A stretch of DNA of 64,000 bases. Origin: a virus. Its lineage: Duplodnaviria; Caudoviricetes. The stretch is from IMG/VR virus record IMGVR_UViG_3300011008_000049, positions 32,001-96,000 of that record, one strand, 5' to 3'. This document shows, piece by piece, positions 1-64,000 of the stretch (positions are counted from its first letter, which is position 1; every line of letters begins with the position of its first letter). The notes beneath the pieces are model-generated. The model was not told where the DNA came from and ran no database searches. It was given only the letters and a program-made list of their open reading frames with translations. Both the position numbers and the translations under genes were made by a program.

Positions 1-144
1 CATTTAACATATCATGATGAATACACCTGGGATGAGGCAAGTAAAGAAAACAACTTGTTAAAGCCTGTTTATAAAGATGGAGTTTTACTTTTTGAGCAAA
101 CTCTTTCCGAAGTTAGAAGCAATCTACACGGAGGTAATTTTTGA
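1..144 (+). CDS. C-terminal fragment of a nicotinamide/nicotinate phosphoribosyltransferase (NAMPT-like), truncated by window edge
   Basis: Frame 1 reads ...NNLLKPVYKDGVLLFEQTLSEVRSNLHGGNF*, resembling NAMPT C-termini; TGA overlaps ATG of next gene. Confidence 0.6.
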   Translation, partial: HLTYHDEYTWDEASKENNLLKPVYKDGVLLFEQTLSEVRSNLHGGNF

Positions 145-1319
145 TGATTGATAAATTTGATGGTGAATATGCTTTTTTAAGCAACTTTTTTGAAGTTCCT
201 GTAAATTATGACGGTCTTTTATATAGAAATAGTGAAGCAGCATTTCAAGCACAAAAAACCATCAATCAAAATGAACGATTACAGTTTGTGAATCTTAACG
301 CATCTCATTCAAAGAGGCTCGGAAGAACTATTGAATTACGGAAAGATTGGGAATCCATTAAAATCAGAGTTATGTATGAAATTTGCCTCGCAAAATTTTC
401 TCAAAATCCTGAACTTGCTAAAAAACTGATTAAAACCGGTGACAATATTCTTATTGAAGGCAACACTTGGAATGATACATTTTGGGGCGTATGTAACGGC
501 GAAGGCAGAAACAATCTCGGTAAAATACTGATGAGAATAAGAGCGGAACTTTCATTTGATGCGGTAAAAGTTAAAGAAAATGTCGTAAAATGGATAAAAG
601 ACATTTTTGAAACAAACGGGAAAGGGTGTAACGCCGTTGTTGGAATCTCTGGTGGAAAAGATTCAAGTGTTGTTGCTGCGCTGTGTGTTGAGGCACTTGG
701 TAAAGAAAAAGTAATCGGTGTTTTAATGCCTAATGGCGTACAAAATGATATATCTGATTCTGTAAAATTAGTTGAACATCTTGGAATCAAATATTTAACT
801 GTTAATATTTCCGATGCTTATAATGGCGTGATAAATGAAATCAATAGTATTTTTGTTCCCGAAAGAGATGGATATGAAGATATTGTTATTTCGGAGCAGA
901 CAAAGGTAAATCTTCCGGCAAGAATTAGAATGTCAACATTATATGCAGTATCACAATCTATGAATGGCAGAGTAATGAATACTTGTAATTTGTCAGAGGA
1001 TTGGGTTGGATATTCCACGAGATATGGAGATGCAGCAGGAGATTTTAGTCCAATATCATCATTAACGAGTGGTGAAGTTGTTAAAATCGGTAAAGTGTGT
1101 GGCTTACCAGATGAATTAATTTATAAAGCTCCTTCGGATGGGTTATGCGGCAAAACAGATGAGGATAATCTTGGGTTTACTTATGATGTTTTGAACACAT
1201 ATATAAGAACCGGTATATGTGATAATGATGAAATCAAAGACAAAATAGATTTAATGCACAACAAAAATAAGTTTAAGTTGCTTCCTATGCCAAAATATGA
1301 GTATAATCCAAATGATTAA
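144..1319 (+). CDS. nadE: NADAR (YbiA-like) domain fused to NH3-dependent NAD+ synthetase
   Basis: N-term FLSNF...SEAAFQAQK...W+DTFWG...G+N+LG+ILM = NADAR; C-term GISGGKDS, NLPARIRM, GYSTRYGD, KAPSDGL = NadE. Confidence 0.9.
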   Translation: MIDKFDGEYAFLSNFFEVPVNYDGLLYRNSEAAFQAQKTINQNERLQFVNLNASHSKRLGRTIELRKDWESIKIRVMYEICLAKFSQNPELAKKLIKTGDNILIEGNTWNDTFWGVCNGEGRNNLGKILMRIRAELSFDAVKVKENVVKWIKDIFETNGKGCNAVVGISGGKDSSVVAALCVEALGKEKVIGVLMPNGVQNDISDSVKLVEHLGIKYLTVNISDAYNGVINEINSIFVPERDGYEDIVISEQTKVNLPARIRMSTLYAVSQSMNGRVMNTCNLSEDWVGYSTRYGDAAGDFSPISSLTSGEVVKIGKVCGLPDELIYKAPSDGLCGKTDEDNLGFTYDVLNTYIRTGICDNDEIKDKIDLMHNKNKFKLLPMPKYEYNPND

Positions 1320-1348
1320 AAATAATTTAGAATATTTTCAAAAACTAC

Positions 1349-1377
1349 TTGACAAATTAAGATTCGTGTGCTATAAT
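1349..1377 (+). promoter_or_regulatory. sigma-A-type promoter of DGR operon
   Basis: TTGACA-17 nt-TATAAT with extended -10 TG. Confidence 0.85.
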
Positions 1378-1440
1378 ACAGATACACTAAATAAGACGGA
1401 TAAACACCGTAACACATTTATAAAAGAAAGAGGTATTAAA

Positions 1441-2052
1441 ATGAAAATCGAAGTTAAGAACAATGTTCCCGGACTGAATGTGACCGTGAACCAGAATGCA
1501 GATGGTTCTTTCGCCATCCTTCTCGCAGAGCAGCGCAAAAAGACTCTTGGAGATGTTAAGCCCGGAGAAGTTGTGAAACTCGGAAACCGTGAATATATCG
1601 TTCTCGGTCATGCTGCGGAGACTACTGCTGTAATTACCAAGGAATTTGCAAAGAAAATGGAGTTTGGTAATAACGGAGATTATTCAAAGAGTTATGTCCG
1701 TGAATATTGCAATGGAGAGTTCTATAATGAACTTGTAAAGGCTGTCGGAAAGGATAACATTGTAAAGCATACCGTGAACCTTATGGCTGATGATGGCACT
1801 GGTAAGGGCAATGTTGTTCAGGACTATGTTTCTATTCTGACTACTGACCTTTATCGCCGCTATCGCGCCTTTCTCCCCTCTTATGGAGATTGGTGGTGGA
1901 CTGCAACCAGAGTTTCCGCTGATGATAGTCTTGGATATGCTCGTGACGTTTGCTATGTCTGCTCCAGCGGTATTCTGGGCTGGCGTGGCTGTGGCTGTTC
2001 CAGTGGGGTTCGCCCGTTTTGTATCTTGAATTCTTCTGTCTTGGTATCTTGA
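1441..2052 (+). CDS. DGR target protein (about 203 aa), C-terminal CLec-like variable region
   Basis: RBS AGAGG before ATG 1441; WWWTAT...GVRPF end; 3' end matches the TR. Confidence 0.85.
   Translation: MKIEVKNNVPGLNVTVNQNADGSFAILLAEQRKKTLGDVKPGEVVKLGNREYIVLGHAAETTAVITKEFAKKMEFGNNGDYSKSYVREYCNGEFYNELVKAVGKDNIVKHTVNLMADDGTGKGNVVQDYVSILTTDLYRRYRAFLPSYGDWWWTATRVSADDSLGYARDVCYVCSSGILGWRGCGCSSGVRPFCILNSSVLVS
1939..2018 (+). repeat. DGR variable repeat (VR)
   Basis: 80-nt ungapped match to 2463-2542; all 12 mismatches fall at TR adenines. Confidence 0.97.
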
Positions 2053-2067
2053 CAGAAATTATAAATA

Positions 2068-2433
2068 ATGAGTGATGAACGAAAATTTGAGATAGGTGAA
2101 AAGGCTGAACAGTTATATTTTAAGGTATTTGACCTAACAACGAATAGACAGCATTATCCGGTCAAATTTCGTAGGATGGCAGACAGACTTCAAGAATATG
2201 CTCTTGATATACATAGTGATGTTTTGGATGCGAATTCATATACATCAAGTTCAATGTCTCATAAGCAGAAACGATATGACTTGCAGACTAACGCTATAAC
2301 AAAATGCAACAAGTTATTAAGTTTGACGAAGTATTGTTTGCACGCTCATTTAATAAGTTATGCTACAAGCGAGGAATGGACTAATTTAGCCCATGATATA
2401 AAATATATGACTCTTGCTTGGAGAAAGACCTGA
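2068..2433 (+). CDS. avd: Avd-like accessory variability determinant
   Basis: 121 aa helical protein between VR and TR, canonical DGR order. Confidence 0.8.
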   Translation: MSDERKFEIGEKAEQLYFKVFDLTTNRQHYPVKFRRMADRLQEYALDIHSDVLDANSYTSSSMSHKQKRYDLQTNAITKCNKLLSLTKYCLHAHLISYATSEEWTNLAHDIKYMTLAWRKT

Positions 2434-2462
2434 CTTGATATTCTTTTAGGCTATATGCTGTC

Positions 2463-2542
2463 GCTCGTAACGTTTGCTATGTCAACTCCAACGGTATTCT
2501 GAACTGGAATGACTGTGACTATTCCAATGGGGTTCGCCCGTT
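2463..2542 (+). ncRNA. DGR template repeat (TR)
   Basis: AAC/AAT-rich copy of VR; followed by cUUCGg hairpin 2566-2581; flanks 2448-2459 and 2606-2617 pair (11/12). Confidence 0.97.
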
Positions 2543-2656
2543 CTGGTGGAAGTGCGAGGTCTATAAACCGCTTCGGCGGTTACAAGGAGAGCGCCACATC
2601 AAAAGAGCATATAACCTTTCTCATAAGAAAAGATGGGATAAATACAAAAGTCTATT

Positions 2657-4087
2657 ATGGGTGATTTTCAGAAACTTACTGATTTCGGGAATCTCTATAA
2701 TTCTTGCCAAGTTTCTTTAAGAGGTAAAGGCAAGAAAAAGAGTGCGGCGAAGTTCAATGTTATGGCACTCGAACACCTATGCGTGATGAAAAGACAATTA
2801 TTGAGTCGCACATACAAAATTTCGCCGTATTCTGAATTTATCGTAAAAGAACCAAAAACAAGAGTTATCAAGTCAGGTTCTTTCAAAGATAAGGTGTTGC
2901 AGCATTGTCTATGTGATTATGTTTTGCTGCCTACAATGAAAGACATTTTTATAACAGATAATTATGCCGGACAGATAGGAAAAGGAACATTATTCGGTCT
3001 TGACAGATTATCTGAAAATCTCCAAGAGTTTTATAATGAGCATGGGAGCAAAGGATATATTCTAAAATGTGATATAACTAAATTCTTTTATTCAATCAAT
3101 CATGATTTGATGAAAGAAAGTATCAAAGAATATTTCCAGGATGATGGTATTCAATGGATATGTAATCTTTTCATAGACAGCGTAGATGGTGATGGACTTC
3201 CTCTCGGAAATCAAAGCAGTCAAGTTTTTGCACTTATATTCCTGAATGGTCTTGACTATTTTATAAAAGAAGAATTGAAGTGCGAATACTATGGTCGCTA
3301 TATGGATGACTTCTATCTGTTGTCAAATGATAAGGATTATCTAAAATACTGTTTACAACGGATTACAGAATTTTTATCTGGTTTGCGCCTATCACTAAAT
3401 AGTAAAACAGAAATTGTTCCAATGAGCAAAGGAATAAGATTTCTCGGTTTTCATACATATCTTACGGACGATGGAAAAGTAATAAGAAAATTAAATGGAG
3501 AGAACAAAAGACAAATTAAAAAGCGTTTAAGAATTTATTCAAAATTGGTACTTGCCGGAATAATGACAAGAGAAAAATTTGATGAAAGTTATAATTCTTG
3601 GCGCAATCACGCTTCTCATGGGAATTGCTTTAAGTTGTTATGTGAGATTGATAAATATGTAGAAGAATTGTTTGGAGAGAAGAAAATGGAAACCAGAATT
3701 ATTATTGCAGGTAGCAGAGGATTTACGGATTATCAATATCTTAAATCTAAAATGGAACAGTTTATCAAAGAACATCCGAATCAAAGGTTTGTCATTATAA
3801 GCGGAACTGCCAATGGAGCGGATAAACTTGGAGAACGATTTGCGATTGAAAAAGGAATTGAACTCCGCAGATTTCCAGCAGAGTGGAATAAATATGGTAA
3901 ACGAGCTGGATATTTAAGGAACGTTCAAATGTTGGATTTTGCAGCACAAGCTGACGGAGAATCTGTTCTTATGGCGTTTTGGGACGGTAGCAGTAAAGGC
4001 ACAAGGCATATGGTTAAAATTGCAAAGAACGCCGGAATTACCGTCAATGTATTTTTGAAAGAAGAAAAGAACAATGAGAATAATTAG
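2657..4087 (+). CDS. DGR reverse transcriptase fused in frame to SLOG/DUF2493 (YspA-like) domain
   Basis: GLPLGNQSSQ and RYMDD motifs; from ATG 3686 IIIAGSR...SGTANGAD...AGYLRN...FWDGSSKGT. Confidence 0.92.
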   Translation: MGDFQKLTDFGNLYNSCQVSLRGKGKKKSAAKFNVMALEHLCVMKRQLLSRTYKISPYSEFIVKEPKTRVIKSGSFKDKVLQHCLCDYVLLPTMKDIFITDNYAGQIGKGTLFGLDRLSENLQEFYNEHGSKGYILKCDITKFFYSINHDLMKESIKEYFQDDGIQWICNLFIDSVDGDGLPLGNQSSQVFALIFLNGLDYFIKEELKCEYYGRYMDDFYLLSNDKDYLKYCLQRITEFLSGLRLSLNSKTEIVPMSKGIRFLGFHTYLTDDGKVIRKLNGENKRQIKKRLRIYSKLVLAGIMTREKFDESYNSWRNHASHGNCFKLLCEIDKYVEELFGEKKMETRIIIAGSRGFTDYQYLKSKMEQFIKEHPNQRFVIISGTANGADKLGERFAIEKGIELRRFPAEWNKYGKRAGYLRNVQMLDFAAQADGESVLMAFWDGSSKGTRHMVKIAKNAGITVNVFLKEEKNNENN

Positions 4088-4265
4088 AAAAGGAAATCTT
4101 GAACTTCCAAAGAAAATTAAAAGGTTTCATTGTGAAGAATGTGGATGTATTTTTGAAGCAGAGAAATCAGAATATCAATCTGGAAGTCAATATAACGAAA
4201 CATACTATTATTGTCAATGTCCTACTTGTGGAAAGATAACTTATAAAGAGATTCCGATAAGATAA
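4074..4265 (+). CDS. small zinc-ribbon protein
   Basis: CEEC...CPTC. Confidence 0.6.
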   Translation: MRIIRKGNLELPKKIKRFHCEECGCIFEAEKSEYQSGSQYNETYYYCQCPTCGKITYKEIPIR

Positions 4266-4293
4266 AAAAATAAAAATAATTTGCAAAAACCTC

Positions 4294-4322
4294 TTGACAG
4301 ATAAATAAAAGTATGGTATAAT
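4294..4322 (+). promoter_or_regulatory. sigma-A promoter upstream of ncRNA/tRNA cluster 1
   Basis: TTGACA-17-TATAAT with TG. Confidence 0.85.
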
Positions 4323-4429
4323 GTAAGAGCATTAGATGAGAGCCGACAAATAAAAGGTCGGTAATCATTTGAGGCTAATAAATAAGATGGAATAACAACA
4401 CAATTATTTGAGTAGTGAGTATAAAGCCA

Positions 4430-4750
4430 TATTGAGTATGCCACAACGTACAAACTATTATATAAGCGCCCGTACAACGCTGTAATAGTGTGGCAGGGAT
4501 TAGAGTGATGGTGTAATAGGTTGCATTCTGCCCATGAGGGGGCGGAGGTACGGTTCGAGTCCGGTAATATCTCGCCCAAAAAGAAAGTCCCTTAAAAGTA
4601 CAAGATATGAAAAAGCGACAAATCAAATGATGGAATTAGAAAGACTGTTTAAGCCAACAGAATGTAAAAACAAAATGGCTTGCCGGTAGCAGTGCTGCGC
4701 AGACTAAATCCGGTTGTCGCTCCCACAGGTGAAAGTCCTATGGCTCAATA
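4430..4750 (+). ncRNA. unclassified ~320-nt structured RNA with internal tRNA-like domain
   Basis: Nested helices (4430-36/4744-50, 4439-45/4489-95, 4495-4500/4587-92, 4614-21/4714-21), T-loop GGTTCGAGTCC at 4552. Confidence 0.55.
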
Positions 4751-4754
4751 ATTT

Positions 4755-4831
4755 GCGGGCATGATGTTTAATGGTTAGCATCCCAGTTTTCCAAACTGGT
4801 TGTGAGGGTTCAAATCCCTTTGCCCGCTCCA
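4755..4831 (+). tRNA. tRNA-Gly(TCC)
   Basis: cloverleaf, ccagt-ttTCCaa-actgg, CCA. Confidence 0.93.
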
Positions 4832-4835
4832 ATAT

Positions 4836-4909
4836 TGGGATATGGTGTAATGGTAACACACAAGACTTTGACTCTTGCTTTGTAGGTTCGAGTCCTGCTA
4901 TCCCAGCCA
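4836..4909 (+). tRNA. tRNA-Gln(TTG)
   Basis: caaga-ctTTGac-tcttg, CCA. Confidence 0.93.
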
Positions 4910-4912
4910 TTT

Positions 4913-5003
4913 GGAGAGGTAATCCTAATTGGTAAGGAAGCAGTTTGCTAAACTGTTAGTAACCAGCAATGGCGTGTGAGTTCGAGTCTCGCCCTCTCCG
5001 CCA
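4913..5003 (+). tRNA. tRNA-Ser(GCT)
   Basis: gcagt-ttGCTaa-actgt, long variable arm, CCA. Confidence 0.93.
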
Positions 5004-5006
5004 TTT

Positions 5007-5083
5007 AGGAGAGTAGTTTAACGGTAGAACTCCGGTCTCCAAAACCGATGTAGATGAGGGTTCAAATCCTTCCTCTCCTGCCA
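5007..5083 (+). tRNA. tRNA-Trp(CCA)
   Basis: cggt-ctCCAaa-accg, CCA. Confidence 0.9.
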
Positions 5084-5088
5084 AATAT

Positions 5089-5164
5089 GAGCCAGTAATT
5101 CAGTTGGTAGAATATCGCACTTTTAATGCGAAGGTCATGGGTTCGAGTCCCATCTGGCTCACCA
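5089..5164 (+). tRNA. tRNA-Lys(TTT)
   Basis: tcgca-ctTTTaa-tgcga, CCA. Confidence 0.93.
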
Positions 5165-5165
5165 T

Positions 5166-5243
5166 AGTGGCTATTGATAATCTTCCTTCTTTAATAGAAG
5201 AAATTATTTAAGAAAGTAGATTTTAGATTATCAGATTTCCACT
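5166..5243 (+). ncRNA. scaffold RNA unit 1
   Basis: GTGGCTAT-tgataatct-TCCTTCT-cargo-agattatca-GATTTCCAC. Confidence 0.75.
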
Positions 5244-5258
5244 CCGTTCCTTTTTGCA

Positions 5259-5332
5259 CGGCTATGTAGAAACTTCCTTCTTTATATAAAACCAAAATCA
5301 AATATTTATAGAAATAGTTTCTGCAATTACCG
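5259..5332 (+). ncRNA. scaffold RNA unit 2
   Basis: CGGCTAT-gtagaaact-TCCTTCT-cargo-agtttctgc-AATTACCG. Confidence 0.75.
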
Positions 5333-5361
5333 ATAAAATTAAATTACAAGGAGAAAAGAAA

Positions 5362-7599
5362 ATGAACGCAACTGAAAAAATCCTACTTCGCCGTAAGCAC
5401 TTTCTGATTGTCAATCCGGGTGATTCAGAGTATCAGCAGGATAAGAGTGAAAAAACTCTTGTAATTACGGCATTGAAAAATGTGCAATCTCTTGGATTCA
5501 CTTTTTCACAGGCACTTCTCGAATCACTGTTCCATTTTACGAAAACCGAGTTCAAGGCTTTTTATAAGGCGCTTATTCCTGAACTGAAGGAATTGGTTGG
5601 TGCTGATGTTACATACGAGCCGATGTACCCGAATTTTCCGGAGCAGGTCGCAAATGCAGATGATGTTGAACTTTTCATCAATGCAATCATTCACTATTGG
5701 TCTTTCGGAACTTTGATGCCGGAATATGAGAAAGATGAGCGTTTACCTCTGATTGACGATAATAAAATGACCGTTTTATCTATCGGAACGCATGAGGATT
5801 TAATGAAAATCTTCTCTAATTTGGTTGAAAGCAAAACTTCCCTTTCTATCCAGGACAAAGAGGATATTACCACTGTTGTAAAGTCTTGCACTGATTATTC
5901 TGACTATCTGCCGGACGTTATTCCTCTGAAAGAGAATGTGGCTTTTATCGGAAAACTTATTATTGAAGAAGCTCCTATCAAATCCGCAAAGGCAATTCAG
6001 AAGTATTTCAAGACTGCAACTGATGTTCTTCGTCTTGTTACCGCTCTGTCTGATGGAGATATTAGTCTTGCAACAAAGACAAAGTTTAGGAATTTGAAGC
6101 GCAGAGAACGCAGAATGATTCTTGATTTACTTGCTGGCTGCGGAAATATCACAGAAGATTTGTTCCGTTATCAGTATGAATGGATTAGAGTTGCAGAAAT
6201 TCTTCATCCCTTTGAATACAAGATTGCGAAGTATAAGAATGTAAATGCTTCTTTCAACACGCTTCGTAATGAGCATAAGCCTCTTATGTTTGGTGGTAAA
6301 GTTCAGAATGCTATTCTTGCGAAAGATATGCGTACTGCTGCTAACTTGTTAAAGACCAGACCTGGCGAATTTGCGAGACAACTTGATAAGGTTATCCGCG
6401 ACTCTGACAATGTGAACTATGTTCTGAACTGTTTCAAAGAAATTGCGGTAGAGATTTCGACTCCGGTACTCCTTCAGGTAAGACAGCATTTCATTGGTCG
6501 TATGGCTGATGAGAAAGCACCTATCAGAGTATTCTTCCCCAAGGGCAATCTTGCAAGAGCAACATCTATCAAGAATGAACTTCCGGAAATTCCCATGAAT
6601 GTTTGTAAGAACGTTGCAAGGATTTGCAGAGATGCACTTATTGAGCAGTACAGAAATAAAGATTTCATCGGAAATGTTTATATTGATGATGAGTTAAAGA
6701 ATTATCTCGTACCGTTCAGCCAGAGAAGCGCAAGCAAAGCCGTTAAGACTATTGTTCGTGGTAGCCAGCTCCCTATTTCCAACGATGCAAAAGCAATCAG
6801 AGGATTTATTTGGTGGACTAACACCGACAAGGGAAAGGGTTATTATTATGATGACGGTAGAGTTGACATTGACCTTTCAGCAGCAATTTATGATGAGAAT
6901 TGGAGATATGTTGAACACGTTTCATATACAAATATCCGCTCTCATAAGTACAGAGCATATCACTCTGGTGATATTACCAACGGTGGAAGTGTAAACGGAA
7001 AAGGCGTTGCCGAATTCCTTGATGTTGACATTGATGCTGTTGCCAGAAACGCAGGTAGATATATCGTCTATCAGGTTTACAATTATACCAGTCAGAAATT
7101 CTCTGAACTTCCTAATTGCCGTTTCGGTTGGATGGAAAGAGCGGATGTTGACAGTGGAGAAATCTTTGAACCTACCACGGTAGAAATGAAGATGGATTTG
7201 ACCGCCGAAGGAACTACCGCTATCCCTGTAATCTTTGATTGTGTAGAGCGTAAATTCATCTGGTGTGATATGAACCTTGGCATTGAGCGTTCTTATTATG
7301 GTGGCAATAACCTTGAAAGCAATTTTTCCGGCGTAACTGCGACCTGCTATGCAATGACTCACTTGAACAAGCCAAACATCTATGACCTTGTTATGCTGAA
7401 TGCGGTTGCAAGAGGCAATGTCGTAACCGACAGAAACAATGCCGACATCATTTTCAGTAATGATACGACAGTTCCTTATGAGATTGTAACCGAAATTGAT
7501 GAAATTACCGGTACTGAAAAGAGAGCAATTAAAGAAAAGACCGATGTTCCGATTATCACAGCGTTTGATACGGACTACTTTATGGGACAACTCCTTTAA
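5362..7599 (+). CDS. large helical protein with C-terminal TerD-like domain (possible divergent ROT/TROVE-TerD)
   Basis: RPGEFARQLD in helical part; DIDLSA, HSGDITNG, AEFLDVD in TerD-like part; the Ro-like assignment is inference. Confidence 0.7.
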   Translation: MNATEKILLRRKHFLIVNPGDSEYQQDKSEKTLVITALKNVQSLGFTFSQALLESLFHFTKTEFKAFYKALIPELKELVGADVTYEPMYPNFPEQVANADDVELFINAIIHYWSFGTLMPEYEKDERLPLIDDNKMTVLSIGTHEDLMKIFSNLVESKTSLSIQDKEDITTVVKSCTDYSDYLPDVIPLKENVAFIGKLIIEEAPIKSAKAIQKYFKTATDVLRLVTALSDGDISLATKTKFRNLKRRERRMILDLLAGCGNITEDLFRYQYEWIRVAEILHPFEYKIAKYKNVNASFNTLRNEHKPLMFGGKVQNAILAKDMRTAANLLKTRPGEFARQLDKVIRDSDNVNYVLNCFKEIAVEISTPVLLQVRQHFIGRMADEKAPIRVFFPKGNLARATSIKNELPEIPMNVCKNVARICRDALIEQYRNKDFIGNVYIDDELKNYLVPFSQRSASKAVKTIVRGSQLPISNDAKAIRGFIWWTNTDKGKGYYYDDGRVDIDLSAAIYDENWRYVEHVSYTNIRSHKYRAYHSGDITNGGSVNGKGVAEFLDVDIDAVARNAGRYIVYQVYNYTSQKFSELPNCRFGWMERADVDSGEIFEPTTVEMKMDLTAEGTTAIPVIFDCVERKFIWCDMNLGIERSYYGGNNLESNFSGVTATCYAMTHLNKPNIYDLVMLNAVARGNVVTDRNNADIIFSNDTTVPYEIVTEIDEITGTEKRAIKEKTDVPIITAFDTDYFMGQLL

Positions 7600-7609
7600 T
7601 TGATTGTTA

Positions 7610-7676
7610 TTGCGGCTATGGATTCCCTTCCTTCTAATAATAATATGGGATTATAAAGGGAATCCGATTTCCGCAA
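7610..7676 (+). ncRNA. scaffold RNA unit 3, Pro(UGG)-like anticodon loop cargo
   Basis: GCGGCTAT-ggattccct-TCCTTCT...ataa-taTGGga-ttat...agggaatcc-GATTTCCGC. Confidence 0.75.
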
Positions 7677-7685
7677 ACCGACATT

Positions 7686-7760
7686 TTGCGGCTGAAATAC
7701 TCATCCTTCTTTTACATAAAAACTTGAAATTTTTTAATTCAGAGTATTTAATTTCCGCGA
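7686..7760 (+). ncRNA. scaffold RNA unit 4, Ser(UGA) anticodon stem-loop cargo
   Basis: aaatactc/gagtattt stem; aaaaa-ctTGAaa-ttttt at 7718-7734. Confidence 0.8.
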
Positions 7761-7773
7761 TTTTCCTTTTCTT

Positions 7774-7853
7774 GCGGCTATTGTTTCTCATCCTTCTATG
7801 GCTGGTTACAGCACTTTACTGGTAATAAAGAGATTTAGAGAAACGCATTTCCG
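7774..7853 (+). ncRNA. scaffold RNA unit 5, D-arm-like hairpin plus Thr(GGU) anticodon stem-loop cargo
   Basis: tgtttctc/gagaaacg stem; gctg-gtta-cagc then cttta-ctGGTaa-taaag at 7814-7830. Confidence 0.8.
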
Positions 7854-7881
7854 ACATTATTTTAGAAATGAGATAAGTAGA

Positions 7882-9135
7882 TTGTCAAAAGTATTTGAAA
7901 TTATTGAAAAAGAAAAGGCAAGGCAGGACAAAACATTTGAATTGATTGCAAGTGAAAACTTTGTAAGTGAAAATGTATTAAAAGCGGTTGGCTCTTGCCT
8001 TACAAACAAGTATTCTGAAGGTTATCCAAAGAACAGAATTTCCGGCAATAAAGGAAGATATTATGGTGGTTGTCACTTTGTTGATGAACTTGAAGAATAT
8101 TGTTGTGAAAAATGGAAAGAAGTATTTAACACAGATTATCATGTAAATGTTCAACCTCATAGCGGTTCATCAGCGAATCTTGCAGCATATATGTCTATAT
8201 TGGAGCAAGGAGATACAATTCTCGCCATGAACCTCAACAATGGCGGACATCTTACTCATGGCTCTCCTGTTAATTTTTCCGGAAAACTTTTTAACATGGT
8301 TTTTTATGATGTTGATTGCAATGGCTATATAGATTATTCCGATATGGAAGATAAAATATATAGATACCGTCCGAAACTTATTCTTGCAGGAGCAAGCGCA
8401 TATTCAAGAATTATTGATTTTGAAAGAATCAGAAAAATAATTGATGATGTTCTAATTTGCATTGCTCATGAGACGGTGGAACGACAAATATTCGATTATG
8501 ATGGAAATTTGATTTCGGAGTTGCCAGAACAATATAATCCGCTGTTTATGGTCGATATGGCGCATATTGCCGGGTTGGTTGCAGCAAATATTCATCCTTC
8601 TCCTTTCGGTGTTGCAGATATTATTACTACAACTACTCATAAAACATTGAGAGGGACACGAGGCGGCTTAATTTTCTGTAAGCCAGAATTGGCAAATAAG
8701 ATAGATAGTGCAGTATTCCCTTGTTGCCAGGGTGGGGCGTTACAACACGTTATCGCAGGAAAAGCAGTTACAGCGGAAGAAGATTGCACAGAGGAATTCA
8801 AACAGTATATCGTTAATGTTGTAAATAATTGTAAAGCAATGTGCAATGAGTTTATTACATTAGGATATGATGTTGTAACTGGTGGAACAGATAATCATTT
8901 ATTTCTGATTGATTTTTCAAGAACGCATCCACATCTCACTGGAAAAATGGTTCAGGATGAACTTGATAAACACGATATTTCATTAAATAAGAATTGTGTT
9001 CCGGGAGAAAAGAGAAAACCATCAGAAACAAGTGGTGTTCGTATCGGTACGGCTGCAATGACCACAAAAGGATGCACCGAAAAAGATTTTGTAGAAGTTG
9101 CAAGGCGAATTGATAGTATTATAAAAACAATGTAA
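7882..9135 (+). CDS. glyA: serine hydroxymethyltransferase
   Basis: LIASEN, NKYSEGYP, NVQPHSG, TTTTHKTLRG; likely TTG start at 7882 because ORF start 7798 lies inside unit 5. Confidence 0.95.
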   Translation: MSKVFEIIEKEKARQDKTFELIASENFVSENVLKAVGSCLTNKYSEGYPKNRISGNKGRYYGGCHFVDELEEYCCEKWKEVFNTDYHVNVQPHSGSSANLAAYMSILEQGDTILAMNLNNGGHLTHGSPVNFSGKLFNMVFYDVDCNGYIDYSDMEDKIYRYRPKLILAGASAYSRIIDFERIRKIIDDVLICIAHETVERQIFDYDGNLISELPEQYNPLFMVDMAHIAGLVAANIHPSPFGVADIITTTTHKTLRGTRGGLIFCKPELANKIDSAVFPCCQGGALQHVIAGKAVTAEEDCTEEFKQYIVNVVNNCKAMCNEFITLGYDVVTGGTDNHLFLIDFSRTHPHLTGKMVQDELDKHDISLNKNCVPGEKRKPSETSGVRIGTAAMTTKGCTEKDFVEVARRIDSIIKTM

Positions 9136-9142
9136 TAATCAT

Positions 9143-9271
9143 GCGGCTGGATGATACCATCCTTCTAATGTAATGGGAACTATGTGTCGTTGGTTCGAGT
9201 CCAACCGTCCCGGCAATCGGGACGTGGCGCAGTTGGTAGCGCAATAGTATTTAGGGTATCGAAATTACCGC
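9143..9271 (+). ncRNA. scaffold RNA unit 6 with circularly permuted tRNA-Pro(UGG) (YrlA-like)
   Basis: TGGGA-actat-T arm-cgtcccg-gcaat-cgggacg-D arm-atagt inside gatacc/ggtatc stem. Confidence 0.85.
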
Positions 9272-9305
9272 TTAAAAATAAATATAAATATTTTTGAAGA
9301 ACCTC

Positions 9306-9334
9306 TTGACATATTTATAAAAGTGTGATATAAT
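9306..9334 (+). promoter_or_regulatory. sigma-A promoter upstream of units 7-8
   Basis: TTGACA-17-TATAAT; near-identical copy at 31852-31880. Confidence 0.85.
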
Positions 9335-9361
9335 GACCATGTAATCGAAAAGGATATATGC

Positions 9362-9437
9362 GCGGCTGGAAATGCTCATCCTTCTATCAAGGAACAAACT
9401 TTTAATTTGTCAATCTAATAGAGCATAAAATTTCCGC
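9362..9437 (+). ncRNA. scaffold RNA unit 7, Lys(UUU) anticodon stem-loop cargo
   Basis: atgctc/gagcat stem; acaaa-ctTTTaa-tttgt at 9394-9410. Confidence 0.8.
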
Positions 9438-9448
9438 ATTACATATCT

Positions 9449-9587
9449 GTCGGCTGGTTGGATTCATCCTTCTATTTACATAATGCCAAACCGCCAATCG
9501 TGGGTTCAAATCCCACCTTCTTACGGAGTAAGATGTAGCCAAGTGGATAAGGCAGCGGTCTATTAAAGAGAATCCAAAATTACCGAC
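9449..9587 (+). ncRNA. scaffold RNA unit 8 with circularly permuted tRNA (GCC anticodon remnant, Gly-like)
   Basis: tGCCaa-accgc-T arm-cttctta-cggag-taagatg-D arm-gcggt inside ttggattc/gaatccaa stem. Confidence 0.85.
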
Positions 9588-9642
9588 TTTATATTATTCG
9601 ATTATAAATAAGACGGAGAAAAACCGTGACGGAGGTTTAACG

Positions 9643-10416
9643 ATGGCAAACAAGATTACGAGACAGGCTTCAAACGAAAAAGAAAAGATGTTCCTCGAAA
9701 GGTTCAATTCTCTTTGCTACACCAGAAGCAGTTGGCAAGTTTGGTCTGATTTCATAACTGCCGCCGCTATTGCTATTGCAAATTCAACGGAACAGAACCC
9801 GAAGATACATGAAGAAAGAGAAAAAGAATTCTCAAAATGTATTGAACGGCTCGGCGGTCAGGATATTCCGGCTGAAATGCTCGGAATAATTACGATGGCT
9901 CTCGAAGAAAATTCAGAACAAGATTTCCTTGGGAACATCTTTATGAAGCTCGAACTTGGAAGCCATTGGCATGGTCAGTTCTTTACACCGTATAACATTT
10001 GCGAGTTAATGGCTGAAATCAATTCTGATAATTTGAAACAGCAGATTGAAGATAAAGGATGGATTTCAGTAAATGATTGTGCTTGCGGTGCTGGTGCAAC
10101 ACTTATCGCGGCAGCGAATGTATTCAGAAAACACGATGTTAATTTTCAAGACCATGCTTTATTTGTAGCACAGGATGTTGATAGAATTGCTGGAATGATG
10201 TGTTTCATCCAATTATCATTAATCGGATGTTCTGGCTATGTTGTAATAGCAAATTCTTTAACAAGCCCTCTCACCGGCAACAGTGCTTTGTTTCCGGAAG
10301 AAAAAGAAGAACAAGAATTCTGGTACACGCCGATGTGGTTTTCAGATGTTTGGAATATGAGACGTGCTTGGAATCTAATGGATTTAATGTTTAGGAAAAT
10401 GTCAAATGAATTATAA
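9643..10416 (+). CDS. N6-DNA methylase-like protein (HsdM-related, no obvious NPPY)
   Basis: GQFFTPY, DCACGAG motif I. Confidence 0.7.
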   Translation: MANKITRQASNEKEKMFLERFNSLCYTRSSWQVWSDFITAAAIAIANSTEQNPKIHEEREKEFSKCIERLGGQDIPAEMLGIITMALEENSEQDFLGNIFMKLELGSHWHGQFFTPYNICELMAEINSDNLKQQIEDKGWISVNDCACGAGATLIAAANVFRKHDVNFQDHALFVAQDVDRIAGMMCFIQLSLIGCSGYVVIANSLTSPLTGNSALFPEEKEEQEFWYTPMWFSDVWNMRRAWNLMDLMFRKMSNEL

Positions 10417-10591
10417 GTTTATTTGTCCGAAATGCGGTAAGCAGGTCACTGTATCAATGCCAATTACAGAATATAAACCAGATGGTCATTACTGTGAATG
10501 TGGCGAAGAATTAAAACGAGATACGAATGATTTCTGCACATATAGTCCGAGAAATATAGAAGGATTTTTCGGAACTTCTAAAAAATCATAA
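10406..10591 (+). CDS. FmdB-like zinc-ribbon protein
   Basis: YKFICPKCG...CECG. Confidence 0.6.
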   Translation: MNYKFICPKCGKQVTVSMPITEYKPDGHYCECGEELKRDTNDFCTYSPRNIEGFFGTSKKS

Positions 10592-10746
10592 ATAACGACT
10601 TTCACAAAGCCTAACCGATACACTTTATATCATGTAGTTCTCCTTTCTGTTGTTCGTTTTGTTGTTGCTCATTTACTTATTTTAATCGGTTAAAACTGCA
10701 AATGCAGAGTGCAAAGTTTATTCGATAAAGGTCTTTGCACATATAT

Positions 10747-10831
10747 GCTGGCGTGGTGGAATTGGCAGACACGCAAGATTAAGGTTCTTGTTCCGTAAGG
10801 AGTGCAGGTTCAAGTCCTGTTGCCAGCACCA
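10747..10831 (+). tRNA. tRNA-Leu(AAG)
   Basis: caaga-ttAAGgt-tcttg, long variable arm, CCA. Confidence 0.88.
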
Positions 10832-10835
10832 TTAT

Positions 10836-10922
10836 GCGGGAGTGACGGAATTGGCAGACGTAGCGGACTTAAAATCCGCTGGTAGCAATACCGTGTGGGT
10901 TCAAGTCCCATCTCCCGCACCA
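10836..10922 (+). tRNA. tRNA-Leu(TAA)
   Basis: gcgga-ctTAAaa-tccgc. Confidence 0.93.
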
Positions 10923-10926
10923 ATAT

Positions 10927-11001
10927 ACTGCATTAGCTCAACGGTTAGAGCAATCGCCTTATAAGCGATAGACATTAGTTCGACTCTACTATGCAGTACC
11001 A
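10927..11001 (+). tRNA. tRNA-Ile(TAT)
   Basis: atcgc-ctTATaa-gcgat, CCA; one T-stem mismatch. Confidence 0.85.
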
Positions 11002-11083
11002 ACGGCGACTTTCTTAAAAGTTAGTTCTTTAAGCCGGAAAAATCAAAGTAAACTACGCTTGACATTCGGAGAGACGATAATAC

Positions 11084-11173
11084 GGTGAGGTGGCAGAGTC
11101 CGGCTTATTGCACCAGTCTTGAAAACTGGCGGCGGGAAACCGTCCCTGGGTTCAAATCCCAGCCTCACCGCCA
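11084..11173 (+). tRNA. tRNA-Ser(TGA)
   Basis: ccagt-ctTGAaa-actgg, long variable arm. Confidence 0.93.
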
Positions 11174-11319
11174 TAAGATTGCCGATGATACGAATATAGG
11201 CGGTGCAAATTGCTCATAAGTGTGAATCTCGCAAAGTCATCGTTAGCGACCTCCGTGGATGCTGCTCCTATGGCTGATGGCATCTATCGGCAATCGAAAT
11301 TATATTGCTGGAGGAAACA

Positions 11320-11589
11320 ATGTTTAGAAATGTTGTGGTTGGGAAACCTCTTGTGGATGTAAGAATGTTGTTATCGGAAGATGAGGAAGATTGGGAAAGA
11401 AATGAGAAAAAAGATACTCTTTTTACTGAAACAAGATTCCTTCCGGCAATATTAAAGGAAGCAGGTGTTGTTTCGTCAACCGGAGAAATAAGAAGAAACA
11501 AACCTGACCTTGTAATAAATTTGGATAAACCAGATTGTCTATGGGTTAAATGGGGCAAGAAATTTATTTACATAGTTGTCGGTGAATAA
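11320..11589 (+). CDS. small protein with S4-like RNA-binding motif
   Basis: LKEAGVVSSTGEIRRN resembles TyrRS C-terminal S4 motif; RBS GGAGG. Confidence 0.55.
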   Translation: MFRNVVVGKPLVDVRMLLSEDEEDWERNEKKDTLFTETRFLPAILKEAGVVSSTGEIRRNKPDLVINLDKPDCLWVKWGKKFIYIVVGE

Positions 11590-11592
11590 TAT

Positions 11593-11669
11593 GCGCCATT
11601 AGTTCAGATGGATAGAACAATGGACTTCTAATCCATAGGTCGAAGGTTCAAGTCCTTCATGGCGTGCCA
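11593..11669 (+). tRNA. tRNA-Arg(TCT)
   Basis: atgga-ctTCTaa-tccat. Confidence 0.93.
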
Positions 11670-11673
11670 ATAT

Positions 11674-11758
11674 GCTGGTATGACGGAATCGGCAGACGTG
11701 ACAGACTCAAAATCTGTTGCCGAGAGGCGTGTGAGTTCAAGTCTCACTACCAGTACCA
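11674..11758 (+). tRNA. tRNA-Leu(CAA)
   Basis: acaga-ctCAAaa-tctgt. Confidence 0.93.
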
Positions 11759-11759
11759 T

Positions 11760-11835
11760 TGCGGGATAGAGAAGCGGTCATCTCACGACCCTCATAAGGT
11801 CGGAATCGTGGGTTCGAGTCCCACTCCCGCAACCA
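11760..11835 (+). tRNA. tRNA-Met(CAT), initiator-like body
   Basis: cgacc-ctCATaa-ggtcg; lacks the GGG/CCC anticodon stem of fMet. Confidence 0.88.
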
Positions 11836-11838
11836 AAT

Positions 11839-11915
11839 CTGGATGTAGTTCAGTTTGGTAGAACGCTGCATTTGGGATGCAGAGGTCGCAGGTTCGAGTC
11901 CTGTCATCCAGACCA
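11839..11915 (+). tRNA. tRNA-Pro(TGG)
   Basis: ctgca-ttTGGga-tgcag. Confidence 0.93.
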
Positions 11916-11940
11916 TTATTAAACGAAAGGAATACTACAA

Positions 11941-12753
11941 ATGAAGTACGATGCACTTGGTCAGAGAATGAAAAAGTATGAATTCATTACAAGAACACAT
12001 CTCATTCCGAGAATGCCGGTGATTATTAGAATTGATGGTAAGGCGTTTCATACTTTTACGAGAGGGTTTAAGAAACCATTTGATGAAATTCTTGTAAAGA
12101 CCATGCAGGAAACAATGAAATATTTGTGTGAAAACATTCAAGGTTGTGTTCTTGGATATACGCAGTCTGATGAAATCACGTTGGTTCTTGTTGATTACAA
12201 GAAATTAGACTCATGCTCATGGTTCGATTACAACATTCAAAAGTGTGCGAGTGTTGCGGCAAGTATGGCTACAATGGCATTTAACAGGGAATTCGCACAT
12301 CAGGTCAGACGATATAAGGAAGAACGGATTAAAGATAAAACACATATATGGAATAGTTATAAAGACAATTATTATGCAACCATATATAACGCCATTAGTA
12401 AGGGAGCTATGTTCGATGCTCGTTGTTTCAATATTCCAAAGGAAGAAGTTTGTAATAACATTCTTTGGAGACAAAATGATGCAACAAGAAATTCAATAGA
12501 AATGGTTGGTCATGCGAATTTTTCACAATCGCAACTTCACAAAAAGAGTTGTAATGATATTCAGGATATGTTGATGTTGGAACGTGGAATCAATTGGAAC
12601 AATTTCCCGACACATCTGAAACGTGGTAGTTGTTGTATTCGTGAGGAATCAGATGAATCTGGCAGAACAAGATGGGTTGTTGATACTGAAATTCCGATTT
12701 TCAAAGGAGACGGAAGAAAGTACATTGACGATTTGATTTTCATAGGAGAATAA
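11941..12753 (+). CDS. Thg1-like tRNA-His guanylyltransferase / 3'-5' polymerase
   Basis: RIDGKAFHTFT, YTQSDEI, FDAR, WRQ.DA.RNS. Confidence 0.92.
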   Translation: MKYDALGQRMKKYEFITRTHLIPRMPVIIRIDGKAFHTFTRGFKKPFDEILVKTMQETMKYLCENIQGCVLGYTQSDEITLVLVDYKKLDSCSWFDYNIQKCASVAASMATMAFNREFAHQVRRYKEERIKDKTHIWNSYKDNYYATIYNAISKGAMFDARCFNIPKEEVCNNILWRQNDATRNSIEMVGHANFSQSQLHKKSCNDIQDMLMLERGINWNNFPTHLKRGSCCIREESDESGRTRWVVDTEIPIFKGDGRKYIDDLIFIGE

Positions 12754-12757
12754 AGAT

Positions 12758-13012
12758 ATGAGTTACCGCAGAAGTAAAGAGCGTAATAGGAGACTTAAAA
12801 AGTTATATGAAGAAACGAAACATTCTTACGGAAGCGGAGCATGGTATGACGAAGAAAAAGGTAGATACATAAGATACTATCCATCAAGTAGCACAGGATA
12901 TACAAAATATCTCCGTAGAATATCCAACAGAAAAATCCGCAGAATGAAAGATATGTCGCTGAAAGGTTGTCAATATAAAAAAGCATTTGACTATTGGTGG
13001 ACACTGTTTTGA
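12758..13012 (+). CDS. basic hypothetical protein
   Basis: ORF in operon. Confidence 0.55.
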   Translation: MSYRRSKERNRRLKKLYEETKHSYGSGAWYDEEKGRYIRYYPSSSTGYTKYLRRISNRKIRRMKDMSLKGCQYKKAFDYWWTLF

Positions 13013-13020
13013 GGTGAATA

Positions 13021-13500
13021 ATGAGACGATTATTTATAATGAGAAAAGACTTACATATGAGTCCTGGTAAACTTGCGGCACAGGTTGGACACTGTTCAGA
13101 GGTCTTTTGGCTGAATTGGATTAGAGGAAATGTTGCATTAAGAAGTGTTTCTGAAAGAGAGGAAATTCAGCCAGATACAGGAGAACCGGTTAAGATTTCA
13201 GAAATTCATTATGAAATCAAAGGAAATGTTGATTACAAAATATATGAAGATTATATTTGCGGTTCTATTGTTAAAACGATATGTGAGGCAAGAAATAAAA
13301 GTCATTTATTAAAAGCAATGGATATGGCTTATGAACTTGGGCTGATTGAAGGAACTGATTTTGGGCTGATATTTGATAATTGTATGACAGAACTTATTCC
13401 AGAAGAAGCAAATGGAACTACATTGACCGGAATTTGGTTCAGACCTCTTGATGATGATATTGCACATTCTATCAGCAAGAAATATCAACTTTATAAATGA
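13021..13500 (+). CDS. peptidyl-tRNA hydrolase Pth2-like
   Basis: RKDLHMSPGKLAAQVGH ... D...TE...GTTLT. Confidence 0.85.
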   Translation: MRRLFIMRKDLHMSPGKLAAQVGHCSEVFWLNWIRGNVALRSVSEREEIQPDTGEPVKISEIHYEIKGNVDYKIYEDYICGSIVKTICEARNKSHLLKAMDMAYELGLIEGTDFGLIFDNCMTELIPEEANGTTLTGIWFRPLDDDIAHSISKKYQLYK

Positions 13501-13796
13501 TGATAGAGGTTAAAAAGTTTATAGACCATTTTCATAATATCAGCAAAACGGATGATTTGACGGAAGTTTTCACTTGCGGATGCTGCTATTGGTTTGCATT
13601 TGTTTTATGTAGCAGATTCAAAGAAGCAAAGATGATGTATGACCCTGTAATAAATCATTTCGTTGCAGAAATAGATAACAGGTTGTACGACATCACAGGA
13701 GATGTTACTGGAAGATACAATGTTGTACCCTGGGATGAATATGAAGATGATTTAGAAAAAGCAAGAATAATCAAGTATTGTGTTGATTTTACATAG
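13497..13796 (+). CDS. hypothetical protein
   Basis: GCCYWFA...H...YDITG, overlapping start/stop. Confidence 0.55.
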   Translation: MMIEVKKFIDHFHNISKTDDLTEVFTCGCCYWFAFVLCSRFKEAKMMYDPVINHFVAEIDNRLYDITGDVTGRYNVVPWDEYEDDLEKARIIKYCVDFT

Positions 13797-13890
13797 TAAA
13801 TAAAATTACTGTTTTATTGTCAAAAATACCACAATATGTTGATTATAACAAAAAACATAAACACTATATATTGAGATTGAAGGAGTTAAT

Positions 13891-14643
13891 ATGGGCAATT
13901 ATTTAGATGGTAACGCAAGTGGCGTTTATTTGGACAGCAACTTTAATGTTGTAGGCTTTGAGCCAATTAACGGAGTTGAGTTGAAACAGAATATTGCAAG
14001 TTCTGATTGTACTCATAACTGCATTTCAAATTTCCCAAAATTTAATGATGGCGAGGTTACGATTACTATGCACTCAAAGGAAGTTGAAAATAAACTTTCG
14101 TGCTTGGCATTTCAGGGTGAAGTGCCGATGAATATGCCGAAAGAAGCATTGACCTATCTCTATGAGAAGTTCGGAGATTTGAAAGTTGGTGTATATAGAG
14201 ATGGCAAACTTGTTAAAATTCATCAGATTATTCCGTCTGTTAAAGATGTAAAAGTTATCGGTGATTCCGTAGTTATTATGTATTTCGCAGACGGAACGAC
14301 AGAAAAGGCTGTTTTGAATAAAGAAGATACTTTCTCTTTGGAACAGGGTATTTCGATTTGCTTGACAAAGAAGATGCTCTCTATGATTTCAGAGGATTCC
14401 GGCAGCTCGGTCTATAACAAGTTGGTTGAACATTGTCTCAACGTTTACAAGAATAACCGTCAGGCTGAACAGGATGAAGCACAGAAAAAGATTGCAGATA
14501 AGGAAGCAGCCAAGAAGTTTAAGGAGAAGTTGGACAGAAAGAAAGCGAGAAAAGCCGCAGAAAAGAGAGAGGCGCAGATTGAGATTCAGAAAGAAGCATA
14601 TCTGCGTGCAATGAAGGAATATAACGGCACTTCTGCTGAATAA
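13891..14643 (+). CDS. hypothetical protein with C-terminal coiled coil
   Basis: RBS AAGGAG, followed by terminator. Confidence 0.65.
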   Translation: MGNYLDGNASGVYLDSNFNVVGFEPINGVELKQNIASSDCTHNCISNFPKFNDGEVTITMHSKEVENKLSCLAFQGEVPMNMPKEALTYLYEKFGDLKVGVYRDGKLVKIHQIIPSVKDVKVIGDSVVIMYFADGTTEKAVLNKEDTFSLEQGISICLTKKMLSMISEDSGSSVYNKLVEHCLNVYKNNRQAEQDEAQKKIADKEAAKKFKEKLDRKKARKAAEKREAQIEIQKEAYLRAMKEYNGTSAE

Positions 14644-14654
14644 TTGAAGCAATA

Positions 14655-14681
14655 GGGAGTGTGAAACATCACTCCCGTTTT
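14655..14681 (+). terminator. intrinsic terminator
   Basis: gggagtg-loop-cactccc followed by T-run. Confidence 0.7.
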
Positions 14682-14850
14682 GCATTTTGGTGATGAAATA
14701 TGGGAGATTTAATACTTTTAGGATTTGCAATAATTGTTTTTGTTTATTTATTTTCCAGAGTATTTAGAAAAGAAAATCACGGATGCGGTTTTGATTGCAA
14801 AAGGTGTCCTTTTCCACCTTGCGACAAAGACACTATTAGGAGAATGAAAA

Positions 14851-15618
14851 ATGATTTACATAACCGGTGATACCCATGCACAGTTTAATAGGTTTTCTAC
14901 AAAGAATTTTCCGGAACAAAAGAATATGACAAGAGATGATTATGTCATTATCTGCGGTGATTTCGGGGGAATTTGGGATTATATCTTATCAAGTTCAACG
15001 GAAACTTATTGGTTAAATTGGCTTGCAGAGAAATCATTTACGCTTCTTTTTGTAGATGGAAACCATGAAAACTTTGATAGGCTAAAAGAATTTCCTGTTG
15101 TTAGTTATCACGGCGGTAAGGCACATCGAATAAGAGACAACATTTATCATCTTATGAGAGGATATGTGTTTGAGTTTGAAGGCAAAAAGTTCTTTACATT
15201 TGGCGGTGCGCAAAGTCACGATATTCAAGATGGTATTCTCGATATAAAGAACTATGAATCATTGACCGATTTAGTACATGATTATAACAAGAGAACCAAG
15301 AAAGGTGAAATGTTGCGAATAAATCATATTTCATGGTGGGCTAATGAACTTCCGGAGAAATATGAAATGAAACGCGGAATTGAGAATTTGAAAAAGGTAA
15401 ATTTTGAAGTTGACTATGTGATTTCTCATTGTTTGCCGCAAGATGTTTGTTCTGCTGCCGGGTATCGAAGCGCGGACAAATTGACGATGTATTTTAATTC
15501 TTTGATACTTGACCACAAGTTAAAATTCCATAGATGGTATTGTGGTCATTATCACAGAGAGCAAGCAATTTTCGGAAAATTTATTATCAAGTATGAAAAC
15601 ATTGAAAGGATTTTATAA
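14851..15618 (+). CDS. calcineurin-like metallophosphoesterase
   Basis: GDTH, GDFG, GNHEN, GHYH. Confidence 0.9.
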   Translation: MIYITGDTHAQFNRFSTKNFPEQKNMTRDDYVIICGDFGGIWDYILSSSTETYWLNWLAEKSFTLLFVDGNHENFDRLKEFPVVSYHGGKAHRIRDNIYHLMRGYVFEFEGKKFFTFGGAQSHDIQDGILDIKNYESLTDLVHDYNKRTKKGEMLRINHISWWANELPEKYEMKRGIENLKKVNFEVDYVISHCLPQDVCSAAGYRSADKLTMYFNSLILDHKLKFHRWYCGHYHREQAIFGKFIIKYENIERIL

Positions 15619-15987
15619 AAGCAAAAGATGAAACAGTCAAATAAAAAGAGGAACTATATCCGCAAGTGTGGATGTTGCGGACGTGTAGATGACCAGTCAA
15701 ATATGGTCAGAGTTAGCAAAAGACTTTCCGATAACGGGTGGCTTTGCGAGGACTGTTATGAAGATATTAAATATGAGGAATATGAAAACGATTATGAAGA
15801 TGATTGGTAGAAAGGAATAAAAATATGACATTTTTAGGCGGATTCATCGTTGGGATGATTGTCGGTGGAATTGTTGGTGTAATGGTTGCTGCGCTTGCCG
15901 TAATTAGTAGAGACAAGGCAGATGACGAGGAACAAGCCAGATATATCAGCGAAATGAAAGATAAAAACGAATATTAAGGTTAAGCAC

Positions 15988-16590
15988 ATGGGAAAGAATT
16001 TTTATATTTCAGATTTACACCTGTTTCATGATAATGTTTTGAAGAATGGCAGATTTCACGAAAGACCATTTGAAACAATGGATGAAATGCTTGCAGAGTT
16101 AAAAGATAGATGGAACAACGTTGTAACAAACGCAGATACGGTTTATTTACTCGGAGATGTTTCACATAAAGGTAATCCGGTTGAAGTTGCGGAATATCTC
16201 TCACAGTTAAGAGGACAGATTGTGCTTGTTAAAGGGAATCACGATTCTATTAAAGACCAAAGGTTAAGAAAGCAATTCTCTGAAATATGTGATTATAAAG
16301 AAATTGTTGATAACATTGATGGCAGAGCGTATTCGGTTATTATGAGTCATTATCCTATATTTAGTTGGAAAGGACAATTTAGAGGCGCTATTCACCTATA
16401 TGGTCATGTTCATGATAACGAAGATGAGGATTTGTACCAGAGCGCAATCAGAATGTTAGACAAACATTTTGAAGAAAGAGATTCAGAACACCACAAACAA
16501 TTTAGAGCTTTCAATGTTGGCTGTATGATTTCATATATGGATTATACGCCGAGAACATTAAAGGAATTGCTGGAAAGCAATAAGGAGTAA
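15988..16590 (+). CDS. calcineurin-like metallophosphoesterase
   Basis: SDLH, LGD, GNHD, HYP, GHVH. Confidence 0.9.
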   Translation: MGKNFYISDLHLFHDNVLKNGRFHERPFETMDEMLAELKDRWNNVVTNADTVYLLGDVSHKGNPVEVAEYLSQLRGQIVLVKGNHDSIKDQRLRKQFSEICDYKEIVDNIDGRAYSVIMSHYPIFSWKGQFRGAIHLYGHVHDNEDEDLYQSAIRMLDKHFEERDSEHHKQFRAFNVGCMISYMDYTPRTLKELLESNKE

Positions 16591-16593
16591 GAA

Positions 16594-16980
16594 ATGAATG
16601 TAGATAGATGTGTCTGTTGCGGAGAATATGTTCCTGAAGGTAGCATGGTTTGTAGAAGTTGTGCTTGCAAATCGGGGGCATTCGACCAAGTTAAATGGGA
16701 AAGAGATATAGCCATTTCGCAATTAAAAGATTATGGTGTTTCTCTTGGAGAGAAAGCAGAACTTAAAAAGGTAATTCATGCTAAATGGGTTACATTTGTT
16801 GGTTTCTTACATAACTTTTGTTCTCATTGTGGCTACAAGGTTAAAAATAGGACAAATTATTGTCCCGAATGCGGAGCAACAATGGATAAAGAATCGGTTT
16901 ATTCTTTCGCGTTTCGCGGTGTGCCATCATTAACTGCGCCAAATTATAGAAAGGTAAAGAAAGAAAAGGTTTTAGGTTAA
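16594..16980 (+). CDS. zinc-finger protein
   Basis: multiple CxxC pairs. Confidence 0.55.
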   Translation: MNVDRCVCCGEYVPEGSMVCRSCACKSGAFDQVKWERDIAISQLKDYGVSLGEKAELKKVIHAKWVTFVGFLHNFCSHCGYKVKNRTNYCPECGATMDKESVYSFAFRGVPSLTAPNYRKVKKEKVLG

Positions 16981-16981
16981 T

Positions 16982-17431
16982 ATGAAAAAGTTAATTTCTA
17001 TTTTAATGTGTATTGTATTATGCTTTGCGTTTGCCGGATGCTCCGGAAAAACAGATGACACAAATACAACGGTTGAAGAAACCGAATATAGTCCTTATTC
17101 AGAGGAAAAATATGAGAGGATTATGGTTGACTTTGCAACAAATGATAATGGTTTCTATTCTCTTTATGCTGATGTGACTCTCGGATATTATGAAAACGAA
17201 TTGGCAGAGGTCTTTATTGAAAATCCTGCACTTCTCGCATTTAAGGTGTCAGATATATATAGCGGCGGTGTTTGTCTTATTGACGGAGTAGACATTACAT
17301 TGTTAATAAACAAGTTAAATCTTGCACAAGAAGCCATCAACAATAACGATTTAGAGTCTGCGAAAGAGTATATTGCAAATGTTTTGGAATTCATTAAAAA
17401 TCAACCCATTTATGATTACTGCCCGACATGA
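16982..17431 (+). CDS. putative lipoprotein
   Basis: signal peptide with FAGC lipobox. Confidence 0.65.
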   Translation: MKKLISILMCIVLCFAFAGCSGKTDDTNTTVEETEYSPYSEEKYERIMVDFATNDNGFYSLYADVTLGYYENELAEVFIENPALLAFKVSDIYSGGVCLIDGVDITLLINKLNLAQEAINNNDLESAKEYIANVLEFIKNQPIYDYCPT

Positions 17432-17441
17432 GGTGAACGAT

Positions 17442-18194
17442 ATGAACGGATTTGTAAAACCAACGAGTAAGAATATTTCCGACTCCGATTATATAACAAA
17501 ATTAGTCAACGCAAATCTCCACAAGGATTTACATGATAATGAAGAAATCTGTCAGCACTGCCATGGTACAGGAATGGTTGTTGTAGATAATCCGTATGGT
17601 CTTTCTGATGACCCTGAAAAACATATCGGAAATATGTTTCCATACAAACATCAATCAATTTCATTTTGTCCGCATTGTTATAATGGCATTGTTCATAGAT
17701 GTAGTATTTGCGGAAATCTTATTAAAAGAGGATTTACAAAGTGCGATTGTGACGGTCAGAAAGCAATTGACAGCGAAAAGAGAAGGCAAAAGTTAAAAGA
17801 GGAACTTGATAATGCTCCGATTGCTCCAAAGGAAATAGAAGATTCTATGGAATGCTTTTACTCTGATTGTTATGGATATAATGAAGGTTATTTCTTTGGA
17901 TGGGACGAATTCTTTGATTATTGGTTTGAAAACGAACCCGGCATTGAAAGACCAGAATTCGTATGGATTACAGAACCGGTTGAAATGTCAATAGATGCAA
18001 TGGACATTATCGAAAATGCAACCGAAGATTTGTATGAAGATGCAATTGATAGCATTTCAGATGAATCAAGGAAAGAGTTACAAGAATACCTTGATTCATG
18101 GTGTAAGACTTGTGGTGTTGGTACTACATATTATGAAAGCCATAAATATAAGGTAAGAATACCGTGGGAGTCAGCAGATGATTATAGAAATTGA
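17442..18194 (+). CDS. protein with DnaJ-type CxxCxGxG zinc finger
   Basis: CQHCHGTG, CPHCYNG; RBS GAGGTG. Confidence 0.6.
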   Translation: MNGFVKPTSKNISDSDYITKLVNANLHKDLHDNEEICQHCHGTGMVVVDNPYGLSDDPEKHIGNMFPYKHQSISFCPHCYNGIVHRCSICGNLIKRGFTKCDCDGQKAIDSEKRRQKLKEELDNAPIAPKEIEDSMECFYSDCYGYNEGYFFGWDEFFDYWFENEPGIERPEFVWITEPVEMSIDAMDIIENATEDLYEDAIDSISDESRKELQEYLDSWCKTCGVGTTYYESHKYKVRIPWESADDYRN

Positions 18195-18588
18195 AGATAG
18201 ATATATTGAAGAACTTAAATATAAAATTCGAGAGTTGAAAGAAGAAAACGCAAAGTTATCAGATAAATTGCGTTTAGCAGAGCAAGATAAGGAACATTTG
18301 TCTTTTAGAATTAAAAATGAGTTAGAGCCGAGGATTAAGGCAGAAGAAAGAGCGTATGATACTTATGTCTTGACAGACCATGCAGCAGAGGTGGCAGACA
18401 GCTTTTGTGGTAAAGTAGACGAACTTATTGAAATGGTTCAAGATAACAACAATTATTTTGTGTGGGATGATTCCGATGGCGATTTGTATGAGAAAATTCT
18501 TTCTTTGATTAAAAATAAAGGTAATTGCCAGGAAGATGACGTAAGCGTTTTTGCAGATGGTTCAGTACAATTAAAATTGGAGATATAA
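18178..18588 (+). CDS. coiled-coil hypothetical protein
   Basis: ORF in operon. Confidence 0.55.
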   Translation: MIIEIEDRYIEELKYKIRELKEENAKLSDKLRLAEQDKEHLSFRIKNELEPRIKAEERAYDTYVLTDHAAEVADSFCGKVDELIEMVQDNNNYFVWDDSDGDLYEKILSLIKNKGNCQEDDVSVFADGSVQLKLEI

Positions 18589-18589
18589 T

Positions 18590-20584
18590 ATGAGCAAAAT
18601 TGATACAATCAAAGATTTAATTACGCGGTTAAACAAATATAGAGACTCTTATTACAACAGGAATGAGAGTCTTATTTCTGATAAAGAGTATGACAGTATG
18701 TTTGATAAGTTGATTGAGTTAGAGAAAGAAACTGGAATTGTATTCTCAAACTCTCCGACACAGACGGTTGGCTATACGAGTGTGAGCCAACTTAAAAAGG
18801 TAAAACATAATCATCCTCTTTTATCACTTGACAAAACAACCGATATTGCGGAATTCACAGACTATTTTGATAATCATGACAGTCTTGTTATGGCAAAACT
18901 TGACGGTTTAACCTGTTCCCTACTTTACAGCAACGGTGAATTTGTCAGAGCCGAAAGTCGTGGAGATGGTGAAACCGGTGAGGACATCACACATAATGCG
19001 AAAGTGTTCGCAAATCTTCCTATGAAGATACCGTTTGATGGAGATATTGTTGTAGATGGAGAATGTATTATCACATATGATGAATTCAACAAAATCAACG
19101 AAAGAGAAAATACAGAATACAAAAATCCGAGAAATCTTGTAAGCGGTTCTGTTCGTCAGTTGAATAGTGAGATTGCAAAGAATAGGAACATTATCTTTAT
19201 TGCATGGAGATTACATAGTATAACAATGCCGGATGGTTCTGATTATCCAATCCGTTCTCATGCGGAAAGTTTTCGATGGTTAAAGGACTATGGATTTGAT
19301 GTTGTGCCTCATATTCTCGTAAAAGATGGAGACAGTACAAGTTTTGAAAAAGCCATTGATAATGTTAAATCAGAATGTGAAAGTAAAACGATTCCAATTG
19401 ATGGCGCTGTTGGAATGTTTGATGATGTTAAATATGGAAATAGCCTCGGAAGAACCGGTCATCATCCGCGCCATTCTCTTGCATTTAAGTTTTATCAAGA
19501 AGATAATGAAACAACATTATTAGATATTGAATGGTCAACCAGTAGGACTGGACTTGTTAATCCTGTTGCTATATTTGAGCCGACAGAAATTGACGGAACA
19601 ACGGTTACGAGAGCTACATTGAATAATGTAAGCATTATTAAAGAGTTAGAACTTGGAATCGGAGATAAAATTACTGTAATAAAGGCAAATCAAATTATTC
19701 CAAAAGTTACGCAGAATTTGACGAGAAGCAATTCTTATAAAATCCCAACGGAATGTCCGGTCTGTGGTAGTAAACTTGTTATCAAAAATGATAACGGTAG
19801 AGAGATGCTTTATTGCACAAACAATTATTGTCCTGCAATTATTCATGATAAGATTGCGAATTTTGCAACAAGAGATGGAATGAATATAGTTGGTATTTCA
19901 GAGGAACGCCTCCGTTCTCTTATGGATATGGGATTTGTTACAGATTTTGCAAGTCTATATAATCTTTACACTCATAGGGATGAGATTGCGAAAGAAAAAG
20001 GATGGGGCGATTCAAGCATTGATTCTCTTTTGCAAGCAATTGAAGAAAGCAAAAAGTGTAAACTGCAAAATGTGATTATTGCTATCGGCATTCCAGGAAT
20101 CGGTAAGTCTGCTGCAAAGTCAATTTCTGAATACATCAATGAAAAATATCTTGATAAGAGTTTGAATTTATATAAGACTTTCCTCTTGCTTGCGCTCGAT
20201 AATCACGATTGGTCAACACTTCCTGGATTTGGTAAAAACACAAGCGATAGTATTAACCAGTATGTAAAAGAAAACTATAATGAGCTTGAATCATTGGTTC
20301 ATATTATTAAGTTGGTCGGAGATAATGTTTCGGTTGGCAAAGTTCCAGGAAAACACAATGGAAAAACATTTTGTATTACCGGAAAACTCGAACATTTTGA
20401 TAATAGAAATGCACTTGTATATGATATTGAATCCAATGGTGGTATTGTTGTATCTGGTGTGAGCGCAAAAACGAATTATCTTATTACAAATGATAAGAAC
20501 TCCGGAAGCTCAAAGAATAAAGCAGCAGAAAAATACGGAACAAAAATCATAAGTGAATTAGAATACATTATGGGTCAGTTATAA
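18590..20584 (+). CDS. ligA: NAD-dependent DNA ligase
   Basis: KLDG, RGDG.GEDIT, NPRN, Zn finger, BRCT. Confidence 0.96.
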   Translation: MSKIDTIKDLITRLNKYRDSYYNRNESLISDKEYDSMFDKLIELEKETGIVFSNSPTQTVGYTSVSQLKKVKHNHPLLSLDKTTDIAEFTDYFDNHDSLVMAKLDGLTCSLLYSNGEFVRAESRGDGETGEDITHNAKVFANLPMKIPFDGDIVVDGECIITYDEFNKINERENTEYKNPRNLVSGSVRQLNSEIAKNRNIIFIAWRLHSITMPDGSDYPIRSHAESFRWLKDYGFDVVPHILVKDGDSTSFEKAIDNVKSECESKTIPIDGAVGMFDDVKYGNSLGRTGHHPRHSLAFKFYQEDNETTLLDIEWSTSRTGLVNPVAIFEPTEIDGTTVTRATLNNVSIIKELELGIGDKITVIKANQIIPKVTQNLTRSNSYKIPTECPVCGSKLVIKNDNGREMLYCTNNYCPAIIHDKIANFATRDGMNIVGISEERLRSLMDMGFVTDFASLYNLYTHRDEIAKEKGWGDSSIDSLLQAIEESKKCKLQNVIIAIGIPGIGKSAAKSISEYINEKYLDKSLNLYKTFLLLALDNHDWSTLPGFGKNTSDSINQYVKENYNELESLVHIIKLVGDNVSVGKVPGKHNGKTFCITGKLEHFDNRNALVYDIESNGGIVVSGVSAKTNYLITNDKNSGSSKNKAAEKYGTKIISELEYIMGQL

Positions 20585-20632
20585 GTAGAATGTCAAGAGG
20601 TGAAATCTTATAAAATAATTTGTAAAAACCTC

Positions 20633-20661
20633 TTGACATATCTGTAATGATGTGGTATAAT
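20633..20661 (+). promoter_or_regulatory. sigma-A promoter
   Basis: TTGACA-17-TATAAT with TG. Confidence 0.85.
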
Positions 20662-20863
20662 GATGATGTCGTTGAAAAGGCGACAATTTATTAAAGCATT
20701 AAAAATAAGATGGAACAACACGGAAACATAAATAAAATACCGCTTTTATCATCAGAAAACGGTATTCAAGCCCTCAATTATTGGGAGTCAAACTTCACAA
20801 TAATAGATAGAAAATATGTATTTGTATTGCAAAATGCTTAAAAATAAGGAGTTTTAATAGTAC

Positions 20864-21868
20864 ATGGAAAATAAAAGCGGTACTTCAAAACCAAAAGGAT
20901 ATGAACTTGTAAACTTTTGTGAATTTGATAAATACGCAGCTACAAGTTATTGCGCAATTCACGGAGTAGATGAGAGTTTTAATCTTGGAGACATTACAAA
21001 AGTAGACGAAACAAAAATATCACCGTTTACAATGATTTGCGGTGGTAGTCCATGTCAAGATTTTAGCGTAGCCGGAAGGCAAGCCGGAAGTAAATGGAGA
21101 TGTACGGATTGTGGTTGTGAATACAATCCATTAACCGTTCACTATTCTGTAAGGCATAAATGCCCTAACTGTGGTTGTGAATACAATCCATTAACCGTTC
21201 ACTATTCTGTAAGGCATAAATGCCCTAACTGTGGTAAAGAAAATCTTGACAAATCAAGAAGTTCATTATTGGTTGAATGGTTGAGGGTAATTAGAGCCAA
21301 TAAACCAAAATGGGGAATCTATGAGAATGTAAAGAACATTGTCGGAAAGCAATTCAGAAATACTTTTAATATGTTTATTGAGGAATTGCATGAGTACGGC
21401 TACAATACATATTTCAAAGTTCTTAATTCAAAAGATTTTGGTGTTCCTCAAAACAGAGAGCGTGTATATCTCATAATTATCTTAAAAGAATTAGACAATG
21501 GCAAGTTTTCATTTCCTACCGGATTTGAGAGCGATATTTGCCTAAAAGACGTTCTTGAAGATGAAGTTGATGAAAAATACTATGTTAATACACCAAAGGC
21601 AAAAGAATTAATTGATGACCTTATTCAAAGCGGCAAATTAGATAAAGATGTTTCTAATACCGTAAGAGCCGGGGGGGAGAGGAAGTATAGACCGACATCA
21701 ATGGGATATGGTTCAGGTATGATTAAGACTGGACTATTTTCTAAACAGTGCAAAGTTTTTGATAGAGAAATTGATGTCGCTAATACTTTACTTGCCAGAG
21801 ATTATAAAGGATTTGGAAATCAAAGTATGAATGGAGTTATAGAATGCAGCAAGAAATACGAATTGTAA
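20864..21868 (+). CDS. C5-cytosine methyltransferase, catalytic part (motifs II-VIII, no motif I), Zn-ribbon insert and TRD tail
   Basis: FCEFD, GGSPCQDFS, ENV, QNRERV; G7 at 21671. Confidence 0.88.
   Translation: MENKSGTSKPKGYELVNFCEFDKYAATSYCAIHGVDESFNLGDITKVDETKISPFTMICGGSPCQDFSVAGRQAGSKWRCTDCGCEYNPLTVHYSVRHKCPNCGCEYNPLTVHYSVRHKCPNCGKENLDKSRSSLLVEWLRVIRANKPKWGIYENVKNIVGKQFRNTFNMFIEELHEYGYNTYFKVLNSKDFGVPQNRERVYLIIILKELDNGKFSFPTGFESDICLKDVLEDEVDEKYYVNTPKAKELIDDLIQSGKLDKDVSNTVRAGGERKYRPTSMGYGSGMIKTGLFSKQCKVFDREIDVANTLLARDYKGFGNQSMNGVIECSKKYEL
21110..21235 (+). repeat. exact 60-bp tandem duplication
   Basis: two identical copies encoding CGCEYNPLTVHYSVRHKCPN. Confidence 0.95.
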
Positions 21869-22180
21869 ATGTTCTTGGTAGATTGATTCCCGAATCTGGC
21901 AAGATTCATCAAAATCAAGAAGTTTACTTAACATTCGGGGGGAGCATAATGTGTACTGTCAAAGCGACACATTACAAAGACCCACCAAAAGTAATGTATG
22001 TTCTGATGTGGTTAATAAAAATGAAGAAAAGTAGAGATATTATTAGACTAATACACCGAGGTTCGGGGGACAGCAAGGATGGATTTATTCAGTAAATGGA
22101 TTGATGTCAACAATTCCTGCTTCTGGCTATAAAGACCCGCCGAAAATTGTTGTAATAGACGAAAAGAGAAAATGTGATGA
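21844..22180 (+). pseudogene. TRD-like mini-gene(s), second module out of frame at G5 (22065)
   Basis: TVKATHYKDPPK in frame; STIPASGYKDPPK needs +1 G. Confidence 0.6.
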
Positions 22181-22920
22181 ACAAGATAATTCAGATAGGA
22201 AACATGAGAGATGATACCAAAAATTTCTCAAATCCGCAAACCGGCAGAGTGTATTCGACTGATGGAATCGCACCAACAATTAACACTTGTCAGGGGGAGG
22301 CAGAGAACCAAAGGTATTGGTCGAGGTGGTTAATATGAAAATTGTATGCGAAAGGCGAACCGATGAAGGACTCCGAACATTTAAGGATAATGTAGTAGGA
22401 ACAATCCGAACCATTGATTCGGGGGTGATAAGCGAGTGATTGAAAATAGTAAACATAGTTCTGGTTATCGAATTAGAAAACTTACACCAAAAGAATGTTG
22501 GAGATTGATGGGATTTTCTGATGATGATTATGAACGAGCAAGAAAGGCGTTAAACGAAAGGTTTTATAAAGGTAAGAACAAATCAAGTTCTCAATTATAT
22601 AAACAAGCTGGAAATTCAATAGTAACAGATGTCTTATATTACATATTTAAGGAACTATATTCCGCTATGCCGTATCTATTCGATGATTTGAAAGTTAGCA
22701 GCTATTTTTCCGGCATTGGTGCATTTGAAATTGCACTTGATAGGCTGTTCAATGATGATGTAGGCAATAAAGAATTAACCGGTTCATCCGGGGGAGAGAA
22801 ATTATTATCTATGATGACTACAACAGCAATATAAGAGCAGACCAAAATACAATAGGAACAATCACAACCAATATAGGCAGTAACAGTTTAAGGAACGCAT
22901 ATAAACTGATAGAGCCTTAA
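22177..22920 (+). pseudogene. C5-MTase C-terminal part (motifs IX-X, then motif I) with TRD-like modules; frameshifts at G5 22293, 22421, 22790
   Basis: IRKLTPKECWRLMGF, YKQAGNSI, then YFSGIGAFE; intact sub-ORF 22436-22834. Confidence 0.8.
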
Positions 22921-23146
22921 ATTATTTGGTTTATAGATAAGATAGAATAATACGCAAAAGGATAAATAAAATGAAAAATTGTAAATATGAGCAAGGCAAT
23001 TCAAGAAACAAATATATTCGATGTACTCTTGATAACTCTTTAAGAAATACAGAAAAGAGTTGCGGATATTTTTGTCCTAAATATAAGAAATCATTTTGGA
23101 AGAAGATTTCCGAATGGTTTAGAGGATATTAAAAGGAGTTTTACAA

Positions 23147-23673
23147 ATGGTAATTAACCGAGTATGGGCTATGCCTAATAGTAATACGTTTAGTATTCCT
23201 CCCATTGCTAAACTTGTGAATAGATACACGGCGCAGGGGGTAAAAGCAAAGTAATTGTAGACCCATTTGCTAATGGTTGCAAAATTGGGACGATTACAAA
23301 TGACCTTAATCCAAAATTTGATACTACATATCATTTAGATGCTCTTGACTTTTTGAAACTGCTTGATGATGATTCGGCAGATGTTGTTTTATATGACCCG
23401 CCATATTCTTTACGGCAAGTAAAAGAATGTTATGAAGGTGTCGGTGTAACTGTAACAGCAGAACATACAAAATCATCATGGAGAGCGAAACATCTTGATG
23501 AAATATCAAGAATCTTAAAACCAGGCGGAGTTTGTTTGTGCTTTGGATGGAACACAAATGGTGTAGGCAAGAAACGCGGTTTTGAGATGATTGAAGTTCT
23601 CATTGTTCCGCACGGTGGCAGTAAAAACGATACTCTCTGTACCGTGGAAGTCAAAAAGAGCAATGAAGAATAG
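23147..23673 (+). pseudogene. adenine-specific methyltransferase, frameshifted at G5 (23236-23240)
   Basis: WAMPN..TFSI, DPFA, DPPYS; +1 G restores frame. Confidence 0.8.
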
Positions 23674-23854
23674 GAAACCAATTTGTCTAAATAGTAAAGG
23701 CGGACGAAATGGTATTCCAGGATTACAACCATCATTGAAAGATAGGGTTTATAGTACAGATGGTGTTTCGTGCGCCATAACAACTTCTGAATTCTTTATG
23801 CCATGTTATTTGGTTAGAGATAAAGAAGTGAAAGGAAAGAACAATGAGAATTAA
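23663..23854 (+). CDS. stand-alone C5-MTase TRD-like peptide
   Basis: QPSLKDRVYSTDGVSCAITT resembles RVYSTDGIAPTINT of the 22177 module. Confidence 0.55.
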   Translation: MKNRKPICLNSKGGRNGIPGLQPSLKDRVYSTDGVSCAITTSEFFMPCYLVRDKEVKGKNNEN

Positions 23855-24215
23855 AAGGTATTCAATTAGAGATGGAACGACAATTGAGGATATTAAATCT
23901 GCCGGTGGTAGAGATGGTGGCACATGGATAAACAAAGAATCAAAGTTGTTTATTTCAAAATATTGTGAGTATAAACCTACACAATTTGAATTTTCAATCG
24001 GTATTGCATTTAAGGATAATTTAGCAGATTGGAATGACTTTGATAATGTGCTGGTTTTAGATGAAGATTTCTGTCAGCCTTATACTCCATTTTACGGTGA
24101 AAATTTCGGGAAAGATATTACGAATTTTCCAACACTTGAAAACTGCATTGAACAATACAATCAGTTTATGGATAGTCTGCCATTCCTGATTGAAGATAAA
24201 ACGAAGAAAGGATGA
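23844..24215 (+). CDS. hypothetical protein
   Basis: VLDEDFCQPY motif, RBS. Confidence 0.55.
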   Translation: MRIKRYSIRDGTTIEDIKSAGGRDGGTWINKESKLFISKYCEYKPTQFEFSIGIAFKDNLADWNDFDNVLVLDEDFCQPYTPFYGENFGKDITNFPTLENCIEQYNQFMDSLPFLIEDKTKKG

Positions 24216-24220
24216 TAAAA

Positions 24221-24391
24221 ATGAAGTTTGGAATTTGGCAAATCATTTATGTAGGTCTTATATTGATTGGTATTGGTATTTCCGCTGGTAAGCACGGACA
24301 GCCGAGAACCGACAAATGGAATGTTTGGGCTACATTGATTTCCGCTGCTATTGAAATTACAATTCTCGCATTTGGCGGATTCTTTGGGTAA
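24221..24391 (+). CDS. small two-TM membrane protein
   Basis: MKFGIWQIIYVGL...AFGGFFG*. Confidence 0.55.
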   Translation: MKFGIWQIIYVGLILIGIGISAGKHGQPRTDKWNVWATLISAAIEITILAFGGFFG

Positions 24392-24401
24392 GGAGATTAC
24401 T

Positions 24402-25460
24402 ATGGGATATTTCTATTCAAATGAAATTGTATTTAAGGGGCATCCAGACAAAGTGTGTGACCAAATTAGTGATGCCTTGTTAGATGCCTATTTACAGCAA
24501 GACAGAAATAGTAGATGCGGAATTGAAGTTGTTGGAGGCAAAGGCAAAATTTTCATTACTGGCGAGGTCAGTTCCAGAGGGAATATCAACATTGTAGAAA
24601 CCGTTAAAAAAACTCTGCGAGATGTAGGATATGCTGGAACTTACGATGTTGTATATGATATTGGATTTCAGTCTCCTGATATTGCGCAAGGAGTTGATGT
24701 TGGCGGAGCGGGCGACCAAGGTATGATGTTTGGCTATGCTTGTCGAGACACAGAAGAATATATACCTACTGCTATGGCTATTTTGCAGCAATTGTCTATG
24801 TTCTATGACCGTTTGAGAAGAATTGATTCTCGCTTTTTACCAGATGGTAAGGCGCAAATAACAGGTCACTATGATGACAATGACAAACTTGATTATATCA
24901 AAGACTTTGTTATTTCATATCAGAACACAGAGGAATTCCGGCAAGATACAGACCAAATTCTTAAAGACTATTGTGAGGAATTATGTTCTGAATATGGTAT
25001 TCCAATTAGAACATTTCATATCAATCCAACCGGTAAATTCTTAATCGGCGGATTTGAAGGAGATGCTGGATTGACCGGCAGAAAGATTGTTGTTGATAAC
25101 TACCATTCATTTGCTAATGTAGGCGGCGGTGCATTCTCCGGTAAAGACGGAACAAAAGTAGACAGGAGCGGAGCATATAAAGCACGTCAACTTGCTATTC
25201 GCTGGCTCAAAGAACATAAATCTGCGTATTGGTGTGAAGTTCAGTTATCTTATGCAATCGGAATGGCAAAACCTCTTGCCGTTTATGTAAGAACAAACAA
25301 TGGAGATTTCGATTGTACGGAAGAATTTGCTGATGAATGCACTCCGGCAAAGATTATTGAAGAATTTGGTCTGAACAATCCAAAGAAAATTAGATTCTTT
25401 GATACCGCTCAATTCGGTCATTTTGGTCATTCAAGTTTTCCGTGGGAGAAAACAAAATGA
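24402..25460 (+). CDS. metK: S-adenosylmethionine synthetase
   Basis: GHPDKVCDQISD, GAGDQG, GGGAFSGKD. Confidence 0.95.
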   Translation: MGYFYSNEIVFKGHPDKVCDQISDALLDAYLQQDRNSRCGIEVVGGKGKIFITGEVSSRGNINIVETVKKTLRDVGYAGTYDVVYDIGFQSPDIAQGVDVGGAGDQGMMFGYACRDTEEYIPTAMAILQQLSMFYDRLRRIDSRFLPDGKAQITGHYDDNDKLDYIKDFVISYQNTEEFRQDTDQILKDYCEELCSEYGIPIRTFHINPTGKFLIGGFEGDAGLTGRKIVVDNYHSFANVGGGAFSGKDGTKVDRSGAYKARQLAIRWLKEHKSAYWCEVQLSYAIGMAKPLAVYVRTNNGDFDCTEEFADECTPAKIIEEFGLNNPKKIRFFDTAQFGHFGHSSFPWEKTK

Positions 25461-25879
25461 CAGTTGCAAAAGATTCTGTAAGTAAAATCGAAAGTTTTTT
25501 GAAAAGATGCTTGTCACTAAAAGGATATATTATTAGTTTCTATGTTTTTGATGATGATTCTGCAAATTTTTTACTTGATACTATTAAGCAGTATTATCAA
25601 TCAATTGACGGAGATTCGGAAATTTCAGATATAATCCTTGGCTCTGTTTTAGAAATGCAGTTTTCAAATCAAAGCAAAATAAGGGTTTTCAGTAAACAGA
25701 GTATGCAACATAGTGTTCATGCAAATCTTGTGTTTATGGATTCAAGATTCAAGGAAGCATACATTAAGGAGTCAATTTTCCCAAGAATTGATAAGTTTGA
25801 TTTAGAGGAAGGGTTTTTATTGAATCCTAAACTCATCTATATAAAATTTACGGAGGAAAACAAAAATGAGAAAGATTAA
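25457..25879 (+). CDS. hypothetical protein
   Basis: ORF in operon. Confidence 0.5.
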   Translation: MTVAKDSVSKIESFLKRCLSLKGYIISFYVFDDDSANFLLDTIKQYYQSIDGDSEISDIILGSVLEMQFSNQSKIRVFSKQSMQHSVHANLVFMDSRFKEAYIKESIFPRIDKFDLEEGFLLNPKLIYIKFTEENKNEKD

Positions 25880-26108
25880 CCATCGTCAGAGGGTTACAAA
25901 CAAAACAGAGCAGGTGCTTGAACACCTTCAGAAAAACGGTTCAATTACAAGTTGGGAAGCGATTGAAAAGTATAGTGCTACAAGATTGAGTGCTATTATC
26001 TATAATCTGCGCAAAAATCATGTAATTGACAGCATTGATTCTATCTTCACTGATAGATATGGAAATCAGTCAACATTTACGAAGTATGTATATGTCGGCG
26101 CACTTTAA
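25866..26108 (+). CDS. winged-HTH protein
   Basis: GSITSWEAI...TRLSAIIYNLR. Confidence 0.7.
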   Translation: MRKINHRQRVTNKTEQVLEHLQKNGSITSWEAIEKYSATRLSAIIYNLRKNHVIDSIDSIFTDRYGNQSTFTKYVYVGAL

Positions 26109-26126
26109 TTACATAAGGAGTTATAA

Positions 26127-26702
26127 ATGAAAAAGTTAATTAGTATTACTTTGGTTCTTATTATGGTTTTGTCTTTTGGTGCGGTATTGACAGGCTGCGA
26201 TTTAGATGAGACTGTTAGTGGAACGCAACAGGACACAGCAAACACCATCGGCAACGCAAATAAGTTACAGGCGAATCAGCCAACACCAACAGATATTAAC
26301 TATTCTCTCGAAAGATATAATTTGATTCGCAGAACTTATTGGGTGAATGGTCAGAGAGAAAAGGCGAATTCACTGCCATGTGAAATTGAAAAGCCTCTTG
26401 GTTATATTGTTTTATTTTCCGGAAATGTAGTAGTTGGGAATTTTGTTGTTGATGGGAAAGTTTCGAGTCTTAATAGTTTCCTAACACCGGACAGTGAACA
26501 TTATGGAGAAACAGGAGAATATCATTATTACAACGATTGGCTTGCAGATGTTGACGGTTCATATGGTCAGAATGATAACGGAATTTTCTTCTTTACCCCC
26601 GATGGCAAATACATTGAGTGGAGCGGAGATTATCTCTATTCTGATATTCCGTTTGTAGTTGAATCTCCTGTTCTTAATGTTGGAGGCGAAACTAATAAAT
26701 GA
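26127..26702 (+). CDS. putative lipoprotein
   Basis: LTGC lipobox. Confidence 0.7.
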   Translation: MKKLISITLVLIMVLSFGAVLTGCDLDETVSGTQQDTANTIGNANKLQANQPTPTDINYSLERYNLIRRTYWVNGQREKANSLPCEIEKPLGYIVLFSGNVVVGNFVVDGKVSSLNSFLTPDSEHYGETGEYHYYNDWLADVDGSYGQNDNGIFFFTPDGKYIEWSGDYLYSDIPFVVESPVLNVGGETNK

Positions 26703-27088
26703 GAAAATTTGGGATTGTTGTTTTAGTAATTCTTGCGGTTTTAATTGTTATTCTTCCAATTTATTTTGGAGCTACACCATCTGGCAGAGCCACATGGAAT
26801 AATTGGTTTCATGCTGTTCAAAAGGCAGACGATGATACAAATTATGAAACGATTAAAAAGGTTGAAGATACCTGCCGCTCAATGATTGCCTCTTATAATT
26901 CAGATAAACTTACATACGAACAGTATAAAGATAATGAAAATGAAGAAAAGCAAGAATGGGCTGAACAGGCAAAAATGAGGGCAAATAAAACCGCAAGCAC
27001 ATATAACAATTATATTTTGAAAAACAGTTATATTTGGAAAGGGAATGTACCAGCAGATATTTATATGGAACTGCCATATATTGATTGA
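26699..27088 (+). CDS. membrane-anchored protein
   Basis: N-terminal TM helix. Confidence 0.6.
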   Translation: MRKFGIVVLVILAVLIVILPIYFGATPSGRATWNNWFHAVQKADDDTNYETIKKVEDTCRSMIASYNSDKLTYEQYKDNENEEKQEWAEQAKMRANKTASTYNNYILKNSYIWKGNVPADIYMELPYID

Positions 27089-27098
27089 GGATGATTAA

Positions 27099-28079
27099 AT
27101 GAACATTATTAACACTCATACCGGCAAAATCTATGTCGATACAGATAGACAATTAGAATTTCTTACCGTTGGAGACTATGGCAAAGAGAATAATATTAAA
27201 GCTGATTTTCTTGGTTTGACCAAAGAAATCAATGGAGTTGCGAATACAGATGTTGACCTTACGGACAAATGGGTTGCAACAATCAGCACGCAAAAGGGTT
27301 GCCCTATGCACTGTAAATTCTGCGACTGTCCAAAATATGGATTCCACGGCAATGCAACTCTTGAAGATTTGAAATATGAAATTCAAACAATTATTGATGG
27401 AGAAGATGTAGACCACACCAATAGATTTAATGTCCATTTTGCCAGAATGGGTGAACCTACATTTAATCCGAGTGTTTTAAGATTTGCTGAATATTATCTA
27501 AAAGATATTGTTTCCGCAAAGATTAAAGCAAAAACAATTCATCCCGTTATTTCTACTATGCTACCGAAAGGTCACGCGCTTCTTGAACATTTCATTATGA
27601 AGTGGTGTGATATTAAAAACAATGTTTATGCCGGAGAAGCAGGATTGCAATTCAGTATCAACAGTACAGATGATGAACAGCGGAATGACCAATTCGGGGG
27701 CATGAGTTTAAGCCTCGATGAAATTTCCGAGTTGGCTAAAAAGTTGCCTATGCCGGTAGGTAGAAAATATACATTAAATTTTGCCGTTACTGCTAAAACA
27801 ATTCTTGATGCGAAACGTCTTTCTGAATTGTTTGACAAGGATAAGTTTATTGTAAAGATTACGCCTATTCACGAAACGAATGCAGCCGTAACAAATGGAT
27901 TTGATGTTACTACTACATATACGGATTATGATGTTTACAGAAAGTTCGAGAAGCCTCTTGTTGCTGAAGGATGGGATGTAATTGTCTTTGTTCCGAGCAA
28001 AGAGGAAGATAGCGACAGAATTACTTGTGGCAATGCTTTGATTGCAACAGAAATAGGAGTAACCAGAGAAGGAATGTAG
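27099..28079 (+). CDS. radical SAM protein, RlmN/Cfr-like
   Basis: ISTQKGCPMHCKFC, MGEP, C-terminal CG. Confidence 0.8.
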   Translation: MNIINTHTGKIYVDTDRQLEFLTVGDYGKENNIKADFLGLTKEINGVANTDVDLTDKWVATISTQKGCPMHCKFCDCPKYGFHGNATLEDLKYEIQTIIDGEDVDHTNRFNVHFARMGEPTFNPSVLRFAEYYLKDIVSAKIKAKTIHPVISTMLPKGHALLEHFIMKWCDIKNNVYAGEAGLQFSINSTDDEQRNDQFGGMSLSLDEISELAKKLPMPVGRKYTLNFAVTAKTILDAKRLSELFDKDKFIVKITPIHETNAAVTNGFDVTTTYTDYDVYRKFEKPLVAEGWDVIVFVPSKEEDSDRITCGNALIATEIGVTREGM

Positions 28080-28085
28080 AAGATT

Positions 28086-28784
28086 ATGATTAACAATACC
28101 CCCCTGCCGAATCTGATAAATGGAGAGTGTTTGGTAGAGTTAAAGAATATAAAAGACAATAGCATAGATTTAATTGTAACAGACCCACCTTATAAAATTA
28201 CCGCTCGTGGTCACGCCGGTAATTCAGGTGGAATGTTACAAAAGAAAATCAGTATGTCCGGACAGGTTTTCAAGTTTAACAACATTGATTGTTCAGAGTA
28301 TGCACCAGAGTTTTACCGCATACTAAAAGATGGTAGCCATTGTTATGTGATGACTAACCACGTCAATCTAATACATATGCTTAATACTTTTACTGGCGCT
28401 GGATTTCACTTTATTAAATCTCTGATTTGGGACAAAGGAAACAAAATAATGGGGCAGTTCTATATGTCTCAATATGAATATATACTGTTCTTTCGCAAAG
28501 GCAGAGGTATTAAAATTAACCATTGCGGAACAAGCGATATTCTATCTGTTCCAAATAACAAGTTGAAAGATGATAGTGGCAAGAATCTACATGATACTGA
28601 AAAACCAGTTAGACTGATGGAGATTTTGATAGATAATTCATCACAAATTGGTGGAACTGTATTAGACCCATTTATGGGAATCGGTAGTACCGGAATTGCC
28701 TGTAAAAATCTTGATAGAAAATTTGTCGGAATTGAACTTGATAAAGATTATTACGATATTGCGAAACAAAGAATTATGAATTAG
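28086..28784 (+). CDS. N4/N6 DNA methyltransferase (beta class)
   Basis: DPPY, H.TEKP, DPFMGIGST. Confidence 0.92.
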   Translation: MINNTPLPNLINGECLVELKNIKDNSIDLIVTDPPYKITARGHAGNSGGMLQKKISMSGQVFKFNNIDCSEYAPEFYRILKDGSHCYVMTNHVNLIHMLNTFTGAGFHFIKSLIWDKGNKIMGQFYMSQYEYILFFRKGRGIKINHCGTSDILSVPNNKLKDDSGKNLHDTEKPVRLMEILIDNSSQIGGTVLDPFMGIGSTGIACKNLDRKFVGIELDKDYYDIAKQRIMN

Positions 28785-29208
28785 GTTTATAAGAGTCAAT
28801 CCAACCTTTGAATTGCAAAAGAAGTTTAGATTCCAAATCGGAAGTTTCAAAGGCATTGCGTTTGAGTAGCATTTTATATCTGTCAAACCTTTGCCTTGAA
28901 ATGTCAATAGGCAACTCTGTAATAATAGATAACTCATTTTCTGTTTTAATATCAAGTTTCTTTATTACAATCATCGGACAGAGGATTCTCACGGTGAGAT
29001 GTTTTGCGAGATTAGCGTTATAGCCAAATATTTCTAATATTTTATATGATATGGTTAAGGCATCGTTAAAAGTGTTGCCGGTTTTATTGTAGTTAATATT
29101 ATAGAGTTTTGCTATCTTTGAAATATCGACAGGTAATGATTTAATTTGAGAATCTATCAATAAATCCCATGCAAGATTTCTAATGTGTTGATATTCTTGT
29201 TTTTCCAT
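28774..29208 (-). CDS. degenerate ImmA/IrrE-like protein
   Basis: LPVDISKIAK N-term, no HEXXH. Confidence 0.5.
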   Translation of the reverse strand: MEKQEYQHIRNLAWDLLIDSQIKSLPVDISKIAKLYNINYNKTGNTFNDALTISYKILEIFGYNANLAKHLTVRILCPMIVIKKLDIKTENELSIITELPIDISRQRFDRYKMLLKRNAFETSDLESKLLLQFKGWIDSYKPNS

Positions 29209-29254
29209 AAAAAAATCACCTCATAAGGAGTGTTCCCTATGAGATGATAAGTAT

Positions 29255-29878
29255 TTATTGATTGATTATCTTTGAGTTGTAAATATGTACCATATCATTT
29301 TCCCAAGCTGTTTTCCGGTGATTGTTTTTCCATTTGAGATATTGCTTATAACGGTACAAAGATGCTTCTCCGGACAAACCAAACACATTCTGAATATCAA
29401 TTGCAGATTGTATATTTAGTAAACAGAACAAAGGGAAAGGTGCTAATAATGTCGCGGCAAAATAATCCGCTTCTGATTCAAATTCTTGGTTATTGGTTTG
29501 TGGCAGTAAACTATTTTCGGATAACTTCTCATAAGCAGAAATACTATGGTGTTTACAAAGAATATGACCAATCTCATGGCTGCAAGTCCATCTCTGCCTA
29601 CCAATGTTATTATTGTCGCGTGTAGACTGATTGCACAGAATTAAATATCTGTCCTGCAAAATATCATAATGAGTACATCCAGATTTGCTCTCACAAAGTT
29701 GAATTACATCATCAATTGAACAGCCATTAACTCTTGCAAAAGTCTGATACGACATATATCTACAATTTGGAATATATTTTATAACCTTCTTCACATCGAG
29801 CGGAAATTTAATTTCCGGCAAAGAAGAATAAATTTGTAAAACCAAATTGTTTATAAAAGTGTATCTAATCATATTCAA
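29255..29878 (-). CDS. ImmA/IrrE family metallopeptidase
   Basis: RWTCSHEIGH, E.EADYFA. Confidence 0.9.
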   Translation of the reverse strand: MNMIRYTFINNLVLQIYSSLPEIKFPLDVKKVIKYIPNCRYMSYQTFARVNGCSIDDVIQLCESKSGCTHYDILQDRYLILCNQSTRDNNNIGRQRWTCSHEIGHILCKHHSISAYEKLSENSLLPQTNNQEFESEADYFAATLLAPFPLFCLLNIQSAIDIQNVFGLSGEASLYRYKQYLKWKNNHRKTAWENDMVHIYNSKIINQ

Positions 29879-30234
29879 CTATTATTGTCCTCCTGGTCAG
29901 AGAAAGCATAATCAAATCCCACTTTCAGCATTTGCATCATGCGTTCTCTATCTTTTGCAGTCATCTTTTGCCTTGCTCTTTGGAAAGAGATTATATCCTC
30001 ATCTCCAAGAACTTCTGATATAGAACCTTTAATATCTGTTCTTCCGAGAAGATAATCAACTGAAACATCAAAATAGCTTGCAACTTTGATTATCTTATCA
30101 ACAGATGGAGAAGATATACGCTCCCATTTCTTTATAGAAGAATTCCCAAAATCAAGGTCGCTTTCTAATTTAGTGATAGTAATTCCCTTTTCCGAGCATA
30201 AATCCTTAATGCGTTGATACAAAATACTTTCCAT
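29875..30234 (-). CDS. XRE-family HTH repressor
   Basis: HTH, VSVDYLLGRTD. Confidence 0.9.
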   Translation of the reverse strand: MESILYQRIKDLCSEKGITITKLESDLDFGNSSIKKWERISSPSVDKIIKVASYFDVSVDYLLGRTDIKGSISEVLGDEDIISFQRARQKMTAKDRERMMQMLKVGFDYAFSDQEDNNS

Positions 30235-30275
30235 AATGTCCTCCAGAAATCAGGTCGTATTTTCTCAAAAACCTA

Positions 30276-30368
30276 TTGACACGGGTAAAATTATCTGATA
30301 TAATACAACCAATGAGAAAATAAGACCGTTGATGAATACATTATAGCGAATATTTTCTCAAATGTCAA
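30276..30368. promoter_or_regulatory. face-to-face promoter pair with repeated TATTTTCTCA operator-like sites
   Basis: + TTGACA 30276/TATAAT 30299; - TTGACA 30368/TATAAT 30345; both 17-nt spacers. Confidence 0.8.
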
Positions 30369-30390
30369 TAGGCGAAAGGAAAATAATAAA

Positions 30391-30630
30391 ATGTTTTATG
30401 CAACGTTTAAGGGAATTGGAAAAAGTGATATTGCTGTTTTTCATACAGAGCAAGAAAGAAATGATTGGGTGAACTTCAAAGACGAATATAGTATTGCTCT
30501 TGGAGCAAATACAGAGAATTCAACCTTTGAAAGAATCCCTATATCTGCCGGGACAGCAAAGAAAAGAATTAAAACTATGTTACATAAAAAAGACGAGTTT
30601 AATCATAATCAGGAGTGGTATATATGTTAA
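30391..30630 (+). CDS. hypothetical protein
   Basis: RBS AAGGA. Confidence 0.5.
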   Translation: MFYATFKGIGKSDIAVFHTEQERNDWVNFKDEYSIALGANTENSTFERIPISAGTAKKRIKTMLHKKDEFNHNQEWYIC

Positions 30631-31025
30631 AGGAAATTAATTCAGCAAAGACAAACAAAGGTGAAATAAATTTTAGCAAAACAATATCTAAAAGAGGTTT
30701 TGATAAGCTGTTATTCAAAGACTATTATAACAATGGCTGTTCATTACAAATCAGTTCATTAGCAAGTGATGAATGTGTGTGGCTTGGAATTGAAGATGCT
30801 CAACCAAGAATTTTAACAAGAGATGCAATTAGACTTGGATTGCTTAAAGAAAACGAAGCGCCGCACAATTGTTACGGAGAACCTTGTGGATGGGTTGAAT
30901 ATCCAGTTCCAGAAGAAGTTTCATTTACAACAAGAATGCACCTTTCGAGAAAACAGATATTAAAGTTGGCACTTAAATTATTGGAATTTGCATTTTGCGG
31001 CAAAATCATCAGTGAAAAGGATTGA
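30615..31025 (+). CDS. hypothetical phage protein
   Basis: CSLQISSLA...WLG...TRMHLSR. Confidence 0.6.
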   Translation: MVYMLKEINSAKTNKGEINFSKTISKRGFDKLLFKDYYNNGCSLQISSLASDECVWLGIEDAQPRILTRDAIRLGLLKENEAPHNCYGEPCGWVEYPVPEEVSFTTRMHLSRKQILKLALKLLEFAFCGKIISEKD

Positions 31026-31033
31026 GATAATAA

Positions 31034-31837
31034 ATGGCGTTAATTGGAGCAATACTCGGAGATATTATAGGTTCTCAATATGAGTTCAAAAGACCTGCCG
31101 ATTTTGATAATAAAACTGCACTTTTATTGACAGATAAATGCAAGTTTACTGACGATACGGTTATGTCCATTGCTACGCAGTATGCGATTGATAATAATGT
31201 GGGTTTTACAGATGCTTACCATTTCTTCGGCTTGAAATACTTTGATGTCGGTTATGGCGCAGAATTTATGAATTGGATAGACGAACAACGAAACGAACCT
31301 TATGGAAGTTATGGCAATGGTTCGGCAATGAGGGTTTCTTATGTTGCCGATTATTACAATGACAGAGATAAGGTTATTGCTGTTGCAAAGGAATCAGCGG
31401 AATGCACTCACAACCATCCCGAAGGAATTAAGGGAGCGGTTGTAACGGCAGATTGTATTTGGATGGCGAAGCATGGATATAGCAAAGAAGATATTCTTAA
31501 TTACGGTATTATGCAATATCCAAAATCCGATTATGCTTTCAGTTGTGAAATAAGTCTCGATGAATTAAAAGAATTCTATCATTGGGATGTTACTTGCCAG
31601 GGCAGCGTACCAGCAGTAATTAGATGTATTTATGAAGCAAATAATTACACGGAGTTTGTTCGGAATGTTTTCAGCTTAAAATGCGATACAGATACCTTGT
31701 GCGCTATTGGTGGTGGAATTGCAGAGGAATTGTTTGATAACAAGTATGATGAAATTCTTCCGTTTGCCGATTCAATATTGAAAAAGTATCTGGACGAATA
31801 CTTATATAACACATTGCTGAAAAGAAAAATAAAATAA
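31034..31837 (+). CDS. ADP-ribosylglycohydrolase (ARH/DraG family)
   Basis: GAILGDIIG, FTDDT, GNGSAMR, DTDT. Confidence 0.92.
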   Translation: MALIGAILGDIIGSQYEFKRPADFDNKTALLLTDKCKFTDDTVMSIATQYAIDNNVGFTDAYHFFGLKYFDVGYGAEFMNWIDEQRNEPYGSYGNGSAMRVSYVADYYNDRDKVIAVAKESAECTHNHPEGIKGAVVTADCIWMAKHGYSKEDILNYGIMQYPKSDYAFSCEISLDELKEFYHWDVTCQGSVPAVIRCIYEANNYTEFVRNVFSLKCDTDTLCAIGGGIAEELFDNKYDEILPFADSILKKYLDEYLYNTLLKRKIK

Positions 31838-31851
31838 TATGGAAAAACCTC

Positions 31852-31880
31852 TTGACATATTTATAAAAGTGTGATACAAT
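31852..31880 (+). promoter_or_regulatory. sigma-A promoter
   Basis: TTGACA-17-TACAAT. Confidence 0.8.
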
Positions 31881-31909
31881 ATGTGTGAGGTCAAGAAAGG
31901 AGTTCAAAA

Positions 31910-32944
31910 ATGAATATAGAAACTCTTTTGAAAACACCGGAATACGATTTCTTGCGGAATAATGAGCATCTGAACAGTAACATTATCCTTCTCGGATTTG
32001 GTGGTAGTCATGCTCACGGGACTAATAATGAAAATTCTGATGTTGATATTCGCGGAGTAGCAACCAACACGAAAAGAAATATTCTTACCGGATATGATTT
32101 TGAGCAGGTCGTTGATGTTGATACAGATACTACCGTTTATTCATTCGATAAGATTATTAAACTTCTTTGCTCTTGTAATCCAAATACTATTGAACTTCTT
32201 GGATTGAAGCCAGAACATTATTTCTATTTGACTTCCGCAGGAGTCGAGCTTCTTAATCACAAAGAAATCTTTCTCTCAAAGAAAGCAGTTCATTCTTTTG
32301 GTGGATATGCCAATGCACAGTTACGCAGACTTGAAAACAAATCGGCAAGGCTTGTGAGTCAGTCGCAGATGGAACAACATATTCTTAAAAGTATTGAACA
32401 CGCTTCTGTTGATTTCAAAAATAGGTATTTCGATATGCCGGAAGATGCGATTAGGCTTTTCATTGATGAATCACAGCAAGAGGAATATGATACAGAAATC
32501 TTTATGGACGTTTCTTTGAAACATTATCCTTTACGAGATTATAAAGGTATGCTTTCATCAATGGGTGAAATCATCAAATCGTATAGCAAAATTGGAAAGA
32601 GAAATGAAAAAGCGATTAGCCATGATAAATTAGGGAAGCACATGATGCACCTTATTCGTCTGTATCTGATGTGTTTTGATATTCTTGAAAATGGTCAAAT
32701 TATCACATACAGAGAAAAAGAACATGATTTCTTAATGAAAATCAGAAATGGTGGTTATCTGGACGAAAACAGACAACCAACAAAAGAATTCTATGACATT
32801 GTTGATGAATACGAAAGAAAACTTGACTATTTGAAATCACATACTGATTTGCCGGACGATGTAGACACAACAAAAGTTAAAGACCTTGTTGAAAAGGTAA
32901 ATGAAGCGGTAGTTTACGGAGGAATTGCGAATGACAAGAGATGA
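31910..32944 (+). CDS. Pol-beta superfamily nucleotidyltransferase (RlaP/YcgL-like)
   Basis: GGSHAHGT...SDVDIRG, NPN.IE, K.MMHLIRL. Confidence 0.82.
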   Translation: MNIETLLKTPEYDFLRNNEHLNSNIILLGFGGSHAHGTNNENSDVDIRGVATNTKRNILTGYDFEQVVDVDTDTTVYSFDKIIKLLCSCNPNTIELLGLKPEHYFYLTSAGVELLNHKEIFLSKKAVHSFGGYANAQLRRLENKSARLVSQSQMEQHILKSIEHASVDFKNRYFDMPEDAIRLFIDESQQEEYDTEIFMDVSLKHYPLRDYKGMLSSMGEIIKSYSKIGKRNEKAISHDKLGKHMMHLIRLYLMCFDILENGQIITYREKEHDFLMKIRNGGYLDENRQPTKEFYDIVDEYERKLDYLKSHTDLPDDVDTTKVKDLVEKVNEAVVYGGIANDKR

Positions 32945-33890
32945 CGTTCTGAATTCTATTCAGTTAAAGAAAAGATTTTGTAAAGATTGCAATTTGCCTA
33001 TTGCGGTATTTGATAATCCTTATTTCTATGAAAGACTTTCCACACTTGATATTCTGTATGGTTGTGTAGAAAAGTTCGATGATTTTTGCAACGAACTTTT
33101 GAATTTCAAAACGGAGCAGGATTATTTTGAAACGTATAATTCTATTAAAGATAGAATGATTACATATATTAAAGATAATTCTATTTATCAAGAATTCAAT
33201 AAGCAGTCATTCAATAAGCCTGATTTGGGATTAGGGAAAAGAAATCTCTATGTTGAGCAGAATGATGGCGGCACTTTTGTTTCTATTGATATGAAGAAGG
33301 CAAACTTCTCCGCCATGCGCAAGTATTCAAGATTGATTTTTGATTCTTGTAATACATGGGAAGAATTTGTTGGAAAGTTTACGGATAGTCAGCATATCAA
33401 GAATAGCAAATATATTCGTCAAGTGGTTCTTGGTGCTTGTAATCCAAAGCAGCAAATTAGGTTTGAAAACTTTCTAATGACTTATTTGTGTAAACATATT
33501 ATTGAAAAACTTGGAGACAGCGTTGATATTTATAGTCTCGGAGAAGATGAAATCATCATCACCATTCAAAATCCGAATGAACCGGTTAATTTCCCTGTTG
33601 GCGTTTCTCTGAATCAGCTTAAAGATATTGTGAATTCTTGTCCTGGCGAAATCGGAAATCTTGTAAGAGTTGAAATGTTCGACTTACATAAAATCAGTGA
33701 TATTGGCTGGATGAAGGTTATGTGTGGAAGTACGGATAAGATTGAATTTAAGTGTATTGATGCAGAAATCTTTCACCAGATTGTTAAACACTATTTCGAT
33801 TTGCGGATTACAGAAAATGACCTTGTGTTCTATCATAATGGTAGACTTGCAAGATTTCTGAAGGAGGTAGACAATCCGTGGAACGAATAA
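32925..33890 (+). CDS. hypothetical protein, possible palm-like acidic motifs
   Basis: SIDMKKANF, GEDEII. Confidence 0.55.
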   Translation: MRMTRDDVLNSIQLKKRFCKDCNLPIAVFDNPYFYERLSTLDILYGCVEKFDDFCNELLNFKTEQDYFETYNSIKDRMITYIKDNSIYQEFNKQSFNKPDLGLGKRNLYVEQNDGGTFVSIDMKKANFSAMRKYSRLIFDSCNTWEEFVGKFTDSQHIKNSKYIRQVVLGACNPKQQIRFENFLMTYLCKHIIEKLGDSVDIYSLGEDEIIITIQNPNEPVNFPVGVSLNQLKDIVNSCPGEIGNLVRVEMFDLHKISDIGWMKVMCGSTDKIEFKCIDAEIFHQIVKHYFDLRITENDLVFYHNGRLARFLKEVDNPWNE

Positions 33891-35251
33891 ATCTTCCTAT
33901 GCAAGTTGAATTTCTTCTTAACAGATTGCAGGAAGCTGGATTTGAAGCATATGTTGTTGGCGGTTGTGTTAGAGATAGCATTATGGGGCTTACTCCGCAC
34001 GATTGGGATATATGTACTTCTGCATTGCCGGAACAAGTCATTGAGATTTTCAAAGACCAAAATGTTGTTCCAACTGGATTAAAACATGGAACGGTAACTG
34101 TTATTCTTGAACAATCCCCTATTTGTGAGAGTAATTCTTTTGAAATAACAACCTATCGTGTTGAGGGAGATTATCAAGATAATCGCCATCCGGAATATCT
34201 CGAATTTGTTTCTGACCTTTCACTTGACCTTATGCGCAGAGACTTTACAATTAACGCAATGGCATACAATTATAAAGATGGTCTGATTGATTTATACGGT
34301 GGAGTAGACGATATTAAAGACAGAGTAATCAAATGTGTCGGCAATCCGGATGATAGATTTCAAGAAGATGCTTTAAGGATTATAAGAACAATCAGATTTG
34401 CTCTGCGGTTTGGTTTTGACATTGATTTAGATACCTATAATTCAATGCAAAAATATAAACATCTTTTGAAAAATATCTCTGCGGAACGTATTAGCTCCGA
34501 ATTAACCAAAATTTTTGAAACAACAGAATTCAATTACGATGTTAAGAAGTTTTTCTCTTTTGATGGAGATGGCAGCCGTGATATTCAAGCAGAGAGTCCT
34601 ATTGTAGAATGCCTGTTAGATTTAGTAGATACTTTTCTTAACAGAAATGTAGAACGAGAAACTGATTTTATAATGTCAGGACTTGCAGAAGCAGATAAAG
34701 ATTTATCAACTTGTTTGACTATCATATTTGATGATGACAATATAGAAGATATTCTAAAAACATTGCGGTTTTCAAATGATGTTGTTGAAGCATCCGTAAA
34801 AATTCGAGAATATGGATATAAAATTTTAACAGAGTCAAATGAATGGGCGCGGTCATACATTATTAAACAATATGCGCAAAGCCATGATAGTGTTGAGCTT
34901 CGATATTATGCAAGAAAACTCTTGAACCAAGTGTCTTGTTGCCCGATAGAAAGTATTATTTCGTTTGCCAAATCGTTATGTAAAGATAATGAATATATGG
35001 AGATTGCATTGAAGGTATTGGAATCGCAGGTTTGCGATTGCAGAAATAATAACGAAGTATATAAGATTTCGTATCTTGCTATTAACGGAAACGATTTGCT
35101 CGAATTAGGATATAAAGGAAAAGAAATCGGAATTGCTCTTAACCGATTGCTTGATATGGTTATGAAAGAAGAAGTAATGAACATAAAAGCAGATTTGATT
35201 ACCGCGCTTGAAACTATAAAAGAGGATGAAAACGATGAGGTTGTGACATAA
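33878..35251 (+). CDS. CCA-adding enzyme / poly(A) polymerase family
   Basis: VGGCVRD, DWD, RRDFTINA, EDALRIIR. Confidence 0.92.
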   Translation: MERINLPMQVEFLLNRLQEAGFEAYVVGGCVRDSIMGLTPHDWDICTSALPEQVIEIFKDQNVVPTGLKHGTVTVILEQSPICESNSFEITTYRVEGDYQDNRHPEYLEFVSDLSLDLMRRDFTINAMAYNYKDGLIDLYGGVDDIKDRVIKCVGNPDDRFQEDALRIIRTIRFALRFGFDIDLDTYNSMQKYKHLLKNISAERISSELTKIFETTEFNYDVKKFFSFDGDGSRDIQAESPIVECLLDLVDTFLNRNVERETDFIMSGLAEADKDLSTCLTIIFDDDNIEDILKTLRFSNDVVEASVKIREYGYKILTESNEWARSYIIKQYAQSHDSVELRYYARKLLNQVSCCPIESIISFAKSLCKDNEYMEIALKVLESQVCDCRNNNEVYKISYLAINGNDLLELGYKGKEIGIALNRLLDMVMKEEVMNIKADLITALETIKEDENDEVVT

Positions 35252-35578
35252 ATGGAATTTAAGTGTACGAATTGTGGAAGCACAAAAGTCTATGCGAAAC
35301 CACAAGGAAGAAGGATGGGCGTATATTGCGCTGAATGCAATTCCTGGATTGCGTGGACTACATATTCAAAAATGAAAGACATTTATAAGCAAATTGAATC
35401 AGAAGATTTGCCGGATAATGTTGCTATGAGAAATATATTTAAGCGCAGCGGAGTTACTACAATGAAATGCTCCAAGTGCGATTGTCTATTATTCAACTCA
35501 TGCCAGCCAAAGGTAAAAGGTCAGTTTGACCTTGTAAACGCCAACTATTGCCCTAATTGTGGTAGAGAGTTGATTTAA
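35252..35578 (+). CDS. zinc-finger protein
   Basis: four CxxC. Confidence 0.55.
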   Translation: MEFKCTNCGSTKVYAKPQGRRMGVYCAECNSWIAWTTYSKMKDIYKQIESEDLPDNVAMRNIFKRSGVTTMKCSKCDCLLFNSCQPKVKGQFDLVNANYCPNCGRELI

Positions 35579-35633
35579 TTTATATAGTTAAAAATAAGAC
35601 GGAATAACACCGTGACAGATTGGAGGAAGAACA

Positions 35634-36242
35634 ATGATTGAACCAAGCAATGTCAAGCAGTTTTACGATGAAAATAAAGATAAGGTTTTCTATTACCTGA
35701 CATCCACCGTTAAGAATGTTGATAATTGCGAAATCAAAGAAGTTAAACCGGATTGTTATTATAACATGATTCTTTGGTATTATCCAAAAGATAATACTGA
35801 TGTAAAGAAGATTACAAAATTCAATGCAAGTTGGCTCAATATTTTTGAAACAAAAGAAGATGCTTGTAAAGCACTTGAATATTATAAATCTCTATATTCT
35901 GGTTTCCGGCGCATACCTTATCTATCAATTTCAACGCTAATTGACCATGCAGAAACTTTGCACAAAATAGAGAAAGCCATTGATGATGGATTAAAAGAAT
36001 TTGATAACTATGACGGCATTGACTTTGTAGATGTTTCAGCAAACGGAATTCAAATCAGACTCCATCATAAACAGATTAAGAACTATACATACGGAAATCA
36101 ATATACAATTCGATATGATTTTTCAAATGCTGACGAAGCTCCAAAAGCTGTAATCGAACATTTTAAGGAAATTGACAATCCGGCTGACGTTCAGCGTATG
36201 TTGAGATTTATAGCAGATGGAGAAAAATATGGATGGGATTAG
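35634..36242 (+). CDS. hypothetical protein
   Basis: RBS GGAGG. Confidence 0.55.
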   Translation: MIEPSNVKQFYDENKDKVFYYLTSTVKNVDNCEIKEVKPDCYYNMILWYYPKDNTDVKKITKFNASWLNIFETKEDACKALEYYKSLYSGFRRIPYLSISTLIDHAETLHKIEKAIDDGLKEFDNYDGIDFVDVSANGIQIRLHHKQIKNYTYGNQYTIRYDFSNADEAPKAVIEHFKEIDNPADVQRMLRFIADGEKYGWD

Positions 36243-36507
36243 ATTTGTAGTTTGTCTATTTTATGGAGTTCTTCTTCTAATTCTTCCGATTGCTTGGATT
36301 ATTTCTCTTGCATGGATTCATTATCCGCAAGGAATTATCAAAATGATTAAAGAAAAGAAACTTAAACGCAAGAAGGGCAAATAATGGCATTTATTCAAAC
36401 AATAATTAACGAGATGATTTCCGGCAACTTTTCTTTTGCAATACTTATAGTTGGCATATTGCAATTGATAGTTATGATTATTGGTTTAATTCAGAAAGGA
36501 AAATCGA

Positions 36508-36780
36508 ATGGCAAAAATCATTAAACATACTTGCGCAAATTGTGAATACTACCATCCAACACTTATGGATATGGATGATGAAACTGATTATCACATTCAC
36601 GACTATTGCTCAATATGGGGTAAGCAAATTCCAGACTATATTCTTTTTGATAGAAATGGTTATGTGGAAGGCTATGGTGATATAGAATGCGGAGTTGCTT
36701 GTTGTTGGTGTTTTGAAGCAAGAAAAGATGGCAATTATAAGACACATTTCGCAGATATGAAAGACAATAAGAAAGAATAA
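36508..36780 (+). CDS. Cys-rich hypothetical protein
   Basis: RBS AAGGA. Confidence 0.5.
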   Translation: MAKIIKHTCANCEYYHPTLMDMDDETDYHIHDYCSIWGKQIPDYILFDRNGYVEGYGDIECGVACCWCFEARKDGNYKTHFADMKDNKKE

Positions 36781-36820
36781 AATAGAATTTTTATTACATA
36801 GGTAAAGAAAGGATAACTAA

Positions 36821-37927
36821 ATGGAAAGAGAACAAAATACAGAGTATATCTTATCGCTTTCATACGGCAAAGATAGTATTGCTTGTCTTGAAGCCATTAA
36901 ACAACTCGGTTATCCATTAGATAGGATTGTCCACGCAGAAGTATGGGCTACTGATACAATTCCGGCTGATTTACCGCCAATGGTAGAGTTTAAGTCTTAT
37001 GCAGATAAGATTATAAAAGAAAGATACGGAATTGAAGTAGAGCATATTTGCGCTGTTCGGGGGTAAGAAACTTACCTACTCCAAAGAATTCTACCGAGTT
37101 GGCTCAAAGGGAAGATTCGCAGGTTACATATACGGATTCCCTTGCACTGTCAAGCCGTGGTGTAATTCAAGACTCAAAGTTGATGCACTCACAAGAATTG
37201 GAAAAGGTAACATACGAGAAACTGTTTTATCACATTCCGAAGCGCAGGAAACCCGCAGGGGGAAGAAAACAATCCAGTTGGATTCCTCCGACACGGAGCA
37301 TATTGCAATGCAACATCAGCACTCAAAACAAATCCACTCGAACAACTCAATCCTCGGATTCCCAATTCCAAGAGGAACTTGGTGCAACAGCGACCTCAAA
37401 ATTGCTGCCCTACGGATTTCCAATCTCAATCGGCAGAGGGAATTGGTGTACTCAACTCAAACAGAGAGTTTTCAAAGAGCGCCATTGCACAAGGCGCGAA
37501 GAAAAATATTGTGCAGTATCTCGGCATAGCAGCCGATGAACCTGAAAGAATAAAAAGACATTCTGTTCCTGGAAAGATTTTGCCTCTTGTAGACATCGGA
37601 TGGGATGAAGCATATTGCAGAAAATGGTGTGAAGAAAATAATCTTCTTTCCCCTATTTATACCGATTCATTAAGAGGTGGATGTTGGTTTTGCCACAATC
37701 AAGGCGTTGACCAGTTAAGATTATTGAGAAAGAATTATCCGGATTTGTGGGAACTTTTGCTCAAATGGGATAGCGATTCCCCAACAACGTTCAAATCTGA
37801 TGGTCATACTGTTCATGATTATGAAAAACGGTTTAAGGCAGAAGATGATGGTTTGGTAAAACCAGGAGATAGAAAATTCAGATGGAAACAGGTTTTAGAA
37901 GAAGATGACATACAAGGAACGATATAG
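36821..37927 (+). pseudogene. PAPS-reductase/DndC-like protein, split at G-tracts with alternative-frame modules
   Basis: SYGKDS PP-loop; YLGIAADEPER, RGGCWFCH; G5 at 37059 and 37258. Confidence 0.8.
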
Positions 37928-38049
37928 TCAATGTAATACGATTGATGAATTGAAACAGATAGCAATAAAAGATACGGAAATGGCAATATTCCTTGGCGCA
38001 AATCCTGACAGAATAAGAGCCATTGAAAACGCTATGAACGAAAGAGCAG

Positions 38050-38544
38050 ATGAAATTGAAAAAAGCAACAGATAGAAAAGCAATAACAAAACTATTAGCA
38101 GAACAATTAGAAAAACATATAAATCCTCATAATGATACGAGAATTTATACTGCAAAAGAAGTGACTTTCGATTATTCGACAGACCATCCTATTAGGGTTG
38201 ATTATATGGTGTTTAAGCCGGTTAATAATTCTGTTGGCGGCATTGAAAAAGGCGTTTTCTACTGTTATGAAATTAAGTCCTGCAAAGAAGATTTGTTGTC
38301 TGGTCATGGTTTGAATTTCATCGGAGATTATAACTATCTTGTTTTCAATAAAGGTATGTTCAAAGAATTGAAATCCTATGTTCCGTATGATGTAGGAGTA
38401 TATGAATTAACAGAATACGGATTGGATTGTGTAAAGAAAGCAAGATTAAAAACAAGAGAAAGAAGCGTTACAGAGATGCTTCTTATGATGTTTAGAAGCT
38501 CAAATAGAGATTTAATAAAACAAAAATTTGGAGGTAACAAATGA
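38050..38544 (+). CDS. PD-(D/E)XK nuclease (MmcB-like)
   Basis: EV...RVD...YEIKS. Confidence 0.65.
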   Translation: MKLKKATDRKAITKLLAEQLEKHINPHNDTRIYTAKEVTFDYSTDHPIRVDYMVFKPVNNSVGGIEKGVFYCYEIKSCKEDLLSGHGLNFIGDYNYLVFNKGMFKELKSYVPYDVGVYELTEYGLDCVKKARLKTRERSVTEMLLMMFRSSNRDLIKQKFGGNK

Positions 38545-39732
38545 GATTAACAAATAACTGGATTAACGGCGATTGCTTAAAGGAATTGAAGAAATTGCCG
38601 GATGAAAGTGTCCATCTCATTATTACATCTCCACCCTATCACAATTTGAGAGTTTATAGCAACGACCCATCAGACTTATCAAATTGTGAGACATATGAAG
38701 AATATTATTACTTACTTGGTCTTGTAATTGCCGAGTGCCAAAGAGTGCTTGTGCCAGGGGGGTAAGTTTGTAATCCAGTATGAGGATTATAATTACACAT
38801 TGGGTAGAGATGGTAGAAATGGACAGGAGAGTTTAACAGGAGATATTAACAAAATCTTTTCTGATAATGGTTTTTCGCTTTGGACGAAAGCATTTTGGAG
38901 AAAGTATTCCGCACAAAGAGCAATGTTGGCGCAGGGAAACCTTTATTACAGAAATATGAAAGCAAGAGACACTATCCTTGCCGCAAATGTAGGATTTGTT
39001 TATGTCTACAAGAAAGCCGGTGAACTTGAAGTAATTAAGGCATCTGATATTACTCTTGCTGAATGGGCTGATTGGGCGGATGGTATGTGGAATATTCCGA
39101 ACTCTGGAATTGGTCATACTACACCATTTGCAGAAGAACTTGTTAAGCGTTGCATTAAACTTTGGTCTTGTCCTGGTGATACTGTTTTAGACCCATTCGC
39201 AGGAGCAGGTACAGTTAATAAGGTAGCAATCGAAAATCATAGAAATGCAGTTGGTATCGAACTCAATAAAGAGTTCTATGACCTTGCAAATGAAAAGAGA
39301 TTTTCCGCATGGACTGATGCCGATTTGGAATGTGATGATTCTATTGAACAAATGAAAGAACGTTTTGCGGAGCAGTTGGCAATCGGTAAAGAACAGTCGG
39401 AAGCTGCAAAGGCTGAAAAGCAAGGAAGAAAGCCGAAAGAGAGGCAAAGAAAAATAATGATGGATGATATTCTTACAAGAAGCATGGTTGAATCAAAAGA
39501 AGAATGGCGAAAATGGTGTACTGAAATACCTGATTTACATTTTGATAGTGATTGGAATGTAAAAATTATTCCGCCATTTGCTGGTGCGCTTATTAGATTC
39601 ATTGTTTCTAAAAATAATAAACGAGTTTCGGTATATTTTGATGGCTATTCAAAACTCGGTTTTATGTATGATAGTAACGATAAACCAATTCCTTATTTTT
39701 TAAATGATATAAGGAAGGTTTTGGATGATTGA
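38541..39732 (+). pseudogene. N4/N6 DNA methyltransferase frameshifted at G6 (38757-38762), with fused C-terminal domain
   Basis: TSPPY upstream, DPFAGAGT downstream; -1 G restores frame. Confidence 0.82.
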
Positions 39733-41215
39733 ATTAGCAGTACCGGTTGAACAAATACCATACATAAGAACAATTGAGGGTAGAAAATTTCACAATGGTA
39801 AGTGGCAGTTCCCGGACACAGCAATTCAGAAACTTATTCAAGTCGGTTTAATTCCTTCAGATACAAAACCAGAAGAAAAGAAGTTCGTTGATTATAATAT
39901 TTCACCGTTTTTGCGTGAGTATCAGAAGAAGATAGTTAATACAGCCTTAAATCACGGTTGCTATGGCATCTTCTCTGATACCGGCACTGGTAAGACGGTT
40001 ATGGGATTAGAAATAGCAGACCACTACAATAAAAGTCTTATTTTATGTCCGCTTTCCGTTATTGAAACCGCGTGGATTGATGATTGCCATAGATTCTATC
40101 CAAACAAAAAGATTATCAAGGTATGGAGCGATAGAGGCAAATTAGATAGACTGAAATTGCTGAATGAGCCAGCAGACATCTATGTAATGAATTATGAAAG
40201 TTACAAGATTGTGCGAAACGAAGTCAGACGTGCTGGATTTGATTGTGCAATTGTAGATGAAAGCAGCGTAATGAAGAATATGTCAAGTCAGATAACGCAG
40301 GTTATATTTGACCTTATCGGCTTTGTTCCTCATAGATTTGTTTTAAGCGGTTGCCCTACTCCGAACCATAATAGCGAAATCTTTCCGCAGATGAAATTCG
40401 TTGAACCTGATTTATTCGGCAATAACTATTACGGATTTCTCGCAAGGTATTTTCATCAGGATATGGCTAATCCTCATTATTGGTATCAGACCGATGAAGA
40501 TAAAGAAAGATACCATTCGAGATTGTCAGAAAAGTCGATTTTCTTGAAGAAAGAAGATTGTATTGACTTACCGGAAAAGGTATTTGAAGTTAGACGATTT
40601 GATATGGCTAAAAAGCAGAGGCAGTATTACGATGATATTGTTGATGATATAAAAGCCAATATCAATCAGTGGAGCAAGTTTGAGTTTACTGCAAAGTTGA
40701 TGAAACTTCGGGAAGTTGCAAGTGGGTTTGTTATCAACAAAGACGAGAGCATAACTACTTTTGACAATAATAAGGATAAATTACTTGAAGAAGTTTTATC
40801 TGAATTAGGGAATAAACAAATTATCGTTTGGTGTCAATTTCAGCATGAGATTGAATCTCTTGCTAAAAAGTTTAATGGTGTTGGATTGACTTCAAAAACA
40901 AAGAATAGAGATGATATTATCCGGGATTTCAAAAGTGGAAATATTAAACTTCTCTTTACACATCCGAAGTTGATAGGAAAAGGACTCACATTCACAGGTT
41001 GCACATATAACATCTATTATTCTTTAAGTTTTAGTTATGAGGAATTCAAACAAAGTCAAGACCGCATACACCGCATTGGTCAGAATAATAAATGTACTTA
41101 CATAATCCTTCAGGCAAAAGATTCAATTGAAGAAAAGATGTATGATTGTGTTCAAAGAAAAGGAAATACAGTTGATGAATTATATTTGGAGATGGGTAGA
41201 ATAAATGAGCAATAA
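39725..41215 (+). CDS. SNF2-family helicase
   Basis: GTGKT, DESS, SG.P, QSQDRIHRIGQ. Confidence 0.9.
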   Translation: MIELAVPVEQIPYIRTIEGRKFHNGKWQFPDTAIQKLIQVGLIPSDTKPEEKKFVDYNISPFLREYQKKIVNTALNHGCYGIFSDTGTGKTVMGLEIADHYNKSLILCPLSVIETAWIDDCHRFYPNKKIIKVWSDRGKLDRLKLLNEPADIYVMNYESYKIVRNEVRRAGFDCAIVDESSVMKNMSSQITQVIFDLIGFVPHRFVLSGCPTPNHNSEIFPQMKFVEPDLFGNNYYGFLARYFHQDMANPHYWYQTDEDKERYHSRLSEKSIFLKKEDCIDLPEKVFEVRRFDMAKKQRQYYDDIVDDIKANINQWSKFEFTAKLMKLREVASGFVINKDESITTFDNNKDKLLEEVLSELGNKQIIVWCQFQHEIESLAKKFNGVGLTSKTKNRDDIIRDFKSGNIKLLFTHPKLIGKGLTFTGCTYNIYYSLSFSYEEFKQSQDRIHRIGQNNKCTYIILQAKDSIEEKMYDCVQRKGNTVDELYLEMGRINEQ

Positions 41216-41465
41216 GAATGTAACAACTGCGGAATATAAGATAGATGATAATACTATTATTGTCGGAACATTTAAGAACGGTTCTCTTGCAAGAAGCGAA
41301 CTATATAATATTTTTAAGGCAATGAAAATCGCAGTTCCAAACAAACCGGTTATTTTTGTTCCAGATGAAATATCCGTTAAAACAATGACAATTGAAAACC
41401 TCATATCATTAAGAGATAACCTATCAAAAATTATTGATGATTATAATAAGGAACTTAACAAATGA
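41205..41465 (+). CDS. hypothetical protein
   Basis: ORF in operon. Confidence 0.45.
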   Translation: MSNKNVTTAEYKIDDNTIIVGTFKNGSLARSELYNIFKAMKIAVPNKPVIFVPDEISVKTMTIENLISLRDNLSKIIDDYNKELNK

Positions 41466-42019
41466 AAAATAGTTTTACTATTCTAATAGATATAGATGAT
41501 ACAATTGAGAATCTTTGCGAAGAATGGTGTAATTATCTTAATAAGAAATATGGTTGCAGCGTTCATTATCAAGAAGTGACGGAATGGGATATAAGCAAAT
41601 TCTTTCCGGAACTTACGAAAGAGCAGGTCTATGAGCCGTTGCATACGCCGGAAATCTGGTATCAACTGAAACCAAAAGATGAAGCCGTGAAATATGTTAA
41701 GCAGCTTATGGACGATGGACACAATGTTTATCTTTGCACCTCCACCGATTATCGAAATGTAAGACCGAAATTTGAGGGAGTTATTCAAAAATATTTCCCA
41801 TACATCAAATGGTCACAGGTGATTATTGCAAGTCACAAACAGATGATTAAAGCCGATTTTCTTGTTGATGATGGAGTACATAACCTTGAAAATGGTGATT
41901 ACATCAAAATTCTGATGACCGCTCCGCACAACAAAGATTACGATGCTGAAGGCAACGGAATGTATCGGGCGGATAATTGGGAGACTATTTACAAAATTAT
42001 TATAAATAAGACGGAATAA
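41462..42019 (+). CDS. 5'(3')-deoxyribonucleotidase (HAD, NT5C-like)
   Basis: DIDDT, K...D.LVDD. Confidence 0.85.
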   Translation: MKNSFTILIDIDDTIENLCEEWCNYLNKKYGCSVHYQEVTEWDISKFFPELTKEQVYEPLHTPEIWYQLKPKDEAVKYVKQLMDDGHNVYLCTSTDYRNVRPKFEGVIQKYFPYIKWSQVIIASHKQMIKADFLVDDGVHNLENGDYIKILMTAPHNKDYDAEGNGMYRADNWETIYKIIINKTE

Positions 42020-42023
42020 CCTC

Positions 42024-42052
42024 TTGACAGATTAAAAGAAATGTGGTATAAT
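42024..42052 (+). promoter_or_regulatory. sigma-A promoter
   Basis: TTGACA-17-TATAAT with TG. Confidence 0.8.
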
Positions 42053-42067
42053 GTAGGAGATAGTGAA

Positions 42068-42640
42068 ATGAGAATAAATATCTATGACACAGACAAACGA
42101 TATGATTTGATTTTGGCAGACCCGCCGTGGAAGCAAGCAAAAGGCGGAAAGAAGAATGTTAGACCGGTGAGCAGCGGAACGGAACTTGATTATCCGGTGT
42201 GTTCACTCGATGAAATTAAAGAACATTTGCGACAAGCTACAAGTCTTGCTTCGGGGGATAACACAATATTATTCTTATGGACTATCGACAAATACTTATT
42301 TGAAGCACAACAGATAGCAGAGGAATTAGGATATAAACTTCATGCCAGAATGATATGGAATAAGGTAACTGGTATTCCAGCAGCATTTACAGTAAGATAT
42401 GGTCATGAATATCTGCTCTATATGTATAAATGTAAATTGATTCCTGTGGCTATCGAAGAAAGAGGAAAGATACATACCGTGTTTACTGAAAAGGTTCAGA
42501 GGCATAGTCAGAAGCCAGAGATTTCATATGAGATTATCAATAGGTTATATCCAGACTTAAAGAAATTGGAACTCTATGCTCGGCAGGAACACGATGGATT
42601 TGATGTTTGGGGCAACGAAGTTCCAGTAATGGAGGATTAA
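42068..42640 (+). CDS. MT-A70 family adenine methyltransferase
   Basis: ADPPW, FLWT, HSQKP, ELYAR, WGNE. Confidence 0.9.
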   Translation: MRINIYDTDKRYDLILADPPWKQAKGGKKNVRPVSSGTELDYPVCSLDEIKEHLRQATSLASGDNTILFLWTIDKYLFEAQQIAEELGYKLHARMIWNKVTGIPAAFTVRYGHEYLLYMYKCKLIPVAIEERGKIHTVFTEKVQRHSQKPEISYEIINRLYPDLKKLELYARQEHDGFDVWGNEVPVMED

Positions 42641-42833
42641 AATGTTTTGCAAACACTGTAATTCATTGATGAAACGTGTATTAAGATTTGAGAACGGCAA
42701 ATCATATCGTCTATATAAGTGTCCTAAATGTTATATGGAAACAAAACCGATTCCATATTTTTTTAAGGATGAACAAATAAGACGGAATAACAGCAAAACT
42801 GCAAATAAACCAACAAAGAAAAGAGGTAAGTAA

Positions 42834-44153
42834 ATGTATTGCGCATATGTCACTACGATTAAAGAACTACGAAAGCATAGCAACGCTGATAGACTTCTTT
42901 GCGCAACGATTTTCGGCAATAACGTTATTGTCGATTTGAGTTATAAGGAAGGTCAGAAAGTTGTGTATTTCCCTGTTGACGGTCAACTCGGAGAAGAATT
43001 CGCAAAAGAAAATAATCTTGTCAGAGTCAAGGATGAGAACGGAAATAATACTGGTGGTTATCTTGACCCGGATAAGAGAAATATCAAAGCATTGAAGTTA
43101 AGAGGTGAACAGTCCGATGGGCTTGTACTCCCTATCGAAGTTTTGAGTAAATACACCGACATTGAGAAACTTACTGATGGAGAGCAAATTACTGTTCTTA
43201 ACGGATATGAGATTTGTAAAAAGTATATTCCGAAGTGCAACAGAAGCAGAAGAACTTCTACCAATGTCAGCAAAACGAGAAAGAATCACAAAGAATCCAA
43301 TCAGAAAGTTACATATCCTTTCTTTGTTGAACACATTGATACTGCGCAGCTTGCATACAACGAAAAGGCATTTAAGCCCGGAGACACTTGCTACATCACT
43401 CTAAAAATGCACGGTACTTCCGCAAGAACGATGAATGCCGTTGAGGTCACTACGAAGAAGCCAAACAGAGTATTGAAAAAGGTTTTCAAATTGAAAGACA
43501 AAACCACCAGACAATACAAGTTTGTTAGTGGTACTCGCCGGACTACATTGAGAGATTTCGGAGATGGTGGATGGTACGGCAGTAACGCCTTCAGAGAGAA
43601 GTATCATAATTTCTTCAAAGAGAGACTTCCAAAGGGCGCAGAAATCTTTTATGAGATTGTCGGTTGGGTTAGCGAAAATACAACCATCATGGGAAGATGC
43701 TCTAATAAGCTCGTCAAAGATAAAGAATTCTCCAAGCAATATGGTGACGAAACGATTTTCTCCTACGGTTGCGAACCTGGACAGAATGATTGTTATGTCT
43801 ATCGCATGACCTTGACAAATGAAGATGGCTTTGCCGTAGAAATTCCGTGGGAGCAGGTTCAGATTGAATGTGAGAAAATGGGCGTTAAGTGTGTTCCTAC
43901 TTTTGAAAAGTTTACATATACGACATGGGATGACCTGCTTGCACGTGTTGAAAAGTATTATGACGGTATTGACCCTATCGGCAAGAACCATATTCGAGAG
44001 GGGGTAGTTGTCCGTATTGACAACAGACCATCATTTACTGCATACAAGCATAAGAACTTTTATTTCAAGTGCCTTGAAGGGATTATTAAAGATACTTCTG
44101 ATGCTCCTGATATGGAAGAAGCAGAAGAATTGATTATCGAAGAAGCAAATTAA
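42834..44153 (+). CDS. ATP-dependent RNA ligase with N-terminal OB-like domain (DRB0094/Rnl2-like)
   Basis: HSNADRL, KLRGEQSDG, motif I KMHGTS, EIVG, REGVV, K.KN. Confidence 0.85.
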   Translation: MYCAYVTTIKELRKHSNADRLLCATIFGNNVIVDLSYKEGQKVVYFPVDGQLGEEFAKENNLVRVKDENGNNTGGYLDPDKRNIKALKLRGEQSDGLVLPIEVLSKYTDIEKLTDGEQITVLNGYEICKKYIPKCNRSRRTSTNVSKTRKNHKESNQKVTYPFFVEHIDTAQLAYNEKAFKPGDTCYITLKMHGTSARTMNAVEVTTKKPNRVLKKVFKLKDKTTRQYKFVSGTRRTTLRDFGDGGWYGSNAFREKYHNFFKERLPKGAEIFYEIVGWVSENTTIMGRCSNKLVKDKEFSKQYGDETIFSYGCEPGQNDCYVYRMTLTNEDGFAVEIPWEQVQIECEKMGVKCVPTFEKFTYTTWDDLLARVEKYYDGIDPIGKNHIREGVVVRIDNRPSFTAYKHKNFYFKCLEGIIKDTSDAPDMEEAEELIIEEAN

Positions 44154-44168
44154 AGGAGAAATTATTCT

Positions 44169-44501
44169 ATGGCTATGACAGAAGAACAGAACACTAAATT
44201 AGAGGAACTTTTCAAAGAGAAGTTACAAGAACAGTATAATCGCGGAATCCGAGTTGGTATTCTCACGGTTAGTAAAATCGTTTCCGACAAACTGAATGAC
44301 AGTTCTATTCCGTTTGCAAAGCGAATTGATGAAGTTAAGCGTTTTTGTAAGATTGCACCTGGTATTGAGCAAAAGTTCAATGAGATTGCTGCGAAGTCAG
44401 ATGAAACCGCAGAAGTTCCGGCAGAAACCGTTGAACAGACTGATGATAGCGAAAATGCTGTAACACCAGAATCAGAACCCTCTGAACCTACCAATGATTG
44501 A
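44169..44501 (+). CDS. hypothetical protein
   Basis: RBS AAGGAG. Confidence 0.55.
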   Translation: MAMTEEQNTKLEELFKEKLQEQYNRGIRVGILTVSKIVSDKLNDSSIPFAKRIDEVKRFCKIAPGIEQKFNEIAAKSDETAEVPAETVEQTDDSENAVTPESEPSEPTND

Positions 44502-44566
44502 GGACTTTGTGAGACATAAATGACAATAAAAGAGCAATTTTATTTGCGGAAGTGAGGTGATAATAT

Positions 44567-45586
44567 ATGGATTACTATTCCACGACAATTAAAGGACATC
44601 CTTTATATGCAAGGAAGCATATTGATATGCCATTGTTAATTATGATGTGCGGATTGCCCGGAAGTGGTAAAAGTAGATATGCAGATAGTATCTATGTTGC
44701 TACTCCGCTTGTTGTAAAACCAATAATTCATTCTTCCGATAAATTGAGAGAAGAAATGTTTGGAAACGAAGCTACACAAGGAGATAACAACAAACTATTT
44801 TGCGAGTTACATAGAAGAATTAAAAACGATTTGCTTGATGGCAAGGATGTTATATATGATGCAACCAATATTAAGAAAAAGGAACGTGTTCAGTTTTTAT
44901 CCGAACTCCGCAATATTCGTTGCTTCCCGATTTGTGTTGTAATCGCTACCGAATATGAGGCTTGTTTATACAACAACAGAAATAGAGAAAGAGTCGTTCC
45001 GGCAGATGTAATTAAAAGAATGCAATGTAATTGGACACCACCACATTATAATGAGGGATTTGAATACATTCATTACATTTTCTCTTACATAAATGAAAGC
45101 AACGAAATCGTAACAGAACCAAAAGACAAGTATATCCTCGGTAAATTCTTTGAGATTGCAAACGATTTTGACCAGGAAAACGAACATCATGAATTGAGTC
45201 TTGGAGAGCATTGCGCGAAAGCCGGAACATACATTCAAGAGCATAGACCAAACAACTATAATCTTCTGTATGCTGCAATGCTCCATGATAATGGTAAGTT
45301 ATATACCAAAACAAGAACAAATGCCAAAGGTGAAATAGATGGTAATTGTCATTATTATCAACATCATTGTGTTGGAGCATATAACAGTATGTTCTATATG
45401 CACCGTGCCGGACATTTCACGAATGAAGATATGGTTTACATCTCAAATCTGATTTATTATCATATGCACCCATATAATCAGTGGAAACAATCAGAAAAAT
45501 CGTTGAAGCGAGATAAAGGACTTATCGGAGAAAAACTTTATAATGACATTATGGTGCTTCATCAGGCAGATTTAGAAGCACATTAA
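44567..45586 (+). CDS. polynucleotide kinase (AAA_33) fused to HD phosphohydrolase
   Basis: GLPGSGKS, DATN, HDNGK, HM. Confidence 0.88.
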   Translation: MDYYSTTIKGHPLYARKHIDMPLLIMMCGLPGSGKSRYADSIYVATPLVVKPIIHSSDKLREEMFGNEATQGDNNKLFCELHRRIKNDLLDGKDVIYDATNIKKKERVQFLSELRNIRCFPICVVIATEYEACLYNNRNRERVVPADVIKRMQCNWTPPHYNEGFEYIHYIFSYINESNEIVTEPKDKYILGKFFEIANDFDQENEHHELSLGEHCAKAGTYIQEHRPNNYNLLYAAMLHDNGKLYTKTRTNAKGEIDGNCHYYQHHCVGAYNSMFYMHRAGHFTNEDMVYISNLIYYHMHPYNQWKQSEKSLKRDKGLIGEKLYNDIMVLHQADLEAH

Positions 45587-45601
45587 ATTGGAGTTGGTTA
45601 T

Positions 45602-45925
45602 ATGAGAAAACCTTGCAATAGTTGTGTAAAAGCTAATACATATAAATATCCAAGTGGTAAGGTAAGATACTATTGTGGAAGTACATCTTATCGTTATTGC
45701 GATAAGTACCAAATGTATGATGAATTTTTGGAGAGCAAACGCCAATACATAAGAGGAAAACAGATAAAAAGCGTTCAAGAATACTTAAAACTAAAAGAAA
45801 GTGGTCAAACACTATTTTATTGGCGTGATTGTATTCGTCATATTGGATGGCTTGAAAGTTTGCAGTTTAGGGTTTTTGTTGACAGCATTCAGCAAGGTCA
45901 TATTTATAATGCCATTAAAAAGTAA
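45602..45925 (+). CDS. hypothetical protein
   Basis: RBS GGAG. Confidence 0.5.
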   Translation: MRKPCNSCVKANTYKYPSGKVRYYCGSTSYRYCDKYQMYDEFLESKRQYIRGKQIKSVQEYLKLKESGQTLFYWRDCIRHIGWLESLQFRVFVDSIQQGHIYNAIKK

Positions 45926-46063
45926 AAATACAATTACACTCTTTGAGTGATGATATAGATACCTTTATTTGAAAGGTCGGTGGTTCAATTGATTGTATCT
46001 AACTAAATAAGCAGGAATAACACTATAATTATTTAATATCAAAATAAGGAGAAACATATAGAA

Positions 46064-46693
46064 ATGCCAGACAAAAGTATTTTTGAAACACTCAACAATG
46101 TTGATGTGAGTAACAAGGTAAAAGAAAAGGGCGGTTTGACATATCTTTCATGGTCATCTGCTTGGGCGGAAGTTAAAAAGAAATACCCGGAGGCTACATA
46201 TAAGATTATTCCCCAAACAGATGAAAGTGGAAACACAAGATTTTGGCATGACGATGGAAAGACAGGTTGGGTTGAAGTGTGTGTAACTATCGAAGATATT
46301 TCACATACCGAAGTTCTTGCAATTATGGACTTTAAGAACAAGTCTATTCCAGCAGAAAACATTACTTCTGTTGATGCGAACAAGTCATTGAAGCGTTGCT
46401 TGGTTAAAGCTCTTGCTATGCACGGTCTTGGTCTTTATATCTATGAGGGCGAAGATTTGCCGGAAGAAGCATCGAAACTGCTTGATTTACAGAATGAAGT
46501 TGCCGAACTTGCCAAGAAGAAATCATCTCTTTCGGATAAAGCGAAAGATGAATCAATCACCTGCTGCAAGGAAGCCGAAAAGGAAGCAAATCCTGATGTA
46601 GATGATGAGTTAATTACAGGCAAGATTGCAAACATCAATGATGTAACCATTCTTGAAAATTTGAAAAAGAGACTGTTAAAGGTCAGAAAGTAA
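46064..46693 (+). CDS. Sak3/DUF1071 single-strand annealing protein
   Basis: LTYLSWSSAW, RCLVKALAMHGLGLYIYEGED. Confidence 0.88.
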   Translation: MPDKSIFETLNNVDVSNKVKEKGGLTYLSWSSAWAEVKKKYPEATYKIIPQTDESGNTRFWHDDGKTGWVEVCVTIEDISHTEVLAIMDFKNKSIPAENITSVDANKSLKRCLVKALAMHGLGLYIYEGEDLPEEASKLLDLQNEVAELAKKKSSLSDKAKDESITCCKEAEKEANPDVDDELITGKIANINDVTILENLKKRLLKVRK

Positions 46694-46703
46694 AGGTGAA
46701 AAT

Positions 46704-47150
46704 ATGGGATTTAGACAGGCTGATAGCGAAGGACGTGGCGGATTCGCCCGAATCTGGTCTATCGAGGACAAAGGGAATTACTCTGTCGCAAAGATTAGTA
46801 CCAGCAAGAAGCGCAAGGATGATGATGGATATGAAACTGACTTTCAGGATGGATTTGTCCGCCTGATTGGTTCTGCTCACACCAAAGCAAAGGAACTTAA
46901 TGTTACCGACAAAGGTGTAGCAATCCAGATTACTTCTTGCGAGGTAACTACTCCGTATAATGCGGAAACCAAAAAGGGATATACAAATTATGCAATCTTC
47001 GCATTTAACATCCCCGATAGCAATGGAACTACCAGTAATGCTTCCGCTGGTTCAAAGAAAGCCACGAAGTCAGCTTCAAAATCCAAGGCAAAGGCGAAGG
47101 CTGCTCCTGAAACCGATGTTGAGGATTCTGACGATGACCTTCCATTTTAA
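46704..47150 (+). CDS. single-stranded DNA-binding protein
   Basis: acidic tail DDDLPF, next to SSAP. Confidence 0.8.
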   Translation: MGFRQADSEGRGGFARIWSIEDKGNYSVAKISTSKKRKDDDGYETDFQDGFVRLIGSAHTKAKELNVTDKGVAIQITSCEVTTPYNAETKKGYTNYAIFAFNIPDSNGTTSNASAGSKKATKSASKSKAKAKAAPETDVEDSDDDLPF

Positions 47151-47765
47151 TTGATGGCGGAAAATCAGAACGTTGAACGGTTTGAACAATTATTGAGAAG
47201 CACAAAAAGGGACGGTATAGAAGGACTGATTGATTTTATTAGGAAATCAGACTTCTATACTGCACCGGCATCAACAAGATACCATTCATGCCATGAAGGT
47301 GGATTGTTAGAGCATTCTCTTAATGTTTATGACTGTCTTAACGCAAAGTGTAAAAGTGAATTATGGAGTGAAATGAATGTTACGGAAGCAAACATTATTA
47401 TAACCGCTTTGCTCCATGATTTGTGTAAGAGTTATTATTACGGAACTGAAATCAAAAATAAAAAGGTTTATAGCGAACACGGAACAAAGTCTGATAGCAA
47501 TGGAAGATTTGATTGGGTATCTGCTCCTGCATATGTAGTTGACGATAAGATTCCATATGGTCATGGTGAAAAATCTGTCATGATGATTGAGGAATTTATT
47601 AAGTTAGAACCGGTTGAACGGTATGCTATTCGTTGGCACATGGGATTTACAGAACCAAAAGAAAGTTGGAATACGCTCGGTGTTGCAATTCGTAAATACC
47701 CGCTTGTTCTTGCTATGCACACTTCTGATTTGGAGGCTACATACCTGTTAGAAAAGGAAGAATAA
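47151..47765 (+). CDS. HD-domain hydrolase
   Basis: APAS..YH, GGLLEHS, LLHDLCK, HM. Confidence 0.85.
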   Translation: MMAENQNVERFEQLLRSTKRDGIEGLIDFIRKSDFYTAPASTRYHSCHEGGLLEHSLNVYDCLNAKCKSELWSEMNVTEANIIITALLHDLCKSYYYGTEIKNKKVYSEHGTKSDSNGRFDWVSAPAYVVDDKIPYGHGEKSVMMIEEFIKLEPVERYAIRWHMGFTEPKESWNTLGVAIRKYPLVLAMHTSDLEATYLLEKEE

Positions 47766-47766
47766 A

Positions 47767-48294
47767 ATGGGAAAACAGACTGACATTAAAACTTGTAGAT
47801 ATATAAATTGTAAACATCCAGATAAGAAGATTGATATTACAAAAGATGATTATAAACTTGTCGGCAAAACCGCGTATTATCATTCTGATTGCCTTAAAGA
47901 AAAGAAAAAAGGCGAATGGAAAGATGAGCAGACAAAGAATGACTTGCAGTATATCAAGAATCAATGGGTTTTACATATAAGCAAAACAGTTGTTTATAGT
48001 CAGTTGTTCAGTTGCCTCAACGAGCTTCTTGCTCGTGGTGTTTCCTCCGATTATCTTGTATTTGTTTTTGACTATATTGTTAAGAACAATTTGAATTTAA
48101 GGCATCCTCTCGGCTTCAAATATTTTGTGGATAAACCAAATATCAAGGATGCCTATGAGAAACAGCAGAAAGCGAAGAATGGAATTAAGAAACAATCTGA
48201 TTTTACTGCTGATGATAGTTCAGATGCTCCGACATTCAAACTAAATCAGAAGCCATTTGGATTTAAGAGCATTTTAGGAGGAGGTAAGCAGTGA
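47767..48294 (+). CDS. hypothetical protein preceding helicase
   Basis: CxxxxC...HxxC. Confidence 0.5.
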   Translation: MGKQTDIKTCRYINCKHPDKKIDITKDDYKLVGKTAYYHSDCLKEKKKGEWKDEQTKNDLQYIKNQWVLHISKTVVYSQLFSCLNELLARGVSSDYLVFVFDYIVKNNLNLRHPLGFKYFVDKPNIKDAYEKQQKAKNGIKKQSDFTADDSSDAPTFKLNQKPFGFKSILGGGKQ

Positions 48295-49637
48295 TGGATG
48301 TATCAGAACTTTCAGATATTCAATCAGAGAGCGGAGTAATTGGAACGCTGATTTATCATCCCGAATTCGTGCTACATACTGATTATCTCCACCCAGGCTA
48401 TTTCTACGGTGTAGAAAATGGCTGCATATATTGGGCGATTCAAGACCTCTATAAAGATGGGATTACAAACATTGATGCCTACAATGTTTCAAACAAATTA
48501 CAAAGTCATCCGGGAGTAGCAAAAACAATAGACAAGTACAATATGCCATCTGTTCAGGAGTTCATGGAACTTTATAAAGAAACGGCTCGGCATAGTCTTG
48601 AAGAATATAAAATGCTTGCAGACAACATTGTAACTCTTGCATTTAAGCGTGATTTGGTCAAAGTCTTAAACAAAATATCAGACGATTGTTTTCATAAGGA
48701 TTGCGACCTTGATGTATTGAGTAACAACGTATATGACGAGCTTGATAAACTAACTCAAAAATTTATATCTTCAAAAGAAGTACATACTATCGGAAATGAC
48801 ATTGATGATATTTGGAACGAAATATGTAGTAGAAGAACGGAAGATGGTTTATATGGAATTCCGTCTAAATACCGAATATTCAATGAGTATTTCACATTTG
48901 AAACCGGAGAGTTGGTTGTTGTTCAGGCGAAATATAAACGCGGCAAGTCTGTTCTGCTCATGAATGAGGTTGTTCATAAACTGAAAAATGGTGTTCCGAC
49001 TCTTGTTATTGATACAGAGATGAAAACAAGACTTTACACTGAAAGACTTATATCTCATTTGACCGGAATTGAAATCAAGAGAATAAAAAACGGTCAATAT
49101 TCAGAAGCAGAGGCAGATAAAATTAAATCTTGCATTGGCTGGCTGAAGGAACAACCATTCGTGCATATCTATGACCCAAACATCACGAATGAAAAGATGT
49201 ATTCGATATGTAAAATGCTCAAATACAAAATCGGATTAACATTCGTTGTATTTGACTACATAAAATCAAACGAAACATCTACAAGCGACAACTATAACAT
49301 TCTTGGTGCAAAATGTGATTTCCTCAAAAACAAAATCGCCGGAGAACTCGATTTAGCTGTTTTATCTGCTTGCCAGTTAAATCGAAGCGGAGAGGTTGCA
49401 GATAGCGACAAAATCAATAGGTATCTTTCTGTCGGGATTAAATGGGATTACAAGTCCCAGGAAATGATAGCAAAAGACGGGATGGAATGTGGAAACACAT
49501 ATGCAAAGATATATGTTAATCGTCTTGGGGAACAAATGCAGGAAGATGATGAAGAAGATTATATTGACTTTGTGTTTGCGGGCGACACAATGACAATTAT
49601 CGAAGCACAGCAGCACGATAGAGATAGCAAATTTTAA
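48291..49637 (+). CDS. DnaB-like replicative helicase
   Basis: KRGKS Walker A, DTEM, FDY, QLNR. Confidence 0.88.
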   Translation: MMDVSELSDIQSESGVIGTLIYHPEFVLHTDYLHPGYFYGVENGCIYWAIQDLYKDGITNIDAYNVSNKLQSHPGVAKTIDKYNMPSVQEFMELYKETARHSLEEYKMLADNIVTLAFKRDLVKVLNKISDDCFHKDCDLDVLSNNVYDELDKLTQKFISSKEVHTIGNDIDDIWNEICSRRTEDGLYGIPSKYRIFNEYFTFETGELVVVQAKYKRGKSVLLMNEVVHKLKNGVPTLVIDTEMKTRLYTERLISHLTGIEIKRIKNGQYSEAEADKIKSCIGWLKEQPFVHIYDPNITNEKMYSICKMLKYKIGLTFVVFDYIKSNETSTSDNYNILGAKCDFLKNKIAGELDLAVLSACQLNRSGEVADSDKINRYLSVGIKWDYKSQEMIAKDGMECGNTYAKIYVNRLGEQMQEDDEEDYIDFVFAGDTMTIIEAQQHDRDSKF

Positions 49638-49657
49638 CGAATAGGAGGCAAGGTTGG

Positions 49658-50668
49658 ATGAATTATGATGACGATACATTAAAAGAAATCAATGATAATG
49701 CCGACCTTTTATCCTATGTTCAGCAAACATTAGACCTTGAACAGCGTGGCAATGACTATTTTGCTCATTGCCCGCTGCATGAGGATAAAACCCCTTCTCT
49801 ATCATTTACTCCATCAAAAAACTCATATTACTGCTTTTCGTGCGGTAAATCTGGAGGAATGATTGGTTATTTGATGGATTTTGAGGGAATGGAGTTTGAA
49901 GATGCTGTTGCAAAAGCAGCGGCTCTTGCAGATGTTGACCTCGGCAAAATGTGTCAATCTAAAACAATGACATTGCTCAAAAGATTGAGAGTATTTAATG
50001 CTGCACAAAGCGTTAAAGAAAAATATATACATGATATTCTTCCAAGTTCTGAACTAACCAAATATCAGAAAGGCAAAGTTGATGAATGGTTAGAAGAAGG
50101 AATAGAGCAAGATGTAATGGATTTATTTGATGTTAGAATTGACACAATCGGTAACAGAATTGTTTACCCTGTTTATGATATTGATGGGAATTTAATTAAT
50201 ATCAAAGGAAGAACAAGATATAGCAATTATAAGGCGTTGAAGTTGCCAAAATACATTAATTACTACAAAGTCGGAGTAATGGATTACTTTCAGGGATTGA
50301 ACATAACTCTCCCATATGTTCAAGAAGAAAACGAAATTATTATTTTTGAATCAATTAAATCGGTAATGAAAGCATACGGATGGGGTTATAAAAATTGTGC
50401 TTCTGCCGAAAAGCACACATTAACTCCCGAACAAATTGATTTGCTTGTAAAGTTAAAGGTCAATGTTGTTCTTGCTTATGATTCAGATGTTAATTACAAA
50501 AAAGATGAAGTAAAACAAAATCTTGATATTTTGCGCAGAGTGACAAATGTTTATATTGTTGATGACCCGCAAAAGTTACTTGGTGGTGCAAAAGCAAAGA
50601 ACGCTCCGGCTGACTGTGGTTTAGATATATGGGAAGAATTATATTTCAATAAAAGAAAGGTGGTGTAA
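49658..50668 (+). CDS. DNA primase (CHC2 zinc finger + TOPRIM)
   Basis: CPLHEDKTPS, CFSC, AYDSD. Confidence 0.88.
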   Translation: MNYDDDTLKEINDNADLLSYVQQTLDLEQRGNDYFAHCPLHEDKTPSLSFTPSKNSYYCFSCGKSGGMIGYLMDFEGMEFEDAVAKAAALADVDLGKMCQSKTMTLLKRLRVFNAAQSVKEKYIHDILPSSELTKYQKGKVDEWLEEGIEQDVMDLFDVRIDTIGNRIVYPVYDIDGNLINIKGRTRYSNYKALKLPKYINYYKVGVMDYFQGLNITLPYVQEENEIIIFESIKSVMKAYGWGYKNCASAEKHTLTPEQIDLLVKLKVNVVLAYDSDVNYKKDEVKQNLDILRRVTNVYIVDDPQKLLGGAKAKNAPADCGLDIWEELYFNKRKVV

Positions 50669-50672
50669 GGAT

Positions 50673-51479
50673 ATGGATGAAGTGCAAAATAATGAACACA
50701 AAACTCGTTGGTCATATTCTCGTACCACCTGTTTTGGTCATTGCAAGTATGAATTTTATTTAGATTACATTATCAATGATGACAAACAATATCTTTCTGA
50801 AGGTAACTACTATGCAGAAGTAGGCAGTTATGTTCATGAGATATTGGCAATGATTTTCTCCGGAGAATTGAAAGTTGAAGATGCTCTCGATTACTACATA
50901 GACCATTATGATGACTATGTTTGCTATAAGGTCAAAAAATCAACAATGGACAAAACATTTGAATTGATTGCAGACTATTTCGCCAGCCTCGATATTGATT
51001 GGTTAAAAGACTATGAGATTCTTGGAGTTGAACTTGAAACAAAATTCAAATTAGACAAATATGATTTCATTGGCTATATTGACCTGTTGTTAAGAGATAA
51101 AAGGGATGGGAAGATAGTTGTTCTTGACCACAAGAGTGCTGAATATCCTTTCAAGTTAAATGGTGATGTAAAGAAAAATTCGCAGCATAGTTTTGAATTA
51201 TATAAAAAGCAGATGTACTTATACTGCCATGCAATCCATCAGATTTATGGCGAATATCCAAAAGAAATCACATGGAATCATTTTAAGGATGGCGGCAAGT
51301 TTGCCACAATTCCGTTCATCAAAGACGAATACGATGAAACCATAAAATGGTTTAGGGACACCTTACAAACAATCGAAAAAGAAAAGGATTATGAACCGTC
51401 AGAAGATTTCTTTTACTGCCATAATTTGTGCAATTTCCGAAACAGTTGTGAGTATAAGATAGCTTCAAGTAAAAGGTGA
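50673..51479 (+). CDS. PD-(D/E)XK (RecB/Cas4-like) exonuclease
   Basis: SYSR, GYID, DHKS, Q..LY, C-terminal Cys cluster. Confidence 0.82.
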   Translation: MDEVQNNEHKTRWSYSRTTCFGHCKYEFYLDYIINDDKQYLSEGNYYAEVGSYVHEILAMIFSGELKVEDALDYYIDHYDDYVCYKVKKSTMDKTFELIADYFASLDIDWLKDYEILGVELETKFKLDKYDFIGYIDLLLRDKRDGKIVVLDHKSAEYPFKLNGDVKKNSQHSFELYKKQMYLYCHAIHQIYGEYPKEITWNHFKDGGKFATIPFIKDEYDETIKWFRDTLQTIEKEKDYEPSEDFFYCHNLCNFRNSCEYKIASSKR

Positions 51480-51482
51480 AAT

Positions 51483-54400
51483 ATGTATAAGAATTACCAT
51501 AAACATGACCACTACGGCAATCCGTGGGCTATGGATGTTGTAGTAAAACCAGAAGAATATTGTAAACGTGCTATTGAACTTGGTCATGATTCTGTATTTA
51601 CTGTCAATCATGGTGTTACAGGAAATATATTTGAATGGATGGAATTATCCAAACAATATGGCTTGAAAATGCACTATGGCACAGAAGCATATTATGTCAA
51701 GGATAGGTTTGAAAAAGATAGAAGCAATAAACACTTAATTGTTATTGCCAAGAACAATGACGGTGTAATGCAATTAAATGACATTATGACAGAAGCACAC
51801 TCTACGGGTTTCTATTACAAGCCAAGAATTGACTATGAACTTTTATGTTCATTGAATCCAAGCAACTTTGTTATTACAACTGCCTGTGTTGCTGGTATCT
51901 GGAATGAACCGGAATTGATACTTGCCTTACATAGAAAGTTTGGTAAGAATTTTTTCCTTGAAGTACAAGCGCATCCGATTGATATTCAGGTTGAGGTAAA
52001 TAAAGAAATTCTACGATTAAGTAAAGAAGCAAAAATACCTATTATCCACGCAAATGATAGCCATTACATATATCCAGAAGATTCGAGATATAGAGAGATT
52101 CTTCAAAAAGCAAAAGAAATGAATTACGAATATGAAGATGAAATGGTTTTGGATTATCCGGATGAAGATGAAATATATCACAGATATGAGAAACAGGGTG
52201 TTCTTACAAGAGAGCAAGTGAAAGCAGCATTAGATAATACTATGATATTTGATGAATGCGAACCAATCACTCTCATAAATGATGATATTAAGTTACCATC
52301 TGTTTCTGCTCAACCAATGGAGGACTTAAAAACCATTATCCGAGAACAATGGAAAATTGAAAGAAATAGCATTCCAAAGGAATTATGGAAGAAATACACA
52401 GATGCTATTTCCTATGAATTGGATATTGTTGACAGAACAAATATGGCAAATTATTTCCTTATTGATTATAAGGTGGCGAAAGACGGTCAAGAAAAATATG
52501 ATGGTCGTTTAACGAACACGGGGCGTGGTTCTGCCCCATCATTCTATATTACTAAACTTCTCGGACTAACAGATATTGATAGAGTATCAGCACCAATTAC
52601 TCTATTCCCGACAAGGTTTATGTCTGTTGAAAGAATTCTCGGAACAAGAAGTTTGCCAGATATTGACCTTAATACAACAGATAGAGTTCCATTTATTAAA
52701 GCAACAGAAGATTTGCTTGGGGCAGAAAATTGTGCATGGATGCTTGCTTGGAAACCACTTCAAGATGCTTCTGCATTCAGAACATATTGCAAGGGAATTG
52801 GAAAAGACATTTCAGAATATGATAATGTTGCTAAAAACCTTGAATTGTATGAAAACGATAATAAATGGAAAGACATCATTAAAGAAAGTAAACGCTTTGT
52901 TGGTGTTATCGAGAGCATAAGCGAATCTCCATGTTCAATGCTTTTGTATGATAAGCCAGTTAGAAAAGAACTCGGATTGGTAAGAACCAGTAAAGATAAA
53001 CTGTGCTGCTTACTTGATGGTTATAATTGCGATAAATATAAATATCTGAAAAACGATTATTTAACCGTAACTGTATGGGCGATAATCAGAGACGTATGTA
53101 AACTCGCAAATATTCCGATTCCGACAATCAAAGAGATTGATGAACTGTTTGATGATAAAACTTTTGATATTTATAGAAAAGGTTTAACCAGTACAATCAA
53201 TCAGGCAGATAGTGATTTTGCAACTGGTCTTGTAACAAAGTATTGTCCGAAAAGTGTTTCAGAAATGTCTGCTTTTGTTGCGATTATCAGACCAGGATGC
53301 GCAAGTCTTTTACAAGACTTCATTGATAGAAAACCATACACAACCGGTGTGCCGGAACTCGATGAAATTCTTGTTGAGGGTAAGCACAGAATGATTTATC
53401 AGGAATTGATTATGAAATATCTGATTTGGCTTGGTATTCCAGAAACCGGCTCATACGATATTATCAAAAAGATTGCAAAAAAGAAATTCAAAGAAGAAGA
53501 ACTTGCAGACCTTAAAAAGAAGCTCCTTGTTGGTTGGAAGAACAGAGTAGGCAAAGAAGAAGGATTCATTGAAACGTGGACTGTTGTTGAACAGGCTGCA
53601 AAGTATTCCTTTAACGCATCTCACTCTTTATCCTACGCCTATGATAGTTTGTATGGGGCGTACCTGAAATCGCATTATCCGCTTGAATACTACACGGTTG
53701 CGCTTAACTATTATAATGGCGATTCAGATAGAACTCTAAAACTTACGAATGAATTATCAAACTTTGGAATTCAACTTAAACCCATTAAGTTTAGATTCTC
53801 AAAAAGTAACTATGCACCATCGAAAGATGACAACAGCATATATAAGGGTATAGAGAGTATTAAAAATATGAACGCCAAAGTTGCAGATGAAATCTATACT
53901 CTGAAAGACAATAAATATGATACTTTCATTGACTTATTAGAGGACATTTGCAGTAAGACCGGTACAAAGAAAAATCAAATAAGAATTCTGATTGAATTGG
54001 ATTTCTTTGCGGAATTTGGTGATGCGAATTTGCTTATGGCTCAATATGATTTCTTTGATAAATTTAATGACAGAAGCCAATTCAAAAAAGATGAGCTTCA
54101 AAAACTTAATATTCCTTTGGACTTAATAAGAAAATATTCTGGCAAAGAAACAGAAAAAATGTTTACAAGTGTTGATTTTGAATCTTTCGTTAGGGTTGCC
54201 ATTAACTATTTAACAGCGCCTCCGAGAAAACTTTCAGAGCAGATAAATGCTCAAACAGAATACCTCGGATATATAACAATTGCCGATGATAGATACAGTA
54301 GAATGGCGGCTGTTCTTTCAGTAGATACAAAATATTCTCCGAGATTAAAAATGTATTCTCTGAAAAACGGAACAACATTAGATTGCAAAATTGATAAAAA

Positions 54401-54563
54401 AACATTCAACAAAGAAAAACTTGCTGTTGGTAATATAGTCAGAATAAATGGAACAAAACAAAAGCCAAAGGTTAAGAAAAATGAAGAAACCGGTGAATGG
54501 GAAGCCATTCCTGGTACAAGCGAATTGTGGATTACAACATATCATAAACTTAACGATTTATAA
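51483..54563 (+). CDS. dnaE: DNA polymerase III alpha subunit
   Basis: PHP domain, GRGS, PDID, RPG, YSFN.SH. Confidence 0.92.
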   Translation: MYKNYHKHDHYGNPWAMDVVVKPEEYCKRAIELGHDSVFTVNHGVTGNIFEWMELSKQYGLKMHYGTEAYYVKDRFEKDRSNKHLIVIAKNNDGVMQLNDIMTEAHSTGFYYKPRIDYELLCSLNPSNFVITTACVAGIWNEPELILALHRKFGKNFFLEVQAHPIDIQVEVNKEILRLSKEAKIPIIHANDSHYIYPEDSRYREILQKAKEMNYEYEDEMVLDYPDEDEIYHRYEKQGVLTREQVKAALDNTMIFDECEPITLINDDIKLPSVSAQPMEDLKTIIREQWKIERNSIPKELWKKYTDAISYELDIVDRTNMANYFLIDYKVAKDGQEKYDGRLTNTGRGSAPSFYITKLLGLTDIDRVSAPITLFPTRFMSVERILGTRSLPDIDLNTTDRVPFIKATEDLLGAENCAWMLAWKPLQDASAFRTYCKGIGKDISEYDNVAKNLELYENDNKWKDIIKESKRFVGVIESISESPCSMLLYDKPVRKELGLVRTSKDKLCCLLDGYNCDKYKYLKNDYLTVTVWAIIRDVCKLANIPIPTIKEIDELFDDKTFDIYRKGLTSTINQADSDFATGLVTKYCPKSVSEMSAFVAIIRPGCASLLQDFIDRKPYTTGVPELDEILVEGKHRMIYQELIMKYLIWLGIPETGSYDIIKKIAKKKFKEEELADLKKKLLVGWKNRVGKEEGFIETWTVVEQAAKYSFNASHSLSYAYDSLYGAYLKSHYPLEYYTVALNYYNGDSDRTLKLTNELSNFGIQLKPIKFRFSKSNYAPSKDDNSIYKGIESIKNMNAKVADEIYTLKDNKYDTFIDLLEDICSKTGTKKNQIRILIELDFFAEFGDANLLMAQYDFFDKFNDRSQFKKDELQKLNIPLDLIRKYSGKETEKMFTSVDFESFVRVAINYLTAPPRKLSEQINAQTEYLGYITIADDRYSRMAAVLSVDTKYSPRLKMYSLKNGTTLDCKIDKKTFNKEKLAVGNIVRINGTKQKPKVKKNEETGEWEAIPGTSELWITTYHKLNDL

Positions 54564-54596
54564 TAAGGGTGAATAACACTATAACGGAGGAACAAA

Positions 54597-55034
54597 ATGA
54601 TTATTAACGAAATTACACAAGATTTATTTACTGTACCGCAAGGGTATTATCTTGCTCACTGTATTAGCGGTGATTATGCTCTTGGTGCTGGAATTGCAAA
54701 GAAATTTGATGAAGTTTATAACATGAAGTTTAAGCTCCATCGTAATTATGCAATCCCTGACGGAGAGAAATATGCGAATGTTGGTAGAGCATTGCTCGTT
54801 GACAATGTTTTTAATCTTGTAACAAAAGCAAGATGTTTCCATAAACCAACATATGATACGCTTTACGACACTCTCATTGATATGAGAGAACAATGCGAGG
54901 ACTATGACATCACAAAACTTGCAATGCCTCTTATTGGCTGCGGACTTGATAAACTCGATTGGGAGCAGGTCAGAGATGTAATCGAAGATGTGTTTGGAGA
55001 ATCAGACATTGAAATTTTAATTTGTAGACTTTGA
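54597..55034 (+). CDS. macrodomain protein (DarG/TARG1-like)
   Basis: AHCIS.D..LGAGIA, NLVTK, MP.IGCGLD. Confidence 0.9.
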   Translation: MIINEITQDLFTVPQGYYLAHCISGDYALGAGIAKKFDEVYNMKFKLHRNYAIPDGEKYANVGRALLVDNVFNLVTKARCFHKPTYDTLYDTLIDMREQCEDYDITKLAMPLIGCGLDKLDWEQVRDVIEDVFGESDIEILICRL

Positions 55035-55044
55035 GGTGAATACT

Positions 55045-56259
55045 ATGCCGGAAATCACACCACGTCATTTGGTTATGGTTACGGCTGGTGCTAACAACAA
55101 TAAGTATTATGATATGACACCACATGGAGATAGCTGGACTGCTACTTATGGAAGGATAGGTAGCAGTTCACAAACCAGAACTTATCCTATTAGCCAGTGG
55201 AATTCAAAATATAATGAAAAGGTCAAAAAGGGATATGTTGACCAAACAGACCTTGTTCAAGATTTAATTAGCACAGAAAAGCCGACACAATCAGAATATA
55301 AGGATATTGAAAATAAAGTTATTGCCGATATTGTTGATAGATTACAAAGTATGGCAAGGAAAGTCATTAGTGAAAACTATACAGTATCGTCAAACAAAGT
55401 AACACAGGCAATGGTTGACGAAGCGCAATCTATTATTACCGGATTACTTGATATAACGCAAGTTGATGAGTTTAATAATACTTTATTAAAACTGTTTACA
55501 ACCATTCCGAGAAAAATGTCATCTGTCGGAAATTACATAGCAAAAGATAGCAATGAATTTAACAAGATTATTAGCAGAGAGCAAGACCTTCTTGATGTTA
55601 TGAAAGGTCAGGTTGTTCAAAAACAGACAATAGATGAAGTCAAAAATGATAATCCTGTAAATGATAAAACAATTCTTGAACATCTTGGACTTGTCTTTGA
55701 GGAATGCTCATCTGATGATGTTGCAAAAATTAAAGTTGCTCTTGGTTCTTGCTCCGATAAGTTCCATAAAGCATGGAAAGTTACAAATCTTCGTACACAA
55801 GAGAGATTTGATAAATTTGTTAAAGACAATGATATTAAAGATGTAAGACTCTTATTCCACGGAAGCAGAAACGAGAATTGGTGGTCGATTATTCAAAGCG
55901 GTTTGGTTCTTCGTCCAACAAATGCAGTTATAACCGGAAAGATGTTCGGATATGGAATCTATTATGCACCAAAAGCAAGAAAGTCATTAGGATATACAAG
56001 TCTGGACGGTAGTTATTGGGCGAGAGGAAATTCAAACTCTGGATTTATGGCTTTGATGGATGTGGCATACGGAAAGCCATATGACGTGTATTCATTTGAT
56101 AGTAAATACTACGGATTTAATTATGATGCCTTGCAAAGAAATTGTCCGGGAGCAAACTGTTTACACGCACATGAAGGCAGTATGCTGCGCAATGATGAAA
56201 TAATCGTTTATAAAGAAGAACAGTGTACGATTAAATATTTGGTCGAATTAAGAAATTAA
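55045..56259 (+). CDS. WGR-domain PARP-like ADP-ribosyltransferase
   Basis: NNNKYY...YGRIG (WGR), FTTIP regulatory helix, HGSR / GKMFGYGIYYA / NDEIIVY (H-Y-E). Confidence 0.9.
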   Translation: MPEITPRHLVMVTAGANNNKYYDMTPHGDSWTATYGRIGSSSQTRTYPISQWNSKYNEKVKKGYVDQTDLVQDLISTEKPTQSEYKDIENKVIADIVDRLQSMARKVISENYTVSSNKVTQAMVDEAQSIITGLLDITQVDEFNNTLLKLFTTIPRKMSSVGNYIAKDSNEFNKIISREQDLLDVMKGQVVQKQTIDEVKNDNPVNDKTILEHLGLVFEECSSDDVAKIKVALGSCSDKFHKAWKVTNLRTQERFDKFVKDNDIKDVRLLFHGSRNENWWSIIQSGLVLRPTNAVITGKMFGYGIYYAPKARKSLGYTSLDGSYWARGNSNSGFMALMDVAYGKPYDVYSFDSKYYGFNYDALQRNCPGANCLHAHEGSMLRNDEIIVYKEEQCTIKYLVELRN

Positions 56260-56279
56260 AAATAATTTGGAATAACCTC

Positions 56280-56308
56280 TTGACATTACTTATGTAAAGT
56301 GATATAAT
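56280..56308 (+). promoter_or_regulatory. sigma-A promoter
   Basis: TTGACA-17-TATAAT. Confidence 0.85.
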
Positions 56309-56422
56309 AAATAAGACGGAAAAAGACCAAATTAAATGGTATCGCAAAGCCCATCCTATTTGGGTTTACCAGTACATCTATAATGATAAAACTATGATTT
56401 TATTTACATTTTTAATGAAAGG

Positions 56423-56893
56423 ATGGAATTCATGACAATTGAAGAATGTCAGCTTGCAACATATAAGCATATTGAAAAAGTTCGTGAGTTTATTCAATTC
56501 TTCATAAACAGATTAACAATCAGAGGAATAGAACACGACAAAACAAAATTAGAAAGTCCAGAAGTTGAGGTATTTGCTGAATATACTCCAAAACTTGCAG
56601 AGACAACATACGGCAGCGAAGAATACTTGAACTGTCTAAAAGAAATGAATGGCGCATTGCAGCACCATTATGCAAATTATAGACATCATCCAGAACACTT
56701 CGATAAAGGTATCAATGATATGAACCTTGTAGATATTGTTGAAATGTTTTGCGATTGGAAGGCTTCTTCTCTCCGGCAAATAGACGGTAATTTATTGAAA
56801 AGTATTGAGGCAAACGCAAGTAGATTCAATATGAACACACAATTAAAACAAATACTTATCAATACAGCAAAAATGTATGACGAGCAATTATAA
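56423..56893 (+). CDS. HD-like protein (DUF5662-like)
   Basis: HDKTK, HHY..RHHPEH, EM.CDW. Confidence 0.7.
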   Translation: MEFMTIEECQLATYKHIEKVREFIQFFINRLTIRGIEHDKTKLESPEVEVFAEYTPKLAETTYGSEEYLNCLKEMNGALQHHYANYRHHPEHFDKGINDMNLVDIVEMFCDWKASSLRQIDGNLLKSIEANASRFNMNTQLKQILINTAKMYDEQL

Positions 56894-56895
56894 CT

Positions 56896-57177
56896 ATGAT
56901 ATTTGAAGAAATGGAATTATATGTCTGTACTTTTGAAATAGAGAACGGACAACAGAAAACAACACAAACAATTAAAGCACCAAGATTTGTTTTACAACAG
57001 CAGTTTATTTCATGTGTGCAAGAAGCATCCCAATCAAGCACTCCAATCAAAATAAAGATGAGTCGTAAAGTTCCTATTTATGATAATTTCGATAATAAAT
57101 GGATTGAGCGTGAAGTAAGCATAACATTTGAAAATAAGTCTTATGAGGCTAAAAACAGAGGTGGTACAAGTGGTTGA
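56896..57177 (+). CDS. hypothetical protein
   Basis: ORF in operon. Confidence 0.45.
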   Translation: MIFEEMELYVCTFEIENGQQKTTQTIKAPRFVLQQQFISCVQEASQSSTPIKIKMSRKVPIYDNFDNKWIEREVSITFENKSYEAKNRGGTSG

Positions 57178-57673
57178 GATATTGGGTGGAGATGAATTGC
57201 GCAATTCTTTTCCGGCGTTAGGCATACAAGCCAAAAACACATATAGAGATTCAAGATATGAAGTTTGGGAATTATCAGATGACGATTTTGAAAAAATCTG
57301 TAATGTTCCCGATGAAGAATGGAGAGAAGATTGGGGTTGGTGGAGATGTGCAGAAGGTTGCAATCTTGACAGTTGCCCAACGCATTCCTTTAAGGTAAAT
57401 AATGAAGAAATGACTGGTTGGTATGATGAATATGCCCTTGATGAATTCATCGAATCAGAAAAAGAAATCAGAGAAGATGAACAAATATCAGATGAGGAAT
57501 TAACAAAAGAATTTTTGTCTACTGAATATTCTAATTTAACTGATTATCTTTCTCAAATGTTTGGTGCAAGCACAGAAAGGAATATATGCGCTATAAGCAT
57601 TGGTCTGGCAAAACTCAACGGTATTACACTCGGACAATTATTTGAAAAATATCAAGGAGGTCAAAATGGGTAA
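57170..57673 (+). CDS. acidic hypothetical protein
   Basis: RBS GAGGTG, GTG start. Confidence 0.5.
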   Translation: MVEILGGDELRNSFPALGIQAKNTYRDSRYEVWELSDDDFEKICNVPDEEWREDWGWWRCAEGCNLDSCPTHSFKVNNEEMTGWYDEYALDEFIESEKEIREDEQISDEELTKEFLSTEYSNLTDYLSQMFGASTERNICAISIGLAKLNGITLGQLFEKYQGGQNG

Positions 57674-58346
57674 AGTTATTATTCTTCCGGAAACCACAAA
57701 AAATCCAATTTCACTCATTGGTGCAAGAGCGGGAGTTTGTTGGGGCGCAGATACGGAAGATGCAGAAAAGAATTACAAGCGCGGTCTTGATTGTATTGAA
57801 TCAAATCACGGAAGAACACTCGAATATGTAAATGTTGAACTTGTTCTTGATGGTTATTCCGCAAGAGTTATCAGAGAATGGTACACACATCTCGGTGGCT
57901 CTCCAACTCGCTTACAAGCATCCACAAGGTATATCAATTATAAAGATTTTGAGTATATAACTCCCGATACAATTAAAAACAACGAAACGGCTGAAAAGAT
58001 TTATAGAGACATCATGAATGAGATTTCGATAGCCGGTCAAAGACTTGAAGCACTCGGAATTCCGAGAGAAGATAGTGCATTAGTGCTTCCTCTTGGAATG
58101 ACAACAAAGATTGTAGATAAAAGAAATTTGCGCAATCTTATTGATATGTCAAAGCAAAGAATGTGTACTCGCGCTTATTGGGAATATCGAAGAATGTTCA
58201 ACGATATTTTAACAGCATTATCAAATTATTCTGATGAATGGGCGTACATAATTAAAAATCAGATGATGCCGAAATGTGAATATCTTGGGTATTGCCCGGA
58301 GAAGCATAGTTGCGGCAGAAAGCAAAAGAAAAATGAAACGAACTGA
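57666..58346 (+). CDS. thyX: flavin-dependent thymidylate synthase
   Basis: H...LE, S.RY, EDSA..LP, R....AYWE. Confidence 0.85.
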   Translation: MGKVIILPETTKNPISLIGARAGVCWGADTEDAEKNYKRGLDCIESNHGRTLEYVNVELVLDGYSARVIREWYTHLGGSPTRLQASTRYINYKDFEYITPDTIKNNETAEKIYRDIMNEISIAGQRLEALGIPREDSALVLPLGMTTKIVDKRNLRNLIDMSKQRMCTRAYWEYRRMFNDILTALSNYSDEWAYIIKNQMMPKCEYLGYCPEKHSCGRKQKKNETN

Positions 58347-58580
58347 AAACCACTGTGTAGACTGCGGTTTGCCTTGTCTTGGTAGAAGCTGTCCATACAG
58401 TCACGTTACAGTTTATTATTGTGACATATGCGGAGATGAAGGAGCGGAATATACAATAGACGGAGAGGACTATTGTGAGGAATGTGCAAAAGAATATTTG
58501 AAAGACACATTTAATGATTTAACTATATCAGAGCAAGCAGAAGCTCTTAACATAGATATAAGTTCAATTAATTAGGAGGA

Positions 58581-59144
58581 ATGATAATGATTGTGGTTTT
58601 AGTTGGAGAAAGTGCAAGCGGCAAATCAACAATCGAAAAACTCATAAAAGAAAGAGACAGTTCTTTCACTAAAATTGTTTCGTACACAACAAGACCGATG
58701 AGAGATAAAGAGCAAAACGGTATTGATTACCACTTTATTTCTGATGATGAATTTACCGATATGGTTTCCGCAAATGCTTTTATCGAAAGCGCACAATATA
58801 GAGGTTGGAATTATGGCTCTGCAAAAAAAGATTATGATGATGGTAATAATCATGTTGTTGTTTTAACTCCGCATGGTTGCCGTTCATTAAAGAGATGGGC
58901 TAAAACCAATCCTGGAACAAAGGTTATTTCAATCTACTTTGATGTAGATAGGCGTTCAAGAATGATTAAGATTCTCCGGCGTGGAGATGACATTGATGAA
59001 GCATACAGAAGAAACATTTCAGATGTTGGTCAATTCGATGGATTTGCTGATGAAGCAGATTATGTTATTAAGAATAATGGCTATGAAAAATCAATCGAAG
59101 ATGTTTACTCGGAAATAAGAAAAATAATTGACGGTGAATTATGA
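58581..59144 (+). CDS. gmk: guanylate kinase
   Basis: GESASGKS, TTRPMR..E..G.DYHF. Confidence 0.9.
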   Translation: MIMIVVLVGESASGKSTIEKLIKERDSSFTKIVSYTTRPMRDKEQNGIDYHFISDDEFTDMVSANAFIESAQYRGWNYGSAKKDYDDGNNHVVVLTPHGCRSLKRWAKTNPGTKVISIYFDVDRRSRMIKILRRGDDIDEAYRRNISDVGQFDGFADEADYVIKNNGYEKSIEDVYSEIRKIIDGEL

Positions 59145-59578
59145 AAACTTTCAAGATATTCACTGCCGGAAAGATGGGCGGACTTGATTATAAAAGTCAA
59201 ATGAATTGGAGAAAAGAAATAGAAAACTTAATTACTTCTGTTTCTGACAAATCTATATCTTTTGTTCATCCGCCCTTATATTATCAATATAAAGAAAATG
59301 ACATCAAAAATGATGTCGAATCAAGAACATGGGAAATTAACCAACTCATAGATAGCGATATTGTAATAGTTGATTTATCATCAATATCAGACAGTATAGG
59401 AACACATATTGAACTTGGTATAGTCGAAGCTATTAACAGAATGTCAAATAAAAACATCTATGTTGTTGGAGTTGGAAAACCTAATGTTAATCATCCGTGG
59501 ATTTCTCTCGGTATATTCCATCAGGAAGATACATTGGAAGAAGCAGCGGATTACATAATAAATTATCTTTTGGTGTAA
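59141..59578 (+). CDS. nucleoside 2-deoxyribosyltransferase-like protein
   Basis: IFTAG.M, SIGTHIELG. Confidence 0.7.
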   Translation: MKTFKIFTAGKMGGLDYKSQMNWRKEIENLITSVSDKSISFVHPPLYYQYKENDIKNDVESRTWEINQLIDSDIVIVDLSSISDSIGTHIELGIVEAINRMSNKNIYVVGVGKPNVNHPWISLGIFHQEDTLEEAADYIINYLLV

Positions 59579-59589
59579 AGGAGAAGAAA

Positions 59590-59802
59590 ATGAATATTAT
59601 TTTATATTCAACAGGTTGTCCAAAGTGTAATGTTCTAAAAAAGAAACTTGCGGATAAGAACATAAAATACACAGAAAACAACGATGTCGATACAATGGTG
59701 TCTCTCGGCATTGACCAAGTTCCCGTGCTTTCAGTAGACGGTAAACTGTTGCAATTCTCGGAGGCTAATAACTGGATTAACGAAAGTGAGGAAAAGAATT
59801 GA
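59590..59802 (+). CDS. glutaredoxin/NrdH-like protein
   Basis: YSTGCPKC, VP. Confidence 0.8.
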   Translation: MNIILYSTGCPKCNVLKKKLADKNIKYTENNDVDTMVSLGIDQVPVLSVDGKLLQFSEANNWINESEEKN

Positions 59803-61763
59803 ACATACCGATTAAAGTAAATAGAGACTTTGAAAAATCTCTTTTATCATTGAGCGATAAATACGGAGAAGATTTTGAAATCCTCAATGGGATTCACGAA
59901 TCACAACTTAATTTCTCCGATTTCATTGATGGGTTTATTGACAGAAATATTGCAGATGTAACCATTGATGCTAATGCAAACGCTTCAAATAAAGACATTC
60001 GCAGTCTGTTAAGCGAAAAAGGTAAATCAGAAGATAAACTTTTTGCACTCAATAAAATCTTCTACGAACTGAAAAAGAAATATAATTTAAGAACTGCAAA
60101 AGAATGGCTTGAAACAGAATATAACGGTGGATTTTATCTGCATGATGCACCGACTTCTACATACTTACCATATTGTTACGCTTATGACCTTACTCGTCTG
60201 GCTACTGAAGGTTTGTTCTTTTTGAAAAACTACAACAATCAGCCGCCAAAACATCTCACCACATTTATTGATGATGTAATTGAGTTCATCAGTTATATGT
60301 CAAATCGAAGTTCCGGCGCAGTTGGAATTCCAAACATTTTGATTTGGACATATTATTTTTGGAAAAAGGATTGTGAAACAGGCTATCCAATTAAGAATGA
60401 TGATTATTATTTGAGACAGTCATTCCAAAAGTTAATCTATCGTTTGAATCAGCCATTCATGAGAATTGACCAAACTGCATTCGTTAATGTTTCAATCTTC
60501 GATAGAAACTATATCGAATCTCTGTTCGGCGGAATGGAATATCCAGATGGAACATTCGTTATTGACAATATTGAAGAACTTATTGAACATCAAAAAACCT
60601 TTATGGAAGTTGTATCAAGTATCAGAAGCGAGAATATGTTTACATTCCCGGTATTAACATATTCGCTCCTGAAAAGAAACGACATTTCAGAAGATGAAGC
60701 AAATGAAATGATTAAAAATAAAAACTACAATGTTTTTGTTGATAATGAGTTTGCAAGATGGTGTTCAGACCACAATATGAAATGGAACGATAGTAATTTC
60801 TTCATTAGTGAAGATGTCACAACACTTTCAAACTGTTGCAGGCTTTTATCAGACACTACAAAATTAAGTGGATTTATTAATTCAATTGGTGGTACGGCAC
60901 TTTCCATTGGCTCTGTAAAGGTAAATACAATCAATCTTATGCGTATTGCATTAGAGACTGAATGTGATGAAAAGAAATATCTTGCATTGCTCCGCAAAAG
61001 AACACTTCTTTGTTGCAAGACACTCGAAACTATTCGCCATATCATTAAAAGAAATGTAGAAAAAGGACTTTTGCCAAACTACCAAGATGGCGCAGTTGAA
61101 ATGAGCAAGCAGTATTGCACCATCGGTATTCTCGGTTTGTATGAAGTGATTGAGGCTTTTGGTTATACGAAAACAGATGAATTCGGCTATATTTCATATA
61201 CAGATGAAGGTATCGGATTCGCAAGCAAGATTTTTGATGTTTTGAATGATGTAAAAGACACATTTACAAACGACTTTTCATTTAACATCGAAAGTGTTCC
61301 AGCAGAAAGGGCTGCGGTTATTCTTTGCCAGAAAGATAATCAACTCTATAACCTGAATGAAAAGTTTATCTATTCAAATCAATGGATTCCTCTTTCAGCG
61401 AAATGTACCATAAAAGAGAAATTAAGATTGAGTTCTATTCTTGATATTAAATGCTCTGGCGGTTCAATCAGTCATATCAATCTTGAATCTAATTTCCCGA
61501 ACTCCGATGCAGCGTGGGATGTTCTGAACAAAATCGCATTATCAAATGTAATCTATTTTGCGTTTAACACACGAATCAATGAATGCAAAAACCATCACGG
61601 ATTTGTTGGAACTGATATTTGTCCTGTTTGCGGAGAACCTGTATTTGATACATACCAAAGAATTGTTGGCTATCTTGTTCCGACAAGAAGTTATTCAAAA
61701 GATAGATTCAGAGAATTTAACACAAGAAAATGGTATGAATACGCCGAAATGGTTGGTGAATAA
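59799..61763 (+). CDS. nrdD: anaerobic ribonucleoside-triphosphate reductase
   Basis: TFPV, NCCR, PAE, CPVCG...RIVGYL glycyl-radical motif. Confidence 0.93.
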   Translation: MNIPIKVNRDFEKSLLSLSDKYGEDFEILNGIHESQLNFSDFIDGFIDRNIADVTIDANANASNKDIRSLLSEKGKSEDKLFALNKIFYELKKKYNLRTAKEWLETEYNGGFYLHDAPTSTYLPYCYAYDLTRLATEGLFFLKNYNNQPPKHLTTFIDDVIEFISYMSNRSSGAVGIPNILIWTYYFWKKDCETGYPIKNDDYYLRQSFQKLIYRLNQPFMRIDQTAFVNVSIFDRNYIESLFGGMEYPDGTFVIDNIEELIEHQKTFMEVVSSIRSENMFTFPVLTYSLLKRNDISEDEANEMIKNKNYNVFVDNEFARWCSDHNMKWNDSNFFISEDVTTLSNCCRLLSDTTKLSGFINSIGGTALSIGSVKVNTINLMRIALETECDEKKYLALLRKRTLLCCKTLETIRHIIKRNVEKGLLPNYQDGAVEMSKQYCTIGILGLYEVIEAFGYTKTDEFGYISYTDEGIGFASKIFDVLNDVKDTFTNDFSFNIESVPAERAAVILCQKDNQLYNLNEKFIYSNQWIPLSAKCTIKEKLRLSSILDIKCSGGSISHINLESNFPNSDAAWDVLNKIALSNVIYFAFNTRINECKNHHGFVGTDICPVCGEPVFDTYQRIVGYLVPTRSYSKDRFREFNTRKWYEYAEMVGE

Positions 61764-62252
61764 ATGCTTATCAAAAACTTAATAGATGAGGATTTTGTAA
61801 ATTATAAACTTCCATCAATGTTTATTGGATGCCATTCTTGTTCTTTTAAGTGCGATAAATTACATGGTAGGCAAGTGTGTCAAAATGGCGCACTTGCCAA
61901 CTCCCCGGATATTGAAATATCAGTTGAAAGTCTTGTCGAAAGATATATCGACAATAATATCTCTATGGCTGTTGTTTTCGGCGGATTAGAACCATTTGAT
62001 GACATTGATAATGTAATGTTGTTCATTGAATTCCTACGAAACAAAAACAACAACGATGATATTATTATATACACCGGATATACGGAAGAAGAAATTACAA
62101 GCAATTATTATAACTATTATAATTTACTTAAAAAATATCCTAACATCATCATAAAATACGGAAGATATATTCCAGACCAAAAACCGCATATGGATAGTGT
62201 TTTGGGAGTTAAATTACAAAGCGATAACCAATATGCGAAAAGGATTTCATAG
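61764..62252 (+). CDS. nrdG: anaerobic RNR activating protein
   Basis: C..KC...CQN, GGLEP, YTGY, NQ. Confidence 0.85.
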   Translation: MLIKNLIDEDFVNYKLPSMFIGCHSCSFKCDKLHGRQVCQNGALANSPDIEISVESLVERYIDNNISMAVVFGGLEPFDDIDNVMLFIEFLRNKNNNDDIIIYTGYTEEEITSNYYNYYNLLKKYPNIIIKYGRYIPDQKPHMDSVLGVKLQSDNQYAKRIS

Positions 62253-62265
62253 GGAGGGTTTTACA

Positions 62266-62466
62266 ATGAGAATAAAAACAAATCCCAATAGCGAAATAGT
62301 AAACGAAATCAGAATGAAATTAAAAGATAATGATGGATATTGCCCTTGTAGGCTTTCAAAAACTCCCGATACAAAATGTATGTGTAAGGAATTCAGAGAA
62401 ATGATAGAACGCGGAGAAAGCGGAGAATGTCATTGTGGTCTTTATGTATTGGAGCAAGATGAATAA
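62266..62466 (+). CDS. ferredoxin-thioredoxin reductase catalytic-subunit-like
   Basis: CPC...CMC...CHCGLY. Confidence 0.75.
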   Translation: MRIKTNPNSEIVNEIRMKLKDNDGYCPCRLSKTPDTKCMCKEFREMIERGESGECHCGLYVLEQDE

Positions 62467-62943
62467 ATGACATACTTTATTTTGTTCGTTATTAAGATTT
62501 TAGATAATATCATTACAACGGCAAAATCAATATTACAGTATCGTGGAGCAAAAATCGTTTCGTCTATTTTGGTTGTTATATCTCAATTATTATTCTACTT
62601 AATCATATCAAAGGTCGTTAAAGACGATTCAATTATTACTATTATCATTATTTCAATTGCATCCGGCATAGGCAATTTGATTGCTTTTCCGGTTTTAGAG
62701 AAATTTAGAAAAGATGATAAATGGCAATTCCATTTAACAAGTAGCGATATGGATGATGTTCTTAACCTTTGTAACTATCTTGTTGAACATAATATAAAAT
62801 ATCTTGCAAATCACGGGATTAATAGAAAAGGTAAAGAAACCATCAATGTAATTGCATATAGCAAAACAAAAGACCAAAGTAGACTTATCGAAAAATATTT
62901 GGCAGAAACCAAAAGTAAATATCTTAAAGAAATAAACAGGTGA
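62467..62943 (+). CDS. membrane protein
   Basis: three N-terminal TM helices. Confidence 0.6.
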
Positions 62944-62950
62944 GGTAAAA

Positions 62951-63382
62951 ATGGAACAAATCAAGATTAAATATCATAATTCAAATTTGACTAAAATCGA
63001 GAAAATTGCAATTGGAGATTGGATTGACCTGCGTGCAGCAGAAAATATAACTCTTAAAGCAGGAGAATTCAAATTGATTAGTCTCGGCGTATCAATGAAA
63101 TTGCCAGATGGTTATGAGGCTCATATTGTACCACGCAGTTCTACATTCAAGACTTGGGGAATCATTCAGACAAATCATATGGGCGTTGTAGATAATTCGT
63201 ATTCTGGCAACAACGATATTTGGCGCTTCCCGGCATATGCGGTTCGTGACACAGAAATTAAAGAAAACGATAGAGTATGTCAATTTAGAATTGTCAAGAA
63301 GCAACCACAGATTGAATTCATTGAGACGGAGCAACTTGATGATGTTGACCGTGGTGGGTTTGGAAGTACCGGCAAAAATTAA
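62951..63382 (+). CDS. dut: trimeric dUTPase
   Basis: [20 protein letters not shown]. Confidence 0.93.
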
Positions 63383-63792
63383 TGAATGAGATAATCGAAG
63401 AAATAAAAAGAAAGATAGACATTGAAAGTAGTTCTTTACATATGACACCAGAACAAGAGCAATATGTTGTTGGATTGGCAGATGCGTTACAAATTATAGA
63501 AGAACACTGCGCAAATCAACTTGTTATCGGGAAGAAATATTATGTTTTAACTTATTCAAAATATGAAAGATGTGTAAACGTTGAAGAAATGACCTTATAT
63601 CGAATAAATAATAAGAAAAAGAGGTCATATTGTTTTACGAAAAACAATAATAATCCTGTTCCTGATTTGGTTTTATATAGTAAATCCGGCTTAAAAATGA
63701 GGGTGTTTAATACGATTGAAGAAGCTCAAAATGGTAAATCTCTCTTTCTTTCAAGTTTGCAAGAGGGCAATTGGAGGAAAAGGCGTTTATGA
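63382..63792 (+). CDS. hypothetical protein
   Basis: ORF in operon. Confidence 0.45.
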   Translation: MNEIIEEIKRKIDIESSSLHMTPEQEQYVVGLADALQIIEEHCANQLVIGKKYYVLTYSKYERCVNVEEMTLYRINNKKKRSYCFTKNNNNPVPDLVLYSKSGLKMRVFNTIEEAQNGKSLFLSSLQEGNWRKRRL

Positions 63793-64000
63793 CAGATAAA
63801 AAACAAGATAAAGAATATTTCTTACATAACAATACTCGAATTATTATTACTGAACATTTTCAGAATAAGGGTAAAACAATAACCGAAATTATCAAAGAAG
63901 CCGTTGCAAAGGAAGCAAAATTAACACCTTCACAAAAAGTTATAATTTCGGTATAAAAATAATTTAGAAAAACACTTGAACAAAACCCGTACTTATGGTA

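What the first reader, a model, noticed from the sequence alone, without database searches (positions are those of the whole stretch)
9143..9587. Two circularly permuted tRNAs (3' half before 5' half) opened at the anticodon loop
Unit 6: TGG-GA, actat, T arm gttgg-ttcgagt-ccaac, acceptor 3' strand cgtcccg (9206-9212), linker gcaat, acceptor 5' strand cgggacg (9218-9224, 7/7 pairs), D arm gcgc-agttggta-gcgc, atagt. This is a permuted tRNA-Pro(UGG). Unit 8 has the same order with GCC-AA, accgc/gcggt, T arm gtggg-ttcaaat-cccac, cttctta-cggag-taagatg (6/7). The acceptor end is sealed by a 5-nt loop with no CCA, so it cannot be charged as is. The topology matches YrlA, but positions 34-38 of the anticodon loop are retained. 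Inference: either mimics of wobble-cleaved tRNA, or precursors matured by cleavage and ligation using the phage RNA ligase, PNK-HD and CCA enzyme, as for algal permuted tRNAs.
Basis: partly seen in the sequence, partly recalled or inferred. Interest (0 to 1): 0.85.

Follow-up and report, generated by a model that had tools for sequence, protein, structure and literature searches.

The report
Sealed inside-out tRNA mimics on phage Y-like RNAs
The two "scrambled tRNAs" are real, conserved RNA folds, but they are most likely not tRNA genes: they are tRNA-shaped parts of small RNAs that share one handle and sit beside a phage protein shaped like the RNA-binding ring Ro60, much like the bacterial Y RNA called YrlA.

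Summary
Observation confirmed. Units 6 (9143-9271) and 8 (9450-9586) each run 3' tRNA half, sealed acceptor, 5' tRNA half. Re-permuted, ARAGORN calls them tRNA-Pro(UGG) and tRNA-Gly(GCC). Relatives support every helix by covariation, and the universal tRNA core bases are invariant.

Interpretation partly supported. The YrlA topology is right: Rfam YrlA is the only family hit (E 1.9e-5 and 0.14), below its threshold. The maturation model is not supported:
- The "anticodon" letters drift among orthologues (UGG/AGG/GGG/AAG; GCC/ACC/AUC).
- One orthologue of unit 8 is a plain hairpin.
- Some relatives seal the acceptor with UUCG or GAAA tetraloops.
- The flanks are a handle (NCGG, CUR, covarying 6-bp stem, invariant UCCUUCU, AUUWCC) shared with units whose cargo is not a permuted tRNA.

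Such units lie directly beside a 745-aa gene in 22 of 24 related phage loci by my strict finder. Its model has a TerD domain. Its best other matches among 48,161 chains are the three Ro60 representatives (Z 8.7-10.1; next 6.5).

Best reading: Y-RNA-like small RNAs with a YrlA-type tRNA mimic, partnering a Ro60-like protein. The function of the mimic (bait or adaptor) is inferred.

The scan has noted this same handle plus TerD/Ro-like protein system in at least eight other genomes. I found no paper describing it.

The parts
9143..9271 (+). Unit 6: handle RNA with a Pro-like permuted tRNA mimic.
- S1: 9143-9146 with 9268-9271
- 5' loop CUGGAU: 9147-9152
- S2: 9153-9158 with 9255-9260
- AUCCUUCU: 9159-9166
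- UGGGA: 9174-9178
- anticodon-type stem: 9179-9183 with 9244-9248
- V loop: 9184-9188
- T arm: 9189-9205
- sealed acceptor: 9206-9212, loop 9213-9217, 9218-9224
- D arm: 9227-9242
- 3' loop GAAAUUA: 9261-9267
   Evidence: YrlA 33.9 bits, E 1.9e-5; re-permuted = tRNA-Pro tgg; covariation in 12 orthologues.
9450..9586 (+). Unit 8: handle RNA with a second permuted tRNA mimic.
- S1: 9450-9453 with 9583-9586
- S2: 9460-9465 with 9570-9575
- AUCCUUCU: 9466-9473
- UACAUAAU-type linker: 9474-9484
- GCCAA: 9485-9489
- stem: 9490-9494 with 9555-9559
- T arm: 9500-9516
- sealed acceptor: 9517-9523, loop 9524-9528, 9529-9535 (6/7 pairs)
- D arm: 9538-9553
   Evidence: YrlA 20.5 bits, E 0.14; re-permuted = tRNA-Gly gcc; RNAalifold, 19 of 33 pairs compensatory.
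9362..9437 (+). Unit 7: same handle. The cargo is a 5-bp hairpin with the 7-nt loop CUUUUAA, identical to the anticodon loop of the phage's own tRNA-Lys(UUU).
   Evidence: fold; tRNA-Lys sequence; this loop recurs in 7 distinct units of relatives.
9306..9334 (+). Consensus sigma-70-type promoter (TTGACA, 17 nt, TATAAT, with TG) in front of units 7 and 8. L067 has a like promoter in the same place.
   Evidence: (12 of 12 matches).
5362..7599 (+). 745-aa gene, the likely protein partner. It has a helical Ro60-like region (about residues 135-450 plus the C-terminal end) and a TerD-fold domain at about 470-660.
   Evidence: fold searches; units flank this gene in relatives; phrog_33734.
5166..5335 (+). 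Units 1 and 2: same handle with other cargo, directly after tRNA-Lys and before the 745-aa gene.
7611..7856 (+). Units 3, 4 and 5: same handle. The cargo of units 4 and 5 is anticodon-stem-loop look-alikes (CUUGAAA, CUGGUAA).

Best explanation
Units 6 and 8 are two members of a family of at least nine small non-coding RNAs in this phage that share one handle. The handle is a terminal stem NCGG:CCGN, an internal loop with CUR opposite AUUW, a 6-bp stem that differs in every copy, and the invariant single-stranded run UCCUUCU.

In these two members the variable cargo is a tRNA body without a closed anticodon loop. The T arm, an acceptor helix sealed by a 5-nt loop and the D arm are closed by an anticodon-type stem that leads into the handle. 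This is the design of the tRNA-like domain of the bacterial Y RNA YrlA.

Inferred:
- The handle binds the adjacent 745-aa Ro60-like/TerD protein to form a Ro/Y-RNA-type particle.
- The tRNA-shaped part folds into an L shape that cannot be charged or decode.
- It serves as bait or adaptor for proteins that recognise tRNA: host tRNA-cutting defence nucleases, PNPase, or tRNA repair and modification enzymes.
- The modules probably arose from tRNA genes. Unit 6 has a Pro-like body, and some relatives keep ACCA at the start of the sealing loop.

Shown: the fold, its conservation, the handle, and the gene-RNA linkage. Inferred: the binding and the function.
For: Fold and selection:
- Covariation in all helices and an invariant tRNA core.
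- ARAGORN accepts the re-permuted forms.

YrlA likeness:
- YrlA is the only Rfam family hit in the window and in relatives, at 20-43 bits and E down to 2.8e-6.
- The T arm, sealed acceptor, D arm order is that of YrlA as described in PMC4201824.

Handle:
- Three exact copies in the finding and none in 100 shuffles.
- Eight pattern matches in the genome.
- 124 units in relatives, all on the strand of the 745-aa gene and directly next to it in 22 of 24 loci.
- Units with variant handles in four of the five loci the strict finder scored nil or one.
- No p745 match in the 48 loci fetched by the neighbouring methylase-like gene, and the first unit finder found one stray candidate there.

Protein:
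- AF2 model with pLDDT 82.
- TerD domain at Z 14.7-15.6.
- The next best of 48,161 chains are the three Ro60 representatives: Z 10.1, 9.7 and 8.7 over 319-336 residues spanning nearly the whole Ro60 chain. The next match is 6.5.
- The N-terminal domain alone again ranks two Ro60 proteins first: Z 8.6 and 7.6, next 6.0.

Precedent: phage Ro60 genes with adjacent Y-like RNAs (PMC12135203; PMC4201824).
Against: - No sequence-level link of the protein to TROVE/Ro60.
- The fold Z scores (8-10) lie in the range where helical repeat proteins can match by common arrangement alone.
- YrlA scores are below Rfam's threshold of 69 bits.
- The Rsr-binding motif GNCGAAN0-1G is absent.
- No binding, expression or processing data exist.
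- Unit 6 has no promoter of its own and follows the SHMT stop codon by 8 nt, so it must be cut out of a longer transcript.
- Unit 6 keeps AU and UGGGA where a tRNA-Pro(UGG) anticodon loop would be. This could mean the anticodon letters matter.
Confidence: 0.68

Rival explanations
1. True circularly permuted tRNA genes. The precursor is cut on both sides of the handle, positions 33 and 34 are joined by the phage RNA ligase and kinase, and the acceptor loop is opened by RNase P and 3' trimming. CCA is then added, giving working tRNA-Pro and tRNA-Gly.
For: - Re-permuted sequences pass ARAGORN.
- Unit 6 keeps AU...UGGGA, matching the loop of a tRNA-Pro(UGG).
- The phage encodes an RNA ligase, an AAA_33 kinase, a CCA-adding enzyme and a Thg1-like protein.
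- Some relatives keep ACCA at the start of the sealing loop.
- M. smegmatis YrlA can be cut by RNase P and receive CCA in vitro (PMC4201824).
Against: - The anticodon letters drift among orthologues and include A34 forms.
- One unit-8 orthologue is only a hairpin.
- Relatives have UUCG, GAAA and cUUCGg caps.
- The handle is shared with units whose cargo is not a permuted tRNA.
- No splicing endonuclease, RtcB or ribozyme match was found.
- A canonical tRNA-Pro(UGG) is already present.
- The body of unit 8 lies nearer to Cys and Gln tRNAs than to Gly, though this is a weak result.
Confidence: 0.06
2. Mimics of anticodon-cleaved tRNA. The body, with its loop held open by the handle, imitates the product of a host anticodon nuclease. 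It either blocks that nuclease or engages the repair enzymes.
For: - The opening lies where positions 33 and 34 would be.
- Sister units display closed anticodon-loop look-alikes of Lys(UUU), Pro(UGG), Cys(GCA) and Ser(UGA). From my own knowledge, tRNA-Lys(UUU) is a known nuclease target.
- tRNA repair genes are in the genome.
Against: - The linkers at the opening are long (15-19 nt and 4-8 nt) and not conserved as loop halves.
- In L188 (8271-8400) the anticodon-type hairpin is closed and the chain opens between the D arm and that hairpin instead.
- No nuclease target is known for this host.
Confidence: 0.12
3. Cis-acting transcript elements (processing sites, stabilisers or translational operators) with no dedicated protein partner. 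The tRNA-like parts would merely recruit RNase P or RNase Z to cut the polycistronic RNA.
For: - The units lie between genes and next to tRNAs, with no terminators.
- Unit 1 starts 2 nt after tRNA-Lys.
- Unit 5 overlaps the predicted SHMT start.
Against: - A processing signal would not need an invariant handle with nine or more different cargoes.
- It would also not need strict linkage to one protein gene down to 35% identity.
- The sealed acceptor is a poor RNase P/Z substrate where it is capped by a tetraloop.
Confidence: 0.08
4. Decayed or rearranged tRNA pseudogenes without function.
For: They lie in a region rich in tRNA genes.
Against: Compensatory changes in every helix and invariant tertiary-contact bases across phages whose partner protein has diverged to 35-77% identity.
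Confidence: 0.02

Closest known systems
YrlA, the tRNA-like Y RNA of bacteria and mycobacteriophages bound by Ro60/Rsr (Rfam RF02553; Chen et al. 2014, PMC4201824)
   Same: - The order T arm, acceptor-like helix sealed by a loop, D arm, closed by an anticodon-type stem whose strands lead to the RNA's paired 5' and 3' ends.
- The tRNA tertiary-contact bases are kept.
- The gene lies next to the gene of the presumed protein partner.
- Several such RNAs occur per locus.
   Different: - The protein-binding module is unrelated: GGCUR / UCCUUCU / AUUWCC instead of the GNCGAA-type motif.
- Scores are below Rfam's threshold.
- The partner has no TROVE sequence signature and carries a TerD domain.
- The same handle also carries cargo that is not a tRNA body (anticodon-loop look-alikes, minihelices).
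- There are 8-9 copies per genome.
Ro60 of Thermus phage phiLo with Yrl1 and Yrl2 (PMC12135203; PDB 9L5Y)
   Same: A phage-encoded ring-type RNA-binding protein with small RNAs encoded beside its gene. 9L5Y is the best non-TerD structural match of the full model (Z 10.1).
   Different: - phiLo Ro60 is a recognisable TROVE protein.
- Its RNAs are stem-bulge-stem Y RNAs with a CGAA motif.
- The passages I read mention no tRNA-like domain in them.
Circularly permuted tRNA genes of the red alga Cyanidioschyzon merolae
   Same: The 3' half is encoded before the 5' half, and re-permutation gives a normal cloverleaf.
   Different: - As I recall them, those precursors are circularised at a bulge-helix-bulge motif by the splicing endonuclease and ligase, and they give decoding tRNAs with conserved anticodons.
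- Here no such enzyme or motif is found, the anticodon letters drift, and the flanks are a handle shared with non-tRNA cargo.
Handle RNAs with an ACAGCAA clamp beside DUF2828-type Ro60-like proteins
   Same: A sealed, inside-out tRNA mimic mounted on a conserved handle next to a Ro60-like gene in phages.
   Different: - The handle differs: ACAGCAA is not enriched here and is absent from 4,600-12,000.
- Pfam finds no family at all in the 745-aa protein.

Membership tests
YrlA (Rfam RF02553) | tRNA-like domain in the order T arm, sealed acceptor-like helix, D arm, closed by an anticodon-type stem | tested here: met
   Model positions 23-85 align to both units. The helices are supported by covariation.
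YrlA (Rfam RF02553) | Score at or above Rfam's gathering threshold (69 bits) | tested here: not met
   33.9 and 20.5 bits in the window. Relatives score 30-43 bits.
YrlA (Rfam RF02553) | Rsr-binding motif GNCGAAN0-1G near the 5' end (PMC4201824) | tested here: not met
   The 5' ends read NCGGCUGG..., and the conserved letters are GGCUR, UCCUUCU and AUUWCC.
YrlA (Rfam RF02553) | Encoded next to a TROVE-domain Ro60 gene | tested here: inconclusive
   No Pfam TROVE match anywhere in the genome. The adjacent 745-aa protein's best non-TerD structural matches are Ro60 proteins.
YrlA (Rfam RF02553) | tRNA-type modifications; recognition by RNase P and the CCA-adding enzyme | not testable with these tools
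   Needs RNA from infected cells or in vitro assays.
Circularly permuted tRNA gene | 3' half before 5' half, and the re-permuted sequence is recognised as a tRNA | tested here: met
   ARAGORN calls tRNA-Pro(tgg) and tRNA-Gly(gcc).
Circularly permuted tRNA gene | Anticodon conserved among orthologues and fitting the tRNA body | tested here: not met
   UGG, AGG, GGG, AAG for unit 6 and GCC, ACC, AUC for unit 8. One orthologue is a hairpin only.
Circularly permuted tRNA gene | Processing machinery and signal for joining the ends (bulge-helix-bulge with splicing endonuclease, or flanking ribozymes) | tested here: not met
   No tRNA_int_endo and no RtcB in the genome. No ribozyme family at E up to 10. 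The flanks form the shared handle.
Circularly permuted tRNA gene | Mature, CCA-ended tRNA with a 33-34 junction | not testable with these tools
   Needs tRNA-seq or RT-PCR.
Canonical tRNA (RF00005) | Detected as a tRNA in native order | tested here: not met
   Neither ARAGORN nor Rfam tRNA calls 9143-9587.
Ro60/TROVE protein (for the 745-aa neighbour) | TROVE sequence signature | tested here: not met
   No Pfam family at E up to 10. A profile search against PDB sequences finds only a weak TerD hit.
Ro60/TROVE protein (for the 745-aa neighbour) | Helical-repeat ring plus vWA-type domain fold | tested here: inconclusive
   Ro60 chains are the top non-TerD matches: Z 8.7-10.1 over 319-336 residues, next 6.5. 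For the N-terminal domain alone: Z 8.6 and 7.6, next 6.0. Z is below the level that is safe for helical repeats.

The most novel reading that the evidence does not exclude
The units are working parts of an RNA-level tRNA supply. Either they are the first permuted tRNA genes outside eukaryotes and archaea, matured by the phage ligase, kinase and CCA enzyme. Or, after RNase P opens the sealed loop (some relatives keep ACCA there), they are two-piece chargeable tRNA bodies held on a Ro60-like ring.
Probability: 0.06. Interest if true: 0.95.

Novelty: new variant of a known kind. Interest (0 to 1): 0.68.

Why it matters
Why YrlA-type Y RNAs imitate tRNA is, to my knowledge, still an open question. 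This phage group offers a natural series on one handle: whole tRNA bodies, acceptor/T minihelices and bare anticodon loops, all beside one Ro60-like protein. That makes the question testable by asking which host or phage proteins each cargo captures.

It also widens the Ro/Y-RNA particle to a protein that sequence searches cannot recognise as Ro60. It serves as a warning for annotation too: re-permuting such elements yields convincing but spurious tRNA calls.

If the cargoes act as bait for tRNA-cutting defence nucleases, this would be a new kind of phage counter-defence.

Tried and rejected
- **Exact-pattern scan of viral contigs with the handle.** Most of the 120 loci were unrelated repeats. 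Only L067 and L002 were relatives.
- **Loci fetched by the neighbouring methylase-like gene.** They held no units. This became a negative control.
- **Known self-cleaving ribozymes.** I read the handle against what I recall of the hammerhead and HDV-like cores and rejected both. Unit 7 lacks the CUGAUGA/GAAA core, and no P1 partner exists. Rfam gives no ribozyme or riboswitch match at E up to 10.
- **Metazoan Y-RNA stem.** The handle's GGCUGG resembles the start of that stem (GGCUGGUCCGA, from my own knowledge), but the 3' strand does not pair in that way.
- **Nearest-canonical-tRNA test of isotype.** Scores were low and uninformative. It shows only that the units are not recent copies of phage tRNAs, and that unit 8 lies nearer Cys and Gln than Gly.
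- **Link to the upstream reverse transcriptase.** Synteny is not kept in distant relatives that still have units.
- **ACAGCAA handle of earlier scan notes.** It is not present near the units.
- **Weak Rfam hits S774 and tmRNA.** S774 spans the promoter and the start of unit 7. The tmRNA hit is only the T arm of unit 8. I treat both as chance or partial matches.
- **blastn against deposited phage genomes.** It gave only a 70-nt tRNA-like match in a Vibrio phage.
Full report
**What is there.** The stretch 9143-9587 holds three co-oriented units. Each starts with NCGGCUGG, has 8 variable bases and then AUCCUUCU. This pattern occurs three times here and never in 100 shuffles. Each unit ends with AUU(A/U)CCGN.

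The six bases before AUCCUUCU differ in every unit (GAUACC, AUGCUC, GGAUUC). In each case they are perfectly complementary to six bases just before the 3' motif (GGUAUC, GAGCAU, GAAUCC). The outermost base pair also covaries (G:C, G:C, U:A).

So each unit is a handle made of S1, an internal loop, S2 and the run UCCUUCU, enclosing a variable cargo. Single-sequence folds recover S1 and S2 in all three units. For the tRNA-like cargo they recover only the T arm and the sealed acceptor.

**The cargo of units 6 and 8.** In order it contains the 3' strand of an anticodon-type stem, a variable loop, the T arm, the acceptor 3' strand, a 5-nt loop, the acceptor 5' strand, the D arm and the 5' strand of the anticodon-type stem.
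- In native order neither ARAGORN nor the Rfam tRNA model sees them.
- Re-permuted in silico, ARAGORN calls tRNA-Pro(tgg) and tRNA-Gly(gcc).
- With permissive thresholds, the only meaningful Rfam match is the tRNA-like core (positions 23-85 of 114) of YrlA. It scores 33.9 bits (E 1.9e-5) for unit 6 and 20.5 bits (E 0.14) for unit 8, below the family threshold of 69.

**Relatives.** The window is part of a 152.6-kb, 99% complete viral record. A looser pattern finds eight units in the genome: seven lie around a 745-aa gene (5362-7599) and the SHMT gene, and one lies on the other strand beside tRNA-Glu and tRNA-Thr.

Using the 745-aa protein as bait gave 24 phage loci with 35-77% identity.
- A search for the motif plus the S2 pairing found 124 units in them. 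All are on the strand of the gene and directly before or after it, in 22 of 24 loci.
- Four of the five loci that this strict finder scored nil or one (L182, L183, L185 and L192, together with L190, which it did not recover) also carry units with slightly different handles.
- The 48 loci fetched through the neighbouring methylase-like gene hold no copy of the 745-aa gene. My first unit finder found only one stray candidate in them.
- The reverse transcriptase, SHMT and Thg1-like neighbours are not kept in distant relatives.

The units therefore travel with the 745-aa gene.

**Is the tRNA-like fold under selection?** Yes.
- For 12 unit-6-type sequences (alignment A2), 96.8% of cells pair in the named structure, against 36-46% when partners are slid. 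21 of 34 pairs show changes on both sides, and 0 of 500 shuffles reach the observed values.
- The acceptor helix alone has compensatory changes in 6 of its 7 pairs.
- The letters at tRNA positions 8, 14, 18, 19, 21, 46, 54-56 and 58 are invariant or nearly so. This is what an L-shaped fold with a D-loop/T-loop contact requires.
- RNAalifold, run without guidance on six unit-8-type sequences, returns the same design, with 19 of 33 pairs compensatory.
- The YrlA model hits such units in five further loci at 30-43 bits (E 2.8e-6 to 1.3e-2).

**Are they tRNA genes awaiting maturation?** The comparative data argue against it.
1. The letters at the would-be positions 34-38 are not conserved among clear orthologues. 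For the unit-6 type they read UGGGA, AGGGA, AGGGG, GGGGG and AAGGA. For the unit-8 type they read GCCAA, ACCAA and AUCAA. From my own knowledge, anticodons starting with A are not normal in bacteria apart from Arg(ACG).
2. The unit-8 orthologue of the syntenic phage L067 has the same handle and linkers, but it carries a plain 6-bp hairpin where the tRNA body should be.
3. The sealing loop varies from 3 to 11 nt. In several relatives it is a stable cap (UUCG, GAAA, cUUCGg), which suggests a helix meant to stay closed.
4. The flanks are not a tRNA-specific processing signal. The same handle carries other cargo. Of 103 distinct units:
   - 18 have T arm, sealed acceptor and D arm;
   - 6 have only a T-arm/acceptor minihelix;
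   - 9 have a T arm only;
   - 35 have a 5-bp hairpin with a 7-nt anticodon-like loop (CUUUUAA seven times, UUUGGGA five, CUGCAAA four, CUUGAAA three);
   - 35 have something else.
5. The genome lacks a tRNA splicing endonuclease and RtcB, and no ribozyme family matches.
6. A normal tRNA-Pro(UGG) is already present among the 15 tRNAs.

In favour of maturation:
- The phage does encode an RNA ligase (window 43389-44027), an AAA_33 kinase (44636-45043), a CCA-adding enzyme (33947-34330) and a Thg1-like protein (11941-12753).
- In L174, L177 and L190 the sealing loop begins with ACCA.

I read the ACCA as a trace of origin: a 3' half with discriminator, CCA and spacer joined to the next 5' half in a tandem tRNA array. 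It does leave open that RNase P could open some of these loops, as was shown in vitro for M. smegmatis YrlA (PMC4201824).

**The retained anticodon letters.** Unit 6 has a Pro-like body by my own knowledge of bacterial tRNA-Pro (C1:G72 and the GCGCAGUUGGUAGCGC D arm). It also keeps AU...UGGGA, so descent from a tRNA-Pro(UGG) is plausible.

However, GGA or GGGA placed directly before the cargo helix is also found in units whose cargo is not a tRNA body. Unit 7 has AAGGA, and relatives have UAGGA and UGGA before the Lys-like hairpin. These letters can pair with the invariant UCC: 88.9% of cells pair, but no covariation is possible because UCC never varies (helix 3). I therefore rate 'part of the handle' as somewhat more likely than 'retained anticodon'.

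For unit 8 the label Gly(GCC) is weak. Its nearest canonical tRNAs in these phages are Cys(GCA) and Gln, at low scores, and its orthologues read ACC and AUC.

**The protein partner.** The 745-aa protein has no Pfam family even at E 10 and belongs to phrog_33734 of unknown function. A profile of 18 homologues finds nothing in PDB sequences except a weak TerD hit.

An AlphaFold2 model built with this alignment has pLDDT 82.
- Residues about 470-660 are a TerD fold (Z 14.7-15.6).
- In a search of 48,161 representative chains that does not rely on Foldseek, the next three matches are the three Ro60 representatives. Thermus phage phiLo Ro60 scores Z 10.1, Deinococcus Rsr 9.7 and Xenopus Ro 8.7.
- Each of these aligns 319-336 residues spanning almost the whole Ro60 chain, including its C-terminal vWA part. 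The next match drops to 6.5 with about 100 residues.
- The N-terminal 470 residues, modelled alone, again put two Ro60 proteins first (Z 8.6 and 7.6; next 6.0).

These Z values are modest for helical repeat proteins, so I call the protein Ro60-like with about 75% confidence. The adjacency to YrlA-like RNAs is independent support, because Ro60 genes of bacteria and phages typically have their Y RNAs next to them (PMC4201824; PMC12135203).

**Mechanism proposed.**

Shown:
- A family of structured RNAs with a conserved handle and exchangeable cargo, linked to one protein gene.
- In units 6 and 8, a cargo that is a selected, L-shape-competent tRNA body with a sealed acceptor and no closed anticodon loop.

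Inferred:
- The handle (GGCUR, UCCUUCU, AUUWCC) is the binding site of the Ro60-like protein.
- The RNAs are released from longer transcripts. Units 7 and 8 follow a perfect sigma-70-type promoter at 9306-9334, no terminators are found, and unit 6 follows the SHMT stop codon.
- The tRNA-shaped cargo attracts proteins that recognise the tRNA elbow and acceptor. These could be captured as decoy targets (tRNA-cutting defence nucleases), or brought to RNAs held by the ring (PNPase, or the phage's tRNA repair enzymes), as Y RNAs tether PNPase to Rsr.

Which of these applies cannot be decided here.

**Comparison and novelty.** In how it works and in its design, the closest known thing is YrlA with Ro60/Rsr. 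It is not a member of Rfam YrlA:
- it scores below threshold;
- the Rsr-binding motif is absent;
- the partner has no TROVE signature;
- a TerD domain has been added.

It is not a permuted tRNA gene in the algal sense. Full-text searches found no description of permuted tRNA-like RNAs of this kind in phages, nor of a TerD-bearing Ro60-like protein.

Earlier notes of this scan, which I saw after forming my reading, report the same handle and TerD/Ro-like protein in at least eight other genomes. They also report a second handle type (ACAGCAA) with another Ro60-like protein. So the system is recurrent in the scan but apparently unpublished.

My verdict is a new variant of a known kind.

Noticed in passing
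window 9362-9437 (unit 7), 7688-7759 (unit 4), 7773-7856 (unit 5): The cargo of sister units is a 5-bp hairpin with a 7-nt loop identical to real anticodon loops: CUUUUAA as in the phage's own tRNA-Lys(UUU), CUUGAAA (Ser UGA) and CUGGUAA (Thr GGU). CUUUUAA recurs in 7 distinct units of relatives, UUUGGGA (Pro) in 5 and CUGCAAA (Cys) in 4.
   Followed up: partly
window 7773-7856 and ORF 7798-9135: Unit 5 overlaps the first ATG of the SHMT reading frame (7798). The Pfam SHMT match starts only at residue 31, so the true start may lie downstream of the unit, or the unit may control translation.
   Followed up: no
L174:8434-8564, L177:6009-6135, L190:~265-400: In these relatives the loop sealing the acceptor begins with ACCA (accac, accat, accatttttcc). 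This looks like a discriminator plus CCA left over from a tandem tRNA junction. Other relatives have UUCG or GAAA tetraloops instead.
   Followed up: partly
L171:4483-4567, L177:5424-5507, L188:8953-9047: Some units carry only a T arm plus sealed acceptor (a tRNA minihelix) without a D arm.
   Followed up: no
L188:8271-8400: A unit with a closed Leu(UAA)-like anticodon hairpin (UUGC-CUUAAAA-GCAA), followed by the T arm, a UUCG-sealed acceptor and the D arm. Here the chain opens between the D arm and the anticodon arm, not in the anticodon loop.
   Followed up: no
window 2657-4087: Reverse transcriptase (RVT_1) fused to a YAcAr/SLOG domain, upstream of the tRNA array. It is syntenic in closer relatives only.
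   Followed up: partly
window 141-1319 and 11941-12753: A NADAR + NAD synthase fusion, and a Thg1-like 3'-5' polymerase next to the second tRNA array. Together with the RNA ligase, kinase and CCA enzyme elsewhere in the window, this looks like a tRNA/NAD counter-defence region.
   Followed up: no
genome G000:C1:150512-150533 (minus strand, outside the window): A ninth handle motif (GGCUAUGUUAUAGCUUCCUUCU) beside tRNA-Glu and tRNA-Thr on the minus strand, far from the 745-aa gene.
   Followed up: no
window 5164-5168; L067:3360-3440; L002:5990-6085: The first unit starts 2-6 nt after the CCA of tRNA-Lys(UUU) in three phages, so its 5' end may be made by tRNA 3' processing.
   Followed up: no

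What the first reader, a model, noticed from the sequence alone, without database searches (positions are those of the whole stretch)
36821..37927. PAPS-reductase-like gene with four alternative GF...CN..LK-like modules spread over three reading frames, gated by G-tracts
Seen: the N-terminus (SYGKDS) stops right after G5 at 37059. G4/G7 would continue into YIYGFPCTVKPWCNSRLK; G6 enters a frame leading to EKVTYEKLFYHIPKR and a second G5 (37258). After that tract all three frames stay open for about 270 nt and each has a paralogous module: PVGFLRHGAYCNATSALK (this frame continues to the C-terminal YLGIAADEPER...CWFC), ILGFPIPRGTWCNSDLK and PYGFPISIGRGNWCTQLK. Triple-open frames in AT-rich DNA, each with a related motif, are hard to explain by chance. 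Inference: slippage selects among specificity loops of a DNA-modifying (DndC-like/PP-loop) enzyme. Two frames stop at 37529/37539, so they need another shift (possibly the T-run near 37469) or trans-complementation by a separate C-terminal chain.
Basis: partly seen in the sequence, partly recalled or inferred. Interest (0 to 1): 0.8.

Follow-up and report, generated by a model that had tools for sequence, protein, structure and literature searches.

The report
Repeat-set three-frame enzyme cassette switch
A gut-phage enzyme gene that looks broken is probably a switch: two short G-runs set the reading frame, each frame decodes a different copy of the enzyme's active-site segment, and a conserved slippery U-run with an RNA pseudoknot probably returns ribosomes to the frame of the rest of the protein.

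Summary
The N-terminal PP-loop part (36821-37063) stops just after G5 (37059-63). A second G5 lies at 37258-62. Four related GF..C..LK modules lie in three frames. 37209-37528 has no stop in any frame, far longer than any other such stretch in the window.

IMG/VR phages and gut Clostridia genomes show this is a conserved design, not decay:
- Multi-module homologues carry G6-G13, C8-C10 or (GA)5-17 tracts at the same two sites.
- Near-identical contigs differ almost only in tract length.
- Each segment tested (M2 was not) evolves under purifying selection in its own frame.

New here: every unique multi-module IMG/VR relative has an invariant U4 run phased to the C-terminal frame. Six nt downstream lies an H-type pseudoknot with compensatory changes in both stems. 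Single-module homologues lack it. I read it as a -1/-2 frameshift "collector".

The protein has a PAPS/APS-reductase-like fold and is related to lambda NinC. Its substrate is unknown. The window's copy is in the OFF state.

This scan reached the same reading before on other DNA (e1-2200420, e1-3643017). I found no published description. The nested two-tract, four-module form is what this window adds.

The parts
36821..37066 (+). N-terminal PP-loop part (81 aa, SYGKDS motif), frame F1, ending at TAA 37064-66 in the assembled (OFF) state
   Evidence: phrog_424 match. Synonymous fraction 0.78 in F1 against 0.04-0.09 in the other frames.
37059..37063 (+). Tract 1 (G5), the first frame selector: G4/G7 leads to unit A, G6 leads to unit B, G5 gives a stop
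   Evidence: G6 in L002, G5 in L003-7 and L011, G9 in L008/9. It is the only indel between L002 and L003, which differ by 2 mismatches in 1119 nt.
37065..37190 (+). Unit A in frame F2: helix motif TYSKEFY plus module M1 (GFPCTVKPWCNSRLK, 37134-78)
   Evidence: phrog_424 profile 235-263. Highest synonymous fraction in F2: 0.29 against 0.09-0.12.
37207..37263 (+). Start of unit B in frame F3 (VTYEKLFYHIPKRRKPAGG), overlapping the tail of unit A's frame
   Evidence: Synonymous fraction 0.78 in F3 against 0.08-0.13 in the other frames.
37258..37262 (+). Tract 2 (G5), the second frame selector, inside the loop between the FY helix and the GFP..WC..LK module
   Evidence: G6 in L002-4, G5 in L005-6, G9 in L008/9, (GA)14 in L007. 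It is the only difference between L003 and L005 (0 mismatches in 1118 nt).
37274..37327 (+). Module M2 (PVGFLRHGAYCNATSALK), frame F1, the C-terminal frame (frame 0); a divergent module type also seen in L011 and L057
37350..37400 (+). Module M3 (ILGFPIPRGTWCNSDLK), frame F2 (= frame +1 relative to the C-terminal part)
   Evidence: Synonymous fraction 0.52 in F2 against 0.00-0.11.
37408..37473 (+). Module M4 (PYGFPISIGRGNWCTQLKQRVF), frame F3 (= frame +2), directly before the U-run
   Evidence: Synonymous fraction 0.70 in F3 against 0.06-0.08.
37469..37472 (+). U4 run read as Phe in all three frames; its first base is the first base of a frame-0 codon; proposed slippery site
   Evidence: Invariant in 38/38 aligned sequences. 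In phase 0 in 35 of 37 unique IMG/VR loci; the other two are T5 runs that still hold the frame-0 TTT. Phase 0 in 16 of the 17 detected genome loci.
37479..37516 (+). H-type pseudoknot. S1: 37479-83 with 37493-97. S2: loop 37485-90 with 37511-16. A-rich 13-nt L3. It begins 6 nt after the U-run.
   Evidence: 97.3% of cells paired against 31-53% when slid. S1 third pair: UA17/CG13/GC4/AU3. S2 pair: CG30/AU4/UA2/UG1. 0 of 500 shuffles reach the score. S1 is in the MFE fold. Further stem variants appear in bacterial genomes.
37499..37927 (+). C-terminal part (YLGIAADEPER ... GGCWFCHNQ ...), frame F1, stop 37925-27; it contains no ATG
   Evidence: phrog_424 269-392; phrog_28782; synonymous fraction 0.93.

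Best explanation
This is one gene for a lambda-NinC-like PP-loop enzyme with a PAPS/APS-reductase-like fold. Its central active-site segment exists in several out-of-phase copies. That segment is a short helix, a loop, then GFP..WC..LK, which carries an invariant Cys.

Proposed mechanism:
1. Replication slippage at two simple repeats (G5 and G5 here; G8-13, C8-10 or (GA)n in relatives) changes tract length heritably and reversibly. This sets the reading frame.
2. Tract 1 chooses stop (OFF), unit A (M1) or unit B.
3. Tract 2 chooses which of M2, M3 or M4 is read in frame. The other copies are read out of frame as a disordered linker.
4. After the last module, ribosomes in frame +1 or +2 meet a U-run 6 nt before a pseudoknot. 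There tRNA-Phe slips back by 1 or 2 bases onto the 5'-most UUU. That puts the ribosome in the frame of the C-terminal half. Ribosomes already in that frame cannot slip further because the base before the run is not U.

The result would be up to six enzyme isoforms plus OFF from one gene, as bet-hedging over what the enzyme acts on.

Shown: the anatomy, tract polymorphism between samples, purifying selection on four segments (M2 untested) in their own frames, the conserved covarying RNA structure, and the fold.
Inferred: that frameshifting occurs, that isoforms differ in specificity, and that the substrate is nucleic acid.

The window's copy is in the OFF state.
For: Anatomy and 320-nt triple-open stretch.

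Family profile: phrog_424 puts module and C-terminal part about 6 residues apart, so about 295 nt here are extra.

Survey of 80 IMG/VR relatives:
- Single-module genes have an N-to-C span of 123-165 nt in one ORF.
- Multi-module genes (256-465 nt) almost all carry long SSRs at the same two sites.
- Each frame holds about one module.
- Three-module forms are found in all three states.

Near-identical contig pairs (0-12 mismatches per kb): every indel but one lies in an SSR. Examples are L003 vs L005 (0 mismatches, G6/G5) and L014/16/17 (0 mismatches, (AG)9/10/8).

Own-frame synonymous excess for N-terminal part, unit A, unit-B start, M3, M4 and C-terminal part.

U-run plus pseudoknot:
- Invariant T4, in phase 0 in 35 of 37 unique loci (the other two are T5 runs containing the frame-0 TTT), 6-nt spacer, two stems with compensatory changes.
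- The changes pair a nonsynonymous site with a synonymous site, which protein coding cannot explain.
- In an independent set of bacterial genomes, a strict scan for the phased U-run plus GC-rich hairpin (the S2 partner was only noted) found it in 17 of 27 multi-module loci and 0 of 48 single-module loci. New stem variants appeared.
- 12 of the 38 aligned sequences have G_GGU_UUU, a canonical -1 heptamer in frame +1.
- Lin et al. 2012 (PMC3458567) found -2 shifting on a U-run optimal at a spacer 1-2 nt shorter than for -1. That matches frame +2 (spacer 5) against frame +1 (spacer 6) here.

Structure:
- AlphaFold of a natural frame-0 three-module ORF gives a confident core and a disordered out-of-frame linker, pLDDT 25-31.
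- Natural proteins with two in-frame units exist.
- Fold: PAPS/APS reductases are the top hits, Z 10-12.
- hhalign to lambda NinC: 93.8% probability.
Against: - Heterogeneity within a population and the true tract lengths of this assembly are untested.
- The window's tracts are only G5, so switching should be slow, and the assembled state is OFF.
- OFF at tract 1 is over-represented: 8 of 9 window-type contigs and 12 of 18 two-module contigs. No two-module contig is in the direct frame-0 state. Simple random switching does not predict this.
- The window's heptamer (G_AGU_UUU) is not canonical, and P-site re-pairing is poor in many loci.
- A -2 shift in bacteria at such a site has not been shown.
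- The pseudoknot is small (5 + 6 bp), and the folding energy of the 91-nt window is not unusual (z = -0.7).
- The module region is modelled with low confidence.
- No Pfam model matches, and the substrate is unknown.
Confidence: 0.62

Rival explanations
1. Frame choice is made mainly at the RNA level. RNA polymerase slips on the G or GA tracts, or ribosomes shift there. One genotype then makes a mixture of isoforms at once, and the 'OFF' DNA state would be the most versatile one. DNA length changes would only tune the mixture.
For: The excess of 'OFF' genotypes and the absence of frame-0 two-module genotypes would make sense if the n-1 and n+1 transcripts of an OFF template give both units. Long homopolymers and repeats are known slippage sites for RNA polymerases (Atkins et al. 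2016 review, PMC5009743, listed; not read).
Against: G5 tracts are too short for known transcriptional slippage. DNA-level length differences between otherwise identical contigs are real. Three-module forms occur in all three DNA states. The neighbouring methyltransferase with the same G-run/TAAG context is intact in all 38 relatives, so that context is not a conserved recoding site.
Confidence: 0.15
2. Split enzyme. In frames +1 and +2 the gene yields an N-terminal fragment ending soon after the module. The C-terminal half is made separately or supplied otherwise. The U-run/pseudoknot has another role, such as pausing.
For: F2 and F3 end 10-14 codons into the C-terminal region here. PHROGs holds a family (phrog_28782) that matches the C-terminal part alone.
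Against: The C-terminal part has no ATG. The nearby GTG/ATT codons vary synonymously among relatives, so there is no conserved start. The positions of the frame +1 and +2 stops are not conserved. phrog_28782 may simply collect gene-caller fragments of such genes. The phased U-run at canonical spacing from a pseudoknot is the signature of frameshifting.
Confidence: 0.08
3. Plain ON/OFF contingency gene, or a decaying gene. The extra modules are remnants of tandem duplication (or silent donor cassettes for recombination) and are never translated in their own frames.
For: Tandem in-frame two-unit homologues exist, showing duplication of the unit. Single-module homologues with an SSR (L061, (AG)6) look like simple ON/OFF genes. 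Most assembled states are OFF.
Against: M1, M3, M4 and the unit-B start each show a synonymous excess only in their own frame. The 320-nt stop-free stretch in all frames and the one-module-per-frame layout recur across many lineages and repeat types. The U-run/pseudoknot is present in multi-module genes and absent from single-module ones.
Confidence: 0.06
4. Homopolymer sequencing or assembly errors in this metagenome assembly create the apparent frame breaks.
For: The neighbouring methyltransferase has one G too many in a G5 run that is intact in all relatives. Other first-stage notes report G-run breaks elsewhere in this genome. Reads could not be checked.
Against: G5 plus TAA at tract 1 is reproduced in six further contigs of four lineages (L003-4, L005-6, L007, L011). 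The multi-frame layout does not depend on any single tract length. (AG)n unit differences between 0-mismatch contigs are not a typical error type.
Confidence: 0.04

Closest known systems
Helicobacter pylori fucosyltransferase genes (futC/futA/futB): poly-C tract plus a dnaX-like -1 frameshift cassette (Wang et al. 1999, recalled from my own knowledge; not found in the paper library)
   Same: A hypermutable homopolymer sets the frame of an enzyme gene. A downstream ribosomal frameshift signal is proposed to bring part of the ribosomes back to the productive frame.
   Different: In fut genes the outcome is ON, OFF or reduced expression of a single enzyme. Here each frame carries its own copy of the active-site segment. 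The signal is a U-run plus pseudoknot that would have to collect two frames. The gene is in a phage.
Phase-variable restriction-modification genes (phasevarions; SSRs in Type I hsdS and Type III mod genes; Cj0031 Type IIG)
   Same: SSR length changes in nucleic-acid-modifying enzymes switch activity, and in some hsdS genes specificity, as bet-hedging (PMC7383803 and PMC4889913, listed).
   Different: Those systems switch ON/OFF or truncate a specificity subunit. None is known to me that lays alternative segments in three overlapping frames and then resets the frame.
Phage contingency loci: T2/T4 agt and others (Gomez et al. 2025, bioRxiv 10.1101/2025.10.21.683753) and Campylobacter phage polyG tracts (Sorensen et al. 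2021, cited in PMC12823448)
   Same: Homopolymer tracts in phage genes, including a DNA-modification gene (agt), give reversible frameshifts and bet-hedging.
   Different: Those are ON/OFF switches of single products. There is no cassette choice and no frameshift reset.
Bacteriophage lambda NinC and the PAPS/APS reductase fold (DndC/SspD/BrxP are distant PP-loop relatives)
   Same: Homology to NinC over the module and C-terminal motifs (hhalign 93.8%). The fold is closest to PAPS/APS reductases, Z 10-12. The PP-loop-like motif SYGKDS and a WC...CWFC cysteine set are present.
   Different: NinC and most relatives have one module and no tracts. NinC's function is unknown. No DndD/SspC/BrxC-type partner gene lies nearby.
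Viral -1/-2 programmed frameshift signals on U-rich heptamers (HIV U6A constructs; arterivirus G_GUU_UUU, the latter recalled from my own knowledge)
   Same: U-run, 5-6 nt spacer, downstream stem or pseudoknot. The -2 shift is favoured by a spacer 1-2 nt shorter (PMC3458567).
   Different: Those signals split one frame into two products. Here the signal would merge two frames into one.

Membership tests
PP-loop ATPase / PAPS-reductase-like (adenine nucleotide alpha-hydrolase) fold | Rossmann-like alpha/beta core superposable on solved PAPS/APS reductases | tested here: met
   VIA-align: 7rge Z 12.2 (163 aligned, rmsd 3.4), 4bwv 10.7, 2goy 10.3, 7lhr 10.0. For the single-module model: 7rge 11.9, 2oq2 11.1, 2goy 10.9. 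Other PP-loop enzymes follow at Z 9-10, so the sub-family assignment is soft.
PP-loop ATPase / PAPS-reductase-like (adenine nucleotide alpha-hydrolase) fold | N-terminal PP-loop motif (SGGxDS type) after strand 1 | tested here: met
   SLSYGKDS is invariant across the family alignment. It is a variant (Y for G) of the consensus.
Pfam PAPS_reduct (PF01507) as a sequence family | Match to the Pfam model at its gathering score | tested here: not met
   No Pfam hit at E<=1 for the window's pieces or for four full-length relatives. NCBIfam gives only sub-threshold hits. Only phrog_424 'PAPS reductase' matches. I therefore file it as fold-level/NinC-like, not as a PF01507 member.
Lambda NinC-like phage proteins | Profile-level homology to lambda NinC, including the module and the C-terminal CxxC motif | tested here: met
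   hhalign of alignment A4 against lambda NinC: probability 93.8%, E 1.7e-7, 101 columns. These cover YGxP..C..LK, IGIxADEPxR and GxCxFC.
SSR contingency locus (phase variation by slipped-strand mispairing) | Repeat tract inside the ORF whose length sets the frame | tested here: met
   G5 at 37059 and 37258. Relatives have G6-13, C8-10 or (GA)5-17 at the homologous sites.
SSR contingency locus (phase variation by slipped-strand mispairing) | Tract-length polymorphism between otherwise identical genomes | tested here: met
   Pairs with 0-12 mismatches per kb differ by indels confined to the tracts, with one exception (a 3-nt indel in L078).
SSR contingency locus (phase variation by slipped-strand mispairing) | High-frequency reversible switching within one population | not testable with these tools
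Programmed -1 (and -2) ribosomal frameshift signal | Slippery sequence at the frame junction | tested here: inconclusive
   The U4+ run is invariant and phased. 12 of the 38 aligned sequences have canonical G_GGU_UUU. The window has G_AGU_UUU, where only the A-site tRNA-Phe can re-pair.
Programmed -1 (and -2) ribosomal frameshift signal | Stimulatory RNA structure 5-9 nt downstream, supported by covariation | tested here: met
   6-nt spacer. H-type pseudoknot with compensatory changes in both stems. 97.3% of cells paired against 31-53% in slid controls. 0 of 500 shuffles reach the score. Replicated in bacterial genomes.
Programmed -1 (and -2) ribosomal frameshift signal | A trans-frame protein product | not testable with these tools
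   Needs a reporter assay, proteomics or Ribo-seq.
DNA phosphorothioation enzymes (DndC / SspD / BrxP) | Adjacent DndD/SspC/BrxC-type NTPase partner, named essential in PMC12914056 | tested here: not met
   The neighbours are a CCA-adding enzyme, an N6/N4 methyltransferase, an SNF2 helicase, NT5C, an MT-A70 methyltransferase and an RNA ligase. No Dnd/Ssp/Brx partner was recognised.

The most novel reading that the evidence does not exclude
One phage gene encodes up to six versions of a NinC-like nucleic-acid-modifying enzyme plus an OFF state. Two nested hypermutable tracts pick the reading frame across a 320-nt stretch open in all three frames. A U-run/pseudoknot then acts as a frame 'collector', merging frames +1 and +2 into the C-terminal frame by -1 and -2 ribosomal frameshifting. 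The isoforms would differ in target specificity. This would be a heritable, reversible specificity switch of a kind not described in the literature I could search. It is widespread in prophages of gut Clostridia.
Probability: 0.45. Interest if true: 0.9.

Novelty: new variant of a known kind. Interest (0 to 1): 0.8.

Why it matters
If right, this is a compact way to diversify an enzyme: alternative active-site segments stacked in three reading frames, chosen by a hypermutable repeat and rejoined by recoding.

- It combines two textbook mechanisms (contingency loci and programmed frameshifting) in a way that neither field has described.
- It would be a rare case of a frameshift signal that merges frames rather than splitting them, possibly with -2 shifting in bacteria.
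- It explains why gene callers report these common gut-phage genes as fragments.
- It gives a handle on the unknown function of the lambda NinC family, because locked isoforms should leave different modification marks.
- Together with the G-run-gated methyltransferase loci in the same phage, it suggests that this phage lineage bet-hedges its nucleic-acid modification repertoire against host defences.

Tried and rejected
- **Intron or known RNA family in the 430-nt middle:** Rfam found nothing relevant.
- **Conserved +1 frameshift at GGG-UAA-G, shared with the methyltransferase at 38757:** rejected. All 38 relatives of that methyltransferase are intact, and the closest has G5 where the window has G6. 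The other GGGTAA sites, 24386 and 57668, are ordinary gene junctions.
- **Quadruplet-decoding or unusual tRNA:** the 13 tRNAs look ordinary. tRNA-Gly(UCC) has a normal 7-nt anticodon loop.
- **Separate start for the C-terminal part:** there is no ATG, and the candidate GTG/ATT codons are not conserved.
- **A-run 37502-06 as the collector:** not conserved among relatives.
- **Pfam and NCBIfam:** no family-level hit.
- **PDB by sequence:** only chance-level hits.
- **Folding frameshifted isoforms:** not attempted, because the fold tool does not accept -1 joined sequences. Natural ORFs were folded instead.
- **Paralogues in the same genome:** none.
- **Literature:** searches for this combination (PAPS reductase with phase variation; phase variation with frameshifting pseudoknot) found no description.
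Full report
**1. What is in the sequence**

The window is bases 32001-96000 of a 152.6-kb IMG/VR virus record. CheckV rates it 99% complete. GC content is 36%, and the genes lie almost all on the + strand.

Frame F1 is the frame of position 37040. The layout is as follows:
- An ORF starts at 36821 with the PP-loop-like motif SLSYGKDS. It ends at TAA 37064-66, directly after G5 (37059-63).
- F2 continues with a complete "unit A" (37065-37190). It reads ..TYSKEFY.., a loop, then GFPCTVKPWCNSRLK.
- F3 carries the start of a second unit (VTYEKLFYHIPKRRKPAGG, 37207-63), which runs into a second G5 (37258-62).
- Three further modules follow: M2 (37274-327, F1), M3 (37350-400, F2) and M4 (37408-73, F3).
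- The C-terminal part (YLGIAADEPER...GGCWFCHNQ..., 37499-37924) is in F1.
- F2 stops at 37527 and F3 at 37537.
- 37209-37528 has no stop in any + frame (320 nt). The next longest such stretch in 64 kb is 124 nt, and shuffles reach at most 131 nt.

PHROG family 424 ("PAPS reductase") aligns the N-terminal part, unit A and the C-terminal part. It places module and C-terminal part only about 6 profile positions apart, so roughly 295 nt here are extra.

**2. Relatives show a design, not decay**

A scan of IMG/VR with the C-terminal part found 237 relatives, of which 80 were fetched.

Two classes appear:
- Some relatives are simple. One module, one ORF, 123-165 nt between the N-terminal and C-terminal parts.
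- Most have 256-465 nt there, with two to four modules spread over the frames. Nearly all of these carry long simple repeats at the two sites where the window has its G5 runs: G6-G10, C8-C10 or (GA/AG)5-17.
- Site 1 lies just after ..EVEHICAxR. Site 2 lies in the loop between the FY helix and GFP.
- The repeat type changes between lineages, for example G5, G9 or (GA)14 at site 2, but the position does not.

Contig pairs from different samples that differ by only 0-12 mismatches per kb have indels only in these tracts, with one exception:
- L003 vs L005: 0 mismatches, G6 vs G5.
- L002 vs L003: 2 mismatches, G6 vs G5.
- L014/L016/L017: 0 mismatches, (AG)9/10/8.
- L046/L051: G9 vs G7; L052 has an interrupted G8-A-GG tract (+2 nt).

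Three-module genes are found in all three frame states.

Codon differences among the window-type lineages are mostly synonymous only in the frame claimed for each segment:

| Segment | Own frame | Synonymous fraction, own frame | Other frames |
|---|---|---|---|
| N-terminal part | F1 | 0.78 | 0.04-0.09 |
| Unit A | F2 | 0.29 | 0.09-0.12 |
| Unit-B start | F3 | 0.78 | 0.08-0.13 |
| M3 | F2 | 0.52 | 0.00-0.11 |
| M4 | F3 | 0.70 | 0.06-0.08 |
| C-terminal start | F1 | 0.93 | 0.00-0.05 |

So M1, M3, M4 and the unit-B start are each selected as protein in their own frames. M2 could not be tested this way because its alignment is gapped.

An independent scan of bacterial genomes found the gene in prophages of gut Clostridia (Oscillospiraceae, Ruminococcus, Faecalibacterium, Christensenellaceae and others). 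The same two classes appear, with tracts up to G13.

**3. How the frames get back to the C-terminal part**

Only one frame (frame 0) is continuous with the C-terminal part, yet modules in frames +1 and +2 are conserved. The C-terminal part has no ATG, and nearby GTG/ATT codons vary synonymously. A separate start is therefore unlikely.

All 37 unique multi-module IMG/VR loci and the window share the same element just after the last module:
- **U-run.** A T4 or longer run that is invariant. In 35 of 37 loci its first T is the first base of a frame-0 codon; the other two are T5 runs that still hold the frame-0 TTT. The run reads Phe in all three frames.
- **Stem 1.** Six nt downstream lies a GC-rich 5-bp stem (window 37479-83 with 37493-97). 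Its third pair occurs as U-A (17), C-G (13), G-C (4) and A-U (3). This links the first base of a Ser/Pro/Ala/Thr codon to the wobble base of a Gly codon.
- **Stem 2.** The loop (37485-90) pairs with 37511-16 and also shows compensatory changes: C-G 30, A-U 4, U-A 2, U-G 1.
- **Overall support.** 97.3% of cells pair, against 31-53% when the partner is slid. No shuffle of 500 reaches the covariation score.
- **Shape.** This is an H-type pseudoknot with an A-rich third loop.
- **Distribution.** Single-module homologues lack it. In the bacterial-genome set, a strict scan for the phased U-run plus hairpin found it in 17 of 27 multi-module loci and 0 of 48 single-module loci. Further stem variants appeared. 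Several of the ten multi-module loci without it also lack a long repeat and keep the N- and C-terminal parts in one frame; they may be in-frame tandem forms, which I did not check.

A U-run, a 6-nt spacer and a pseudoknot are the signature of -1 programmed frameshifting. Twelve of the 38 aligned sequences have the canonical heptamer G_GGU_UUU in frame +1.

The geometry fits a "collector":
- With Phe-tRNA in the A site, frame +1 ribosomes sit 6 nt from the knot and need a -1 shift.
- Frame +2 ribosomes sit 5 nt away and need a -2 shift.
- Both end on the 5'-most UUU, which is frame 0.
- Frame-0 ribosomes cannot slip further because the preceding base is not U.
- Lin et al. 2012 found that -2 shifting on a U-run is optimal with a spacer 1-2 nt shorter than for -1, and explained this by mRNA tension (PMC3458567).

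This step is inferred. No product was observed.

**4. What the protein is**

- Pfam and NCBIfam do not recognise it.
- AlphaFold models were made of a natural single-module homologue (pLDDT 82.5) and of a natural frame-0 three-module ORF.
- Both models are closest to PAPS/APS reductases (Z 10-12). Other PP-loop enzymes follow at Z 9-10.
- Profile comparison links the family to lambda NinC: 93.8% probability, covering the module, the IGIxADEPxR strand and the CxFC motif.
- In the three-module model the out-of-frame read of the other two modules (residues 133-181) is disordered, pLDDT 25-31, while the core is confident.
- From the DSSP output of the single-module model, both tract sites and the collector site map to loops. 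This mapping is my own reading.
- The module carries an invariant Cys (WC). Together with the invariant CWFC and two further Cys, it resembles the cysteine set of Fe-S APS reductases and thiolases. This is a lead only, because I could not measure distances.
- Natural proteins with two in-frame units exist (P0075, P0098, P0110; phage nd4). Extra units in one chain are therefore tolerated, and tandem duplication is the likely origin.
- The neighbours are nucleic-acid enzymes: a CCA-adding enzyme, two methyltransferases, an SNF2 helicase and an RNA ligase. No Dnd/Ssp/Brx partner is present.
- The substrate, DNA or tRNA, is unknown.

**5. States of the window's copy**

Tract 1:
- G5, as assembled, gives a stop after 81 aa (OFF).
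- G4 or G7 leads to unit A (M1).
- G6 or G3 leads to a linker and then unit B.

Tract 2 then puts M2 (frame 0, direct), M3 (frame +1) or M4 (frame +2) in frame.

That makes six ON products plus OFF.

With G5 tracts, switching should be slower than in relatives with G9 or (GA)n. Even so, G5/G6 differences between near-identical contigs show that it happens.

**6. Unexplained**

- OFF at site 1 is the assembled state in 8 of 9 window-type contigs and 12 of 18 two-module contigs. No two-module contig is in the direct frame-0 state.
- This may mean that expression is costly. It may instead mean that transcript-level slippage from an "OFF" template supplies both units, which is the main rival reading.
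- Reads could not be examined.

**7. Known, or new?**

What is already known:
- SSR contingency loci in restriction-modification genes.
- Contingency loci in phages: T2 agt (bioRxiv 10.1101/2025.10.21.683753) and Campylobacter phage polyG tracts (cited in PMC12823448).
- The H. pylori fut genes, which combine a poly-C tract with a -1 frameshift cassette (from my own memory).

What I found no paper describing:
- Alternative active-site segments stacked in three frames.
- A frameshift signal that merges frames.

Earlier follow-ups of this scan reached the same reading on other genomes (e1-2200420, e1-3643017). These are AI notes and not independent proof. I saw them only.

This window adds the nested two-tract, four-module form with short tracts. 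It also adds quantitative covariation and selection tests.

**Verdict**

A real feature and a new variant of known kinds. Interest is high. The frameshift step and the functional meaning remain to be shown.

Noticed in passing
window 38541-39732 (G6 at 38757-38762): The N6/N4 DNA methyltransferase next door is split by one extra G in a G-run (..VPGG*, then KFVIQ.. in +1). All 38 IMG/VR relatives are intact. The closest has G5 and most have no run at all. This is a window-specific slip or assembly error, not a conserved recoding site.
   Followed up: yes
window 20864-23854: A C5-methyltransferase locus has seven G5-G7 runs (21671, 21937, 22065, 22293, 22421, 22790, 23236). Several TRD-like motifs (..YKDPPK, TINTCQGG..) are spread over different frames. 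This may be a second frame-gated module system in the same phage, as other first-stage notes also say. There is also a perfect 60-nt tandem duplication at about 21112-21231 that repeats a Cys-rich 20-aa segment in frame.
   Followed up: partly
window 23149-23670 (G5 at 23236): A small amino-methyltransferase (DPPY motif) is broken at a G5 run. One more G would join ..NRYTAQG to GKSKVIVDPFANG...
   Followed up: no
L120 (Phage nd4, OR777945.1) 949-1917: The homologue in this complete isolate genome has two units in the same frame. It is annotated as two hypothetical proteins because a TGA stands at the invariant Trp of the GGCWFC motif. This is either a nonsense mutation or a hint of TGA=Trp decoding in that phage.
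   Followed up: no
L002-L081: Assembled states are biased towards OFF at repeat site 1: 8 of 9 window-type contigs and 12 of 18 two-module contigs. No two-module contig is in the direct frame-0 state. Three-module genes with a mid-gene G-tract occur in all three states.
   Followed up: partly
L063:2479-3420: A two-module relative lacks the U-run/pseudoknot. Instead it has a second (AG)6 repeat immediately before the C-terminal part. This is possibly an alternative, DNA-level way to reset the frame.
   Followed up: no
window 4755-5164 and 10747-11915: Thirteen tRNA genes lie in two clusters. tRNA-Gly(UCC) scores lowest in Rfam but has a normal anticodon loop.
   Followed up: partly
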